Source: Vicugna vicugna
Lineage: Eukaryota
Direction: 5' to 3'
Assembly (NCBI GenBank): GCA_013265495.1
Contig: MU057801.1
Coordinates: 1,481,879 to 1,545,878 of the forward strand
Length of the DNA: 64,000 nt
Positions 1-64,000 of the stretch are shown here, piece after piece; positions within the stretch are counted from its first letter, which is position 1, and every line of letters begins with the position of its first letter. Below the pieces are notes generated by a model that saw only the letters and a list, made by a program, of their open reading frames with translations, made no database searches and was not told where the DNA came from. The position numbers and the translations under genes were made by a program.

Positions 1-55
1 TCAAGTTAACACGAGGTCATTCGGGGGGTTGCAATTTAACACGACAAGTGACTGG

Positions 56-232
56 TTTTCTTTTTATTGAAATATAGTTGATTTACAATGTTGTGCTAAT
101 TTCATGTATATCACAAAGCGATTCAGCCACATGTATGCGTGTATATTCTTTCTCATATTATTTCCTATTAGAGTTCATTACAAGATACTGAATGTGGTTC
201 CCCGTGCTGTACGGTAGGACCTTCTTGTTTAT
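56..232 (-). mobile_element. LINE-1 3' UTR end fragment
   Basis: T-rich start then ATTGAAATATAGTTGATTTACAATGTTGTG...GTAGGACCTT, the reverse complement of the L1 3' end seen at 9600-9800; similar to 52573-52760. Confidence 0.85.
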
Positions 233-719
233 TTGGTCTGTCCTCCTCAGACTTTCTCTCCACTTCTCAGGGGAGCAATCATGGAACGGAAACTTCCAGA
301 CTCTTTCTTGCTTCCTTTCCCCCTCAAAAAGGAGCTAATATGGCTGGTGATGGCTTGCTGTGTTTTTAGGTCCGCACTGTCCACTGACGAGGTTACTGGA
401 CCACAACAGCAAAAGCTAAACAAAACAAGAAAACAAAGCCCAGGCCCCCACCTTCACTTTCTACCTTGTGCTGCTTCCTTCATGAATTGGGAGACGGTGC
501 CAGGCCCCCAGCTCCCACGCCCCGAGCATCCCAGGACAAGCCCACCCCTGCCTCGCACTCTTCTGGGAGCCTGTGCGGGAGACCTGACATCCTGGAGCTG
601 ATGGTGGAACCGCAGGGCGGGGGTGTCCCCAGGTCAGGGCAGCCTGGGGGCCCGTCGTGGCCTCCTATCTAACTAACTGCCACCCTCCTGTCCAACTGCT
701 GCCAAATCTCCTGCTATAT

Positions 720-741
720 TTACTATTATCACTATTATCAC

Positions 742-775
<34 letters not shown>

Positions 776-778
776 TTA
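720..778. repeat. (TAT)n microsatellite with CACTATTAT variants, abutting an L1 tail
   Basis: TACTATTATCACTATTATCACTATTATTATTATT... directly visible. Confidence 0.95.
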
Positions 779-895
779 ATTGAAGTACAGTCAGTTACAA
801 TGTGTCAATTTCTGGTGTGCAGCACACTGTCCCAGTCGTGCATATACAGACATATATTTGTTTTCATATTCTTTTTTCATTAAAGGTTACAGCTA
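775..895 (-). mobile_element. LINE-1 extreme 3' end, heavily 5'-truncated
   Basis: TTGAAGTACAGTCAGTTACAATGTGTCAATTTCTGG...TTCATTAAAGGTTA; highly similar to 2812-2975. Confidence 0.8.
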
Positions 896-2589
896 TAAAA
901 CAATAGCTAATGATAATAATCATCAAAATAGATCCCCACCGGGCCACGCGCCATCCTCCGGGGAGTCACTTTGAGCCTAATCCTTCGCAGGAAGGACGCC
1001 TGTCCCGACTTTTCCAGGCATTCTGCGCCCGGAGGCGGGATGTGCTTTCCCTGGCACTCTGACAAGAGCAGGACGCGCTGCTAGTGTTTCTCAGCGTGCT
1101 GATGCATTTACTCAACATGGAATGTGTAAGGGCTGCGTCAACGTGCTGCGGTCGTCACAACCATGCTGCTTTTAAGCGTGTCGTTTTGGTGTTCTTGATT
1201 TCTAAAACAGAAGCCTCAGGTCAGTTAAGGAAATGGATATTCCAGGACGTTACAATCCTGAGGAGCAGTAAGAGAAAGAAGGCGGAAAAAAAAAAGAAAC
1301 CGCTGAGGAAGCCGGGCTGGGCAATCTAAGAAAGCGCGTGTGAGCAGAAGCACCACATATAATGCTGAGTAGAATTCAAGCAGCCCCCAGAGCTCCTTGG
1401 AGAAAGGAGCCGCCTGAAATAGAAGTAAAAGAGACAACTTCCCCACATTCCTCATATCCTTTTTCCGGTCTTGGCCACCAAATGCATACGGCTGTGGGTT
1501 ACTGTTCAACAAAAACTGTGTCCTGGGAGACCTCACAGTAGCTCCTCTGGGGGCGCTTGGGGCTGACCCACTGGGGTCTCCTAAGACCACCTCATTTTTC
1601 CATCAGCCCGCTGCCCGAGACTTCGGGGAGAGACAGCTCTGAGGCTTTGGAAGAGGAACTTCAAGACCCTTTCAGGTTACATCTCTGTCAGACGGCCTCG
1701 CTCGGGGAGGGACTTGAGACATGCCTCCCCTTATCCGGGCCCCGTGTCTGCGGTCACGGCGATGGAGTTAGTCTCGGAAGCCTGGGCTGCGTCCCCCTGA
1801 TTTGCATGGTAGATGGTTACATGAACTCTACCTCGGTGAGGCTAAGGGATTCTGAAGCTCTGCCCACAGACGGCACCTGCTCCCTGTTCGGAGCACGTGC
1901 GTCTGTCTTGGCCCTGAGTCCCCAGCCCCTGGACTCAGTTCTATTTGTCAAATGAAGGCACAAGCAATGCACCTACCAGCTCCAACCTGCCCTGACACAG
2001 GGGAGAGCGAAGAAGGTACAGCCCGAAGGCGTGAAGGGACAGGGGGCCACGTGTGTGCTTCTCCATGGGAGGTGGCCGCATCTGGTGGCAACACCGACTT
2101 GCCACTGCATCTGCAGACCTTCATACACACTCTGTGGTTGTTGGGTCTTTAATACCACTAGGCCCACGACATCCTCAAGCAGAAGAACTTGTTCTTCGGT
2201 CTCTGAAGGATTGACCCTCCAAAGGGCAACCAAAAATCTGACAAAACATTCAGCAACAGTGTTTGGCCTCGTCTTTGGTGCCCCACTGAAAGCCAGGAAG
2301 CATCTGGGGGCAGCTGGCCCTTCTGAGATCCCAGAGGTGCCCCACTGACTCTCTGCTCCTGGTGCCCACCCCTTCTGTAGCCCTTCCCACCCCGAGTAGG
2401 GCTGACCCGTGTTGCCCACAGGATGCTGCGGAAGTGAAGGCACAGGCCTCCGAGGTCAGGTCCTAAAAGACACTGCGGCTCCTGCCTCGCTGCTCTCACG
2501 TCCCCTGCTCTGGGGGAAGTCTGCCGCCTCTCCGTGAGGACACTCAAGCAGCCCCACAGAGAAGTCCATCAGGTGAGGAACCGAGACCC

Positions 2590-2755
2590 CCGCGAGCGAC
2601 CCGTTTCCTTCACTGCAGCAGGTGAGTGAGAATAGTACACGCCCCACAGGATTTGATGAGGAGCAGATGGAATGACGCATGTCATGGCACAGGCTGCAGG
2701 TGCATGCCTTTTGCTGGTCACGTAACGCTCCTCGATACAGGCATATTACAGTCAT
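2590..2755 (+). mobile_element. MIR SINE fragment (core and 3' part)
   Basis: GTTTCCTTCACTG...AATAGTACACGCCCCACAGGATTTGATGAGGAG resembles the degenerate MIR core. Confidence 0.55.
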
Positions 2756-2811
2756 TAATCACCTTCCTTCAGGTGGGCACAGGGCTTGTTTTCACATTTT
2801 GCTACAAATCA

Positions 2812-2975
2812 CTTTTTTTTCTGAAGTATAGCCAGTTACAGTGTGTCAATTTCTGGGGTAGAGCAACATGTCTGGGTCACGCATATACATACATGTATTC
2901 ATTTTCGTATTCTTTTTCATTAAAGGTTATTGTAAGATATTGACTATAGTTCCCTGTGCAGTGCAGAAGAAATAT
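2812..2975 (-). mobile_element. LINE-1 extreme 3' end
   Basis: poly-T then GAAGTATAGCCAGTTACAGTGTGTCAATTTCTGG...TATAGTTCCCTGTGC; same subfamily as 775-895. Confidence 0.85.
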
Positions 2976-3969
2976 TCTTGAATATGATTGTTCATGTGAA
3001 GGTCATGAAGTCTACTTTGTGACAAGTGCCCCCCTCCCCCTTTCTTTCCCCACGTGCCACCATCAAAAGCTGAAAAACGGGCGAGAGACCACACTGTTGT
3101 GTGTGAGACTGGGGGACCCTGTGGGGACGTCATTTCCACCCAGAGGGTTTGAGAAGGGGATGCTTTTGCCATGAAATGGAAAAAGGATGGTGACAGACAC
3201 ATCTCCTTAGAGTAGCCTCTGGCCCCACAGGAGAGGAAGACCTGTGGCTTCTGACAACATTAGCATCGGTATTTCTTTTAACACGTTCCCAGATAACTCC
3301 ACCTTCATGGTCAGAATTTATCTCAGCTTTTCTGCAAATGCTTCTCTCTCCTAGTAATCAGATTTCCTAAGGCTTTTTGGCCCCTTAGGGAATGCATCTG
3401 GTCCTGTGGTGAGGCTATCTAGGGTTTAACTAATCATGCTGAATGCTTTCCGCCATTCTTGTTCATGTTTGATCACTCTTTTATAACACACTAAATTAAA
3501 CTAAAGGTGCTTGTTTCTGGGTTGTCTCTTTCACTTCCTTGGCTTGACTGTGTATTTTGCACCATAGCTGCAGTGATTGGATTTTTGTGCTTTTCTTGTG
3601 TTTTGATACATGATCCAAGGGCCCTCCCCCCCACTTCTTTTTTTCATTCCAAAAGTTCTAGCTTTTCTTCTCAACTTCTTGATGAGAAAATAAAAGATGA
3701 AAAGATAGGTGTGAAGACAGGGTAGATCACACAGGCTCAGTCGAGGTGAAGCACGTGGTTTCCCTCTTGCTTGTCTTTCACCCCAAATTGGTGCTTTTCC
3801 TTCCTGCTTCCTCTGCTTTCCTTCTCTCTTCCTCTTTTCTTCACTGATGTTCCGGAGTTTGTATTTTCCACTGATTGATTTGCTGGCTTCCTGATGGGTC
3901 TTTTCTACATTTACCGTCTTTCATTTTGGAGTTATTGACAAATCCCTCAACTTTCTGTTTTCAGGATTT

Positions 3970-4295
3970 TAAAAAGTGAGGACTAGCAGAGATCAGCAAA
4001 GTGCACGCAGCACGCTGCCCTTACGCGTACGGTTCGGCCCATTCTAACTGCCGCCAAGGTCAAGAACCCGCGAGGCTCTCCCATTCTCTTCCAGGTCTAT
4101 CATCTCCATCTGGAATCAACCACCACCCTGACTTCATCCCCGCATGTCGGGGCTGCCTGTCCTTCAACTTCGTGACGATGGAATCACACTGTTGGTCTTC
4201 TCGTGTCTGACTCCTTTTGCTCACCATTATGTGAGATTCATTCATGTTTCGTGGGTACCAGGAGTTTCTCGTTTTTGCTGTTGTGTAGTGTTAAA
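3970..4295 (-). mobile_element. ancient L1M fragment (L1MC/L1ME-like)
   Basis: ATGGAATCACAC...GTGTCTGACTCCTTTTGCTCACCATTATGTGAGATTCATTCATG, typical of old L1 3' regions in antisense. Confidence 0.65.
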
Positions 4296-5717
4296 ATGCA
4301 AAAAAAAAAAAAAGCACACTGTATTCACCAGAACAGGCATATTCTTAAACAACATTTTAGTAAGTCTTATTATGTAAAGAATGTCTCAGAATTAGAACAG
4401 AGGTCTTTGCATGGCATAAAGAGAGGCTTTCTAGACCTAACTCAGCAAATTTGGACCGTCCTTTGCAGCAAATGGTCACAGAATTTGACCTCAGTGTGTA
4501 CCTTCTCATCTGTGAGATAAGGACCTTTTTCTTCTGAGTATCTCCTGAAATACAGAGGCTTAAATCTACTATCCTCAAAGTCCCACAACAGCTAGGGAAG
4601 CCCTGCGGTCTCAAAAGGCAGAGAAGACAGTTAGAAGCTGGTTTGAATGTCTTCTGTGCTAATTACATTTCTCCCCTTGTATGTAGACCCTGAGGTGATG
4701 TGAAATATTTGAAATGAAGGGGTCTGTATGCGTTTTAGGACAGTAAGTAGTTCACGATAGTTCCCATGATCACCTGAGACACGTAGAAAGAGGCCAAAGG
4801 CTTGACAGCAGGCAGAACAGGTTTGCGGATGGCAGGCGTGGGCAGACCCTGCCGTTTACTTTGGAAGCAATTTGTCACTGTCAGACACACAGTGGCCTCG
4901 ATGAGCTCTGTTCAAACAAGAATATAGTTTGCATCCTGACATTTCCCTGAAAACAGCAAGTTTCTTTTATCACCAGGGCAGTTTTCAAGCTCCATCTCCA
5001 CTGTTGTAAAGGTGAGTTGAGTTTCTTGGGAGCGGTTCTGTTGAGCGATGTCACTTGCTCGTGAAAACCCGTCATTTGACTTTTCCAGCTTCCATCCTTT
5101 CATGTCCTCTTACTGTCTCAGTAAACTTGACAGTGATTGATTTCCGTATTTTGTGCTTGCTGAACTCAGCTTCACTCCTCAAGCAGCCATGTACGCCCAT
5201 GTACGCGACTGTGGGTCACTGATTCTTAAACTCTTATAAAGGAAGCTAATAATTTAAATATATGAGTCAAAGATGAAAATAAGACCATTTTTTAAGAATA
5301 ATAATCTAAAATCAGCTTTGAATAGAAATGACTGTTTAGCCATTACAGAGTTGTAGTCTTGCTGAAACTCGGAGTAAAACCAAGTCGCTGTTCCCATGAG
5401 GCAGGAAAGTATGAAATTACTGCAGACTTTTGTATCAGAAGAATGGGAAGAAAAGAGTTAATGTATAATTGCATGTGTATACCTTTCCCAGCTTCTATTC
5501 CCTTAAAAGGATCTTTACAACTATGAAAAATTTGTAAATTTAAAATATCTTTTTTTTTGTTATGAAGGAAATGTACCCAGATTGTAGAAACAGTAGAAAA
5601 CATACACAGTTCCACAACAGAAAAAATTTTAAAAACTTATGTAAAAATAACCACAGCAGCCCCCGTACCTGAATCTTTAGAATTCTAGGCCTGGACAATG
5701 TGTAGGCAGTATTTAGC

Positions 5718-5935
5718 CTGGGGGTTTGGCAAACCGAGGCCCCTGGGCTAAATCCAACCAGCCGCCCGTTTGTAGGTAAGGTCTGATTGGAACACAAGCC
5801 GCATGTTTACAGACCGTCTCTGGCTGCTTGGGAACCACGCCACAGAGCTGAGTAGCTGTGACAGAGACCACATGGCTTGAACAGCCTGAAATATTTGCCA
5901 TCTGGCCCTTTACAGAAAACATTTGCTGACTTCTG
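5718..5935. mobile_element. MER58A-like hAT-Charlie non-autonomous DNA transposon, near full length
   Basis: Termini CTGGGGGTTTGGCAAAC / TTTGCTGACTTCTG; internal GAGCTGAGTAGCTGTGACAGAGACC and ATCTGGCCCTTTACAGAAAA match the recalled MER58A consensus. Confidence 0.9.
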
Positions 5936-6089
5936 GTCTAGTTCATCCAGTAAAGATTACATTATCGGGAGAAGCACCCTTGAACCAACCACGCTGTGCC
6001 TGGATCTTACCTCGAGGAACTTACAGCCTAACTGGAAAAGGTAAGGCTTGGACATTAGTACAGTTTGAAGTATAAGAAAGTGACTAGTG

Positions 6090-6400
6090 CTGTGGGAGGG
6101 ACAACATGCTTCGGGATTTCCGAGGGAGCACTGGGAAGGCATCGTGGGGAAGGCGACGGTGGAGCTCACCAGCCTGATGCTTGACCACGCCCACATGGCT
6201 GTGGAACATTCCCCTCCCACTGACCACGCCCACATGGCTGTGGAACATTCCCCTCCCACCTGACCACGCCCACATGGCTGTGAGATATTCCCTTCCCAAG
6301 AACAGCAGTAAGAAAGGCTCAGAGGTGGGGAAGCACTGGGCACGTGTGAGGGCCTCCAGGCAGACCACGGGGATTAGTACGAGGGCCTATGGAAGAGCGG
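6090..6400 (-). mobile_element. L2 LINE fragment interrupted by a minisatellite
   Basis: GAACAGCAGTAAGAAAGGCTCAGAGGTGGGGAAGCAC resembles the L2 block also seen at 59430-59480. Confidence 0.5.
6182..6298. repeat. tandem repeat, 3 copies of a 39-40 bp unit
   Basis: TGACCACGCCCACATGGCTGTG begins at 6182, 6221 and 6261. Confidence 0.95.
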
Positions 6401-6496
6401 GCTGGGGGATACACTTGGGATGACAGGGCTGGTGGATTTAATGTGGGCTGAGAACGTGTTTCGTGTGGTCGGTTTAAAGGCGGTGGAAGGAAAACA

Positions 6497-6845
6497 TGGT
6501 CATTATAGAAGTTTAAGATGTACCCACAAGTTCTTTGACAGTCTTTTCAAAAGATGGAGTTGCAGTCCTCTCCCCTGGAGTGAGGACAGGGCTGGACTTA
6601 GAGAGTCACACTGAAAGAACAGAGGAAGGTGAGAGGCAGGTCTTCCAGCCCTAGCTAGCCATTGGATTATGGCAGCTGCCGACGACCACTGGACAGACCT
6701 CCTGAAAGACCTTGAGCCAGATCCTCCCAGTGAAGTTGCTCCTGGACTCCTGACCCACCCTCAGAAACCCTGTGATTTGATGAATGACTGTTGTTTTAAG
6801 CCACTAAGTTCTGGGGCAATTTGTTACGCACAATAGATAAGGGAT
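6497..6845 (+). mobile_element. MaLR LTR (MLT1F/G-like), internally deleted
   Basis: 3' end TGTTGTTTTAAGCCACTAAGTTCTGGGGCAATTTGTTACGCACAATAGATAA; matches the end of 21314-21835. Confidence 0.85.
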
Positions 6846-6893
6846 ACTGTTACCATCTTTATAGTGTTGCTTTGGGCAGAATAAATGCAGTCA

Positions 6894-6968
6894 TTTCCTT
6901 CCTTCCTTTCTTCCTTCCATCCATCCATCCATCCATCCATCCCTCCATCCCTCCACCCACCCATCCAC
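6894..6968. repeat. compound (TTCC)n/(TCCA)n microsatellite
   Basis: TTTCCTTCCTTCC...CCATCCATCCATCC directly visible. Confidence 0.9.
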
Positions 6969-7129
6969 TGACCACATTCATGGGCGTGTCCTTCCTGCAG
7001 GGCACCATGGGAGGCCCTGGTCCCCTGGCTTCCTGGAATGCAGCAGTGGGTAGGGTGGACCTCGCTAAGCGAGCCTGGAGATGGGCAGGCGGCCCTCCCA
7101 GGGGTCCAGGAGGGCGGGGCTGGTAGCAG

Positions 7130-7815
7130 ACACACGGTGTGCGCTGGCTGCGGGGGTGGGGCAGGCTGGATCGGCAGAGGGTTACTGTCCGGGAGGAACT
7201 GTCACCCGATGCGGGAAAGGGGCCGGCCGGTAAACCCCCCGCTTCTCGCTCCAGGCCAGGGCGGCTCTGAGGTGCGTGCCTCCCCGGCCCCCAGAGGGCT
7301 GCGTGGGGCGGAGCCACGGCAGCCGTCCTTTCAGTCCCACCCTGTACTGATGGACAGTGTCGCGTCCCCTGAGCTCTCAGCGCTTCCTGGGTCACTCGCC
7401 GGGCGGGTGGCTTGCCTCCCAGTCCTTGTGCCGGGGGCCGCTGTTGGGCGGACCCACACGAGCTGAGTAACGCAGGTCTGACTTCGAGAACGTGAGACAA
7501 CCGGACGTGGCGCCACTCGCAGCGAAGCACCGAGCTGAGCGATGCCCGAGATGAAGCACCTTCCAGACGCTCCAGACCCCTGGGCTCAGAACCCGAGGCG
7601 CGGGGTGCACGTGGCTGCGTGGCCCGGCGGCGAGGCGGCAGCACGGGGACCGGCACCCGCCTTCCAGGCTCTTCCGCACGTTGCGCATCCTAGGGTCCTC
7701 TTCCACCAGGCTGCCCTGCGCCCCACGCTGCTGACGGAGCCGGACGCCCGGAAGCTCGGAAGCCCGTACGCGGCGGGGCCAGAGGTCCAGCTGGTCAGCT
7801 GACCCCAGGCCGAAG
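7130..7815. promoter_or_regulatory. orphan CpG-rich patch (CpG-island-like)
   Basis: Visibly high GC and CpG density relative to flanks; no associated exon recognised. Confidence 0.55.
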
Positions 7816-7964
7816 GGCTCACTGGCCCCCTTTGAGGATCTAAATCCACCTGTGTTTGCAACTTCACAGGAGAGTGATTCAGAAGACTTTGGGACTTACT
7901 CCTTCAAGTAGCTTGATTTTAGGGTTCAAACGTAGAAATGAGTGGAAAGCATTCATAAAACAGC

Positions 7965-8050
7965 ACATTTATTCATCCCTTAATTTGTTTATTGAATACT
8001 AATTATGATCAGGCACTGCTCTGGGGAGCCAATAAGGACGGTTCTCATCT
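7965..8050 (-). mobile_element. L2 3' end fragment
   Basis: TTTATTGAATACTAATTATGATCAGGCACTG, antisense L2 tail motif. Confidence 0.55.
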
Positions 8051-8384
8051 CTCCCAAGGTTTCTGCCTACAATACATTTATTTCAGCAAAAAAGCAACTC
8101 GATTTAAAGGCACAATTTAGCTAGGCAGTAAAGGCGGTAGGCAAATAATTGGAATTTGATGGGACAAGAGAAATTCATTTTGAAACCCGTTCTACCAGAA
8201 AAGAAAGAAACAACCTTAAAACGACATCTTGTCCAAGCTGAACTGAGTGCCATGCTTTTTGTTTCTAACCCTGAACGCATTTAACCAGAGTCAGGCTTTG
8301 CTTCACGAGAAGGAAGTTACAGGGAATGAGTTACACCGAACCCTGGGAGCGGCCTGGCTCTTCCCTGAGAAGGATATGAGTTTT

Positions 8385-8540
8385 GAAGTCAAGACAAGCT
8401 GGGTTTCAGTTCTGGTTCCTCCACAGCAGAATGAGACCTTGTCCCTCAGACCGCAGTGCCGGCATCTCCAGCGCGGGCGGACGCACCCTCCAGGCGGATT
8501 GTGGTGAGAGCACGCGGGGAGTGTTCGCGCGGATGGCGGC
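8385..8540 (+). mobile_element. MIR SINE, GC-shifted
   Basis: AGTCAAGACAAGCTGGGTTTCAGTTCTGGTTCCTCCAC (MIR 5' part), then CAGTGCCGGCATCTCCAGCGCGGG in place of the core CAGTTTCCTCATCTGTAAAATGGG. Confidence 0.55.
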
Positions 8541-8970
8541 TGCGGGTGTCGCCGCCCCACCTGAGGCTCAGGCTGGGCGTGAGGTCCTGGCTCCTGACGT
8601 CGTGCGCAAGTGCTGCCAGAGGCCGCGGGCATTTCACGTGTGTGTCTGGGCTTCGCTGAGCCTCCAGGGCTGCTGAGCACGGCACACTTTTTGTGCTTTT
8701 ATTTTCAGTGTTTCTTCTTTCTTCTCCTTCTTTTTCTCCCCCTCCCCTTTTTCTTTTTCCTTATTTTCTTCATTTGATATATTAAGTCCCCAGACAGAGG
8801 CCGCTGTTGGGAGGGACTTGGACGCCGCAGGATGCACGGATCCAGCCACAGAGAGCAGAGCCAGCGCTGGGCGGTTACCTGTCCAGAGCGGATGTGTGAA
8901 TGAACAGCCCTTATTCTCATGTGTTTGCCCCACTGCCTGTTTGTCTCTGACATTTCTTAAAAGAGCAGGA

Positions 8971-9800
8971 GGTATCACCTAACACCGGTCAGAATGGCCA
9001 CCATCAAAACATCTACGAATAATAAATGCTGGCAATGGTGTGGAGAAAAGGGAGCCCTCCTGCACTGCTGGTGGGAATGTAAACTGGTGCAGCCACTATG
9101 GAGGACAGTATGGAGATTCCGTAAAAGATTAAAAATAGACTTACCGTGTGATCCAGCAATCCCACTCCTGGACATATATCCAGAGGGAACCTTAATTAAA
9201 AAATATACATGCACCCCAATATTCATAGCAGCACTGTTTACAACAGCCAAGACATGGAAACAACTTAAGTGTCAATCAACAGATGACTGGGTAAAGAAGA
9301 TGCGGTATATTTATGTATACACAATGGAATATTACTCAGCCATAGAAAAGAATGAAATAATGACATTTGCAGCAACATAAATGGAAATAAGAGATGATCA
9401 TACTAGGTGAAGTAAGGCAGACAGAGAAAGACAAATATTATATGATACCACTTCTATGTAGAAGCTAAAAAAAATACAAATGAAGAAGTTATTTATAAAA
9501 CAGAAACAGACTCACCGTCAGAAAACTAACTTATTGTTACCAAAGGGGAAAGGGTGGGGGAGGATAAACTAGGAGTTTGGGGTTTACAGATATACACCAC
9601 TATACATAAAATAGTTAAGCAACAAGGATTTGCTGTAGAGCACAGGGAACTATATTCAATATCTTGTAATAACCTATGATAGAACAGAATCTGAAAAGGA
9701 ATATATATATATATATATATATGTGTATATATGTCTGAATCACCTTGCTGTCCATGTGGAACTAACACGATATTGTAAACTGACTGTAGTTCAGATTTTG
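8971..9800 (+). mobile_element. 5'-truncated LINE-1 (ORF2 C-terminus plus 3' UTR) with target-site duplication
   Basis: ORF 8994-9380 has the L1 ORF2p Cys-rich C-terminus ([41 protein letters not shown]). TSD AAAGAGCAGGA (8960-8970) / AAAGTGCAGGA (9801-9811). TTAAAA endonuclease-type site at 8957-8962. Confidence 0.97.
9701..9731. repeat. (TA)n microsatellite within the L1 3' UTR
   Basis: ATATATATATATATATATATATGTGTATATA. Confidence 0.9.
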
Positions 9801-10409
9801 AAAGTGCAGGACGAGGCCTACACTAGGACAGAGAGTGTTTCCCGTGCCTGCTGGCCAGCTCTTTCCTTCGGACACACTTGTTTGCATTTCCTTTGTGGCA
9901 GAAAGTGCGCACTGTGGGGGCAGCTGACGTCCAGCTTCAGGGCGGGTGCTCTGCCATCACTGGCTACATTATCTTCTGGTCAGGACTCCTCGGCCGCTGG
10001 AATGTGACCTTCTGACCGCTGGCTGATCGGGTCAGTGCAATCGAGCATTAGATCCTCTTTTGATGATCCCAGATGGACAGGACCAGCTTGATAGCTGTCC
10101 TGTGATCTTCTAGGTCAACCTTTGCTGCTTCAGGTGGGTGACTCCACCACAAAATCCTTTGGAGGAGACAGTGAAAGGCGGGCACCGCAGACATGATCCG
10201 GGAAAGACACACAGTAAGCGCTGCATTTTGTTGATAACATCTCAAAAGTATTCAAATGCAGTATCATTATAAAATGGGCATGTTTAAAACTCAGCTGATC
10301 ATTTTAAAAATCAGTTTTTTAAAGAAAGATCATTACTGTTCATATTTCTATAATAACAAACATTTTTCACATGTTGGAAAAGTGCTTTAATGAGTTTCTC
10401 TGGACTGAG

Positions 10410-10680
10410 ATTTTATTTTAAATGGAGGAAAATTGACACAGAACAGTATATTAGTTTCAGGTTTGCAACATAATATGCAATACTTGTGTGCACAGTAAAG
10501 TGACCACCACAGTAAGTCTAGTTACCACCTGTCACCATACACAGTTACAAAAGGGTTTTTTTTGTTGTTGTTTTTGTCCTTTTTGTGTGATGAAGGCTTT
10601 AAAGGTTTACTCTCTTAGCAACTTCCAAATTTGCAGCACAGTATTATTAACTATAGTCATCACGCTGTCCATGAGACCCT
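10410..10680 (-). mobile_element. LINE-1 3' end (L1MA9-like)
   Basis: CACAGTAAGTCTAGTTACCACCTGTCACCATAC...TACTCTCTTAGCAACTTCCAAAT...GTATTATTAACTATAGTCATCA. Confidence 0.85.
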
Positions 10681-12749
10681 TAAAATCAACTTTAACCTGA
10701 TTTTATTTTTTTCCAGTGGAGAGACTAAAACTCAAATATTATCACAGCAAGCAATCAAGAATTTTATTGGGAAAATTGTCAAGTATGTAGCAAGATTTCT
10801 CAGTAAACACTCCAGCACCTAGATCCTGACATCAACATTTTACCGTCTTCGCTCTGTCATGTATCCTTCCATCTAGCCAAAGAATATGGGAAATTTTATT
10901 ACGATTTTGTTGCTCATGAGTTGACTTTGACTTTCAAGAGCTCTTCTGCGCGGTGTGGCTGCAAAACTACCCAGAATAATTTGAAAGCATGTGATTAAAC
11001 GTAGCCTTGATGGTAAAAATACAAGCAATGTAAATAGTTCTGCAGAACAAATTTTAACCATTACACAATCCAGCCTCGTCGGGACTCTGGGTCTCAGATA
11101 AAGAACAATTAAGCCCTTGAAAATGAAACAGGGAGATTTTCTCTCCTGATTCGGGCCTGGTTCTGAGCGTGCGTTCAGTCTGTGATACTTCAGGCTGTAC
11201 ACGCACTGCCTGTGTGTATAAAACCCAACGTGTGCTCTTCTAATAAATGCTGCGAGGGAAACCGTGTGGCGGTGCTGCGTCCTGCGAGCCAGACGCTCTT
11301 CTCCCAGTTTCCTGCTCCCTCACTGGACCCTGGCACCCTGGCTTCTTTTCTCCCTGGCCAAAGCACAGCTCTGTCTCGGAGCCTCTGTTGTCTACCTGGG
11401 GTCTCCCGGGGAGCACACAAAAGTCCATACGTGGTCTGGGTTTTAGCATTTCTGTCTGTCCAGGTTTCGCCTTGATGGCACCAAGAATCTGATCTCCTTT
11501 GAAGATAAATAGAATTACTTTATCCTGTAAACGGTACTGGGAAGCTGAGAATTGGGTTTGAACCTGGGAGACCTGGTTTAGCCCGAGGGTCACGATGCAA
11601 TTTTTAAATGCCGTCTCCCCTCTCCCACCCCCTCCTGCCTTTCCCGGGAGTCCCCTGGGCCCAGAGCCACAGAGATACACTCTTTCTCCAGTTACTCTGA
11701 GGACTGGGGACGTGGCTTATCTGATGAGGGAGGTGGGGACCAGGAGGCAGCATTTGGAGGTAAAGGAAGCTGGTCAGAGGTACAGAAAATCAGAGGCAGA
11801 CTGTAGGAACTGAGTTTGGGCTGATAGGAGAAATGTACTTTGCATCGCTGCCTTGATTTGTTAAACCATTTTTAAAAATCTCGTATGTGGCAGACGTATG
11901 GAAGCACAGTGCCGACCTCAGGCTCTCAGAGACAGCGGGTCCGTTTCCTCCTCCCTGTCCCTTCTGGACTTGGCCTTGGTTGTGCCGGCTGCCCCAGGGT
12001 TGGTCTCTTTCCTGCACAGGGGCGGTATTTCCGCCAGAAAACCCTTCCCTGTGTTTTTCTGCTTATTTTCTGATTTGAAGTCCACTCCTGGCTACTATGC
12101 TATTTCTCGCTCCTGTTGGAACAGGACGTCCAGGGTACATCCCTGGGCTCCGTCTCCCTTCCCCACCCCCTTGTCCCCGGTGGGGCTGCCATTCCCAGCA
12201 CGCCGCTGTCTCTGGTCAAGGCCGCCGGTGGCCTGTCTCGGCAAAGGCCGACGTGCACCGCTCACCTGACCTCTGGGTGGCGGTTGGCGTCGTGGACCAG
12301 TTCCTCCTTCCTGAAGCGCTGCCCCGATCAGATCACTCCTCTGGGTTTTCTTCTGCATCCTCGGTCCCTCCTCTGCCTCCCGAGCTCCGCCTTCCTCTGC
12401 GGCCTGGTCGCTACCCGTTGGCCTGTCTCGGACCTCTGTCCTTGGTCTCCAGCCTGCTCCCTGGGTGACATTAGAAAATGCATGGCCCTCCGCATTGTTT
12501 CTGCATCATTTCCTAGTCAAGTTCCCCAGCCCTGCCTTCTCCCTGAGCAGCGCCCTCGGCATGACGCTGCTTCCCTGCCGTGTCTGCTGGGACACTCCGG
12601 CTGAAGCTAGACTAACGTAGCGGGGCATTTCCTCCACTCGGGCCTCCCTCTTTCGCCCCAAGATTTCCTCACTGCGCGGACTGACACTGCCGCCTCCCCT
12701 AAACCCCCGTTCTCAGCCGTCTACGGAGCTACCCTGATGGTACCAGCTG

Positions 12750-12842
12750 CACAGCCTCAGTTTCTTAATCTGTAAAATTAAGTCTGCTTGGTCTCCTTTA
12801 TTGGGTTGTGGTAGAATGAAATAAAAATGCTTTGCAAATAGC
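12750..12842 (+). mobile_element. MIR core fragment
   Basis: GCCTCAGTTTCTTAATCTGTAAAAT...GGGTTGTGGTAGAATGAAATAA. Confidence 0.7.
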
Positions 12843-13554
12843 AGGATGCTGTCCTGTCCGTGGAGGTCACTTGTCAAAGGATCCACATAAGAGATTCCTC
12901 CCAGAGGTTTTTTTTTCCTGGAAAACAAACATTGTCTTTTTTGACAAACTGGGACATTTCCTCCCTTCCGGCAGCCAGCAGGAACGCTGTAACCCAACAT
13001 GTTTACTTCTTCGCTTTGTCTAACGGGGAGCTCAGAGTGAAATGTCGTATTTCGGCATGCTCACCATTCCTGAGTTTGTTTTCGCTTATATTTACTTTTT
13101 CTCTTTCAAAACATGTCCTATTAATGTTGAATCTCTCTTTTAATGTCACTGTGTGCGTCCACCTTTCATTGCCAGCTGGGTTTTTGGTGGAGATTCTGGG
13201 CACAAGTAAAAAATGGGCCAGTAAATGAACCCGCATCGAAATTCCACAGCCATGACCCATCTGGTCTGGGGGTCATTCTCGTATTTTATTATCAGTAACC
13301 TGGAAGGAAATTTTCACTCAGGTTAAAAGGACTATTTTCAAAGCATTTCCTTTGGGGCAATGAAAACGAAGTAACTGTTCGTGCAGGTTTCAGAGCTTTC
13401 TTATTTTATTCATGTGTTTCTTAAAATGGATATTTTTGGGTAGAATAAGTCATTTTTTCATGTAATTACAGGGCCAGTTTGCTTTGTTTGAAGCGTAAGC
13501 CCTGTTTGCAGCGTGTGGAACCTTGGTAATACGGCCTGTCTGATTTCTGTAATA

Positions 13555-13970
13555 ATCAGGGATTCTGTTCAGTGGCTCGGAACAGAAAACATAGCTGAAA
13601 GCGGTCCTTCTCACGTGGCTGGAGGTGAGTGGTCTGGGGCCAGTGACTGCTAAGATGGGGACTTTGGCCCTCATTGTCCCCAGGATGGGCCCTGCATCTT
13701 TAGGCATTGAGGCTGCATTCCAGGCAGGGAGAGAAGGAAGAGGAAAAGGTAAAAAGTCAGCTGAATCTGAACCCAATTATCTGGAAAACAATACTTCCCT
13801 GGAAGCTCCAAATGGCCTGCATGCTGACGTCTCACTGGGCAGAGCTGGGTCACGTGGCCGCCCCGAGCTGCACGGAGTCCGGACGGCTGAGGACGTGACG
13901 AGGCCCCGGGCTGCCCCGAACCGGACTGGGAGGGCGGACACCGAGGACGCGGCCAGCGGGTCGGCCTCAC
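13555..13970 (-). mobile_element. MaLR LTR (MLT1J/K-like), right part GC-shifted
   Basis: CTGCATTCCAGGCAGGGAGAGAAGG and GTCTCACTGGGCAGAGCTGGGTCACGTGGCCGCCCCGAGCTGCA resemble antisense MLT1J motifs. Confidence 0.65.
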
Positions 13971-15284
13971 TCCCCAGCCGCTTCTGCTTGCTGCTCGGGC
14001 TTGTGGCTGCAGAAGGCCTCCCCTGCCGCTCAGACAGAGGCTCTGAGCCCCGAGGGAGGGAGGGCTGCGGGGGAAGGGGCCTACACAGGCTTCCGTCAGT
14101 GCCGGTACGGACGCCAGCTTTTCCCCACAACAGCTCTTGAGTGATTATACCACTCTGCAGGCCGCCTCTGGACTTCCCATTTTTTAAAAAAAGCTTTCCA
14201 TTTTTTAAAAAAACAATAAGATTCTTAACCCAAAATGCACTAAATAAATACACTATAAGAAGTGACTTTTGGACACTTCACTCATCAACTTACCACCGCA
14301 GCCACTGGTCCAAGCACGTCACTGCGGTAACGGTGAACCGTGGGCCCTGTTTGGTGAACCCACAAAGTTCTGCTCCTTGCATTTCGGCCGAGTGAGGGGG
14401 TGAAGCGACAGCAGCTTCTCTGAGCTCCGGGCTCTTGGATGGGCCGCTCCCGTGAGGCTTGGAGGCTTCCGCGCTCCGCCTTCACCCTGCCCTGGGTTTT
14501 CCTGCACCGTGCATTTACTCCTAGGGGCAGCTGTGTGTGAGACAACCCTTCTACCCCCAAAGTTGAAAAATTAGTGAAGAAACTGCAGAAGAAAGGAAGG
14601 AGAATGAGAGTAATACTTCTCGATCAGATTACATTTTGTATGTAAACTCAGTTTGTTATTTTCATGTTGTTGTTTATTACATCCATTTTTGTTGTTCAAG
14701 TGATATATTCTTCTATCTGTGAATTTTTAAATTTGGGCTGGGATGGAATGCATTATTCACCCCCCCACCATTAATTTTCAAGAAAAAAGTTAAGCATGAA
14801 TGGCTTTCCAGGGATGGACAGATGTTTAAGTATAAGTGGAGGTTGTCAGGGAGGGGACAGCTGTGAGCTATAGTTCTCTGTGCGGATAGATGTTGTGTCG
14901 AGGGTGATGGGGAGCTCAGGCCTGCACGTTGACTTAAACTCTACAGGGGGTGTCACATGCGTTACCTTGTTTAATCCCCCCAGCAGCCCTCGGAGGGCGG
15001 CAGGCACATGGATCCATTCTGCAGGACGTTTCGATGGCTTCCTGCCCCGTCAGTGCAGCTCACGCAGAACTGCACTTCCCGGGACCCCTTCCCACACATA
15101 ATATAGCTCTTGGTCGTGTGAGACCGAAAGGCAGGGGCCGCAGCAGCCCTCGGGGGGCACACAGGTAGGTGCATAGGCTCACCAGGAGGGTGTGGGCTGC
15201 CCCAGCTCCCGCTCATCTCCCTCTTCGGCTCCTCCGAGTCCTGGCTGCCTGGATGCAGCTCTGTGGTGAAGGCATCAGCTTCTT

Positions 15285-15445
15285 CTTTCTTTTTTTTTTT
15301 TTTTAACACCTTTATTGTGGTGTGGTTCCTACAGTAAACCACGCGTATTTCAGATGTACAATTTGGTGAATTCTGATAGATTGCGTACACCCATGAAGCC
15401 ACCGCCACAACCAAGGTAGCTGACATTTCCATCGCTCCCCAAGAG
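15285..15445 (-). mobile_element. L1MB-like 3' end fragment
   Basis: poly-T, CTTTATTGTGGTGTGG...GTACACCCATGAAGCCACCGCCACAACCAAGGTAG...ACATTTCCATC. Confidence 0.75.
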
Positions 15446-15451
15446 GTGCGG

Positions 15452-15806
15452 TTTTCAAATTCCCGATTTATCCCTTCCCACCCTCTTCCCCGCCTTGGTA
15501 AACGTAAGATTGTTCTCTATGTCTGTGAGTCTGTTTCTGTTTTGTAGATGAGTTCATTTGTGTCCTTTTTTTTTTTTTTTTAGATTCCACATATAAGCGA
15601 TATCATACAGCATTTTTCTTCCTCTGTCTGCCTTACTTCACTTAGAGTGATGATCCCCAGGCCCATCCATGTTGCTGCAAACGGCATTATTTTATTCTTT
15701 TTATGGCTGAGCAGTGCTCCATTGCATATATACACCACAGCTTCTTTATCCAGTCCTCCGTCGATGGACATTTGGGTTGATTCCATGTCTTGGCTGTTGT
15801 AAGTGG
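15452..15806 (-). mobile_element. LINE-1 ORF2 end / 3' UTR fragment
   Basis: Minus-strand ORFs give TTAKTWNQPKCPSTEDWIKKLW and KIMPFAATWM, L1 ORF2p C-terminal motifs. Confidence 0.95.
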
Positions 15807-17224
15807 AGGCATCGGCTGCTTCTGAAGGTCGCCTGTGTCATCAGGACTGGAGACGGTGAGAAGGGACATGAGCTCCCGTCTATCCTGGTGGGTCCTTCCT
15901 CAGGTCTGGTCTTCCTCCAGGCGGCCCGCCCTGCTCACCTAGTGACTTGGCCACCCCAGACGCAGAGCAGTGGCCTCTCTAGACTTTCCCACCAGCTCCC
16001 ACAGCGCCCTCACGCTGGTCCCTGCAATGAACCCCTTATTCCATGTCACACACGAGCACATGACCCCCCAGTGAACCCTGATGATACAGAAACCCTCAAA
16101 TTCAGAGAGAAGCTACTCCTCACGCCAGGCCACACAGCTCCTTGGGGGGCCTGAGAAAGTGAGCGACATTTGCCTGACTCCTGTCCCGTGCAGGCCCTGA
16201 CCCGGCGCTGTCAATGCATTTAGTCTTTACGACAAGTGTTACTACCATTTTATAGCTGAGGCAGCTCAATTTTTCTCCAGGCTAGTTTTACAAATAATGT
16301 ATATATGTATTTTTGTGTAAGCTGCTGTCCCAAATTTACTTTTTATGGAGAATCTGATGTGGTAGAAAGATTACTCTGGAGACAAATTTCTGAGAGCAGT
16401 AAATACCAGAAGCCAAGCCCAAAGCTTCAGCGCCTGTTGAGATCGGGAAAGGCAGCACTGACTTATTTTCACTTGAAGTTCTGACTTGGAAAAGAGCCCC
16501 ACAGGGGTGGTTTTCTTCCTGCTCCGAGGCCAGCGGCTGCCGGTTCTTTCGCTGAAGCCCGCGGTGGCCCCAAGGTGTGTGAGATGTGCGGGCTGCAAGG
16601 TTCTGCAGCTGCATCGTCATTTCCCAGAACTCAGAAGAGCGCAGCGCTCAGTGTGGTAAACACCACTTCCATGGAAATGAGGTTTATCCAGGCCGTGTAT
16701 TTGAATTTTCAGCCTGCCCTGCCGTGAAGCAGGCTCATGGGTCGACCAGCTGGCCAGCCGTTTCTTTGTGTTCCGCCTTCCCCAAGCCTTTCGGTCCTCC
16801 AGGCTGGCATTCAAATGCCAGGTCCTGAGCGTGCTTTGCAAGAATCCATTTGAATGCAATTACTAAGCCTCCTTTAGAAGTCCAGCAGTCCCGTCCATTA
16901 TAATAATTGATGTCCAGAAACTTGTTAGAGAGAAAGAATTTAATCAAAGCTAAACGTAATTTATAGGGTAAGCCCGACATACACATATTTTCTCTAAACC
17001 TTGGTTTGATTGGTTTTCATTTTTGGGATGTGTATTTGACATTTGAAACAATTTTGGCCAATAATGCTTTCATTTGAGGCCGAGACTTCTTTGACCTGTG
17101 TATAGAAAATGAGGGTGACGCAAGAGGAATTTGGTGCCGGTGGTGACTGCTGAACTTTCGGGATCATTAAAACGTACTGCTAACGGCATGAAATAAGCAC
17201 GTTTGACTCAGACTTCTCCTGTGG

Positions 17225-17712
17225 GATGGCCTTGGCTCGTTTCCCAAGAGAGCCGCTTCTCCTTCCCCGAAGACTCTACCTCCAGCTGGACAGACCGCTT
17301 CGGTTATCAGGGCTGCAGCCGACGCTGCGGGTGCCCCCCCTCACCCCCCGGTGCTTGTCTCTGACCATCTTAGGACTGACGTCCTCTCACTGGGAGCCGT
17401 CCTTCCTGAGCGGCCCCTGGACTTGCGGGCATGTTGGGCTGGACACAGCCCGGGGAGTTAATGCACCAGGACGCAGCGCCTGGACAGTGACGGCCGGGAG
17501 CTGCCCCTCGCGACGGACAACCACGGTCCCTGTGTGCAGTCCCCCATGGCTCCCCAGTGGGATGGAGGCTCGGCTGACCACAGAAAGCTTTCATACTTAC
17601 ACCACCCTTTACTGGCTGCCTTCCTTCCCTGCATCACGTCCCCACTCCCCCAGCCCCCTCCCACATCATCTGTGTAGCCTCAGCGTCTGCTCTGGGGGAG
17701 CCCAAGTCAGGG
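17225..17712 (+). mobile_element. ERVL LTR (LTR16-family, LTR16C-like)
   Basis: CTCCCCAGTGGGATGGAGGCTC...ACCCTTTACTGGCTGCCTTCCTTCCCTGCATCAC...CTCAGCGTCTGCTCTGGGGGAGCCCAA. Confidence 0.7.
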
Positions 17713-18119
17713 TTGTGACCTTTGTCCCTGGTCCTGCCAGGGCTGCCTTTGTGGGCTCAACCCCAGGAGTCTGGGCTCTTGTGCTGAGAAGGTGTGCAGA
17801 TGAGAGCGGGAGGGCCCACCAGCAGAGAGCTGCTGGGAGGAGTGGGACTCGAGGCCGCCCCTGCAGAGGCCAGGCGGAGACAGGAATGGGAGGTGGGGTG
17901 AGGGGCCGGGCAGCCGGGTGTGGGTTAAGAGGAATAGAACCCTAGTGGCCGAGAGCAGAGGCTTAAAGGGGCCCTGGGACACTGGCCAGCACTCTGTCAA
18001 GTTCCTTCTTCCCCCACCTGCTGGAAGAGGTCCCTCATCCTCTCTGTTTCTTCCCCACCGTCTGTGAGCTGACAACTCTTAAACGAGGAGCCCCACCTCT
18101 GCCAAACCCCAGCTGGATT

Positions 18120-18560
18120 TGTACAGCTCTCTTCTCAGTAGCCAACAGCAGCTGTACCCAGGTGCCCTATGGGCACCTCAAACTCAGCATGTCCTGAGCC
18201 CGTAATCTCCCTTCCACCCCACCCCCAAAGCTCCCTTCCTCAGCATCATTTCCTTCAACTAAAAGCAAGCCGCACACTCCGGGCTGCGGGCTGCTCCTCT
18301 CCCATCTCCCACGTCTGACTCCTCATCCAAACCGCCAGACCCCCTCCTCTGATTCTTCCCGAGTCCCTTCCCCGCCCCGCTGCTTCGGGCCCACATTACC
18401 CCTCATTTCAGCTTTCCAACAGTCCCACGACTCCTTGCACCCCCCCACCCTTCTCCCCATTCACGCTTCCTTCATTTTGTAACTGGAACAGCCTTTCTAA
18501 ATGATGCATGTGTTCATGCCACCCCCCTACCCCGCCCCGAAACTTGGAAGGTCCTCCATC
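18120..18560 (+). mobile_element. L2 LINE fragment
   Basis: GGGCACCTCAAACTCAGCATGTCC and CTTTCTAAATGATGCATGTGTTCATGCCAC are L2 motifs. Confidence 0.65.
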
Positions 18561-19894
18561 ATCTACAGGCCACGTTTCAGTGAGGGCCGGCATGCGAGGG
18601 CTTGCTTGCACGCCCTGCGTTCTCTTGCTTCCAGCCTCTTTCCCCGCCCGTCTGTGGGTCTGTGTCCCTGCTGCTCCAGACCTGCACTTACAGCATATTC
18701 CAAGGCGCGAGGGCACCTCGGGAGGCTCCTGCACGCAAGGGCTTCAGGGAGAGAGCTTGGACAACACTGCCCGCTTTGTCTGCCCTTGGATCTTCAAAAG
18801 GTGCGTCAGCACTTTCCGGACTCAGACGTTCTGAAAGAAAGAAATCTGTTCAATTCTGCTTAACTCAGTGACCCCCAACTTCTCTGGCCGTGGGGCTTCC
18901 TTTCCCCCATCACAGAACGGCCGCCCTTGTGCTGGGGGGACCAGTGCTCCTGGGACGCCAGCCACTTTTTCTAACCACACCAGACTTGACATCTGAAACA
19001 CACGTTAAACTCCAGGACTAGAGTTTTGTTTGTTTGTTTTTTCCTCTCCAGCTGCTCCCTTACTCTGAAATGATTTTACCCCAGTGCCTCTCACACTCCT
19101 AACTCAGCCTTCGGGGTCTAGCTCAGATGCCATGTGCACAGAGCACGCCCCCCTCACCCTGGCCATGCCCATGGCATCCCTGCCCCTCCCTCTCTCCCGC
19201 CCAGGACTTCTAAGTCCCACTGTTATTGGAATGATTTCTTTCTGCCTTGCAGTAAAACTAACTTAAATTCCGGTTCAAATTCAAGATCTTTGAAGATAGA
19301 AGATTTCATTTTCTTTTCTCAAACGTGACCTGCATTGCTGTGCAACTACGTTGACCCCTAAGAGTCTGTCCATGAGCACGTTTCTTTCTGAATTGATTCT
19401 GCAGCCATTTCAGGATTCCTTGCAAAGTCCATCCAAGCAACAGAGGAGCATGATTTGTTCTTAGTCAGATGTGGTGCGAGCCCCAGCCAGGTGGCTTGCC
19501 AGCTGGGGACCTTGACCTTCTGCAGGGCACCTCTGGGGCCGTGGAAGAATCCGTGAGGGCTCGACAAGCCAGTGTTTGGGAGGGGGGAGGCACTTAGACT
19601 GTACCTGGCGCCCAGCTGGTCTCAGAACCACAGAAACGGGCAGTGTGCCGGGGGTAAGGCCGCTACGGGCACCCTCGGTCATGTCCCCACAGCTGCCGTG
19701 CGGGACATGCGTTCTTCCTCTCACTTCACAGGTGAGAAGCTGAGGCTGGACGTGAGCCTTCAGTCTGAGGCTCCACCCCCCGGGGGAAAGCGCCGACTGG
19801 TCAACACAGAGACTCAAGGTGGGGGTCCAACAGGGAAGGGGTGTCGGAACCGTGGCGGGGGGGAGGGCGTGTGGCTGTCACCATCACTTCTGCC

Positions 19895-19998
19895 CTGCCA
19901 GGTCTGGGGCGGAATCACCTTGTTAAAGTCTCAGTTTCCTCATCTGTAAAGTGGGGATAACTGTGGCTTTTTGCCTCACGAGGTTCTGAGAATTAAAG
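19895..19998 (+). mobile_element. MIR core
   Basis: GTCTCAGTTTCCTCATCTGTAAAGTGGGGATAA...GAGAATTAAA. Confidence 0.85.
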
Positions 19999-20110
19999 CA
20001 GGGCCAGGCTGGCGTGCAGAGGGGCTGGCGGGAAGTTTGGGGAGCGGGGCTCTGCGGGTGTCCTTGTCACTGTTACAACCACCTCATTGTCATCGCCCAC
20101 GAGGGCGGAA

Positions 20111-20129
20111 GACTGCCACCTGGTGGTCA
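20111..20129 (-). promoter_or_regulatory. candidate CTCF binding site
   Basis: Reverse complement TGACCACCAGGTGGCAGTC contains CCACCAGGTGGCAG, a full match to the CTCF core CCASYAGRKGGCRS. Confidence 0.55.
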
Positions 20130-21313
20130 TGCAAATGGAGGCACCCGCAGGGGTTGTCAGAGATCTTCTCACTAGAGCGGGAGGGCTTCGCTGGCCCCTG
20201 AACTTCCCTTCCCTTGTCCACCGAAAACCAAAGAGCAGGAGAGCCTCCCTCAGGGACCTGGGACAGAGTACCTGGGAAACACGGAGCCCATGACAGTGCA
20301 GGAGCAGGTGTGACCGCACGTCTGCCTGTGTGGACGGGGACCCAAGCTGGGGTGCCACTGCCAAGGGCGTGAGGTGGCCCCGGGGCAGTGTTTCCGGCCG
20401 CTCCTCCCCCAATGAAGCCCTGACTGGTCCCCTGCCAGCTGCCGATCCCTTGGTGTCCACCCTTCTCCGGCCCCCCAGGTATCTGTGAGTCTCTGGGCAG
20501 GGCGCAGCGGCCTCCTCCTGGGCCCTCGGAGGGAGGGAGACCTGGGTGCTCAGCACTCAGGCCACCCCAGCGTCTCAGCCCACCCGCCCTGTCTCCCTCT
20601 CCATCCTCGCGCCTCCTGTGTCCGTCACCTCGGGCCTCTCACAGCCGAGGCTTCAGGGCCCTTGTTCACCCTCGAGCTGGAATATCCTTTATCTCAATTT
20701 CCTCTGATTTAAATCTCTTCCATCCCAAGTGACATCAAGTGCTTCCCTTCCACGAAGGCCTGCCTGCTCAGCCAAGACAAAAGGCACATCCCCCCCATCC
20801 CCCCGGGAAGGCCTCCGTCCGCAATCCGGTCCCCACGGGAGGTTCCTTCACCTTCTGCCGCAGCCGCCAGGTGGTCCCCCCACTGTGATGGCTGGACGTC
20901 GACACGCTTGTGCTCCTGAGGCCGGGAGCCCTCGTCGCGGTAAGCGGCCGTGGCTATCTGCTTCCAGGCAGGTCTGGGCAGGAGCTTTGCTTCTGGGACT
21001 GTCTCCGCACTGGATATTGAGCCAGGCCCCCAGCCTCTCCCTGTGACTCATGGTTCCTATGATCACTGTTGTGTCATTGATGTCGTAGGTTCTCTGATCG
21101 CTGAATAACGCAGCTGCAGCCAAACTGAGCTGGTCAGCACATCCATTCGCCCGTCCTCCAGGGCACCCAGCTGGACCTCATTTCTCAGCCTCCCTCAGGG
21201 TAGTGGGGGCATTTCCCAAAGGAGTGTGAGCAGGAGTGATGCTTCCCGCTTCCGGGCCTGGCCCCCGAGACCTCCAGGGAAACCCTCCAAGCCCCTTGCC
21301 GTCCCTGGAGCAA

Positions 21314-21835
21314 TGATGGAGGCCACGTTTTGAAGATGGGGGTGGTGGCCAGATCCCGTGTTCATGGCGCTGTGCCATCCTCTGCCACACTGACCACAGT
21401 GTTGTGTGTCAACAATAGGACATTTCAGAGGTGGCAGTGTGACTTCCAAGGCTAGGTCATAAAAGCCCTGGGGCTTCTGTCTTGCTGGCTCCTGGACCTC
21501 TCCCTCTAGTGGGAGCCAGCTGTGGTGTCATGAGGACAGGGAGCAGTTTTATGGGGTGTCCGTGCAGTGGAGAGCTGAGACCCCCTGTCAGCCCCCACAC
21601 AAACCCTCAGTCTTGGGAGGGAGCCTTTTTCTATGTGGATCCTGCGGCCCCAGTCCAGTCTTCAGATGACACAGCCCTGGTCAAAATTTTAACCACAAAT
21701 TCACGAGACTCTGGGCGGAATCATCCAGCAATACTGCTCTCAAATTTCTTACCCATGGAAACTGATCTTATTTATTGTTGTTTTAAGCCACTAAGTTTTG
21801 GGGTAACCTGTTACACAGCAACAGCTAACTAATAG
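21314..21835 (+). mobile_element. MaLR solo LTR (MLT1F-like), near full length
   Basis: GTGTGACTTCCAAGGCTAGGTCATAAAAG; end TTGTTTTAAGCCACTAAGTTTTGGGGTAACCTGTTACACAGCAACAGCTAACTAATA. Confidence 0.9.
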
Positions 21836-21999
21836 AGGGGCCTCAAGACGGAAGGGGCTGAATCCCTGAATGCCTTGCTGGATGGGAGCTTCTGCTGAGA
21901 TGTGGGGCTTTACCTCTAAGGGGCTTAAACTTTGTTAGCCTCACGATAAACCTGTCTTTGTCAGACCCCAGCCCATATCTCTGTCTATTCAGGTCCTCC

Positions 22000-22196
22000 T
22001 TTTATGACCATTAGTAAAATTTTATAATTTTCTTTCTGTAGGTGTTGAGTTTTCTTGCTTATTTCTGTTTCTAGACACTTATTACTGGTGCTGCCATTGT
22101 GGATTGGATTCTTTGTTCTACTTCATTTCCTTTCTTCCTCCCTTCCTTCCTCCCTTTCTTCCTCCCTTCCTTCCTCCCTTTCTCTCTTTCTTTCTC

Positions 22197-22251
<55 letters not shown>

Positions 22252-22720
22252 GCTAGCAGTTAGGAACCTAAATGATCTGTGTGTGTTGATCTTTTTATTC
22301 CACGACTCTGCTCAATTCTCACATGGATAAAAAAATTGCCAATTAATTTTGGATTTTCCACATAATCATATCATACACAGAAAATAACAGTCTTCCTTTC
22401 TTTGCCAGCGTCTTTTTCTCTTTTTCTTATTTTTTTGTGTTGGCAAGTTCTTCCAATAGGGTGTGAAATGGTTGTGGTGGGGGCAGTCAGCCTTGTCCTT
22501 CGAGCGAGTCGCCGGTAAGCACGGTGCTTGCTGGGGGTTGCTAGTGAACAGCTGACGTCTAGTTTGCCAAAATTCTTTTTAAATGAAAATTGTTTTTGAA
22601 TTGTATCAACTGCATGATTTCTGAGGGTTTTGTCCTATGCTATTCTGTTTTGCTAACGGTACGAGAAGTTATTCGTTGCCATTGGTTACTAAAGAAGTTT
22701 TGGGTCTCGTCCCAATGTAA
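22000..22720 (-). mobile_element. ancient L1M ORF2-region fragment interrupted by a pyrimidine microsatellite
   Basis: TGTGTGTTGATCTTT, TTTTGGATTTTCCACATAATCATATCAT, CAGCCTTGTC in antisense L1 ORF2 order. Confidence 0.65.
22126..22251. repeat. pure polypyrimidine compound microsatellite (TTCC/TTTC)n
   Basis: 126 consecutive pyrimidines on the + strand. Confidence 0.97.
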
Positions 22721-23790
22721 TCTACACCCGGATGAAATTATAGACAGACTTCTAGAATTCAGTGATGGCCCACATGGTGCAGAAAAGTAGAATTTGAGTG
22801 GAACATCGTCTCGTGTGGTGACGAGTGTACTAGTGACATGTCCGTTTATGAGAAACAGACCTGGCAAACAAAGTGCCCCCACGTCCAGCTCACTGCCCTC
22901 CACGGGTCGGAGCTAGGACATCTGTCCCTGAATTGACTGACACACACAATGGAGTTAGTGTGACTTTAAGGAAATTATGGTTTTTAGTTTAAACCGTGCA
23001 TTTCATTCCTGTTAGTGCTAAAAGCCCCAGCCCAAGCACTTCCCGCCCCAAACGAAGTGCAACTTTCACTGCTGCCCTCCTGGTCTGTCTCCTATCACGG
23101 CCTCGGGGCTCCGTCGTGCTGAATCAGAGAGGGGCTGGGACAGGCCTTCTGCCTGCAGGCACCTCCCACCGGGCGTCCCTGGGAGGGGAGGAGACGACAC
23201 TCACTTTCCTGGCATCGTGTGAAGACTGAAGAGATTTTTAAAAATCCTGTCATATCATCTAAGTCACCAAACCTCTCCCGAGAGCCCCAGAACTGGAGCA
23301 GCCGCACAGCAAATCAGATAAACGCTGGGTGCCCGTGGGGGAAGCACAAGTCTAAACCACAGCTCCGTGTGTGTTCTATTTAAATGGTTGATTTCTTACC
23401 GCTTGTATGTAGAACCTAAAAAAGAGACACAAATGAACCGCTTATTTATAACTCAGATGACCAGTCTCTTGGCTGTGGTGAGCACGCGTGGCTGTCCTTC
23501 GTGGCGGGATCGCTGCATCCTGCCGATTCTTATTTTCTGTTCGGCCTTTTTTTTTTTTTTGATAATTATATAAGTTTAAAAAGCGAAAGCTCTGACCTGT
23601 TCTTAGGAACAATGACCAGGACATATATGTAAATTTTAAAATGGTTTTTATGTCTCAGTGAGTCAATCTTCTTAGAACAAACTTTGTTTAAAAAATAGTG
23701 ATTTCCTGTGACTGTTTAGAAACTGCCAGTTATTTTTAAAAAATCAAGTAATTTGAAGCCATTTTGAACTATTGACTTTCCCAAGGCAGG

Positions 23791-23951
23791 TTTTTTAAGT
23801 GATTTATTTATTTATCTAGGGGGTTTTTGGTGGAGGAAGGGGGAGGTAATTATGTTTATTTACCTCTTTATTTTTAGAGGCGGTGCTGGAGTTGCCCCCA
23901 GGACGTCGTGCGCGCTGGGCACACTCGCTGCCCCTGAGCTGTGCCTCCCCC
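23791..23951 (-). mobile_element. tRNA-derived SINE, Vic-1-like (camelid), GC-shifted
   Basis: Reverse complement GGGGAGGCACAGCTCAGGGGCAGCGAGTGTGCCCAGCGCGCACGACGTCCTGGGGGCAACTCCAGCACC + A-rich TAAATAAACATAATTACCTCCCCC tail. Confidence 0.8.
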
Positions 23952-24959
23952 CGTGCAGGCCCTGCTACCGCGCGTTGGAAAGACCCCGGCGGCCTGTCGT
24001 GTCACTGCGTCCTGCAGCTCCCCTGACTCAGGACCCCTTTGCCATGTTTGGAGCTTCAGCCTCACACCTGCTCTGTCCTTACTCCTTTAATTCTTGCTTG
24101 TTTATATTTTCTGGACAAATAAACTTCTCCAGATAGGCCGCCAAGGACCCCAGTGCACACGGCATCCTGCCTCAGGCTCTCACAGACGCCCGGGATGCAG
24201 ACACGGGCGTCACGGCTACTGGCCCTGCGGGGTGGTGGCTGTCGCCACGGACGGGAGGGAATCTGGACATTCCTCTGACGGTTGGCCCTTCCCAGCCCCT
24301 CCCTGGTTGGGATTTGGTCATCCTGCACCGTCCTGTCAGCCCAAGCCCCCCCGGTCTCCGCTGCCGGTGGACACCCAATGTCCAGCACATAGAACTACAA
24401 CTTCGTGCTAAGAAGGCGAGAAAGCCTCAAAAATCATCAGCCCACCTTTCAAGTAGCTGGATGGAGTTGGACTTAGGAGGGAACCTCGTGGTTTGCCCGG
24501 AGCCCGATCACCGTGCTCAGCTGTGGAACAGGGTCCCCTTAGGGGCAGGTCGTGGCTAGTCAGGCAAAGTAGGTGGTCAAGAACATTCTAAACTCAAGAA
24601 GGCCAGAAATATGGTCAGCTCCCGGTGGATGCGAAGGTGTGGAAGGCTGGTCCTGGAGCTCCTCCAGGGCGCGTGTCCTGGCCGTGATGAAACCTGGTGG
24701 CAGAGCAGGTGGGGTTAGACCCAGGAGGTCCTGCTGAGCCCCTTAAATCGGAGGCTGCCTCTCCCATGCGGGAGGAGGGTGCTGAAGATGGCCTGCCGGA
24801 CCCGCCCTCATCCTGCCCGTCCGCAGTCCTGCCCACTGGTCCCGTCCCACTGGCCAGCCTGCCCTTCTAGAATCTCAGATGCAGCTACCAAAGCCCCTCA
24901 GTTCTCTCCCTCCAGACCCCCACTGCGTCCCCCTACCTTATGCCACCTCCTTCCAGCAG

Positions 24960-25085
24960 TCTCTCTCCATTCCCACCAAATCCCAGGCGGCCACCAGCAT
25001 CACCTTCCTGCCCTGGCTCCCTGTTGCCTATAGAATAAAGTACCAACTTCTGGATGCCCCACCAGCCTTCTTCACGCATCCTTAA
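24960..25085 (+). mobile_element. L2 fragment (appears to continue at 25880-26130 after an L1 insertion)
   Basis: TGGCTCCCTGTTGCCTATAGAATAAAGTACCAACTTCT is an L2 motif. Confidence 0.55.
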
Positions 25086-25149
25086 CCTGACACACTGACT
25101 GAATTTCTCTCTCTCCCTTCCTTCCTTCCCTCCTTTCCTTTTTACCAGG

Positions 25150-25880
25150 CGACTGTTTGAAGCACAGTTGGTTTACGATGCTGTGCTGGTCTCCGGTGTG
25201 CAGCACAGCGACCCGGCGTTTTTGCAGATGATGTCGCCGTGGGGGTTACCGGAAGACAGCAAGTGCAGTTCCTGTGCTAGACAGTGAGTCCCTGCTGCTC
25301 ACCTCTTTCACATGGAGTGGCTTGTGTCTCTTAATCCCTTATTCATGGCTTGCTCTCCACCCTCTTCCCGCTTTGGTAACCACAAGTATGTTTCTATGTC
25401 TGTGAGTGTTTCTGTTTTGCTATATGCATTCATTTGTGTAATTTTTTAGAGTCCATATGTAAGTGGTCTCATACAGAACCTGCCTTTCCCTGGCGGACAC
25501 TTCACTAAGCACAGTGCTATCCGGGTCCACCCGTGTGGCTGCGAGGGGCGGGGTTCCGTTCTTCCCCGTGGCTGAGCGGCGTTGCAGTGCACGGGCACAC
25601 AGCGCACCTTCTTAGCCAGTCCTCTGCAGACGGACACTCAGGTGGCTTCCACGCCTTGGCTGCAGTGAACGGTGCTGCTATGAGCACGAGTGCACGTGTC
25701 TTTTCGAATCAGCGTTTTCATTTTTTCCAGATGTAGCCCCGAGAGTGCAATTGCTGGGTCATACGGCCGTTCTATTTTGAGTGTTTTGGGGAACCTTTGT
25801 ACTGTCCTCCACAGAGGCCGCACCAGGCTACAGTGCCCCCAGCAGTGGATTAGGTCCCCTTCCTCCGCACCCTCCCCAGC
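25150..25880 (-). mobile_element. LINE-1 ORF2 C-terminus plus 3' UTR, strongly GC-shifted
   Basis: ORF 25638-25823 (-) PLWRTVQRFPKTLKIERPYDPAIALSG aligns to the L1 ORF2p segment in 8994-9380. Confidence 0.92.
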
Positions 25881-26667
25881 TCATCTTTATTCTCTGAGGA
25901 GTCTGCACTCTGATGCCCCTGGACCTCTGTGAGTGCAGCTCTCTGTGCCTGGAGCGCTCCCCTCTTCCTCCTTTTCAGAGACCACAGACTTCACGTGCGT
26001 CAAGACGTCCACTTGCTGCTCCCTTCCGTGCGATGCCTCCTCCGAGGCCGTCAGCTGGGGATCATCGATGTCCTTTCCTCATTCTAAGCTGGCCACGAGG
26101 TGTCTGTTGGAGCCGTGTGTGATTTATCTTCTTCCTTCAGACAGACGACATTTTGATTCCCCGTGCCTCGGTATTCCAGACACAAGCTTGCATTCACACA
26201 CTTACAAGAAAATTCTAAGCCCTTCCTTGTTTGTTCCTGCTTTTGATGCCACCTAGAAGCTCCCTTTGGGAGATACATGTTCCCCCGGGTGGCGCTATGG
26301 TGGCCTAATGAGACTCAGACTTTCCCCTTCTTGGAATTACCACGTCATCCCAAGATGAGGAGGGTCTGGACCTTAGGTCGCTTTGCTTGGTCCCTGAGCA
26401 GCCCTTCCTGGCTGCAGATCCTAGGGCCATTTGACTTTCTTATAATTATGGGAAAATCGTATTATGATTCTGTCATCAAAATTATGAGAGGAACAAGACA
26501 CTATTTTTGGTTTATCATAAAACCCGGTTGGTTCTGAATTGATCTATATCTAGTTGCTCATGCAAATTGATCCTATTTTAAGACTATTAACTTATTTTTC
26601 CTTAATTCAATTCATTTCTAGAGAACGATTAGGCCTACCCATTAGCTGATAAGATAAAAAAAAACCT

Positions 26668-26870
26668 CTTTTCCTTGTGGAAATATTAAAACACATATGA
26701 AAATAGAGACAGCAGGACAGTGAACCCCCGCACAGCCATCAGGCAGCTTTATCACGCGTCCCCCGGGCTATTTTGAGCTAATCTCAGATACCTTTTCATC
26801 TGTAAATATTTTGCCATGTTTTTCTAATCCATAAGAAAACTTAAAAAAACCCCACAATACCAAACTCAGG
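26668..26870 (-). mobile_element. L1MC-like 3' fragment
   Basis: GGAAATATTAAAACACATATGAAAATAGAGA...AGTGAACCCCC...TATTTTGAGCTAATCTCAGA...TTTCATCTGTAAATATTT. Confidence 0.65.
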
Positions 26871-27169
26871 TACATTAATAGGTTCCTATTCTTAGAGGTG
26901 AGCTCCTTGCGAGATGAGGCTGCGACGCCCTCGTCGGGAACGTGCCTGCTATTCCCAGACTCCTGCCCACAGAAGGCCCCCAGCTCCTTGCGGGCGGCGG
27001 GCCACTCAGCTGAGTGACGCTCGGGTCGCGGCTGGCCGGGTTACCAGCCAGCCCTGCAGAAGCCGGCCGGGCCTTGTTGGCTTCTGACTCGTCTCTGACA
27101 GACGGCCAGCACTCCGCCATTCCCGGACAGTCTCCCAACACAAGGCAGCAGTGAAGGGACCCCACTTTG

Positions 27170-27365
27170 AGGTTAGATTGGCGGGGACCTCGACCTGCCA
27201 ACACCAGCTCCAGCTGTTTACCTTTTCCAGGCCCAGTTTTCTCGCTGGAAGAACGGAGCTCACATTCACGTACGTCTGCCTCGCAGGGCTCTGTGTGGAC
27301 CACGTGAGGCAGAGAAACACAAGGCAGCGCTGGGGACCCAGTGAGGGCTCTGTAAATATTCTCTG
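27170..27365 (+). mobile_element. MIR, GC-shifted
   Basis: GGCCCAGTTTTCTCGCTGGAAGAACGGAG...CTGCCTCGCAGGGCTCTGTGTGGACC...CAGTGAGGGCTCTGTAAATATT follows MIR core-to-tail order. Confidence 0.55.
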
Positions 27366-28793
27366 CTCTGGTTTTCATGCCTGCAAAGTCCTAATTTCCT
27401 CCTTTTTCAATTTAAAGGCTGGAAGAAGATTGAGAATGACAACAGGCAAATCATAAAATGACACGGGACCGTTTAGAAAAGTGGGAGGTATTTATGTCTG
27501 AAGTCAGCGCTGTACAAACATCCATGCGAGCCAGCGACCTTGTATGTTCTCCAAGCATTTCGCGGAAGCACAGGGGATCCTGCTGGGACGTGGTCTCGCC
27601 AAAGCCCCTTGAGTCCCAGGACGGTCTTTGCTAAAGCTCTTTTCTCTGTGGCCCCAGACGCGCTCCGCCAGAAAGCTGCCTCCGAGTAATCTCTCTGATC
27701 AGGCCACCGAGTGTCACCCCAGAGAAACGGCACCCAGAGCGGAGCCTCCAACTCGCAGCAGCTCTCCTTGTGCCTCTGGCTCCGACCAGAGAAGCTTTCG
27801 TTGCGAACGTGGGAGGAAGGCAGAGCTCTGCAGAAACCACACTTGAGTCCGCGGCAGGGTGGAAGGGGCAGCAGCCATCGGGCCCGTTTCCAGATTTCCC
27901 TCTGGCCCGGATCATCTGGATTTACATTCAACCACTGGGACAGTTCATCCAAAAGCTGTTAAGACGACTTGGGTTTCACACAGAGCTATAAAAACACTGT
28001 CCGATGCCTGATGGCTGTATTTCCCATGGAGCCTTGTTGTGGGGGGGGTGCGGCACACTTGCATCCCAGTCGTGGAGCTGTGGGGGGCCCTGATGGAAAA
28101 ATACCCAAGTCTTTCCACCACGAGAGGAGAGTGACCAAGGACAGCCCCCTCCTCCCCCCACATTCACCCAAAAGTTCTTCTGCTGTCGAGTCACCAGTAG
28201 GTTCTCAATGTGAGAGATAAGGAACAATCTCTCTTCAAATGCGGGCAGAACCCTTCTGTTCACAGGAGACACCAGGTGAAGCCCGTTGATAAAGCCACGG
28301 ATGGAGCTGAGGACATGGCAGGCTCCTTCCATCAGAGACCAAGCAATTCCTGCCATCCTCAGCTTCTGGCCAGGGGATCGGTCAGACGCCAGCTACATGA
28401 CGCTGTGCAACACACCTTACTGAGGTCGCGGCAACCTGAACAAAAAGGATGAGTTTCTTCTTCATCGTGGGACCGCAGGTCTGTGAGAGGAGCTCGGCTT
28501 TGAGCCGGTGGGCTCAGGCGCCTCCGTCTGCCTCTGTCCTGGGACCGGGGCTGCCCCAGGGCACAGTCCCCTCCCGGTTGCTGTGGAAGCTGAAGAAGGG
28601 TGTGGAGGAACATGTGCTGTTTGCTGGGAGCCGGGCTCTGGACCGCAGACGTCGGTCAAGCCCGCCCCAGCTGGGTGAGGAAGTGAAGCCCGCTCACCTA
28701 GTGAGGCTGGGGAGGACGCCGGGGTTGGAAGCGGGGCTGACCAAGCAGGAGGGTCAAGGTGAAGCTGACTTTCCTGGAAGCTTGGGTGGCCTT

Positions 28794-28820
28794 GCCCAGC
28801 CCAGCCCAGCCCAGCCCAGC
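28794..28820. repeat. (GCCCA)5 pentanucleotide repeat
   Basis: GCCCAGCCCAGCCCAGCCCAGCCCAGC. Confidence 0.9.
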
Positions 28821-29242
28821 GGCCCACCTTGGAGGCATGCCAGTTCACACAGCCTGAGGTGCAGCCTTTAAGACTCTGAAAAACTTCCTCGGGAAATGGC
28901 AGTGCTCTGTGCACCTCCCCACTCCCATCCCAGGGTGGAAACAGTGCCCTCCGGCTCCGCCACACAGCTCTCACGGGGAGGTGGCGCTCCTACTTCCCAG
29001 ATGAGACAGTGGGGACTCGGGGAACCCCCCCCCCCAGCAGAGGCCCACAGCAATCGACAGCTGGGTCAGGAGTCCCGCTGCCACCAGAGTTTGAGCCCAA
29101 AGTCTTTGCTCTTCCCACCACATGGCTTATGGATAGTGGAGCATCCGTTTTGGGGGAATGTGGTACTCCCGGAATCTCAGCCTCAGCAGGGTCCTCTCAC
29201 CTAACATAGCTGAAATTTCATGTGCTAATTTCTTTGTTATCT

Positions 29243-29335
29243 CCTTTAGGCAAGAGCTGTGTCTTCTAAGAATTTTAATTCTCCAAAGTAATTGGCATGG
29301 TACTGGATGATAGTAGATACTCCAAAAATTATTGT
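29243..29335 (+). mobile_element. L2 3' end fragment
   Basis: AGGCAAGAGCTGTGTCTT...GGCATGGTACTGGATGATAGTAGATACTCCAAAAATTATTG. Confidence 0.55.
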
Positions 29336-30439
29336 TTTTAAAAAAGAAATGGTAGCACAGCACCCCCTCCCCTGCATCACAGACCCAAACAGGGTGGTGC
29401 TTGAGATGAGCTGCTGCTTGGTTGTCAGAGGGCCTTTGGACTGCCCACATCCGCGTCCTCTTCTTGGGCTGTGAACGTCAAAGGGTGGAGGATCATGGGG
29501 AAACTTAGGTTCAGAATCACATTCGAAGAAAGGCAAGCATCCAATCAGGTCTCTGTTCACAACAAACACATTCCTTGACTTTACCTCCTCTGGTTAAGAT
29601 TTCACTGACCCTTTCTAAGGTCCCAGTTTCCACTTAATCTCTGTGCCAGTCCAGGTAGCAGGCCTGAGTCCCTAGCCTTCCCCTTCCTCCCAGTGGTCAC
29701 CCTTTGAAGTCCCCGGGAAAGCCCGCACAGAAGGAAGCCATCAGGAGCAACCTCTCCCACCCATCATAAATTAGAATGCCAAGAGGGCCCTTTCAGCGCC
29801 GCAGCCGCTCGCGCTGACTGCTGGCAGGGCCTTCCCACTGATGACGGGTCCCCAGAGAGTCCTCTCTGCACAGCTCATTGCTGGTGGCAGCAATATTACC
29901 GTTTGGACTTCTGAAATGATTTTCATAGAGCGCACGGTTGCCTGAGGCAGGGACTCTGGAGGCGGCATTTCAGCCGCCGCCGCCCCCAGCCTCCGCCCCC
30001 AGCCTGCCCCTCCTCTGCCCAGGAGGGGCTGGGGGCCAGCTTGGGGGTCGGGGGTGAGGCTCGGTGCTTTTCTCCCTTGAACCAGGAACCTCACAACCTA
30101 GGTGCAGGCTCACACCTCTAGAGCCCTTTTCGACTTTGCCTTTGGTGCTGCCGTTCAGGGCTTGCATTTACTTCTAAATCTCAAAAGAAGCGTGTTGAGT
30201 TTTCTGAAAAGTGTGAAGTTGACATTTGTTATAATGATGAGCTGCGCTTCCTTAAGAATCTCACACGTCAGTGCACAGACATTATTTTAGATGAAATATG
30301 CTTCTGTGAATAGAAAAAACTTGTTTTTATAGCTCTCTGATTGGAGCAGGGTGGTTTCCAGGATGTGGAACACTAAGTAGGCGTTTGGTCATCTCATTCC
30401 CGGGTTGAATGTGGACAGAGGGTGCTGGAAAGAAGCTAC

Positions 30440-30555
30440 ACTCAGAGAGTGGAAGTCTGGCTTCTAAACCCAAACGTGCTTTGGGGAATTAGCTACTTCC
30501 TGAGTCTCAGTTTCCCCATTTGGAGAAAGTCTTTGAGACCAGCCTTGTAGGATGG
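30440..30555 (+). mobile_element. MIR fragment
   Basis: CTTCCTGAGTCTCAGTTTCCCCATTTGGAGAA core. Confidence 0.6.
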
Positions 30556-30919
30556 AAGGCAGGGCTGGAGAGAAACACAGATGCTGGCGACAAAAAGTTC
30601 TTGTCAGAGGAAACGGAAAATCAAAGAACGTGAAGCCGGGCTAAGAACCAGGGGCCGAGCAGGGAGGCGGGCCAGTCGGTCACGAGGGCCCTGCTACCTG
30701 GAATGGCTGGGGAGCAGAGACCTGACGTTCTCCGGCTGTGGTTTGGACAGGATCACTTAGGACCTCAAGGGGAGCAAGGCTGGGAAGTAGCAAGAAAGCT
30801 CTCGAGGCCGTTTTATGTAGATTTTGTCTACATCTCCCACGTGTGGAAAATCCTCTAGTTCCATCCATCCCAGCGGCCATGAACAGGGAAGCCAGCACAT
30901 TCACGTGCTGAAGCACTGG

Positions 30920-31180
30920 CCCCAGCGTGATGGTATTTAGATGCGGGGTCTTTGGGAGAGAATTGGGTCTGGATGGGGTCTTGAGGGTGGAGCCCCTATG
31001 ACGAGATTAGTGCCCTTTAAGAAGGGGAAGAGACACCAGAGCTCTCCCTCCATGCCTTGCGCGGCCACGGGGAGAAGGCGGCCGCTCACCAGCGCGGGAG
31101 CTGACCCAGCTGGCGCCCTCCTCCCGGCCTCCGGCCTCAGGGCGATGCTGGATACACGCTTCTTAACCACAACCGCCCGT
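30920..31180 (+). mobile_element. MaLR LTR (MLT1A/MST-like) fragment, 3' half GC-shifted
   Basis: GTGATGGTATTTAGATGCGGGGTCTTTGGGAG...GAGGGTGGAGCCCCTATGACGAGATTAGTGCCCTTTAAGAAGGGGAAGAGACACCAGAGC. Confidence 0.8.
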
Positions 31181-33184
31181 TTCCTCGCTTCACCCCAGGT
31201 TAATCAACTTGTTTCAAAACCCACCAACGTTCAGGGCTTTCCGAGAACTTATGACACGTGCCATTGAACTTCTGACAGGCAACGTCTAGTTTTAAACCTT
31301 AGTTAAGAGGAAAAATGTTGCTGTTCTGTGGCCAACAGATAATTGGTATACATGAGCGAGTTTGCCTTTGAATATATATGTTATTTCAATATATATTCAT
31401 ATCATTTCATAAAATGAATTTTATTTTTTGAATATATACATGTATGATTTCATGAATGGCTCTTTATTTGATTTTTAAAGTACTGAGAACATTGCAAAAA
31501 AACCCCGATTTAACCGATTTTTCAGGATCACGAAGAGGCTAAAGGAACTTTGCTTTTCAAGCCCAATGGCTGTCTGAGACAGTTTAGACACTTTCCCTGT
31601 TACTTTCCTGATGTCCCTTTGAGGTAAGAAGGTGGACACTGCAATTTCTTCTTTTCTACTGAATATAAAACGAAACAAAAAGTGTGGCACATTGCCTTTG
31701 TGACCCAGATTCCGCGTGGATGCTGCCCTGACAGCAGAGGGAACCATCTAAGGGTGGACCACATGGCACTTTGCGACCCTTTCACCGTGTCGGCTGAGCT
31801 CTTCTTGGATACTGTGAGATGCAATCTATTATTTATTAACGTTAACCTTCTAAAATAGTTTCTTAGTGTTCTAGGAACAAAAAGGTACAGTATTGTATTA
31901 ATTAAAAAGCGGACAGAAAACCTCATTGTGTCCCAGCAAGAACCTTTAACCCTGGTTGTGGATATTCTGCAGTGTCAATCTGAAATTTTGTCTTGGGCTA
32001 GATGTATATGAATAAGTAAATAAAGAAAAAATGTAAAGCAAACGAATGGCCAGAAAAAGGGAAATGCAGGAGGGAGAGTTACTTGGCATTGCACAGGGTT
32101 TCAGAAACACTGGTTTTAGATGCAGAAGTGCACGGCCCCCAACTGAAACTGATTTGCGTGTGGAGCTTTACTGCTGATAACGGTCCACACAATCTGCTCA
32201 AGTATCTGAAGCTGTAGATGCGTTTGCTCTGTTTTCAACAGGCATAACTTATTTGCAGATGGTTAAAAAATACCAGAAAAATTGCAAGAATGCTCCTTTT
32301 TAGTTCTGCAGATACTGCGTCCTTTTAAAGCATCAAGGATGCTTAATTTAAATTTTTGGAAGAATAGAGGAGGCCTGAAGATTTCTGAACTCGCACAAAC
32401 GCAGACCACAGCGGGGCGGGTCAGCCTTAGGACAACGGTGGCCTGTGTGCCAAGTCAGTGCAAGAGCTGTTCTTTTTTGAACAAAAACAACAACAAAACC
32501 CCTCCAAACTGAAAGGGGAGGGACTGGAAACTTTGCCTTTTTTTTTTTTTAACTAATGTGAGGTTGGAAACATAGTGGTTTTCAAGTGAATTGGCCATGA
32601 CCACACCGACACTTGGATGTGATTGGAGCCAGGGCTGCAGGCAGACGTGAGTTTGGCATCTGAGAGCCCATGTTCAAAACCTTTTCCCCTTCCTCCTCCC
32701 AGCACACTGGGGCTGGCCTTGCCGGGGCACTGCAAACTGATCACAGACACACGTTACCTAAAACACGCTGTCTGGCTTAGTATGGGGTCTGTGAACTTAG
32801 GTTCTGATTTATAAAACGCAATGTTTACCCAGGTTATGTGGCAAGTGCTGAGAAATGTACACTTGCCAGACAGCTGTCAAAGAAGCTGGCTTCTCCCGTG
32901 AAGAGTTCATTAGCCCCAGGCCCACTGACTGAATGAGGAATTCTGTCTTGCCTGGGAGGAAACATAATACCCAAATGTGGGGCTTCAAAGTGAGGAATGA
33001 GGAGGGAGACAGGATCATGAGAAAGCCGAGGTTTCTTGCTAGGACCCAAGGACTAGCTCATGCATCCCCAGGGATGTGCTGCAATTTGTCATTATCTGTT
33101 TACTTCGCTTGTTTAGGCGTGTGTATCTATCTGTTCATCTCATCTCAAAAAGACTGGGAAGCTGCAACAGTGATATGCTATCTT

Positions 33185-33690
33185 TCTAAGCTAATTTCTT
33201 TAATATGCAAAGAGCTCTTATAAATCAATGACATAAATGTTCCCAAAGCATATGAACATGGAAAAAAATACAAGTGGCTTTTAAAAGATTTTCACTTACC
33301 AGTTGGGCAGAGATCTAAACTCTGAAAATAGGCTAAAGGTACTCTGTGATAAGACACAGTGCTGGTGAGATTGGGGGAAAAATGGGTGCTTCCATACACT
33401 GCTAGCTGGAGTGCAAACTTGTACAAGCTTTTGGGGAAAACAATCAGGCAATATCTTCCCAAATTTAAAATATGTGAGTTTCCTTGTGCCAGAAATTCCA
33501 CTGGAATGCTTCCAGCAGGTAAGACTCACATGCACATGTGGTACAGCAGCTACTTCTGGGGTGAGGAAACGGGTGGACGGAAGCCGGGGTAGGAGAGAAA
33601 CTATTTTATTTTCAGTCTGCTATATTGTTTAAGTTTCCTAAATATGTTCCTGTATCACTTAGGCACAGAAAGAAATTTTAAAAGTGTATT
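33185..33690 (+). mobile_element. ancient L1ME-like fragment
   Basis: AAAGAGCTCTTATAAATCAAT; CAGTGCTGGTGAGA...CATACACTGCTAGCTGGAGTGCAAACTTGTACAA...GGCAATATC. Confidence 0.75.
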
Positions 33691-34897
33691 TGTTGAATGA
33701 CCATCAAGTCCCCAAAATAGGAAAAAAAAAAAAAAGGAAATGACCTACAACAAGAACACAGAGGTAGAACTGAATGACAAGAAGTGACACAAAGGCTGAA
33801 GGGAATTCAAGGGCCGGAACACGCGCAGTGGCCAGAGAGGAGCCTGCGTCACGCACGTTGCCTGAGGTGAGCTGGAAGATTTCAGCAGCCGCTGTGGCGT
33901 GCAGGGTCTGCAAGGTGAACAGTGTCACTTGCCGGAAGCATGTCCATCCAGGACCTGAGATCAGAGAGGAGTGTCTCCCGTGGGCTCTCACGGAGGAGGA
34001 GTAAAACATGATGTCCCCCAGCCCCAGCCCAGGGCAAAGCCAACCACATGCTTCCGTAACAGCCCTCCTCCTGGCAGACTGGGTTACTGGCTGGATTCTT
34101 GTTTCCTATTTGTAACGGAGTTTTCCATCCGTGCTCCTGGCCTGAGGACTTAGTGGCACCTCCCTCTAGGGTGGGCACAGGGCACTAGCCACCCTACTCT
34201 CTCACTCTGTCCCTCGTGGAACTCCCTTTGCCAGTGAAACAGGGGCAGCGACGGTGTGAACTGTGTCTACACAGCGTGGTTCAGCTCAGCCTCCGAGCCT
34301 CGGCCTCCACTGTGAGGAGAGGAGGCCCCAGGCAGCTGCTGCTCTGTCAGCCTGTCTCTGGGTGGAGGCCCGTGGGGCAGCCTGGGGCCGTCAGGGAAGC
34401 CTGGAGCCCAACCCGGGTCAGCTGAACCGGCTCTGGGCTGCACATCCGTGTGCAGGAAACACATGTTTGCGCGGGTGAGCCAGTGAGACGTGGGGGCTGC
34501 CTGTGGCTCAGCGTTCTGCACAGACCCCCGGCTGGCGTATCCCTGGAGACGGGATGAAAAGGTTTTTTTCTCCTTTTCTGGGGAATTAGTAGTCATTTAT
34601 GCATTCAACAAAGTACGATGAGAAGGAAGCTTCTCAACTGCTGGAGATGGTGAGAGCTGGCAGGTCCTCTCATAAAAGGATATAAACGTCCCCTAAGACC
34701 GTGGCCCTGCCTGGGGCCCCGTGACAGCACCGCTAGCTAGCGGGGGACGCCACTAGGTCAGTGCTCTGTGAGTCAGCTGCGAAGCAATTTGTTTTATCGC
34801 AAGAAACAGCTCCTCCGCCGCAATCTGGAAGACGCTGCGCCGCTGCCCCTGGGCGCTCGTTGGGAAGATGTGTGGAAACTGGGAGGCACGGCAACGT

Positions 34898-34929
34898 GCA
34901 TGTGTGTGCGCGCGTGTGTGTGTGTGTGT
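34898..34929. repeat. (TG)n/(CG)n alternating purine-pyrimidine tract
   Basis: GCATGTGTGTGCGCGCGTGTGTGTGTGTGTGT. Confidence 0.85.
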
Positions 34930-35279
34930 CCTGGGGGGGTACCTGGGACCAGGCATTCTCTTCACCACCTCTCCAGGCCAGTCTGCCAAGAATCTCGGTG
35001 CTAAAAGTGTGTGAAGTTCAAGGATCGGAGCGCAAGCCCTGTCGGGCTCTCCTCCACCCGCTCCAGGCCGACTCTGGTCCCCAGGGGTGAAGCGGGTGGT
35101 GCTTCAGCTCCAGTCCAGGGTGTGAGCTGAAGGGGGAGTCTGGACGTATTCGTCTCAAGAGGGACCACGAGACCCCTGGAAGCGCAGCCAGAATCCGATC
35201 AGATTGGCTCAAAATAAAGTCTTGGGCAGCATTTTGGCATATTTTCTGTAACTTTTTTTTAGGCTAGAGAAAAAGAGAA

Positions 35280-36070
35280 CGCTCTCCGGATCCTCAGCGG
35301 CGTCTGGCCTCCTGCCAGACCCGTCAGAGAACGAAGGGATGCGCCTCGACGGCCGCGGGGCCCTCCGCTTACCGGGAGGCGTGAGGCCGGGAAGCAGAGT
35401 CAACACCGTCGCCTGTGAAAGGCCCTTGAACGCGCGATCAGCCCCCCGGGCTGCCCGCCGCGGGCCCGGACCACGCCCTCGCCGCTCCCGGTCCCGAGGC
35501 TTTTCAGCCCCCCCCGCGGCACCCCCAGATGTTTGCCGTTTAGCCGTTTATTCGTGTCTCCTCGCTAAGCCGATGCGCGTCGCTGTCTCCCGCAGACTCT
35601 GCGTGTGGCTGCCGCGGGCTCCTCGCGCTTTCCGCTCGGCGGCAGGGGTGGGACCCGCCTGGCCGCCCTCGGCCGCCGCGGTGCTCGTGTCCGGGCGCGC
35701 CGCCCTCCCGGGCGCCTCGGCGGGGTTCGCCGGCGGGAGGTGCCGAGAGGCGGGGTCCCCGGACGCAGGGTTTGTAGGTCCAGCGGCCACGGCGTTTTAT
35801 CCTCCCTCCACTCCCTCCGCAGTCCAGGCCCCGGGTGTCTGCTTTCTGCTGAGAGGCTGCCTCCCCCAGGCTGGGCACCGCCCACGTCCCCCGCACCCAC
35901 CCTTCTCTCTCCCCCGCGGCCCCTTCGCACCTGAGCGGCTTCCTGCTGGTCCCACCTCTGCCAGGTCTCCCGCGACCCGCCATCACACGTCTGCTCAGGC
36001 CTTGACTCCCCTGGAACAAACGCACGTTTTCTGCTCGGCCTCCGCCCCCAGGGCTCTCCCCGACGCGAGC
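35280..36070. promoter_or_regulatory. orphan CpG island
   Basis: Very dense CpG and GC, with a GGGCGG-type box; no recognisable exon. Confidence 0.65.
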
Positions 36071-36679
36071 TGATTCTGTGTCTGAGTGCTCGTCTTGGGC
36101 GCTGTCACCTTTTTGCCCCCAAACCTTCAGAGACTCCCCAGTGCCCTCCGGGCTGGCGTCCCAGACCCTCCACAAAACACCCTGGTCTCCCGTTCCAGCC
36201 CCAGCTCCTCGCCGCGCTTCAGCCGGACTCGGACACTGCTTGGTGCCAACACACGGGACTGCCCGTTTTTAGGAAGCCAGGGGGAGCCCAAGAAAAGGCG
36301 GGGAAGGCGGACGAACCATCTTGAGTTTTCTTCTTCAGCTGATCCAGTTAGAAATCACTGCTCTGCTTGCTCACGCGTTGTTTCGGTTTCTCTAAACGGG
36401 AGGGCTGTTCGGACGGAGGGAAAGTGGCTGGTTTCCCTGGGGTCGTGTCCTGGGGCGGGACTTCTCCCTCGCTCTGCTGGCTTCGTCCGGCCGACTCAGG
36501 CTGCCCTCCTGACCGGGTCTTCTGAATCTCAGGCCCACCTTCAGCCGCAGTTTGAAGCTTGAGGGCCTCTATCATTCAGGATGGAGGGTCTCTCTCTGGA
36601 CGTTGCTGTAGGTGCGGACACATGCAGATTCTTCAGACGCTCATGGCACAGGATCCGTGACACAACATGCAGACACGTG

Positions 36680-37012
36680 TGAATTGTATATATAAATGGA
36701 GGGGAGACATTGAAAGATGGGCTCACACAGCTGTGGAGCAGCACAGGTCTGAGATGTGCTGGTACGGCTGGTAGGTGTGGGCTTGGGTGGGGACAGGATT
36801 CCTTCATTTTCGGGGAGGGGAACTCTGCCTTCTCTCTCAAGGCCTTCACTTGATTAGGTGAGGCCCATTCACGTTACGGCAGATAATCTGCTTTCTTCAG
36901 AGTCTGCTCACTTCAATGCTTGTCACATCTTCACAGCAGCGTCTAGACTGGTGTCTGCCCAGCAACTGGCTACCACGGCCTGGCCAAGCTGAGACGTAGC
37001 AGTAACCCTCCC
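36680..37012 (-). mobile_element. ERVL LTR (MLT2D/C-like)
   Basis: AAGGCCTTCACTTGATTAGGTGAGGCCCA...TAATCTGCTTT...CTTCACAGCAGCGTCTAGACTGGTGT...GCCAAGCTGAGAC. Confidence 0.85.
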
Positions 37013-38049
37013 TGGGTCAGCTCCACCTTAGCCCAGGCCCAGCTTTGGGCCAGTATTCCAGCCTCCTGCTCGTCCAGGTCGGGAGCGGGAGAGAAATTAG
37101 GGTCTTGCCCAGTGCAGATTCTTGTTAAATGATGAAAACCATTGTCATTCCTGCGGGGCTAGCTGCTTGCCACTTGGTTTGTCAAGTAAATAAATGAAGT
37201 GCATCTCCAGCAGACTGGCCTGCCGCATGGCAGAAGGCGTGGCTGCAATACGGCTCACTGGTGCAGGAAATGATTGGATTCCCTGGCTCCATATGGTCGT
37301 AAGTTCCCTTTGTGATACTAGAATATGAATGTGTTAACATTTTTATGTTTGTGCAGAGAGGAAGCGTATGTGTCACATCTGGAGTTCCCAGAATATCAAG
37401 GAACCAAACGTGTGTTCATATGATCATCTATGTATATACACACATACAACACACCCCTTTAAAATGGGAACAGCTGCAGTTGTAGCCCTTGCTTTCCTGA
37501 AGGATCTTGTGAGTGAATGAAGCCGTGAGACAGCCCACGAGAGAGCCGCCAAGTAGGCTATAAACACAATCTACATCGTTTTCCCAGCACCGTGTTTACT
37601 GGTTGTTTAGTGTCCCGGCCAGGTCCTGGCGAGGCGCTGCCCCTGGACCCGCTCATCTGATGCTGGGAGGGAGCCTTTCCCATCAGCTGGGGACTCTGGA
37701 CCAGCAAGTAAAGTGCACAGGCAAGACCTGAACTCACGTCTGCCTTCATCTAAAAGCGTGCGTTTCCCCCAGGACACCCCAGCTGCACCGCTGGCTCTCC
37801 GAGCACTCGGTAGCCAATTACTCACAAGGGTTTGTGAGGATGGTGCCCAATGTGTAGAGACCCCCTTGAAGATCTTCAGGCAAAATTCTGCTTAGCGGCT
37901 TCAAACTTGGGGACACAGACCCTGTGTAGTGACCAGAAGGGAATTCTTCCTCTCTTCTCCCCTTTTTTCTGCCTCAGGAACCGGTCTGCCCATTGAGGGG
38001 TCTTGGAGGAGACACCCCAGTCCCTCTGCTAGTGCCTTCTCTAACCGGC

Positions 38050-38310
38050 TTTTAGGAGAATCATTCTGCATGTGCTGCGGGGAATGGATCGGAGGGGATC
38101 AAGTCCGGAGACTGAGGAGGTAATGCTGGTGAGACACGGTGCAGACGGAGTGGATTCGAGATTCTTTCTGGCTGTGGGGCAGCTGGAGTCGAGTCTGGGT
38201 GGGAAGATGCTCAGCTCCCTCTGCATCTGTTGTGTTGGAGGCGCTGTGGGCATCGGGCGGAGCTGTGCAGGGAGGAGGGAGAGCCAGCCCGGAGACGGAG
38301 CTGGACAAGC
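38050..38310 (-). mobile_element. L2 fragment
   Basis: AGAATCATTCTGCATGTGCTGCGGGGAATGGATCGGAGGGG...GGAGACTGAGGAGG, purine-rich antisense L2 pattern. Confidence 0.5.
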
Positions 38311-39159
38311 CTGGTTCCGAACAGGTGCTCAATGGACACTGAAATTCACGGGTGGGAGGGCTGCTGGGACAGACGTGCAGGGTTGGAATGGGAAGTGGCA
38401 GGTTTGCATCTGAAGGCTCTTTACCTGCTGAGAGGGGGATGTGGCTGGTTGTGTCTTAGGACTGAGCGAGAGGATTACTTCTGAACCAGCCAACTATTTA
38501 AAGGAAGTGAGTCAAGTAGAGGAAGAAGGGGACCCCCGGGCAGCACGGCCACCAGGCTGAGGCTGGATGCTGTGAATTAATACAGTGGTTCCAGCCCACT
38601 GGGGGTGACTTTGTCAGTAGGGCCGCCGCCTGGGTTAGGCCCAGTTGGTGGCAGGTGGGCTGAATGGCAGCTGGGCTTTCCTGAGCCCTCACAGTGGAAG
38701 GAGCCAGTGTGACTGACGGAACGGAGCTGGAGGGACAGGCTGTAGGCCACACGGGCGGGGAGAGAGGTCCTGCTGGGGCTGAGGAAGCTGAAGGCTCAGT
38801 GAGGAGGAAGAGAAGTGAAGTGGGTGCAGCCAGCATGCAAATGGAGAGGAAAGGTGGTCTGGTGACAGGGAAAGCATGGAGGTGAATTTCAGCGGGTCTA
38901 GGATGACAAGACCCTGGGGAGCCAGCGAAAGCGCGTCCAAGGCGAGATGGAGACGATGGCTGCTGGGGGTGGGCGTCCTGGGACCTGTGGGGGTGAGATG
39001 GGACTTGTGCACAGACGCAGTGTCACCAAGGGGATGCTGGCAGCGGGCAGAAGGAGCGACAGAGGGCTCAGCAAGAGGTTCTTCCTGCGGGGCCCATGCG
39101 TGGGCAGTGGGGGACCAGTGTGTGGCCGGGCAGACAGTGGGAGCTTCTCGTCTACCACT

Positions 39160-39450
39160 TTTGGGAGGGGTCCTGGAAGCAGACCTTGAGACAAGGATCC
39201 GGCTTATTCAGGGGATGTACCCAGGGGCACAGGGAGGAGCAGGGAGAGAAGTGACGGGTCTCCTAGTGAATGGGCTGCCCTGAGGCACCTGGGGCTCACG
39301 CATCACTGGCTGTGTGCGGCTGTGGGGAGCCCACTGCCCGCCCCTGCCCTGCGCCGTTAGGTTAAGGTGCTCTGTTGGCAAGAGGACATTCCTGAGAAAG
39401 AGAAGGGACGCCTTCAGCCTGTGTGGAAACAGCCACGGCTGGCTGAGCAC
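39160..39450 (-). mobile_element. ERVL LTR fragment (LTR33/LTR16-like)
   Basis: GGAAGCAGACCTTGAGACAAGGAT is the reverse complement of the LTR33/LTR16 3' end. Confidence 0.55.
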
Positions 39451-39779
39451 ATACAGGTGGGGCGCTCCTAAGGTCTTCCACTGAGGGCAGTGAGTCCAGA
39501 AGGAGCAGTTTTAGGGGGAAGAGTCAGGACCTGGATGTGACACGGGGGTAAACACTGCCTCCTGGCTCGGAGACAGATGGGGCTCCTGGGGACACAGCAG
39601 GCGGCCCTCCGGAGGCTCCAGGGAAAGCTGACCGGTGAGCGGGCTTCCAGGGCGACCAGCGGGCGCGCTGGGTGAGGGCAGGGGGGCAGGCGGAGACACG
39701 GTTCGGGGGTCAGGGAGTTTGGGTGGAAGAAGAGAAGTGATGTGTGGGGACGGGGAGGAGGAGCTCTGGGCACCAGGGG

Positions 39780-40430
39780 TTACAGGGGTCTGGTGAGGGT
39801 CCCACCTGGGCTGCGAGCCGGCAGCGCAGGCGCAGGATGCGGATGGGTCCCGCCGGCCACACGGCCCCTCGGACGCTTGTCCCCGGAGTCTTGGGTGTGT
39901 TGGTGGCTTCTCGGAGGGAGTAATCTACAGAGCAAGGTTCTCGGAGGCTCCAGGATGGACCCTGGAGTCCTACCGCAGGTCGGAATCGCTGACGTGCGGG
40001 GGCTGGAGTCCCGGGGGGGGGGGCCCCGCTTTGAGGCCGCCGCCGGTGCGCCCCGGGGACAGGGCCGGCGGGGCCTCCGGGGTCTGGGGTGCTCCCCCCA
40101 GGGGCTGCCCCGGAGCCAGGCCGGGAGGAAGGGAGGCTTCTGCGCCTCGGCCGTTTCCCCCGTGGGACTGGCACGGTCGTTCCCTCTGCAGGGACGCGGC
40201 GTCACAGCTGCCGCACACGCACATCTGGGCAGAGCTGCTGGCAGAAGCGCTCTGGGCACCGTCTGCCCCACCGTGAGCCCCTCCGTGGCCGAGGGAACCC
40301 AGTTTGGAAACCACCACTTGTGCGAACCTGCCACCCACCCCGAGCCGCGCTGCCGTCAGACAGTCACAGGTCAGACTCCCTGGTTGGGGGCAGCAGGGAC
40401 CGGGTCCTTGCGTGGCGCTCGGTCTGGGTT
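39780..40430. promoter_or_regulatory. orphan CpG-rich patch
   Basis: High GC/CpG, G-run GGGGGGGGGGG at about 40013-40023, TGACGT half-CRE at about 39990. Confidence 0.55.
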
Positions 40431-40639
40431 GGTTGACAGCTGTGCTGGCCAAGACCTGGGGACTGTACACGCGGGCCCCCACTATGGGGCCTGGCAGGAG
40501 ACACTCCTTGTATGAGTTCCTGGTGGGAAAAAAATGTTTTTCTTCAGAGCTGCTAATTATTGTTTGTTTGTTTGTGTTTTGCGGTGACCAGGAGCGTCAT
40601 TGGTGCCCCCACAGCCTCCCTTCTCCTGCGCTGTCACCC

Positions 40640-41035
40640 CTCTTCAGTTGCGTGAGGCTTCTGTCAGCCGCTCAAGCACATCCCTGCTCATGTGCTGTTC
40701 CCTCTTCTTGAATGCTGTTCCCTTTATGCTTGGCTTGGCTGCCTCCTTCTCATTCTCCATGTCTGCACCTAAATGTCTCCAGCTTGGAGCGACCATCTCC
40801 GTCCGAATGCTCCTTCCGAAGTGCCTTTCCACCCCGTTTTTCCTCCATCATGGCACCTGGTCCCCTCTCGCCTCCCAGCACTTTGCACAGTTTGAGGTTA
40901 AGTATGCCTTCTGGCCGGCTGCCCAGGAGGCCGTCGGCGCCTTCGGGGCAGGGACAGGTCTGCCCTGCTCATTAGCCTTCCTAGCCCCAGGCGTGGTGAG
41001 CAAGCAGTATTCACAAGTGGCTGCTGAACAGATCA
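40640..41035 (+). mobile_element. L2a 3' region
   Basis: TGCTGTTCCCTCTTCTTGAATGCTGTTCCC...GGCTGCCTCCTTCTCAT...GGGGCAGGGACAGGTCTG. Confidence 0.75.
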
Positions 41036-42884
41036 CGGAGTTTTACATACAGTGCCATCACACAAAACGCTGAAGTCTCCTTCGCCACCAGGCACAGGGC
41101 TGACCCATGGCTACAGCGTCTCCTCCTCCTCTGTCAGCTGTGGGATGTTAAGCCGATTCTGGCAGGAGGAGTCCAGCACAGTGAAAGGTGTCGAAAACTT
41201 ACTTTAAATTTAGAAGGCAAATATAGAAGGATAATTTACTGAGATATTAATTTGTGTGTGCTCTTCCTGTTCCACAAAGGAAGTCAGACTTTTTCTCGCC
41301 CCTTTGGGCACAGAACGCAAATTCCTTGCACACGTTGTTGGCACAGGAAGATTCATGCCTACCACCCAAACCTCATCACGCTGGGTGGATAAGTTAAATC
41401 AAACACAATTTCTGCTTACTAAACACTGCCACCAAATCTTGAACCAGCTCATCTGATTTATGAGTAAGACTGTAATTTATTCTGTGCTGTTTCCACCACT
41501 ACAAAGGTAACAGGGTTCTGTGTTCGTTTATGGAAATAAGTCTGCCTTGGCATATTTTTAAAGTTTTAATTTCTCTTCGCTACACCACAAAACCAGTTAC
41601 TGCTGTTTAATTCATTCCATATTTGTTGCTGAGCATAAGCAATGCTTTTGGAGTCATCAGCGGCTGATGCTCTGGATGTGCAGGTGGGAGCAAATGATAT
41701 TCAGTCAGCAGCCTGCATGTACAGGGAGGACATTCTTCCTACGCTGGAAGGTAAGTTTTTCTGGGAGCCATGCTAAATCTTTGGTTAACAGGAAACCATT
41801 TCATAATTTATAATTCATGTGTGACATCATTTACATGATTGGTAAATTACCAAATGGCTCCCAAGGGTCCATGTATTTACGCATTCATTCATGGGCTAAT
41901 CTCACCTAATTCCCCAACATTTAAAACCTGTAGCTTCATGGGAAGCTGGAAAAACTTAAGTCTCCATCCGCATCAGAAAGCAAAGTGCTGGCCAGCAGGG
42001 TTTCTGTAGCTCAGCGCAGGCCGGAAGAGAGGACGGTATCGGGGTGGAGCCCTCTCATTTAGCAGCAGCTGGGGTTTCTGAGCGGCCATGCTGGGGTTTG
42101 CACCCATTCTCCCAACGCAGTCCAGTGGTTCCACAAACTCAAGTTGAGAATGGAAGGAGAAATGCTGGAGCGAAAAGGGGAGGCTGGAGAAGGGGGGGAG
42201 AATTTGGGGAGGCCTTGACTCAGCTGGAGGACGGGTTCGGGGTGGGGGTCCAGCATTGTCTGTAGAGAATGCATGTGTGTGTGATTTATGGGAAAAAGAA
42301 AATTTGCGACTCCAGTCAGCTGATCCACAGTCAAGAATAGGCTTTGGTCCTCTTTTCATTTTTAAAGAGAGAGAGAGAGATATGTACACACACAATTGTT
42401 AAAAGATTATATTTTAACTACCTTTTCAAGGGACATTAGCTCTAACAGCACAGAGGCCTCAGTGTGTTTTCACGTGTCTTTTTTTCAGAAAGAATATTTT
42501 CTTTTCATTAGGTCTCCTATCCATTACTGTGTGTGTTCGCTCGTGACTTTGGCAGGAAAGCACGGAACAAATGTTGTCAGGGACGTGTGGAGTTCAAGTC
42601 TTTAACCCCCAAATGTGTTTCATTCCCTGGAATTAGACAATCTACATCTTGGAACTAAGGACTCATTAAAAAAAAAAAAACCCATAGGTTTTAGCCCCTT
42701 TTGAAGGATTGTGGCTAAGAACAGAGGTGACCGAAGACTGAAAAAAGGCAAAGCGGCGCGTTTTTGGTCCCTGGGCAGTTAGAGGGGAGTTTGGCAAATT
42801 CCAGGAGTTAACATGGGGTCATTTCAAGCAAGTCAGTTTAAACCGGCCTGACTCCCTTTTGTAAGTGACCAGAAGGATCTCGCT

Positions 42885-43085
42885 CAGTCGCCGTTACACA
42901 TCAGGCTCTGCCCTAGGTGCCTGACGCGGATGTTGTCATTTAACCCTGGTGACGTTTCTGTGAAGTGGGAACTGTTTTTATCCTTACTTTAGTGAGGGTT
43001 AAACCGAGACACGGAGAGAGTACACATCTTGTCTAAATCCCTCCACTAGGAGTAAAGCCAGGATTTGAACCTGAATTTTATCAGG
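42885..43085 (-). mobile_element. MIR SINE
   Basis: TGTCATTTAACCCTG...TTTTATCCTTACTTTAGTGAGGGTTAAACCGAGACACGGAGAG...AGCCAGGATTTGAACC. Confidence 0.75.
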
Positions 43086-43646
43086 AGACCAGAAAGGAGT
43101 TTGAAGACATCTCAAGACACTTTTGTAAAAAATAAGGAGGAATGTGGTTGGATGATCATGTGGCTACTTGGACGGAAGGCTGCACCGGTCTCAGGAGCGG
43201 GTCCCCGCGTGGCAGGGCAGGCTGAAGGGGCCGTGGCTGCAAAGCACCACCGGCAATAACCTGGCGGCCGCAGGCGCAGCGAGGCTGGGGCCGGGCTCCT
43301 CACGCGGCCCTCAGGAGCCTGGGCTGCCCGAGACCAGGGCGCCCTGGGTCACTCCGTCAGTTTGGGCGGAAGGCCAGTTCTCCCTTGTCGAAGATGCTGA
43401 GCAAGGCTGGACATGTTTGCAGACACACGGGCCAGGAACAGCACGCCCTGTTCTAATAACTTCTGGAATAGCTTCTGTGAAGGTTCTAGGGTGGGGAGGG
43501 GGTGGGCGATTGAATGAAGAATCTTAGAAATTCTCTGATTGTCAATATTCTCCAAGGTTAAGGAGGAACAGAAAGGCAGATGGGGGCTTCCTGGAGTGAG
43601 CAAAAGAACTTTTTCACTGAGAGAGGATAATAATTGAAAATGTACT

Positions 43647-43977
43647 CAGAGCACAGAGGGTTCTTAGGGCAATGAAGCTACTCTGGGTGACACTGTCATG
43701 ATGGACGCGTGACATCGTGCATTTGTCCAAACCTGCGAAGTGCGCGACACTGAGAGTGCGCCCTCACGTAGCGATGGACTTGGTGGTGGTGACGTGTCAG
43801 TGCAGGCTCTTTGGTTCCTGTTACGTCCCCCTTGTGGGGGATGTGACTAGTGGGGGGGTGACTGTGGAGGAGGCTGTGTGTGGGGGACAGGGGATAGACA
43901 TGGGAAGTCTCTGAACCTTCCTTCCAATTTTCCTGTGAACCTAAAACTGCGATAAAAAAATGAAGCCTTAAAAAAAG
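43647..43977 (+). mobile_element. L1MC1/2-like 3' end, GC-shifted
   Basis: GAGCACAGAGGGTTCTTAGGGCAATGAAGCTACTCTG...CATTTGTCCAAACC...CAATTTTCCTGTGAACCTAAAACTGC + A-rich tail. Confidence 0.85.
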
Positions 43978-43984
43978 TAAATGT

Positions 43985-44645
43985 AAGTTACCTATAGTAA
44001 CGTTCACTCCTTTAGTGTAGTTTTGTGAGTTTTGACAAATGCATCAGCATGTAGCCGTCACCACAACCCACGTGTAGAGTAATTCTAGCATCCTCCAAAA
44101 TTCCCTCGCTGTGTCTCACCTCTTTTTTTTTTTTTTAAATGATGGAGGCCCTGGAGGTTGAACCAGGACCTCGCGCATGCTGAGCCCGTGTTCCACCACC
44201 GAGCCACCCACCTCCGCCCTCCCCTCGTGGTAGACGGTGCTTTCCTCCACGCCAGCCCCTGGCAACTACTGGTGTGTTCTCTGTCCCTTCACTTTAACTT
44301 CTTCCAAAATGGAAAATGGAAACATAATGGAATCATTCACTGTGTAGACTTTTGGGTCTGGCTTCCCTGATGCGCTGGAAGCCGCGGTTGTTGGCCACGC
44401 GCTTCCAGGCGGCAGGCCCGCTCTCTCTACTGCTGAGTTGCAGCCTGTGGCGCACACGGGGCACGCAGCTTATCAGGTGCCCACTGATAAGGGCGACCGG
44501 GTTGGTGTCAGTTTGGGCAGTTACGAATAATGCTGCCGTCACCGCTGGCTTGTGGGCTTTGGGTGAACGTAAGTCTTACTTGCACACGGGCAGACTCAGG
44601 AGAGGGCCGGCTGGGTCCCACAGGGAGTGCGCGCTCGGCTCTGAA
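43985..44645 (-). mobile_element. L1MB/L1ME-like 3' fragment, interrupted by a SINE
   Basis: GAGTTTTGACAAATGCAT...CAGCCCCTGGCAACTACTG...AATGGAATCAT...TTTTGGGTCTGGCTTC...GAATAATGCTGC. Confidence 0.8.
44123..44215 (-). mobile_element. tRNA-derived SINE, Vic-1-like short form
   Basis: poly-T + ATGGAGGCCCTGGAGGTTGAACCAGGACCTCGCGCATGCTGAGCCCGTGTTCCACCACCGAGC; antisense B-box-like GGTTCAA. Confidence 0.8.
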
Positions 44646-46829
44646 GGGTGATCGTATTCTGAATGCATTGATTTGTGGTCCTGGTTTGCTCTATGATTTT
44701 GGATCATGGAACCTTTGGAAGAAGGTTCTGGATTTAATTTTGCACATAGAGCTGTTTACTTCTGTCTCCCACAGAAGGAGATGAGTGGGTCCTGAACATC
44801 ACTGCATTCATCAAGGTTTTAACGACAAAATCGCCCTCTGCAGACAGGTGGCACGTGTCTAGGGACTTGCTTGGTGAAGCTTCTGCAGAAGAGTTACGTG
44901 GAAGCAAAGTTGCCTCTTAAGAAACCACCATGAAGGCATGGAGGTCAGCTGCAAAGCTTCCGTCTCAGAATGGTTTTCTTGTTCTTTCATGTTTTGCATT
45001 CAGTGTCCTACAGGGAGTCCTGCAGTGACTTGACACACGACAAATGCCGTGTTCTAAGCAGAGCCAGTCCGTTGTCATGAGGGCTTCTGCCAGACGTAGA
45101 ACACTAGCGCCGAGGGACACGAGGTGAACACTGGTGCGGGGCGCCGTGACGCGGGCCGCGCTGTGAGCATGGACGGCACTTTCGATGCCAGCACATCATT
45201 AGTTCCCTCGGTTTGCAGCAGACGAGCGGACGCGACGGCCATAGTTTCTCCTGTTTGCATAGCTGCACAGATTTATGGTTTTGAAACAAAATCTATTTCT
45301 CTCCAAATAAGTAAGCAAGGACATTGGGGCAACCAACTTCTCAGAAAAGGAATGTTTTTAATTGGTATAGACATCTCAGAAAAATCAGATGCCAAATAAC
45401 ACACAGGAGCATGGAGTTTGTCTGACAAAAAGGAAATCTCTCACCTGTGTGAGCAGTTTCATAACGTTACAACGCTAGTTTAACAGAGATCCAGAACTTT
45501 CATTTGGGGAAAAAACACTCACATTAGGATTTAAAGAACAGTGAGTCGAATTAAATTTATCAAATTAGCAAACCACTGTGATTTTTCTTCCTTTGAAAGT
45601 GAGGGTTCAGTGATTAGAAAGCAACATAGCTTTTGGTTAAGAATGATATATTTTTGTTCAGATTAACAATAATTAATCTTTAAGGTGTAGGATGATGCGC
45701 CATAGTATTTTTAATCACAACGTGATGCGAAATAATAAAAGTTATCATAATTGGTAACCCAAGCCCGTCTATTCAAAGGGAAGAAACCATTTAGCGCTCT
45801 TAACTGTCAACCAGTCAGAGGTGGTTTCCAAATCAACCTGCAAGGAAGTCTGAGCACCGACACGAAAAATGTCTCTGCTTTCCTGAGGACGTTTATTGCT
45901 GGTAATAGCTCTTTAATAACTGGTAATTTGTGGAATTTAATTTCCAGTAGCGATGCACGAAAGTGGTCTGGAGGCAACAGAACTCTTCTCATTGGTTTCA
46001 GATCTTGAGCAATTGTTTCAAAATGCTCATGTGATGAAACAAAATGCTTTGTATCATGACCTTTCATTTCGGAGGGCCAGCTTCTTCACTCTGGGTTTTT
46101 GGCTGGTATCCAGTGTCAAACAGCAGACAAGTCTGAGAGATGATGTGTCATTCAGAAACCTCTTCCCCGAGCCAAGGAATCTCTCGGTTCCTTACTAAGT
46201 TACTAAAACTTGATGGGCATTTTTGGATTAGTAAAGTGATACATTGTTGATTCTGGAAATTGGTAATTTAAGCTGATTTCTCTGCATAGTCTTCAGCAAA
46301 CCATAAGACGGTTTTTGATAATGTCCAGTTTCATCCAAATACAGATGATGGTTTTATGTGAGTCCACTGTAACCTTAGCACAGAGTCTGCCTGAGCTGTG
46401 GGCTGAGGGGCTGGTTGCACAGAAGTGGGGGTTTCAGGATCATCTAACTGGGACGAGTTCTTGAGGCCTTTTTGCAAATGAGCAAGCAGTTTGCAATTTC
46501 TCTTTTAAAAAGGAAAACAAATGCAAACATATTCTTTTACGTAGACATTGTGTGATTTCAGGTTCCGTAAGCGAGATCTGTGAGAGCTGGGGAATGACTG
46601 CAGCCCCTGGGGATGCAGAAGAAGGTGGTCCCTGGACCACTGTCTGCCTGACCGAGATCAGCTGGTGGGGAGGGGTGGGCGATGCCAATGTCTACGGTTC
46701 AGTTTGAAGTTCCAGGATCCAAGTTTGCCTTTGAGTGATTTATCATTTCTTTTTCAAATATTCCTGTTACTGCCGCACACAGACACACAATTTGTAGTGA
46801 CTTCCTCAGGAGCCTGTGGAAATCTCAGA

Positions 46830-47010
46830 CCGGTGGCCTCACAGCGTGGTTCCAACCTAGCAGGGCAGCATCCCCTGAAATGTGTTAGAAATGCAGATTA
46901 TCCGGCCCCACCCAGACCGGTTCACGCCAAATCTCTGAGGATGGGACCAGAAGTCTGTGTTTTAGGGAGTCCGGGGGATTCAGAGGCATCCTTGAGGGTG
47001 AAGGACTGAC
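46830..47010. mobile_element. MER5A hAT-Charlie element
   Basis: GCAGCATCCCCTGAAATGTGTTAGAAATGCAGATTATCCGGCCCCACCCAGACC...AATCTCTGAGGATGGGACCAGAAGTCTGTGTTTT. Confidence 0.85.
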
Positions 47011-47499
47011 CTTGATAAGCACAGTTAGCTTAGAGATTTTCAGAAAATCTTGAAAGCCCACTCTGCTTTAGGGCAACTGTCAAGAAGCTGGAAGTGGTTA
47101 AGGAATTACTACCCCCAGGGGCAGCCCCCATTCAGTATCTCCCGAGTGAGCATTTAAACGTCCCAGCTCGCTGCCCTCTCCGGGTGGGGTGATTCTGACA
47201 GCGGGTTTGCAGAGCTGCCCCTTGCGGGGCTGAGCTCCAGACCTGGCTTTGCAGCCTGCCCCCTCCCTGCAAGTGCTCCCTCTCTCCCTGCAGGTGGTCC
47301 CTGAACACCAGCCCCGCCCACAACCTGCTCTCAAGTCCTTGCCTCTAGATGCTCCTGGCAGGTCCCAGACTAAGGCGCTCACCTGGGGCAAGTACTTCAT
47401 AAAAACTGATAGACTGAACCTCCCCTACAGTCTTACCTGGGTCAGAGGCCATCATTCCATCTCTGCCACTCCTGAGCGGAAGCAGGAATCTGCCCGGAA

Positions 47500-47757
47500 G
47501 GCAGGGACCAAGGCTCAGAACACAGGCTTTAGAGCCAAATTCTTGTGATAGAGTCTGGCTTTGCCTCTTGCTGGCTGTGCAACTTTGGGTTCATTCCTTA
47601 ACCTCTCTGTGCCTGTTTCCTCATCTGCAAAACAAATGTAATTATAGCACGTACCTCAGAGGGTCCTGAAGGAGCTTTAATGAGTTCAACATGCAAAGTG
47701 TTTCGAACAGCATCTGGCCTGTGGTAAGCATGTAGCAAATGCTGACTATTATTAGTA
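47500..47757 (+). mobile_element. MIR SINE, near full length
   Basis: CTTAACCTCTCTGTGCCTGTTTCCTCATCTGCAAAA...GTACCTCAGAGGG...AAATGCTGACTATTATT. Confidence 0.9.
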
Positions 47758-47989
47758 ATATAGTTGTTTTTTTAATTTGTTGTTTTTTCTTGGCAAGGGA
47801 CTTCAGCACTGTGTCAGTTCGGTTCCTTCCTTTTCTCCTAAGAAGCCCCCCCGACACCCCCTGTCGTTTTCCGACCCCGTCATCTTGCTGGTTTGTCCCG
47901 CCAGGAGGCTTCACACAGCATGAAACCTGAAAAGACACAATTACTGATCTTGCATTTAACAGGAAACACTTTTTAAAAAGGCAGTAAAC

Positions 47990-48180
47990 ACTTACCAGTT
48001 AAGAGCTTTACACAGATTTCCCTAAGGCATCGTGTTGGGGTAGAGGTCCGTCCTTGCTTCTGCCGCTGCTCACTGGGAAAACTGAGGCTTGAAGAGGCGA
48101 AGCCCCTTTCCAGGGCTGCAGAGCCGGGAAGTGCGAGAGGAGAGACTCAGGCTCAGGACCCTCGACCACAGAGCCCGGCC
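47990..48180 (-). mobile_element. MIR fragment
   Basis: GGGAAAACTGAGGCTTGAAGAGGCGAAG, antisense core. Confidence 0.6.
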
Positions 48181-48299
48181 GTCGGCCCCAGCGCCGCGCG
48201 AGCAGGCCTGCTTACTGCTACCTCTGGACGAATGGTCTCTGACATTCTCACGGCTCAGAATGCCTTAGACGGACGGCTCCCTGGGCCCAGCACCAGGCA

Positions 48300-48390
48300 C
48301 GTCTAAGTCTGGAGATCTGGGGGCGCTTCTAACAAGTCCGAGCTGATGCTGTGGTGCTGGTCTGGGGACCCCACTTTGAGAAGCCCTGTC
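48300..48390. mobile_element. MER5A fragment
   Basis: TTCTAACAAG...TGATGCTGTGGTGCTGGTCTGGGGACCCCACTTTGAGAAGCCCTG. Confidence 0.75.
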
Positions 48391-48529
48391 CTGTGTTATA
48401 GCCCAGTTAGAACACGTGAGGAAAAGAAATAAAATCAGAATGGCTTGGGACTACAGCCTCATTTTCTTGATATGCTTGATACATAGGGTGCAAATACCTC
48501 CTTCGGCAATCTTTTTTTTTAAATGATAT

Positions 48530-48770
48530 ATAATAGAAATTAACTTTTCTGTTACATAAAAGAGGTCTAGAAGTAGGCCACGTAGGGCCGGTGTGCTGCC
48601 CTCAACACCAGGGATTAGGCTCCTCCACACAGAAACTTGCTGTTCCACCATCTTCAGCATGTGGCTTCCACTGCATAGCACAGTATGGCTGCTGGACCAG
48701 CAGCCATCGCATCTGCATTCCAGCTGACAGGAAGGAGGAAGGACTGAAGAAGGGCACACATCTTTTAAAT
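48530..48770 (-). mobile_element. MaLR LTR (MLT1J-like) fragment
   Basis: TGTTCCACCATCTTCAGCATGTGGCTTCCA...ATGGCTGCTGGACCAGCAGCCATCGCATCTGCATTCCAG. Confidence 0.75.
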
Positions 48771-50713
48771 TTTCTTTAAAAATTTAATTGCCAAAAAAGC
48801 TCACATCTGTACCATTTAGTAGTGTTAAGTACAGTCACGTTGTTGTACAATGAATCTCAGGAACTTTTGCATCTTCCCCTTTGTCCAACTTTAAGAAATT
48901 ATTACCAAAAAACAAAAAGTGCTAAAGCATATTTTCAACAGCTGCACATGCCAATGACAGTGGGGGATAAGATGTGTGCATTCACACGAAAAGCTGGTTA
49001 GTTAGTTTCTGGCTTCTCTCTCCTTTTTGGCTGTATCTAAATAAATCAGGTGGGTGTCCAGCAAATGACTTTTTGGAAGTACTGGGTCGTTATGGTTATG
49101 AAAAAATGACATGGGGGGGATGCCACTCTTGCAAAGCTCAACTTACTTAGACATCTGTTGTATTGCTTGGATCATTCAAATCCCCAAATAAATTTTTAAA
49201 AATTATGTAGAATTGGGCTTTTGTGCCAAAAACAATGACATTAACATTTTTTGTTTTCTCAGTGGAACCTTATATCAATACTTTTTATGTACAACCATTT
49301 AACATATAAAATGTTGCAGAAGCAATATTGCTGAAGTCAAAGTGGGGGAGACGGGAAGATGGAGGCTACACCCCATCATTTAGCCTCCTCCTCAGGGGAG
49401 AAGCCCTAGGGTATAAAGCAGATTAAATTCCTCCCCTCCAAGAACAACAGAAATGTCTTAAACTCTGAGGTCCTTAAATATTTATATGACATCACTAATA
49501 GCTCATTTTAAAATTTTCAGTTATTCCCTGAGTCACATGTGCCTTGCCTTTTTTGAGTCCTAAGGGGCGTCCTTGGACTCTATGCAAATAAGCCAGTGTC
49601 ACGTTATGGAATAAACACTGGTGTGACGCTGAGCCTTTCTGCCTAACCCCGGATCTTCCGCTAACTGACTTTGTCACTTGGGGAGCCAGTTAATCTCTCA
49701 TTTGTAGGATGAGCGGCTGAACTAACCGATCTGTTAGGGTTTGTGCCTTGGAGCCCTGACCTTCTGTGGTTCTTTTTAATGCCTGGATACAATGACCTTG
49801 CCGCTGATGGAAAGATTATCTTGGGAAATGTTGGCCAAAGCTAAACCCTTTCCCCCCAGACCTCTGGTCTCGTTTCCTCCTGCAGGGCAGAGAGACAACC
49901 TGGCCGAGTTCCAGCTCAGGTAACTACATTCTTCCCACCACGATTTTCCTTGCGTTGTCCATCGGCTACGCTGTGCCTCTCCATTCCTCCTCCGTCGCTT
50001 GTCCCTTGATATTGCTGTCTGCTGTCTCGTAGAGCAGATCTCAAGCAGTGGCTTCATTTGGGGGGTTTTCTTGTGTTTTAGGAAACGTAACTCCATCAGC
50101 CAGGGACATGGGACATTGGCATGTCAGCCTTTCTAAATGTCCTGAAGGGTTGGGCTCAGGACTGTCATGTTGGTCTATTTTTAGTAGTGACATTATGGGA
50201 AATTACCTTAAAAGTCTAATTGGAAAGGACACAGACAACAATGGCTCCTATTTACCCAAACAGTTCTAATGGGAAACCACACTGATGCTAACAGCTAGTG
50301 GTGGTAATGGCTTACTGTGTATCCTATACCCTTGTACGTGCTCCGTACGTATCTGCTCCTTGCAGACGAGGACACTGAGGCACGGAGGGGCTGCATCTCT
50401 TGCCTGCAGTTCACGCAGTTCCTCGAGCATCTTGTGGGAGAGCGGTTATGGGGCATCCATGGACTAGACCATTAAAAAAAGTGAGGTCAGTGCAAAGACA
50501 GCCGATGTGGCAAACTCTCCCAGATGTACAATTAAGCGGAAAGGGTGAGATGTGACGTCAAAAGGAATCCGCGAGTGGCGTCACACTAACCATCTAAACT
50601 TTGCTAAAGACGAAGCGGTATACTTGGTTTAACAAAGCAATGGCATTTGATAAAGCACCCCAGAAATAACGCGGTTTGGGGGGAAACGTTGTTCATTTGA
50701 CAGACCGCATATC

Positions 50714-50920
50714 GGAATTTGCAGATACTGACAACTACATGTGAAGTAGCTGAACGACCAGGTCCTTCTGCACAGCACAGGGAGCTGTAGCCAATGCCCT
50801 GCGACAGCCCATCGTGGAAAAGAACATGAAAAGGAACGTGTGTGTGTGTGTAACTGAAGCACTGTGCTGCGCACCAGCGATTACACAACATTGTAACCGA
50901 CTACACTTCAATTTGAAAAC
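50714..50920 (+). mobile_element. LINE-1 3' end, strongly GC-shifted
   Basis: Colinear with 9585-9795 and with the reverse complement of 52573-52780 (CACAGCACAGGGA...ACAACATTGTAA...CACTTCAATT). Confidence 0.9.
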
Positions 50921-50959
50921 AAGGTAAGACACAAAATAGTATGGCTGTATGCATTTCTT

Positions 50960-51100
50960 TTTCTGGTTTGGAAGGAAACCCCAGGCAACATTAGCAGTGG
51001 TTACCTTTGGGGTAAATGTTGATTTTATTTAAAATTATTTTTACCTTCCGCAATATTTGAATTTTTTTTCACCATGTGTATGATACGTCATTTAAATTTT
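50960..51100 (+). mobile_element. L1ME-like 3' fragment
   Basis: TTAGCAGTGGTTACCTTTGGGG...TATTTGAATTTTTTTTCACCATGTGTATG. Confidence 0.55.
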
Positions 51101-52559
51101 AAAAAAACTGTCTACAAGGGTTACTTGGATGGTGAGATTATGAATAAACTTTGCATTCTTCTATGTCCCTATTTCAGAAACATAATAAATGAGATTCTAT
51201 CAATAATGGGGAATTTGGCCTACAATCAGCCTGAGACTCTCCAGGCTGAGAGCAGAAGAGCTTTATTCTTCTGGGCTTGGTGGCAGGATGCTGGGGTGAG
51301 TCTGGGCTGGCTGGCGGTGGGGGTGGATGCCCGAGACCCTCGAAGTCTGAAGCAGAGCAGGGACATGGGTCAGATGTCGTTCATTTCATGGCGGGTCCCA
51401 TCAAAACAGAAGCCACAAACATACCACAGCCTCCAAACTCCTCTTCTCTCTTCTTTGGGGTTTCGAATACATTTTTCTTTTAAAAAAAAATGTGGTGAGA
51501 ATTTAAAGTCAAGCTCACCATTGAACAAGAGCATCTAGGAGATGTGAGCGTTGCCCTAACGTGGCCCCTCCACACTTGCCCCCCTGGGGGATCTGGCTGG
51601 GACACGTGTTATTCTCCACCCTCACCTCTCTGGTCCAGAACTACTTCAGATTCTGCTACCAGCGTGTTCGTGCAGCAAAAGGCCCCGGAAAACAGCCCGG
51701 CCACTTCATGGGAACGGCCAGTGGTGAATGTCAGTACACAGAGCGGCTGGTTATCTCTCTGGGGGTTAAGTTACTGCATTCAGTGTGGGCTTGTGAAGAC
51801 AATGGTGGGGCCCGTCACGCCGGAGTGATCCTTTTACCTGCGCCATCTAAAGTGACATTGGAATGAAGGGGCACTTGAGAGCTATCAGTTTCCTAGGTAA
51901 GTTCTGCAAACAAGCTCACAGATCTTCTGCTTCGTGACTGTGCCCCACCTGGCCGAAGGAGGCCGGCCCTCCTTGTGACTCCTGGGGACAGATGAAAGGC
52001 GGCTGCGCCAGGCGGAATTCCACTGTCGCAGTGTTGACTCGAGGTCGCCCAGCGCCACCCCCGTAAACCTGGGCTGTCAGGGGACTGCTTTTCCTGCCAA
52101 GCGCCACATCCTGAAAGCATCAACCACAATTAAAACGTATTACAAAAAGCGCTGGAAAGGCAGGCGGGGTTTCCTGCCTGTGTCCGCGAATAAATTCACC
52201 TCCCACCTGCCAGCACCTGGGGCTTTCGCAACACTGTGCTCTGTCATTTTTCTTTCCAAGATACCACACCTCCCATTTCTCACTGCAAGGAACTGTGGTG
52301 ACAGACGCTTAAGAATTTTATTTTCTTTTGAAAGGAACTCAGATTACAGCAGGGCTGCACCTAGAAAGGTGTCACAGGAGAGCAGACGGGGAGGGAGCAG
52401 AGAGGGAGGTTCCAATGCGGTTGTGTCTGCAGCCTCAGAGAAGGAGGGCTGAGCTGAGTCTGAGGCCGAAATCTGTTCCGGGGACAAGACCTGCCTCAGT
52501 CCCTCAGCTCCGGGACATCAGCTCCACTCTTCTAAAAAAATACTTCTGATTTTTTCATT

Positions 52560-52885
52560 TTAATTTTTGGAATTTTAAAATTGAGGTATAGTTGACTTAC
52601 AATGTTGTATTAATTTCTGGGGTACAGCATAGTGATTCAGTCACACACACACACACACACACATTCCTTTCCATACTCTTTTTCATTATAGGTCACTACA
52701 GGATATTGAATACAGTTCCCTGTGCTGTGCAGTAGGACCTTGTTGTTCATCTATTTTATATATAGTAGCTGTATCCACAAATCTCACACTGCCAATTCAT
52801 CCCTCCCCACCCCCTTTCCCCCATGCTAACCATGTCTATCTATTCTCTGTGTCTCTGAGATGGTAACTGTAAGTCTGTTCTCTGA
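52560..52885 (-). mobile_element. LINE-1 3' UTR end, with internal (CA)n
   Basis: TTGAGGTATAGTTGACTTACAATGTTG...GTACAGCATAGTGATTCAG...CAGTTCCCTGTGCTGTGCAGTAGGACCTTGTTG. Confidence 0.93.
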
Positions 52886-53733
52886 GTCTCTGTCTCTGTG
52901 TCTCTGTGTATCTCTGTCTCTGTCTCTGTGTCTCTGTGTCTTTGTTTCTGTGTCTCTGTCTCTGTCTCTATTTCTATGTCTCTGTCTCTCTGTCTCTTTT
53001 TCTGTCTTCATCTCTGTGTCTGTCTCTGTCTCTGTGTTTCTGTCTCTGTCTCTGTCTCTGTGTCTGTATCTCTGTCTCTGTGTCTCTGTCTCTGTGTCTG
53101 TGTTTCTGTCTCTATCTCTGTATCTCTGTCTCTGTCTCTGTGTCTCTGTCTCTGTCTCTATTTCTATGTCTCTGTCTCTCTGTCTCTTTTTCTGTCTTCA
53201 TCTCTGTGTCTCTGTCTCTGTCTCTGTGTTTCTATCTCTGTCTCTGTGTCTGTATCTCTGTCTCTGTCTCTCTGTCTCTGTGTCTCTGTCTCTGTGTCTG
53301 TGTTTCTGTCTCTATCTCTGTATCTCTGTCTCTGTCTCTGTGTCTCTGTGTCTCTGTCTCTGTCTCTGTGTCTCTATCTCTGTCTCTGTCTCTGTGTCTC
53401 TGTCTCTGTCTCTCTGTCTCTATCTCTGTGTCTCTGTTCTCTCTGTATCTCTGTCTCTGTCTCTGTGTTTCTGTCTCTGTCTGTGTCTCTGTGTCTGTGT
53501 CTTTGTGTCTGTGTCTCTGTTTCTGTGTTTCTATCTCTGTCTCTGTCTCTGTTTCTGTATCTCTGTCTCTGTCTCTGTGTCTCTGTCTCTGTGTCTCTGT
53601 CTCTGTGTTTCTGTCTCTGTGTCTCTGTCTCTGTGTCTCTGTCTCTTTTTCTGTCTCCATCTCTGTGTCTCTGTCTCTGTGTCTCTCTATCTCTGTGTCT
53701 CTGTCTCTGTCTCTGTGTCTGTGACTGTCTGCT
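52880..53733. repeat. about 850 bp degenerate (TCTCTG/TCTGTG)n satellite
   Basis: Directly visible; source of the S/L/C/V-rich and R/E/T/D-rich ORFs. Confidence 0.98.
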
Positions 53734-53794
53734 CTTTAGATGGCAGTCTCACTCTCACCAATATTCTCAAAACACTGGAAACTTCCGTGTGTGA

Positions 53795-53875
53795 GGGTCG
53801 TTTGTTCACATCAACCAGTATGTGTTTATTGATGACTTACCACCTCCAAGCCTGGGGAGCTGGAGAACAGGGCGT
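53795..53875 (-). mobile_element. L2 3' end fragment
   Basis: GTTTGTTCACATCAACC...GTTTATTGATGACTTACC...GCTGGAGAACA. Confidence 0.45.
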
Positions 53876-54199
53876 CCCGGCCACCAGATGCCAGCCCACC
53901 AGTGGGGCTTTCAGACCTTCGCAACAGCTGCACCGACCCGGTGATGCCAGCCTCCTATCTGGACCACCACACGCGACATAAAATCTGAGCCACCTGGCAG
54001 GATTCTGGTCCCCACCCTCCCTTCCCACCTGCTTGAGCGCCCTCCCTCGGCTCTCAGCTCTGTCCACCACATATAAATGCTCCTCCACCATCCTGCCTTG
54101 ACCTGGCGGGGTCCTTTCTCTGGAATACCTCTCTGCTTTATCCACAGCACCTCTGTTCACTGAAGATCCAGCTCGCGTGCCGTCTTGTCTGGGGAGCCT

Positions 54200-54488
54200 T
54201 CTCTCAGTCCCACTGGGGAGCTTCTGGGAGACTGTGCAGAACAGACCTCAGATCTGCACCCAAACGAGAGGGGGAGGAAGATGGGCATTTACCCTCCAGC
54301 TACCCGCTGCCATCAAGTGAGGACCCTCCGGGGCAGTGAGTCCTCCAGTGCCGGGTCTGCCCTAGACCCTGCTGGCCAAAGAAAGCCCTCAGTGGAGGGT
54401 CCCATGAGCTTTCAGTCCAAATCAGGCTGCACGCTTAGGACTGGTGGGTGCTGAGGGGACATGCTGGTCGCCAAAGGCGTCTGCTATA
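54200..54488 (-). mobile_element. ERVL LTR (LTR33-like)
   Basis: CTCAGTCCCACTGGGGAGCTTCTGGGAGACTGTGCAGAACAGACCTCAGA...GGCCAAAGAAAGCCCTCAG...GCGTCTGCTATA. Confidence 0.8.
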
Positions 54489-54714
54489 AACTTCTTCACC
54501 CGCAAAATCAGAGAATCCTAGAGAAAGAACAGATCATAGACACCAGGTACCCAATTAAGATCACGTACTAAAAATATAAGTCGTATCTAGAAAGATGTCT
54601 TCCAGAGGGAGCTCCTGGACGAGGCAATGATAATAATGCAGAAATCAGAGAAACACTCTCACAGTTGATAAAGCTTTTATATATATATTTCCTTTAAAAA
54701 ATAATTTGAGTTTC

Positions 54715-54850
54715 CCAAGAATCTCGTGAGCTATTCAGAGCCGCTATTACCCCATTTTTCAGATCAGAATAAGGCACAAAGTGTCAGCGGGTGAGCAGCA
54801 GAGTCAGACCCAGTCACCGGTCCTCCTGCGTCTGGGACTGCTGCTCTGGA
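54715..54850 (-). mobile_element. MIR fragment
   Basis: GCTATTACCCCATTTTTCAGATCAGAATAAGGCACA. Confidence 0.55.
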
Positions 54851-56819
54851 CTTAACAGAGGATTAGAAATGTTCTGCCCACTTCAGGGTCAGGGCCTGGG
54901 GAAGTCAGTTCACGGCTCAAATATTCCTTACCCCATTCCCGGCAACAGAGCCAAACCAAGAACAGGACTGCTCATTCTAAGATAAATTCAGTCTTTTTAT
55001 CTCTAGATGGTTTTGAGAAGTATTGCAAAAACGAGAAAACACTCCAGGATGGCCAGACAAATTCCCTCTTAATTCAGTTTCGTATGTTTCCAAAATCAGT
55101 CCCAATGTTAAAATAGGCAATGAAGTTTGTGTACTTCAATCTAGAAATCTGCAGAATTATAAATATAGCTGTGTAAGTATTAAGATTAATGACACAAGAA
55201 CAAGCATCATGGACTTTGGGGAGGCTCTGTCTTAAACACCCAGCATTAACATTTTTAAATGAAACATGGAGTATTAAAAAAAAACAGATTGCACTTTAGC
55301 ACACTGTGGTAGCTGAGTTGGCGTCTAGCCACAGATTTATCAGGAAGGGGAAAGCACCCTGGGAGCAGAGGTGGGAAGCCCCCGATGCACTCGGAGGGAG
55401 AGGTGGGGGTGGGCGGGGTGGGAGGGCGTGGCGGCCCCTTTGAGCATTAATGAACGTCCGCTGGTATGCTGTTGAAAAATCGGTTCTCTGTGATGTTTCT
55501 CCAGAATCAGTGTCCTCTTCCTGTTACATTCTTTTCTGCTTTTCAAAAGTTCTTTCCCCCAGTAATTTCTATTAAGAATCCCAAATATTCCAGTGATTAT
55601 TTGAAGCTGTATGCTTTTCATTACTCCTGATACCATTTCTGCATTTGTATTCAGTCCATGTTAACCCAGTGCGGGAGTTCCAGCCCGGCCGAGTCTTCGC
55701 GCCTGCTGCCTGGGATGCTCGCGTCAGACAGCAAGCAGCCATCCCAGCTGAGTGGTCACGCCTTTCCGCCTGCGAAGAAACATCCCCGAAGTGCGAAGCA
55801 CTATTTCAAAATATAACAAACATCAGGGTGACCAGGAGAGCCGGTTACAACACAGACAGGGCTGGACAGCACCTCCAGAAGCTCCGGCTCAGCAGGACTG
55901 GCCGAGACCCAGACAGCTGCACACCTGACAGCTTCCCAGGATAAATGGTGCCAGTGCCGGACCGCAGGCTGAGGCGCCCTGGGGCGGGGCAAGGGTTACA
56001 CTGGGGCTTCCCGTCTCATGGGAGATGGCGACTCCTTAGCATCAGAGGGATTTTCAGGAGTAACTGTCCGAGAGGCAGATTGAGTGCGCGAGTTCAGGAG
56101 TGGGAAGTATGCCCGACAGATCTCTGCCTGATACACAGCATCGGTGTCACTGCAAGCCGGCCACGGTGTCTCGGAATCCTGTCCACATATCCTGTACTTA
56201 GTGACGTGGACACTTAGTGCAAATACTCCTTGGACTAGTATTTAAAGCCAGGAGAGGTGGTGATGGACGGACACCCAGAAGCTCTGGACTGAGACCTGGT
56301 GGTGCCTCCCCTCCCCGTTTTTTCTGCTGTGTGACCTCAAGCAGGTCCTTGCCCTCTCGTGGCTTTGGCTCCTCCCTGGTCAAGCGGTGATTACACGAGC
56401 AGCCCCGATCGACGCCCCGGCTGCAGTGGCCGTCCACGCAGCAGCAAGGCCAGGTCTGTAAGGGTGAGGGGTGAAGCGGGAGCGGCCTGTCCCTGGAGCG
56501 GAGCCGGGCTCAGCCCGCACCGCCGGCCCCGCGCCCCCACCCCGGTGGACTGCATATGGCGTCTCACCTTGTTCTCTTTCAAGATGAACTCTCATTCCCC
56601 GGGAAAAATTTCTCAGCCTTAAAGCCACAACTTCAAAAATGTGGTGGGAACCACATTTAAAAGGTCTGGCAAATGGTTGGTTGATTTCATTTTTTTTTAA
56701 ACTGCACTTTTAAAACAAACCCCAAATAGAGATGAAAGCCAAGAATTAAAATATACGTACAAAATAGAAAACATTAATATTCTCAAGTACAGCGAATTGA
56801 ATAATCATCATAAGGAAAC

Positions 56820-58200
56820 AATAAAACGCGCAGTGACTCAGACCAGATGATCACCGCCCGTCTCCAGGATGCTGGCACATGTGGTCCGTGTGGAGACCGG
56901 GGTCCAGCCAGGCGGGTGCTGGCCTCGCCCGCGCAGTCACTCCCCGAAGCCCGCCTCCGACAAGTACCCGTCCCGTAACCAAGCTTCAGCCTCCTCGCTG
57001 GCAGGGCGGGGGCCGGGGGGAGACTGAAGGAAGGCTGTTAAATTTTACAATCGGACGCCCTGCGTTACCGCGTCTCTCGGTCCACAGCGCCTTGAGCTCT
57101 AGTCTGCTTGCCGACCGTCCTCACAGCCCGTGCTCCCCGCGTGGTGACTCTTACTCCGTGGAGGCAGCCGAGGAGCTGAGGGCCGAGGCATCTGCGGGGA
57201 GTCCAGACAGGAGCTGGGGCACCGGAGGAGGGGAGAGTCCCCGGCACCCCTTCCTCGCCCTCGCTCCCCAGCCCAGCCTCCCGCCCCCCTGTCCCCAGCC
57301 CTTCAGCAGTTTCACTGACGAAGGTGGGTCTTCCCACACCTCGACTTGGAAGAACTTACCAAGAGAAAGGAGGAGCGGTAAAGAGAAATGTTTCTGCGGT
57401 GGCGTCCCCTGTCCCACCCCATGCCATCGACCTTAGACCCCAAACCAGAGTGCCCCGGGGCGGTGGGCACGTGGCTTTATGTCCCAGGAGCAGCGCTGGG
57501 GGTCGCGCCCGCCGCCCCGCCCCGTTCCCGAAGGCCCGGGCCGGCCTGCCTCCTGCCTTCCTCCCCCTGTGCGGCCGGAGACGGAAGGCGGCCCTCGCCG
57601 GGCTCAGACCTGCCCTGAGCTCCCCCGCCTCGCAGCGCGGACGCCGACCTCACCGCCCGCCGCGGATTCCTGTGCCGCCTCATCGTGTATCACAGGGCCG
57701 AGCCGCAGCTTCTAGAACTGGCTCTGGATGCATGGAAGCCGTTTTTCGTACATCCACTTTCAATACTGCTTCCCATCTGCGTGACACGGACGCGGGGAGA
57801 GCCAGCGCATACTTCCCGGCCCGGGGGCGGCGCCGGCGCAGCGGGGACGGCCGGGGACGGCAGCTGGCTGGTGCTGCCGGAGCTGTCGTCCCCGCCCCAG
57901 CAGCCTTTCTGGGTGAGAGATTCTTCAAAGCACACGCACTCGAGGCCAGGCTGTTTCTCTTCGGTTTTCTAAGCTCCTCCCCAAGATGGACGGGTCACGC
58001 GTGCTCACGCAGCTTCCGGGAGAACATCGGACGGAATGCGGGCTGCGGTTTGAATCCCCCTCCGGGCAGACTGGGCTGTCATTTCAGCAGGGATTTATGT
58101 GTTTAGAATACGAGATGCCGTACAGTTCCGAGCTGTCAAGCCCCGGGAGGGAGGCTCACACAGAAAGAAGCACCGTCCGTGCGGCTGGCCACTGGAAATA
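56820..58200. promoter_or_regulatory. orphan CpG island (largest in the window)
   Basis: Dense CpG at 57470-57900; GC boxes CCCGCC/GGGCGG; no recognisable exon. Confidence 0.6.
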
Positions 58201-58574
58201 CTCCTTACCTTACTCCGGGTGGTCAGGCAGCTCCATACAAATGTCGCCCTTCACTTTACATTACAGGCTTGGAAAATCATGCCAAAAAAAGGCAGAATGG
58301 CTGCTTCAATTTTTATATCACTTTGGTGAAAACACATGTACTCCCCAAGACCAAAGGACTCTGTTCAATAAAAAAAGACTTCATGGTGGAGACCTAGAGA
58401 GAGCGAAACTCCACGAAGCCTGAAGTTTTAAAAATAGCAGCGCTCCTTCTGTTTGTTTAGAAAATAGTGATGTGGGAGAAGGGATAACTTTTTTATTTTT
58501 ATAAAACTCTCTTCTATTTTACCATTTATCCTTTGATAAAATTAAGACCTTGATGAGTCTTTTATTGATGTGAA

Positions 58575-59050
58575 ATCTATTACCAAAAACTTAGAGGCTC
58601 AAAATGACACCTGTTACTGGCTCGTGGTTCTTTGGGCCGACCGGCCAGGCCTGCGGCGGCTGCATTCTCTGCTCAGGGTCTTATGAGGCTGAAGTCGAGG
58701 TGAGGGCCAGGCTGTACCCCTCTCTGGAGGCTCCGGGGCACTACTTCCAGACTCCCGCAGGCATTGCCTGGACCCTGCTCCTTGCAGCTGTAGGACTGAC
58801 ACTTCCAGTTCCTTGCCGGCTGTCAGCCAGCAGGTCACACTTAGCTCTTAGACGTCACCCACCCCCAACCCCACCGCCTTCTTTCCCACGTGGTTTCCGC
58901 CATCTTCAGGCCAGCGACAGAATCTCCTTCCCCTTGTGGCCCTTTCCCGCTTCCAGCATGTCCTTCCCGTGAGACCCAGTCCCTTTTACAGGCTCCCCGA
59001 ATAGGCCAGATGCATGGAGGGTAACCTCTCCATCTTAGGGCTCAGTGGCC
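58575..59050 (-). mobile_element. MaLR LTR (MLT1E-like)
   Basis: AAACTTAGAGGCTCAAAATGACA...TCTCTGCTCAGGGTCTTATGAGGCTGAAGTCGAGGTG...CTTGCAGCTGTAGGACTGA. Confidence 0.8.
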
Positions 59051-59127
59051 GCTTGCAGCCGGTCCCTCTCAGGGCCAGCTGATGGCTGTGACGTGCCAAG
59101 AGATGCTCAGTCTTACCTGATCTACTC

Positions 59128-59255
59128 ATTTTTGAGAGAAGCCAGAATTCTCTTGAATTTTAAAGGTTGCCAGTGATTTCAAATTTTTTAAAATACTGGG
59201 TGAACCGAGTAAAAACACATTTGTGGTCTTGACGGGGCCTGTGCACCACCTGCTT
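59128..59255. mobile_element. hAT-type MER fragment (subfamily uncertain)
   Basis: TTTGAGAGAAGCCAGAA...TTCAAATTTTTTAAAATACTG...AAAACACATTTGTGG. Confidence 0.45.
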
Positions 59256-59277
59256 CCTTCTTTCTGCGGTCTGGAGG

Positions 59278-59590
59278 CATTCACTCATTCATTCATTTGA
59301 AGGCTGTTACTGAGCACCTACTCTGTGCCCTGATTCTAGGCAGTGGGAGCACAGGCTGGTCACGGGGACATTTGAATGCAAATCTGAAGGAGTGGAGGGG
59401 TAAACAGGTGTCCCTGTAGGTGGAAAGCATTCTGGGCAGAAGACACAGCAAGTGCAAAGGCCCTGAGGTGGTCGAGTGCCAGGTGTGCTCAGAGTGGCAT
59501 GGACACTGTGGCCGGGGGACATGAGCAGGGGAGAGCAGAGAGGGGGTCAGAGTGCTCTGTAGGCCATATCAAGTGAGGGCCGGGCTGCTC
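59278..59590 (-). mobile_element. L2a 3' end
   Basis: CATTCACTCATTCATTCATT...TTACTGAGCACCTACTCTGTGCC...GCATTCTGGGCAGAAGACACAGCAAGTGCAAAGGCCCTGAGG. Confidence 0.9.
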
Positions 59591-59599
59591 AGGGGAGCT

Positions 59600-59901
59600 G
59601 GGGTGTGTCCAGTCCAATCTGAAGGCCGGAGGACCGCGGCGGGGGGCCAATGGTGTCAGTGCTAGTCTGAGTGCAGGAGACCCATGTCCCCGCTCAGGCA
59701 ACCAGGCGGAGAGACAGCGGGCTCTTCCTTCCTCAGCGTGGGGCTATGCTCAGGCCCTCAGCAGGCTGGCTGCTGCCCGGTCAGGCTGTGGAGGGCGCAC
59801 TGCTTTGCTCCGTCTACTCATCTGAAAACACCCTCCCAGGCACCTCCAGAAATAACGGTCCCATGATGCAGTCAAGTGGACACGTAGAATTAACCGTCAC
59901 C
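59600..59901 (-). mobile_element. ERVL LTR (MLT2B-like) nested in L2
   Basis: CCAGTCCAATCTGAAGGCC...AACACCCTCCCAGGCACCTCCAGAAATAA...CAGTCAAGTGGACACGTAGAATTAACCGTCAC. Confidence 0.8.
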
Positions 59902-60814
59902 GTAAGGGTGTGAGACCACTTTGGACAGAAACGGGAAGCCCCTGGGGACTCTGAAGGTGAGAGGCGGAGTGGACTGCTGGACGTTCACAAGTGACCCCTC
60001 TGGCGATTCTGGAAGAGTCAGGGGGAGAACCGGGAGATGAGTGATGCTCCTGTCACTGGAAAAGGCAGACTCAAGGTAGAGCAGCTTCCTGACACTACTG
60101 CTCCTGGGTCGGCAGTGGACAAGGTGAAATCGTCATTATTATAAGTCTCATTATTGGTGGCAAATCACTGCAGCAAATCTGCTCCAAACATTTTGCTTAA
60201 GAATCCTCAGCACGGATTGGGTTTTATCCAAATGGTGTCATTCATAACGTTTGTGTCATCTTCTTGTCCCTTTCGGCAGGTCTTTTCTACAAATGTCGTC
60301 CAGATTTCTGTAAGAGGACGGCTCTGCTGGTACCTGAGACGTACCCAAATCAGCATTAATTTACATGCAGGTTAAATTTATGACACAGTTTAAACATTTC
60401 TATCCACTTAAAAGGATGAGCAGAACAAAAAGTGCCTTTTCATGTCTATTTCTGCAAGTCTAGCTTGAAGTGGGAATTCTGTCTGGTGTTTCACCCAGGG
60501 AAATGTTTCAGTTTCGGTCTTTCACTCCAAGAGCAAATGTGTGCAGTTAGTGTGAGCTTACACAACCGCCTCCTCAGCAAATGCTTCAATCTGAAATTTG
60601 CATCGTGGACAAGAATGACATACCAATTAACATGTGTTATTGATATATTTATAACATTTTAGCAAATAAAATAATAATACGAGTCCTGTAATATTGCATT
60701 CAGATCTTGACTTTGATGGTAAACCAATAATGAAAGATATGTGTCTGAGAGAATCACTATTAAGAATTATTAAGTGCTAAGTCTTATTAAGCAATTATTA
60801 AGTACAGTTTTTTT

Positions 60815-60975
60815 GAAGCAGACCTCTCCAGAAAAAGAGTACACACTGTTTGATTTCATTTGTTTGAGATTCAAGGAGAGGCAAAATCAATCCATGTTGA
60901 CCGTACATAAAGCTTCGCGGAACCGTGTGCTTCAGCCGTGCACACGTTACCGCACGTACATCTCTGTGAAACAAG
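60815..60975 (+). mobile_element. L1M 3' fragment
   Basis: AAAAGAGTACACACTGTTTGATTTCATTTGTTTGAGATTCAAGGAGAGGCAAAATCAATC. Confidence 0.6.
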
Positions 60976-61687
60976 AACAGATGTCAACACACTTGCCCAG
61001 GCCTCCTTGCGATCTCCTCACGTCTTCTAGAGACCCACTCACTTCCCTGGCTCAGTTGGCCCTCAGTAGATTTTCAGCAACCTTTTTGATTTTCCTGAAG
61101 ACTGAGTTCCTTGGGAGCGCTACAGAGGGTTCTTGCATAAAGCTTTTCATCATGTCATCTTTTCAGAAAAAATACTCCAGTGGAAAGAGCGTGAAGTCTG
61201 TTCTGTTGCTATTTGTCTGCGCGGCTTTGTTTATTTGTTCCGCATTAGTCAAATGTCTTTTCCTTATTTCCAGTTAGACGAGCAGCAGATACGAAGCATG
61301 CTTAGTTCTGCCCTCCATTCCTGTAAAGAAGCCAAAATTTGCATTTTAATGATTATTTATGTTTCTTTTGGGTTCTTGCAAGGATTATCTGGTTTTACCA
61401 CAAAAGCCGTATGTGTATTTCAATAAAACATTGCTAAATTCGGTAATGCTAAACAGGTTGGGTAATACTTGCAGACATAATAAATTCATGATTCTGTCTC
61501 CCATTTATTCTCCACCTTTCAAACTTTTTTGCTTTCAGAAAAAGTCTGCTTTCCGAGGCCTCAACCAGCTGAAGAGGGTGGGGTTGGCTGGAAAAACAGT
61601 TTTCTCTCTGACTAATTTGAGTCCCTGGCTGGGGAGAAGGAGGAGGTCTGTGAGTCTCTAAGGAGGTGGCTCCGGCCTCTCCTTGGG

Positions 61688-61706
61688 AGACCTGCAGGGG
61701 GCGATG
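61688..61706 (+). promoter_or_regulatory. candidate CTCF binding site
   Basis: CCTGCAGGGGGCGA at 61691-61704, close match to the CTCF core. Confidence 0.4.
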
Positions 61707-62892
61707 AGGGGGCTGTCGGCTGCGGCGGGGCCCCAGGTGCCGATCCCGTTGTTCTGAGACTGGGGCAGGGGCTTGCAACTTCAGGAATCGCGAGCTCAGG
61801 GATGGCTGCGTGTCAGCCACGCTCTGTTGTGGGAAGATGACCAAAGGCAGGACATCCCCCCGCCACCGGCTTCCATTCTCTTCCCAAAGCCTTGGTATTG
61901 ACCTGGGCCTGGGGGTGATGGGGGAGCCCTAAGAAAGCCTGGGATCAAATGTATTGCCAGTCAGGTAGGGCGGGGGATTCAGGGTCAGAAATTAGAAAGA
62001 AATCAAGGAAGGGTGTTTCAAGCACGTCTGAGTTTATGCACGGAGATTCACACCTGCCAAGCGAGGACAATACTCTCCCCACCGAAGTCCCCATCAGTGT
62101 GACTCGAGGTGGCTTCTCCAGCAGCCATGTGCTCCTGCTCCCTCAGGGAGAGAGCCGATGTCTGAAAGTCTGGCTTCTGAGAACGGCACCCCAAAAACTC
62201 TCAGCTCGGATGCTTAGGGGCCACACAGAGGGCTTCCAAGTCAGGTGTGAGTGTGCGTGGCTGGTGGTGCGGATCCGCAGGGACGGACAGTTAAGGGCAG
62301 TCAACGGGGAGGCGCGCTGGGGCAGGGTCCGGGCGTGGACCGGCCAGCCGGCGTCACGGTGGACCAGGCACTCGAAACCCAGGACTCTGCAGCTGCAGGA
62401 ACACAGACCAGAGGTCAGCAAGCCATGCAGAATCAGGACATGCCTGCAGTTAGGGCTTACACACTTTGACAAGTAGCTGTCAAAAATGTCGAAGTGGAGA
62501 AGATACAGAGAAAAGACTTAAAGACCAGGAAACCAGAAAAAGTTGATGTAGATGGTTCGCTTCTACTTGGGAACCGGGCCTGAGGCCGGGGCCAGGGCTG
62601 GGGGAGGGGAGCTGCAGGCTGCAGCGCATTCTGGGAGGAGGCTGGGAGCCGGGCCTGCTTCCCGACCGAACCCCAGCAGGAGAGCCGGGGTTATGGGGCG
62701 GCTGTTACGAGGGACGGAGGGGCCTGCATTTCAGCCTCAAGCTCAGAGGGGGAGCGTTAGGGGCGCAAAGCGGTGTCTTTGAGCTATTGCCCTGAGTCCC
62801 GGCAAAAGGAACGAATGCAAGGAAGCTGCTGGCAAAGGAGTGGAGGGTGACAGCCACCTGACTGGGGTGTCAGCTTGGAACCTGTGTGTGTT

Positions 62893-62927
62893 CACGTGTG
62901 TGTGTGTGTGTGCGTGCGCGTGCACGT
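62893..62927. repeat. (TG)n/(CG)n alternating purine-pyrimidine tract
   Basis: CACGTGTGTGTGTGTGTGTGCGTGCGCGTGCACGT. Confidence 0.85.
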
Positions 62928-64000
62928 ATGGTGATGACCATAACTGGGAAGCCAGCTTGGAAAGACTTGGCTTTATCCACGTCCAGGGAGTTTGGGAACG
63001 AGTCTTCTGTCTTGGCCAGGAGGCAAAAGAAAAATGCAACTAGGAAAGGTTACTTTCAAGGGCCGGATTTAAAGAGTTGCTGTTTTGGAGAAAACCGAGA
63101 GAGAATTCTGAAAGCTTGGAAGAGCCAAGATGGTCTGAAGGGCGGTCTCTGACTTGTCTCTTTGTTTCTTAGTACTTCCTCTCATACAATTAAATTGTTT
63201 TTTGCCCTAAAAAGGTCACCAGGTGTTTGTTGGGACATTGGTTTTGTAAGAAATGCATCAAAGGACACTGAAAAAAAAAACCCTCTAAATTTGTGGTCTT
63301 TGAAAGTGGAATTCTTCAGAAGTTTCACCTGCTTCCAAAATGCTAAGATTCATACATTTTCACAACCTGCAAAATACGACACTATCGATAAGATGTTGTT
63401 TGTGCTGGGAAATCTCAACGGGAAAGACACGCACAGTGTCACAGAAGCTGGCCAAGATGTGCTCGAACAGATGAAAGCGGGAACAGAAGCACGTCGAAGG
63501 ATGGTTTGAATAACAACATATTGATAACAGATAATACAAACTTTTCTGATTAGGCTTCAGAAGAATCTGAATAGAAATGCATTGTTTGGAATGCGTACGC
63601 TTTGGTCTCAATAAAAATATCCGGTTGCAGAAATATTTCATGTGGTTTGAACTCGCCGGCCAAAAATTAAAAATTCATTGGTATACGCTAATAGATGTAA
63701 TTTTATATCTTGGAGGTGAGTGTAACGGCATAGGTTCTCTGTAATGGGACTGATTGGAAAATGATCTCTTGGAGAAAATTTATTGCTGGTCGTAAGATTT
63801 CTTTGGTTTAGGAAAATGCTGGGTTTAGTAAAATCTGTAGAACCAAATGAAAGTCAGCTTTAATAAAAATGTGGATCTGAGAATTGTGGTTTTGGGGAAG
63901 GGGGCATTTGATCCATTAAAATTGTATTGGTTCATTCTCCACGTTGCCTTTTCCTGAAACCCATCAGTTTGAAGCAGGAAGGAAGCCTCTGCCAGGCATC

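What the first reader, a model, noticed from the sequence alone, without database searches (positions are those of the whole stretch)
50714..50920. L1 tail rewritten almost entirely A/T to G/C compared with sister copies in the same window
Seen: I hand-aligned about 105 bp of this copy to the reverse complement of the L1 tail at about 52660-52770. I count roughly 22 A/T to G/C differences, about 4 in the reverse direction and 1 neutral (e.g. TATATATAAAATAGA vs TACATGTGAAGTAGC). The copy at 9596-9700 generally keeps the AT-rich state. Known: neutral mammalian decay (CpG deamination) runs towards A/T, while GC-biased gene conversion at recombination hotspots runs towards G/C. Inference: this is a local fossil of strong gBGC.
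Basis: partly seen in the sequence, partly recalled or inferred. Interest (0 to 1): 0.7.

Follow-up and report, generated by a model that had tools for sequence, protein, structure and literature searches.

The report
GC-shifted L1 tail in CpG-rich patch
One short fragment of a common L1 repeat has had about a quarter of its A/T bases replaced by G/C since it inserted, the footprint expected of GC-biased gene conversion at a recombination hotspot; it is a clear but ordinary example of a known process.

Summary

- **Polarised counts.** I compared the copy at 50712-50926 with the majority state of 33 genomic copies chosen without reference to it. It has 48 weak-to-strong, 2 strong-to-weak and 4 GC-neutral changes over 215 sites. 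Thirteen copies from random genome regions pool to 176:155 (Fisher p=2.7e-10).
- **Equilibrium GC (GC*).** It is 0.89 here, 0.86 with CpG sites masked, and 0.30 genome-wide.
- **Not a subfamily.** Two GC-rich 30-mers, allowing up to 3 mismatches, occur once each in the 2.03 Gb genome. The AT-rich version occurs 22,330 times.
- **Not RNA editing.** A>G (24 of 99) and T>C (17 of 60) are equally frequent.
- **Flank.** A MIR-like fragment upstream at 50326-50463 is also biased, 21:5.
- **CpG.** The 601-bp patch 50326-50926 has CpG o/e 0.79, and new CpGs have not decayed (9 seen, 10.2 expected).
- **Region.** The sister copy is itself biased (22:2) but CpG-depleted. The whole window leans weak-to-strong (113:36).

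Best reading: gBGC at a probably germline-hypomethylated, CpG-island-like patch. This is a new instance of a known kind. Recombination and methylation were not measured.

The parts
50712..50926 (+). 5'-truncated 3' tail of an abundant L1-type interspersed repeat, shifted from GC 0.26 (majority proxy) to 0.47
   Evidence: nhmmer E=3.3e-50, profile 497-713. 48 W>S: 2 S>W: 4 neutral over 215 sites. GC* 0.89. 9 CpGs against 0 in the proxy.
50326..50463 (+). Fragment of an old MIR-like SINE family in the upstream flank, also W>S-biased
   Evidence: Iterated nhmmer E=5.1e-15. 21 W>S: 5 S>W over 80 sites, against 228:172 pooled in 17 non-window copies. Fisher p=0.022, GC* 0.72 against 0.43.
50326..50926 (.). 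CpG-rich, CpG-island-like patch that holds both repeat fragments
   Evidence: 601 bp, GC 0.486, 28 CpGs, o/e 0.79. It is flanked by 50090-50335 (0 CpGs in 246 bp) and 50927-51150 (o/e 0.36). The random genome has o/e 0.24.
50553..50560 (.). Single TGACGTCA palindrome (reads as a CRE-type site from recall; function untested)
   Evidence: It is the only occurrence in the 64-kb window.
52561..52901 (-). Sister L1-type 3' end in inverted orientation, W>S-biased but CpG-depleted
   Evidence: nhmmer E=1.2e-72. 22 W>S: 2 S>W. GC* 0.81. 0 CpGs against 3.9 expected, P=0.016.
9098..9801 (+). Longer L1-type 3' end used as an in-window comparator
   Evidence: nhmmer E=2.8e-146. Tail part 23 W>S: 8 S>W, GC* 0.50.
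47..235 (-). L1-type tail, in-window comparator
   Evidence: nhmmer E=4.9e-29. 33:14, GC* 0.45. CpGs 5 against 5.4 expected.
2811..2969 (-). L1-type tail, in-window comparator
   Evidence: nhmmer E=1.2e-26. 22:7, GC* 0.50.
771..889 (-). L1-type tail, in-window comparator
   Evidence: nhmmer E=2e-18. 13:5, GC* 0.44.

Best explanation
A roughly 215-bp, 5'-truncated L1-type tail inserted beside an old MIR-like fragment. After insertion, the roughly 0.6-kb patch 50326-50926 came under a strong fixation bias favouring G/C over A/T alleles. This is GC-biased gene conversion, the GC-favouring repair of heteroduplex mismatches at a meiotic recombination hotspot. The patch was probably also unmethylated in the germline, so newly made CpGs were not lost to deamination. 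The result is an AT-rich repeat being driven towards CpG-island composition (GC 0.26 to 0.47, equilibrium GC about 0.9). It sits within a 64-kb region that as a whole has a milder W>S bias. Shown here: the directional, post-insertion, locus-specific, strand-symmetric substitution pattern and the lack of CpG decay. Inferred: recombination as the cause, and hypomethylation.
For: (1) W>S 48, S>W 2, neutral 4 over 215 sites, against a majority proxy from 33 copies not chosen by likeness to this copy. Other reference sets give 41:3, 47:3 and 52:3. (2) 13 tails from 200 kb of arbitrarily chosen genome pool to 176:155, GC* 0.30; this copy has GC* 0.89 (bootstrap 0.77-1.0) and 0.86 with CpGs masked. 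(3) GC-neutral changes are not elevated (4 of 215 against 83 of 2824 in random copies), so the copy is neither old nor of another subfamily. Scaling random-copy rates by that ratio predicts about 9 W>S and about 7 S>W (my arithmetic). W>S is therefore raised about 5-6 fold and S>W lowered about 3-4 fold, which a fixation bias predicts and a mere rise in mutation does not. (4) A>G 24 of 99 and T>C 17 of 60 are symmetric. (5) The GC-rich 30-mers are unique in the genome. (6) The MIR-like flank is biased 21:5, p=0.022, so the effect belongs to the locus and not to the L1 RNA. (7) CpG: 9 observed against 10.2 expected with no decay. Random copies show 8 against 25.9, and the sister 0 against 3.9. 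Patch o/e is 0.79. (8) The size (at least 0.6 kb) fits published gBGC tracts, median 788 bp (PMC3744432, passages read). GC* peaks at hypomethylated CpG-rich PRDM9-independent hotspots are reported in 39 of 52 mammals (PMC11161765, abstract, section 8 and passages).
Against: No recombination, polymorphism or methylation data were available. The ancestral state is a majority proxy, not an outgroup. One counted W>S site (50713) sits where the other copies split TG/CA, so it is more likely a retained ancestral CpG. The CpG at 50898 is of the same kind but was left out of the count for lack of a majority. Four W>S sites lie in a (TG)n run where slippage makes them non-independent. The MIR-like result rests on 26 changes and a noisy proxy. 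GC drops to about 0.3 right after the L1 3' end, an oddly sharp edge for a conversion tract, although that flank cannot be polarised. The fold changes of W>S and S>W do not fit a single constant conversion strength.
Confidence: 0.65

Rival explanations
1. The patch is a germline-unmethylated regulatory element, such as an unannotated promoter or enhancer. Its composition shifted through a locally altered mutation spectrum (no CpG deamination, transcription- or repair-associated A:T>G:C mutation), with no role for recombination.
For: CpG o/e is 0.79 with no loss of new CpGs. There is a single TGACGTCA site at 50553. The sister copy 1.7 kb away is W>S-biased yet CpG-depleted, so CpG protection is a separate, more local property.
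Against: Masking CpGs leaves 34 W>S: 2 S>W, GC* 0.86, and absence of methylation alone cannot produce that. S>W is below the age-scaled expectation (2 against about 7), which points to fixation and not mutation. There is no strand asymmetry of the kind transcription-coupled processes give. The A>G context preference (5' T: 24 of 64) is only about 2-fold, against 1.3-1.8-fold in control copies. [quoted passage not shown]
Confidence: 0.15
2. Natural selection for G/C or CpG content, for example to build or keep an unmethylated regulatory element exapted from the repeat.
For: CpG-island-like composition, and position in a GC- and CpG-rich window with several strong CpG islands.
Against: The 48 changes are spread evenly over the whole fragment (site list). 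CpG gain is no more than random placement of the same substitutions predicts (9 against 10.2). Adjacent double changes are not in excess (9 against 13.2). No ORF, Rfam family or tRNA lies there.
Confidence: 0.07
3. The L1 RNA was hypermutated before insertion (A-to-I editing or error-prone reverse transcription), so the copy arrived already GC-rich.
For: 41 of the 48 W>S changes are transitions. An inverted sister copy lies 1.6 kb away.
Against: A>G (0.24 per A) and T>C (0.28 per T) are equal on one strand, whereas editing of the inserted RNA would give A>G only. The non-L1 MIR-like flank is also biased. The retained ancestral CpGs and the CpG-rich unique flank are not explained.
Confidence: 0.02
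4. The G/C states mark a separate L1 subfamily, or were copied in by ectopic conversion from a GC-rich paralogue.
For: None was found. The overlap of W>S columns with the sister is marginal (10 against 6.3 expected, P=0.057).
Against: The GC-rich 30-mers are unique with up to 3 mismatches in 2.03 Gb, against 22,330 hits for the AT-rich form. The 39 non-self hits are 73-82% identical (40 of 4025 candidates were scored). The flanks are unique.
Confidence: 0.01
5. Assembly or sequencing artefact.
For: None.
Against: 19 runs under 5 organism labels from 7 studies hold 82-86% of the sampled words of 48500-52500. The pattern is directional and continuous with its flank.
Confidence: 0.01

Closest known systems
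gBGC tracts / W>S-biased clustered substitutions (phastBias tracts in human and chimpanzee; Capra et al. 2013, PMC3744432, abstract and passages read)
   Same: A sub-kb to kb cluster of substitutions that is overwhelmingly weak-to-strong. It lies in a GC-rich region where such tracts cluster. Its size (at least 0.6 kb) is close to the published median of 788 bp.
   Different: Here the changes are polarised from repeat copies within one genome and not from a species alignment. It is a single locus with no link to a recombination map. The density of change (about 30% of W sites) is much higher than on the short human or chimpanzee branches.
PRDM9-independent ('default') recombination hotspots at hypomethylated, CpG-rich loci (Joseph et al. 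2024, PMC11161765, abstract, section 8 and passages read)
   Same: A narrow peak of equilibrium GC content (the same GC* estimator) coincides with CpG-rich DNA that does not lose CpGs. Such hotspots are reported active in 39 of 52 mammals examined.
   Different: Methylation, DSBs and promoter activity are unmeasured here. GC is 0.486, just under the usual island threshold. The substrate is L1- and MIR-derived DNA, not a known promoter. No camelid name occurs in the main text of that paper (0 hits for three terms), and its supplements were not read.
GC gain at canid transcription start sites (PMC11323403, abstract and passages read)
   Same: GC content rises towards a high equilibrium where recombination takes place at CpG-rich sites.
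   Different: There it is a genome-wide average around annotated TSSs in a lineage that lacks PRDM9.
Runaway GC evolution in gerbils (PMC7403616, search listing and start of abstract only); Fxy and HAR1 (recalled, not looked up)
   Same: Extreme W>S substitution attributed to gBGC.
   Different: Those cases involve genes or large regions, with consequences for function. This is a short non-coding repeat fragment.

Membership tests
gBGC tract (W>S-biased clustered substitutions) | Polarised W>S substitutions greatly exceed S>W relative to the genomic background | tested here: met
   48:2 against 176:155 in 13 random-locus copies, p=2.7e-10. GC* 0.89 against 0.30.
gBGC tract (W>S-biased clustered substitutions) | The bias is not an artefact of CpG hypermutability | tested here: met
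   With CpGs masked: 34 W>S: 2 S>W, GC* 0.86.
gBGC tract (W>S-biased clustered substitutions) | Fixation bias and not just more mutation: S>W lowered, GC-neutral changes not raised | tested here: inconclusive
   Neutral changes 4 of 215 against 83 of 2824. S>W is 2 against about 7 expected after age scaling (my arithmetic). The direction is right but the counts are small.
gBGC tract (W>S-biased clustered substitutions) | Strand-symmetric | tested here: met
   A>G 24 of 99, T>C 17 of 60.
gBGC tract (W>S-biased clustered substitutions) | Acts on the locus, so it extends into neighbouring unrelated DNA | tested here: met
   MIR-like fragment at 50326-50463: 21:5 against 228:172, p=0.022. This rests on a modest count and a noisy proxy. 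The downstream flank could not be polarised.
gBGC tract (W>S-biased clustered substitutions) | Coincides with past or present high recombination (LD map, DSB map, pedigree) | not testable with these tools
   No such data are held.
gBGC tract (W>S-biased clustered substitutions) | W>S alleles segregate at higher derived frequency; branch-specific W>S excess in a species alignment | not testable with these tools
No mammalian alignments are held.
L1 (LINE-1) 3' end | Homology to a highly repeated interspersed family with variable 5' truncation and an A-rich 3' end | tested here: met
   nhmmer E=3.3e-50. 22,330 genomic hits to a tail 30-mer. Copies start at many different points. A-rich ends are visible in the alignment.
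L1 (LINE-1) 3' end | Continuity with an ORF2 / reverse-transcriptase coding region | tested here: inconclusive
   Pfam found no RT or L1 domain in 28 ORFs upstream of tails. The copies sampled are truncated or decayed. The name 'L1' rests on my recall of the tail sequence.
CpG island (length at least 200 bp, GC at least 0.5, o/e at least 0.6; criteria recalled) | Length and CpG o/e | tested here: met
   601 bp, o/e 0.79.
CpG island (length at least 200 bp, GC at least 0.5, o/e at least 0.6; criteria recalled) | GC at least 0.5 | tested here: not met
   GC 0.486 for 50326-50926 and 0.495 for 50336-50905. I therefore call it 'island-like' and not an island.
CpG island (length at least 200 bp, GC at least 0.5, o/e at least 0.6; criteria recalled) | Unmethylated in the germline | not testable with these tools
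   Inferred only, from CpG retention.
Distinct GC-rich L1 subfamily | Other genomic copies share the G/C states | tested here: not met
   Searches found one hit each (self) with up to 3 mismatches; the best non-self hit is 82% identical.
ADAR-edited / hypermutated retrocopy | A>G on one strand only, confined to the retrotransposed RNA | tested here: not met
   T>C is as frequent as A>G, and the flank is also biased.

The most novel reading that the evidence does not exclude
A CpG-island-like, germline-unmethylated 'default' (PRDM9-independent) recombination hotspot has arisen on DNA that was once an AT-rich L1 tail and a MIR-like fragment. If so, this is a CpG island caught midway through being built from repeat DNA by gBGC (GC 0.26 to 0.47, heading for about 0.9). 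The neighbouring inverted L1 copy records the same conversion bias without the protection from methylation.
Probability: 0.35. Interest if true: 0.45.

Novelty: new member of a known kind. Interest (0 to 1): 0.3.

Why it matters
The practical value is modest. Because the starting sequence of a repeat copy is known, this fragment works as a small natural experiment. It gives per-site W>S and S>W rates, an equilibrium GC of about 0.9, and a separate read-out of CpG protection, all from one genome without any outgroup.

- It marks a candidate recombination hotspot and hypomethylated element in a species for which I found no recombination map. That claim rests on one literature search for 'biased gene conversion' plus 'camel', whose 10 listed titles (of 84 papers holding both terms) included no study of camelids.
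- It is a caution for dating repeats by divergence. The copy is 25% diverged in total but only 1.9% in GC-neutral changes.
- It is also a caution for scans that read clustered substitutions as selection.

It does not open a new question.

Tried and rejected
- **Related runs.** I did nothing further on that route, so branch assignment and 'active or fossil' stay open.
- **The look-up of sequencing runs.** 19 holders, but none were laid, so this is not a base-level check.
- **Genome allowance.** I fetched 20 short tails instead. The unbiased random control set therefore stays at 13 copies. These are 13 of the 25 nhmmer hits in 200 kb; the other 12 did not span the tail and were dropped.
- **Upstream L1 homology.** By eye 50400-50711 looked L1-like, but neither blastn nor the profile supports it.
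- **Flanks.** 50200-50711 has only three weak partial matches in the genome and 50927-51400 has none, so neither can be polarised. In 44000-57000 only the two L1 tails have 3 or more matches in my 264-kb local set.
- **Single-sequence nhmmer** for the MIR-like piece found only itself. Seeding with a short motif and iterating worked.
- **Mutational signature.** The 5'-T preference is about 2-fold, against 1.3-1.8-fold in controls, so it is not distinctive.
- **CpG-targeted change.** CpG gain and adjacent double changes are not in excess.
- **Conversion between the two inverted copies.** Shared W>S columns number 10 against 6.3 expected, P=0.057; not convincing.
- **Gene context.** There were 0 Pfam hits in the window's 40 longest ORFs (40 of 106 candidates). 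No Rfam family or tRNA lies in 48000-54000. No convincing ORF lies over the patch.
- **L1 ORF2 link.** No RT domain was found.
- **Earlier findings of this scan.** None.
- **Failed look-up.** One paper look-up failed on term syntax and was not repeated.

Full report
**What is there.** A profile built from 8 genomic copies places the 3' tail of an abundant interspersed repeat at 50712-50926 (+). The match has E=3.3e-50 and covers profile positions 497-713 only. Sequence upstream of 50712 is not detectably part of the repeat. I recognise the family as L1 from recall. Its behaviour fits a LINE 3' end: there are 22,330 genomic matches to a tail 30-mer, copies are truncated at many different 5' points, and the 3' ends are A-rich. 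Pfam, however, found no reverse-transcriptase domain in 28 upstream ORFs. Other tails in the window lie at 52561-52901 (-), 9098-9801 (+), 47-235 (-), 2811-2969 (-) and 771-889 (-).

**Check of the observation.** Over 50714-50920 (206 aligned sites) the differences are 37, 11 and 2.

**Polarisation.** I used the per-column majority of genomic copies as a stand-in for the inserted sequence. Columns with less than half occupancy or no 60% majority were dropped. No majority sequence was printed. There were three reference sets:
- 19 copies retrieved with the GC-rich copy itself as query, a set biased towards it.
- 20 copies retrieved with the sister as query.
- 13 tails found in 200 kb of arbitrarily chosen genome. 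These are 13 of 25 profile hits; 12 did not span the tail and were dropped.

Against the 33 independent copies, the copy has 48 W>S, 2 S>W, 3 W<>W and 1 S<>S over 215 sites. The other reference sets give 41:3, 47:3 and 52:3. Within 50714-50926 the counts are 42 W>S, 1 S>W and 2 neutral (site list). The 13 random copies, each tested leave-one-out, pool to 176:155. The five other copies in the window pool to 113:36. Fisher tests give 2.7e-10 (this copy against random), 2e-6 (other window copies against random) and 8e-4 (this copy against other window copies).

Equilibrium GC, computed as in Joseph et al. 2024 (formula seen), is as follows:

| Copy or set | GC* |
|---|---|
| 50712-50926 | 0.89 (bootstrap 0.77-1.0); 0.86 with CpGs masked |
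| Sister, 52561-52901 | 0.81 |
| Other four window copies | 0.44-0.50 |
| Random copies | 0.30 |

GC at the aligned sites rose from 0.26 in the proxy to 0.47.

**Tests of the alternatives.**
- *Subfamily.* Two 30-mers carrying many derived states occur once each (self) in the genome with up to 3 mismatches allowed. The AT-rich equivalent occurs 22,330 times. The 39 non-self hits to the region are 73-82% identical (40 of 4025 candidates were scored). The derived bases are carried on average by 8% of the independent copies, and 14 of the 48 by none.
- *Age or a wrong reference.* GC-neutral changes are 4 of 215, against 83 of 2824 in random copies. The copy is therefore not unusually old and belongs to the same subfamily as the reference. 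Scaling the random rates (0.086 per W site, 0.198 per S site) by that ratio predicts about 9 W>S and about 7 S>W. W>S is thus about 5-6 fold up and S>W about 3-4 fold down. This is my arithmetic, on small counts.
- *RNA editing before insertion.* A>G is 24 of 99 and T>C is 17 of 60, which is symmetric.
- *Locus or element.* Iterated profile searching recovered an old MIR-like family (name from recall), with a member at 50326-50463 (E=5.1e-15). That member shows 21 W>S: 5 S>W over 80 sites, the highest W>S rate of the 20 copies tabulated. Four of the 24 hits had fewer than 60 usable sites and were dropped. The 17 non-window copies pool to 228:172 (p=0.022). The bias therefore belongs to the place and not to the L1.
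- *Mutational signature.* The preference for a 5' T is about 2-fold, against 1.3-1.8-fold in controls, so it is not distinctive.
- *Exchange with the inverted sister.* Shared W>S columns number 10 against 6.3 expected, P=0.057.

**CpG behaviour.**
- The proxy has no CpG at the aligned sites, while the copy has 9.
- Placing the same substitutions at random predicts 10.2, so nothing has been lost. Adjacent double changes are not in excess either (9 against 13.2).
- Random copies hold 8 CpGs against 25.9 expected, and the sister holds 0 against 3.9 (P=0.016).
- Two of the nine CpGs (50713 and 50898) sit where other copies split between TG and CA. They are probably ancestral CpGs that this copy alone kept.
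- The patch 50326-50926 (601 bp) has GC 0.486, 28 CpGs and o/e 0.79. It lies between a 246-bp stretch with no CpG and a flank with o/e 0.36.
- For comparison, 200 kb of random genome has GC 0.384 and o/e 0.24, and the whole window has 0.511 and 0.50.

Two things are therefore superimposed. One is a W>S fixation bias that is regional, strong at both inverted L1 copies and extreme at 50.3-50.9 kb. The other is a more local absence of CpG decay.

**Mechanism.** The best fit is GC-biased gene conversion at a recombination hotspot sited on a germline-unmethylated, CpG-island-like patch. Published work matches this picture:
- gBGC tracts in apes have a median length of 788 bp and cluster in GC-rich regions (PMC3744432).
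- PRDM9-independent hotspots at hypomethylated CpG-rich loci show GC* peaks in 39 of 52 mammals (PMC11161765).
- GC rises at canid TSSs and decays where recombination is directed elsewhere (PMC11323403).

The substitution pattern is shown here. Recombination and hypomethylation are inferred. 'Fossil' is doubtful, because undecayed CpGs imply present protection or recent activity.

**What stays open.** The branch on which the changes occurred, any polymorphism and any link to recombination are untested. The downstream flank cannot be polarised, and its low GC (0.32) makes the 3' edge look sharp. Gene context is unknown. Supplements of the papers cited were not read.

**Verdict.** This is a real and statistically strong weak-to-strong tract of extreme local size. 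It is a new instance of a well-described process and not a new kind of thing. Interest 0.3.

Noticed in passing
window 1-64000: The whole window is unusually GC- and CpG-rich for this genome: GC 0.511 and CpG o/e 0.50, against 0.384 and 0.24 in 200 kb of arbitrary genome. Strong CpG islands lie at about 7200-7950, 35250-36600, 39600-40350 and 57000-58200. All five other L1-type tails in it lean W>S (113:36 pooled, against 176:155 genome-wide).
   Followed up: partly
window 52874-53730: An array of about 850 bp made of TCTGTC/TCTCTG-type units (periods 6-20, up to 134 copies, 71-79% matches). It is almost pure pyrimidine on the + strand and directly abuts the sister L1 copy. Whether such a tract relates to the local conversion bias was not examined.
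   Followed up: no
window 47-235 (-): This L1-type tail also shows no CpG depletion (5 CpGs against 5.4 expected) in a stretch with CpG o/e 0.69, although its W>S:S>W ratio is only 33:14. CpG-retaining patches may be common in this window.
   Followed up: partly
window 49860-49925: A short stretch framed by a polypyrimidine-AG and a GT looks like a small exon by eye. It was not verified.
   Followed up: no
genome-wide; e.g. L003, L005, L006, L008, L015, L019, and L028, L034, L037, L038: Many copies of the repeat begin at about the same profile position (about 481-500) as the window copy. This suggests either a preferred 5' truncation point or an independently amplified tail unit of about 215 bp.
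   Followed up: no
L032:700-975 (+) (G000:C4561:3000700-3000975): An ORF in one of the randomly chosen control regions carries a helix-loop-helix domain (Pfam HLH, E=1.4e-10). It is unrelated to the finding.
   Followed up: no
window 50560-50672: Part of the CpG-rich upstream flank has one 77% match (113 bp) and a 52-bp 85% match elsewhere in the genome. This hints at another old low-copy repeat. It was not identified.
   Followed up: no
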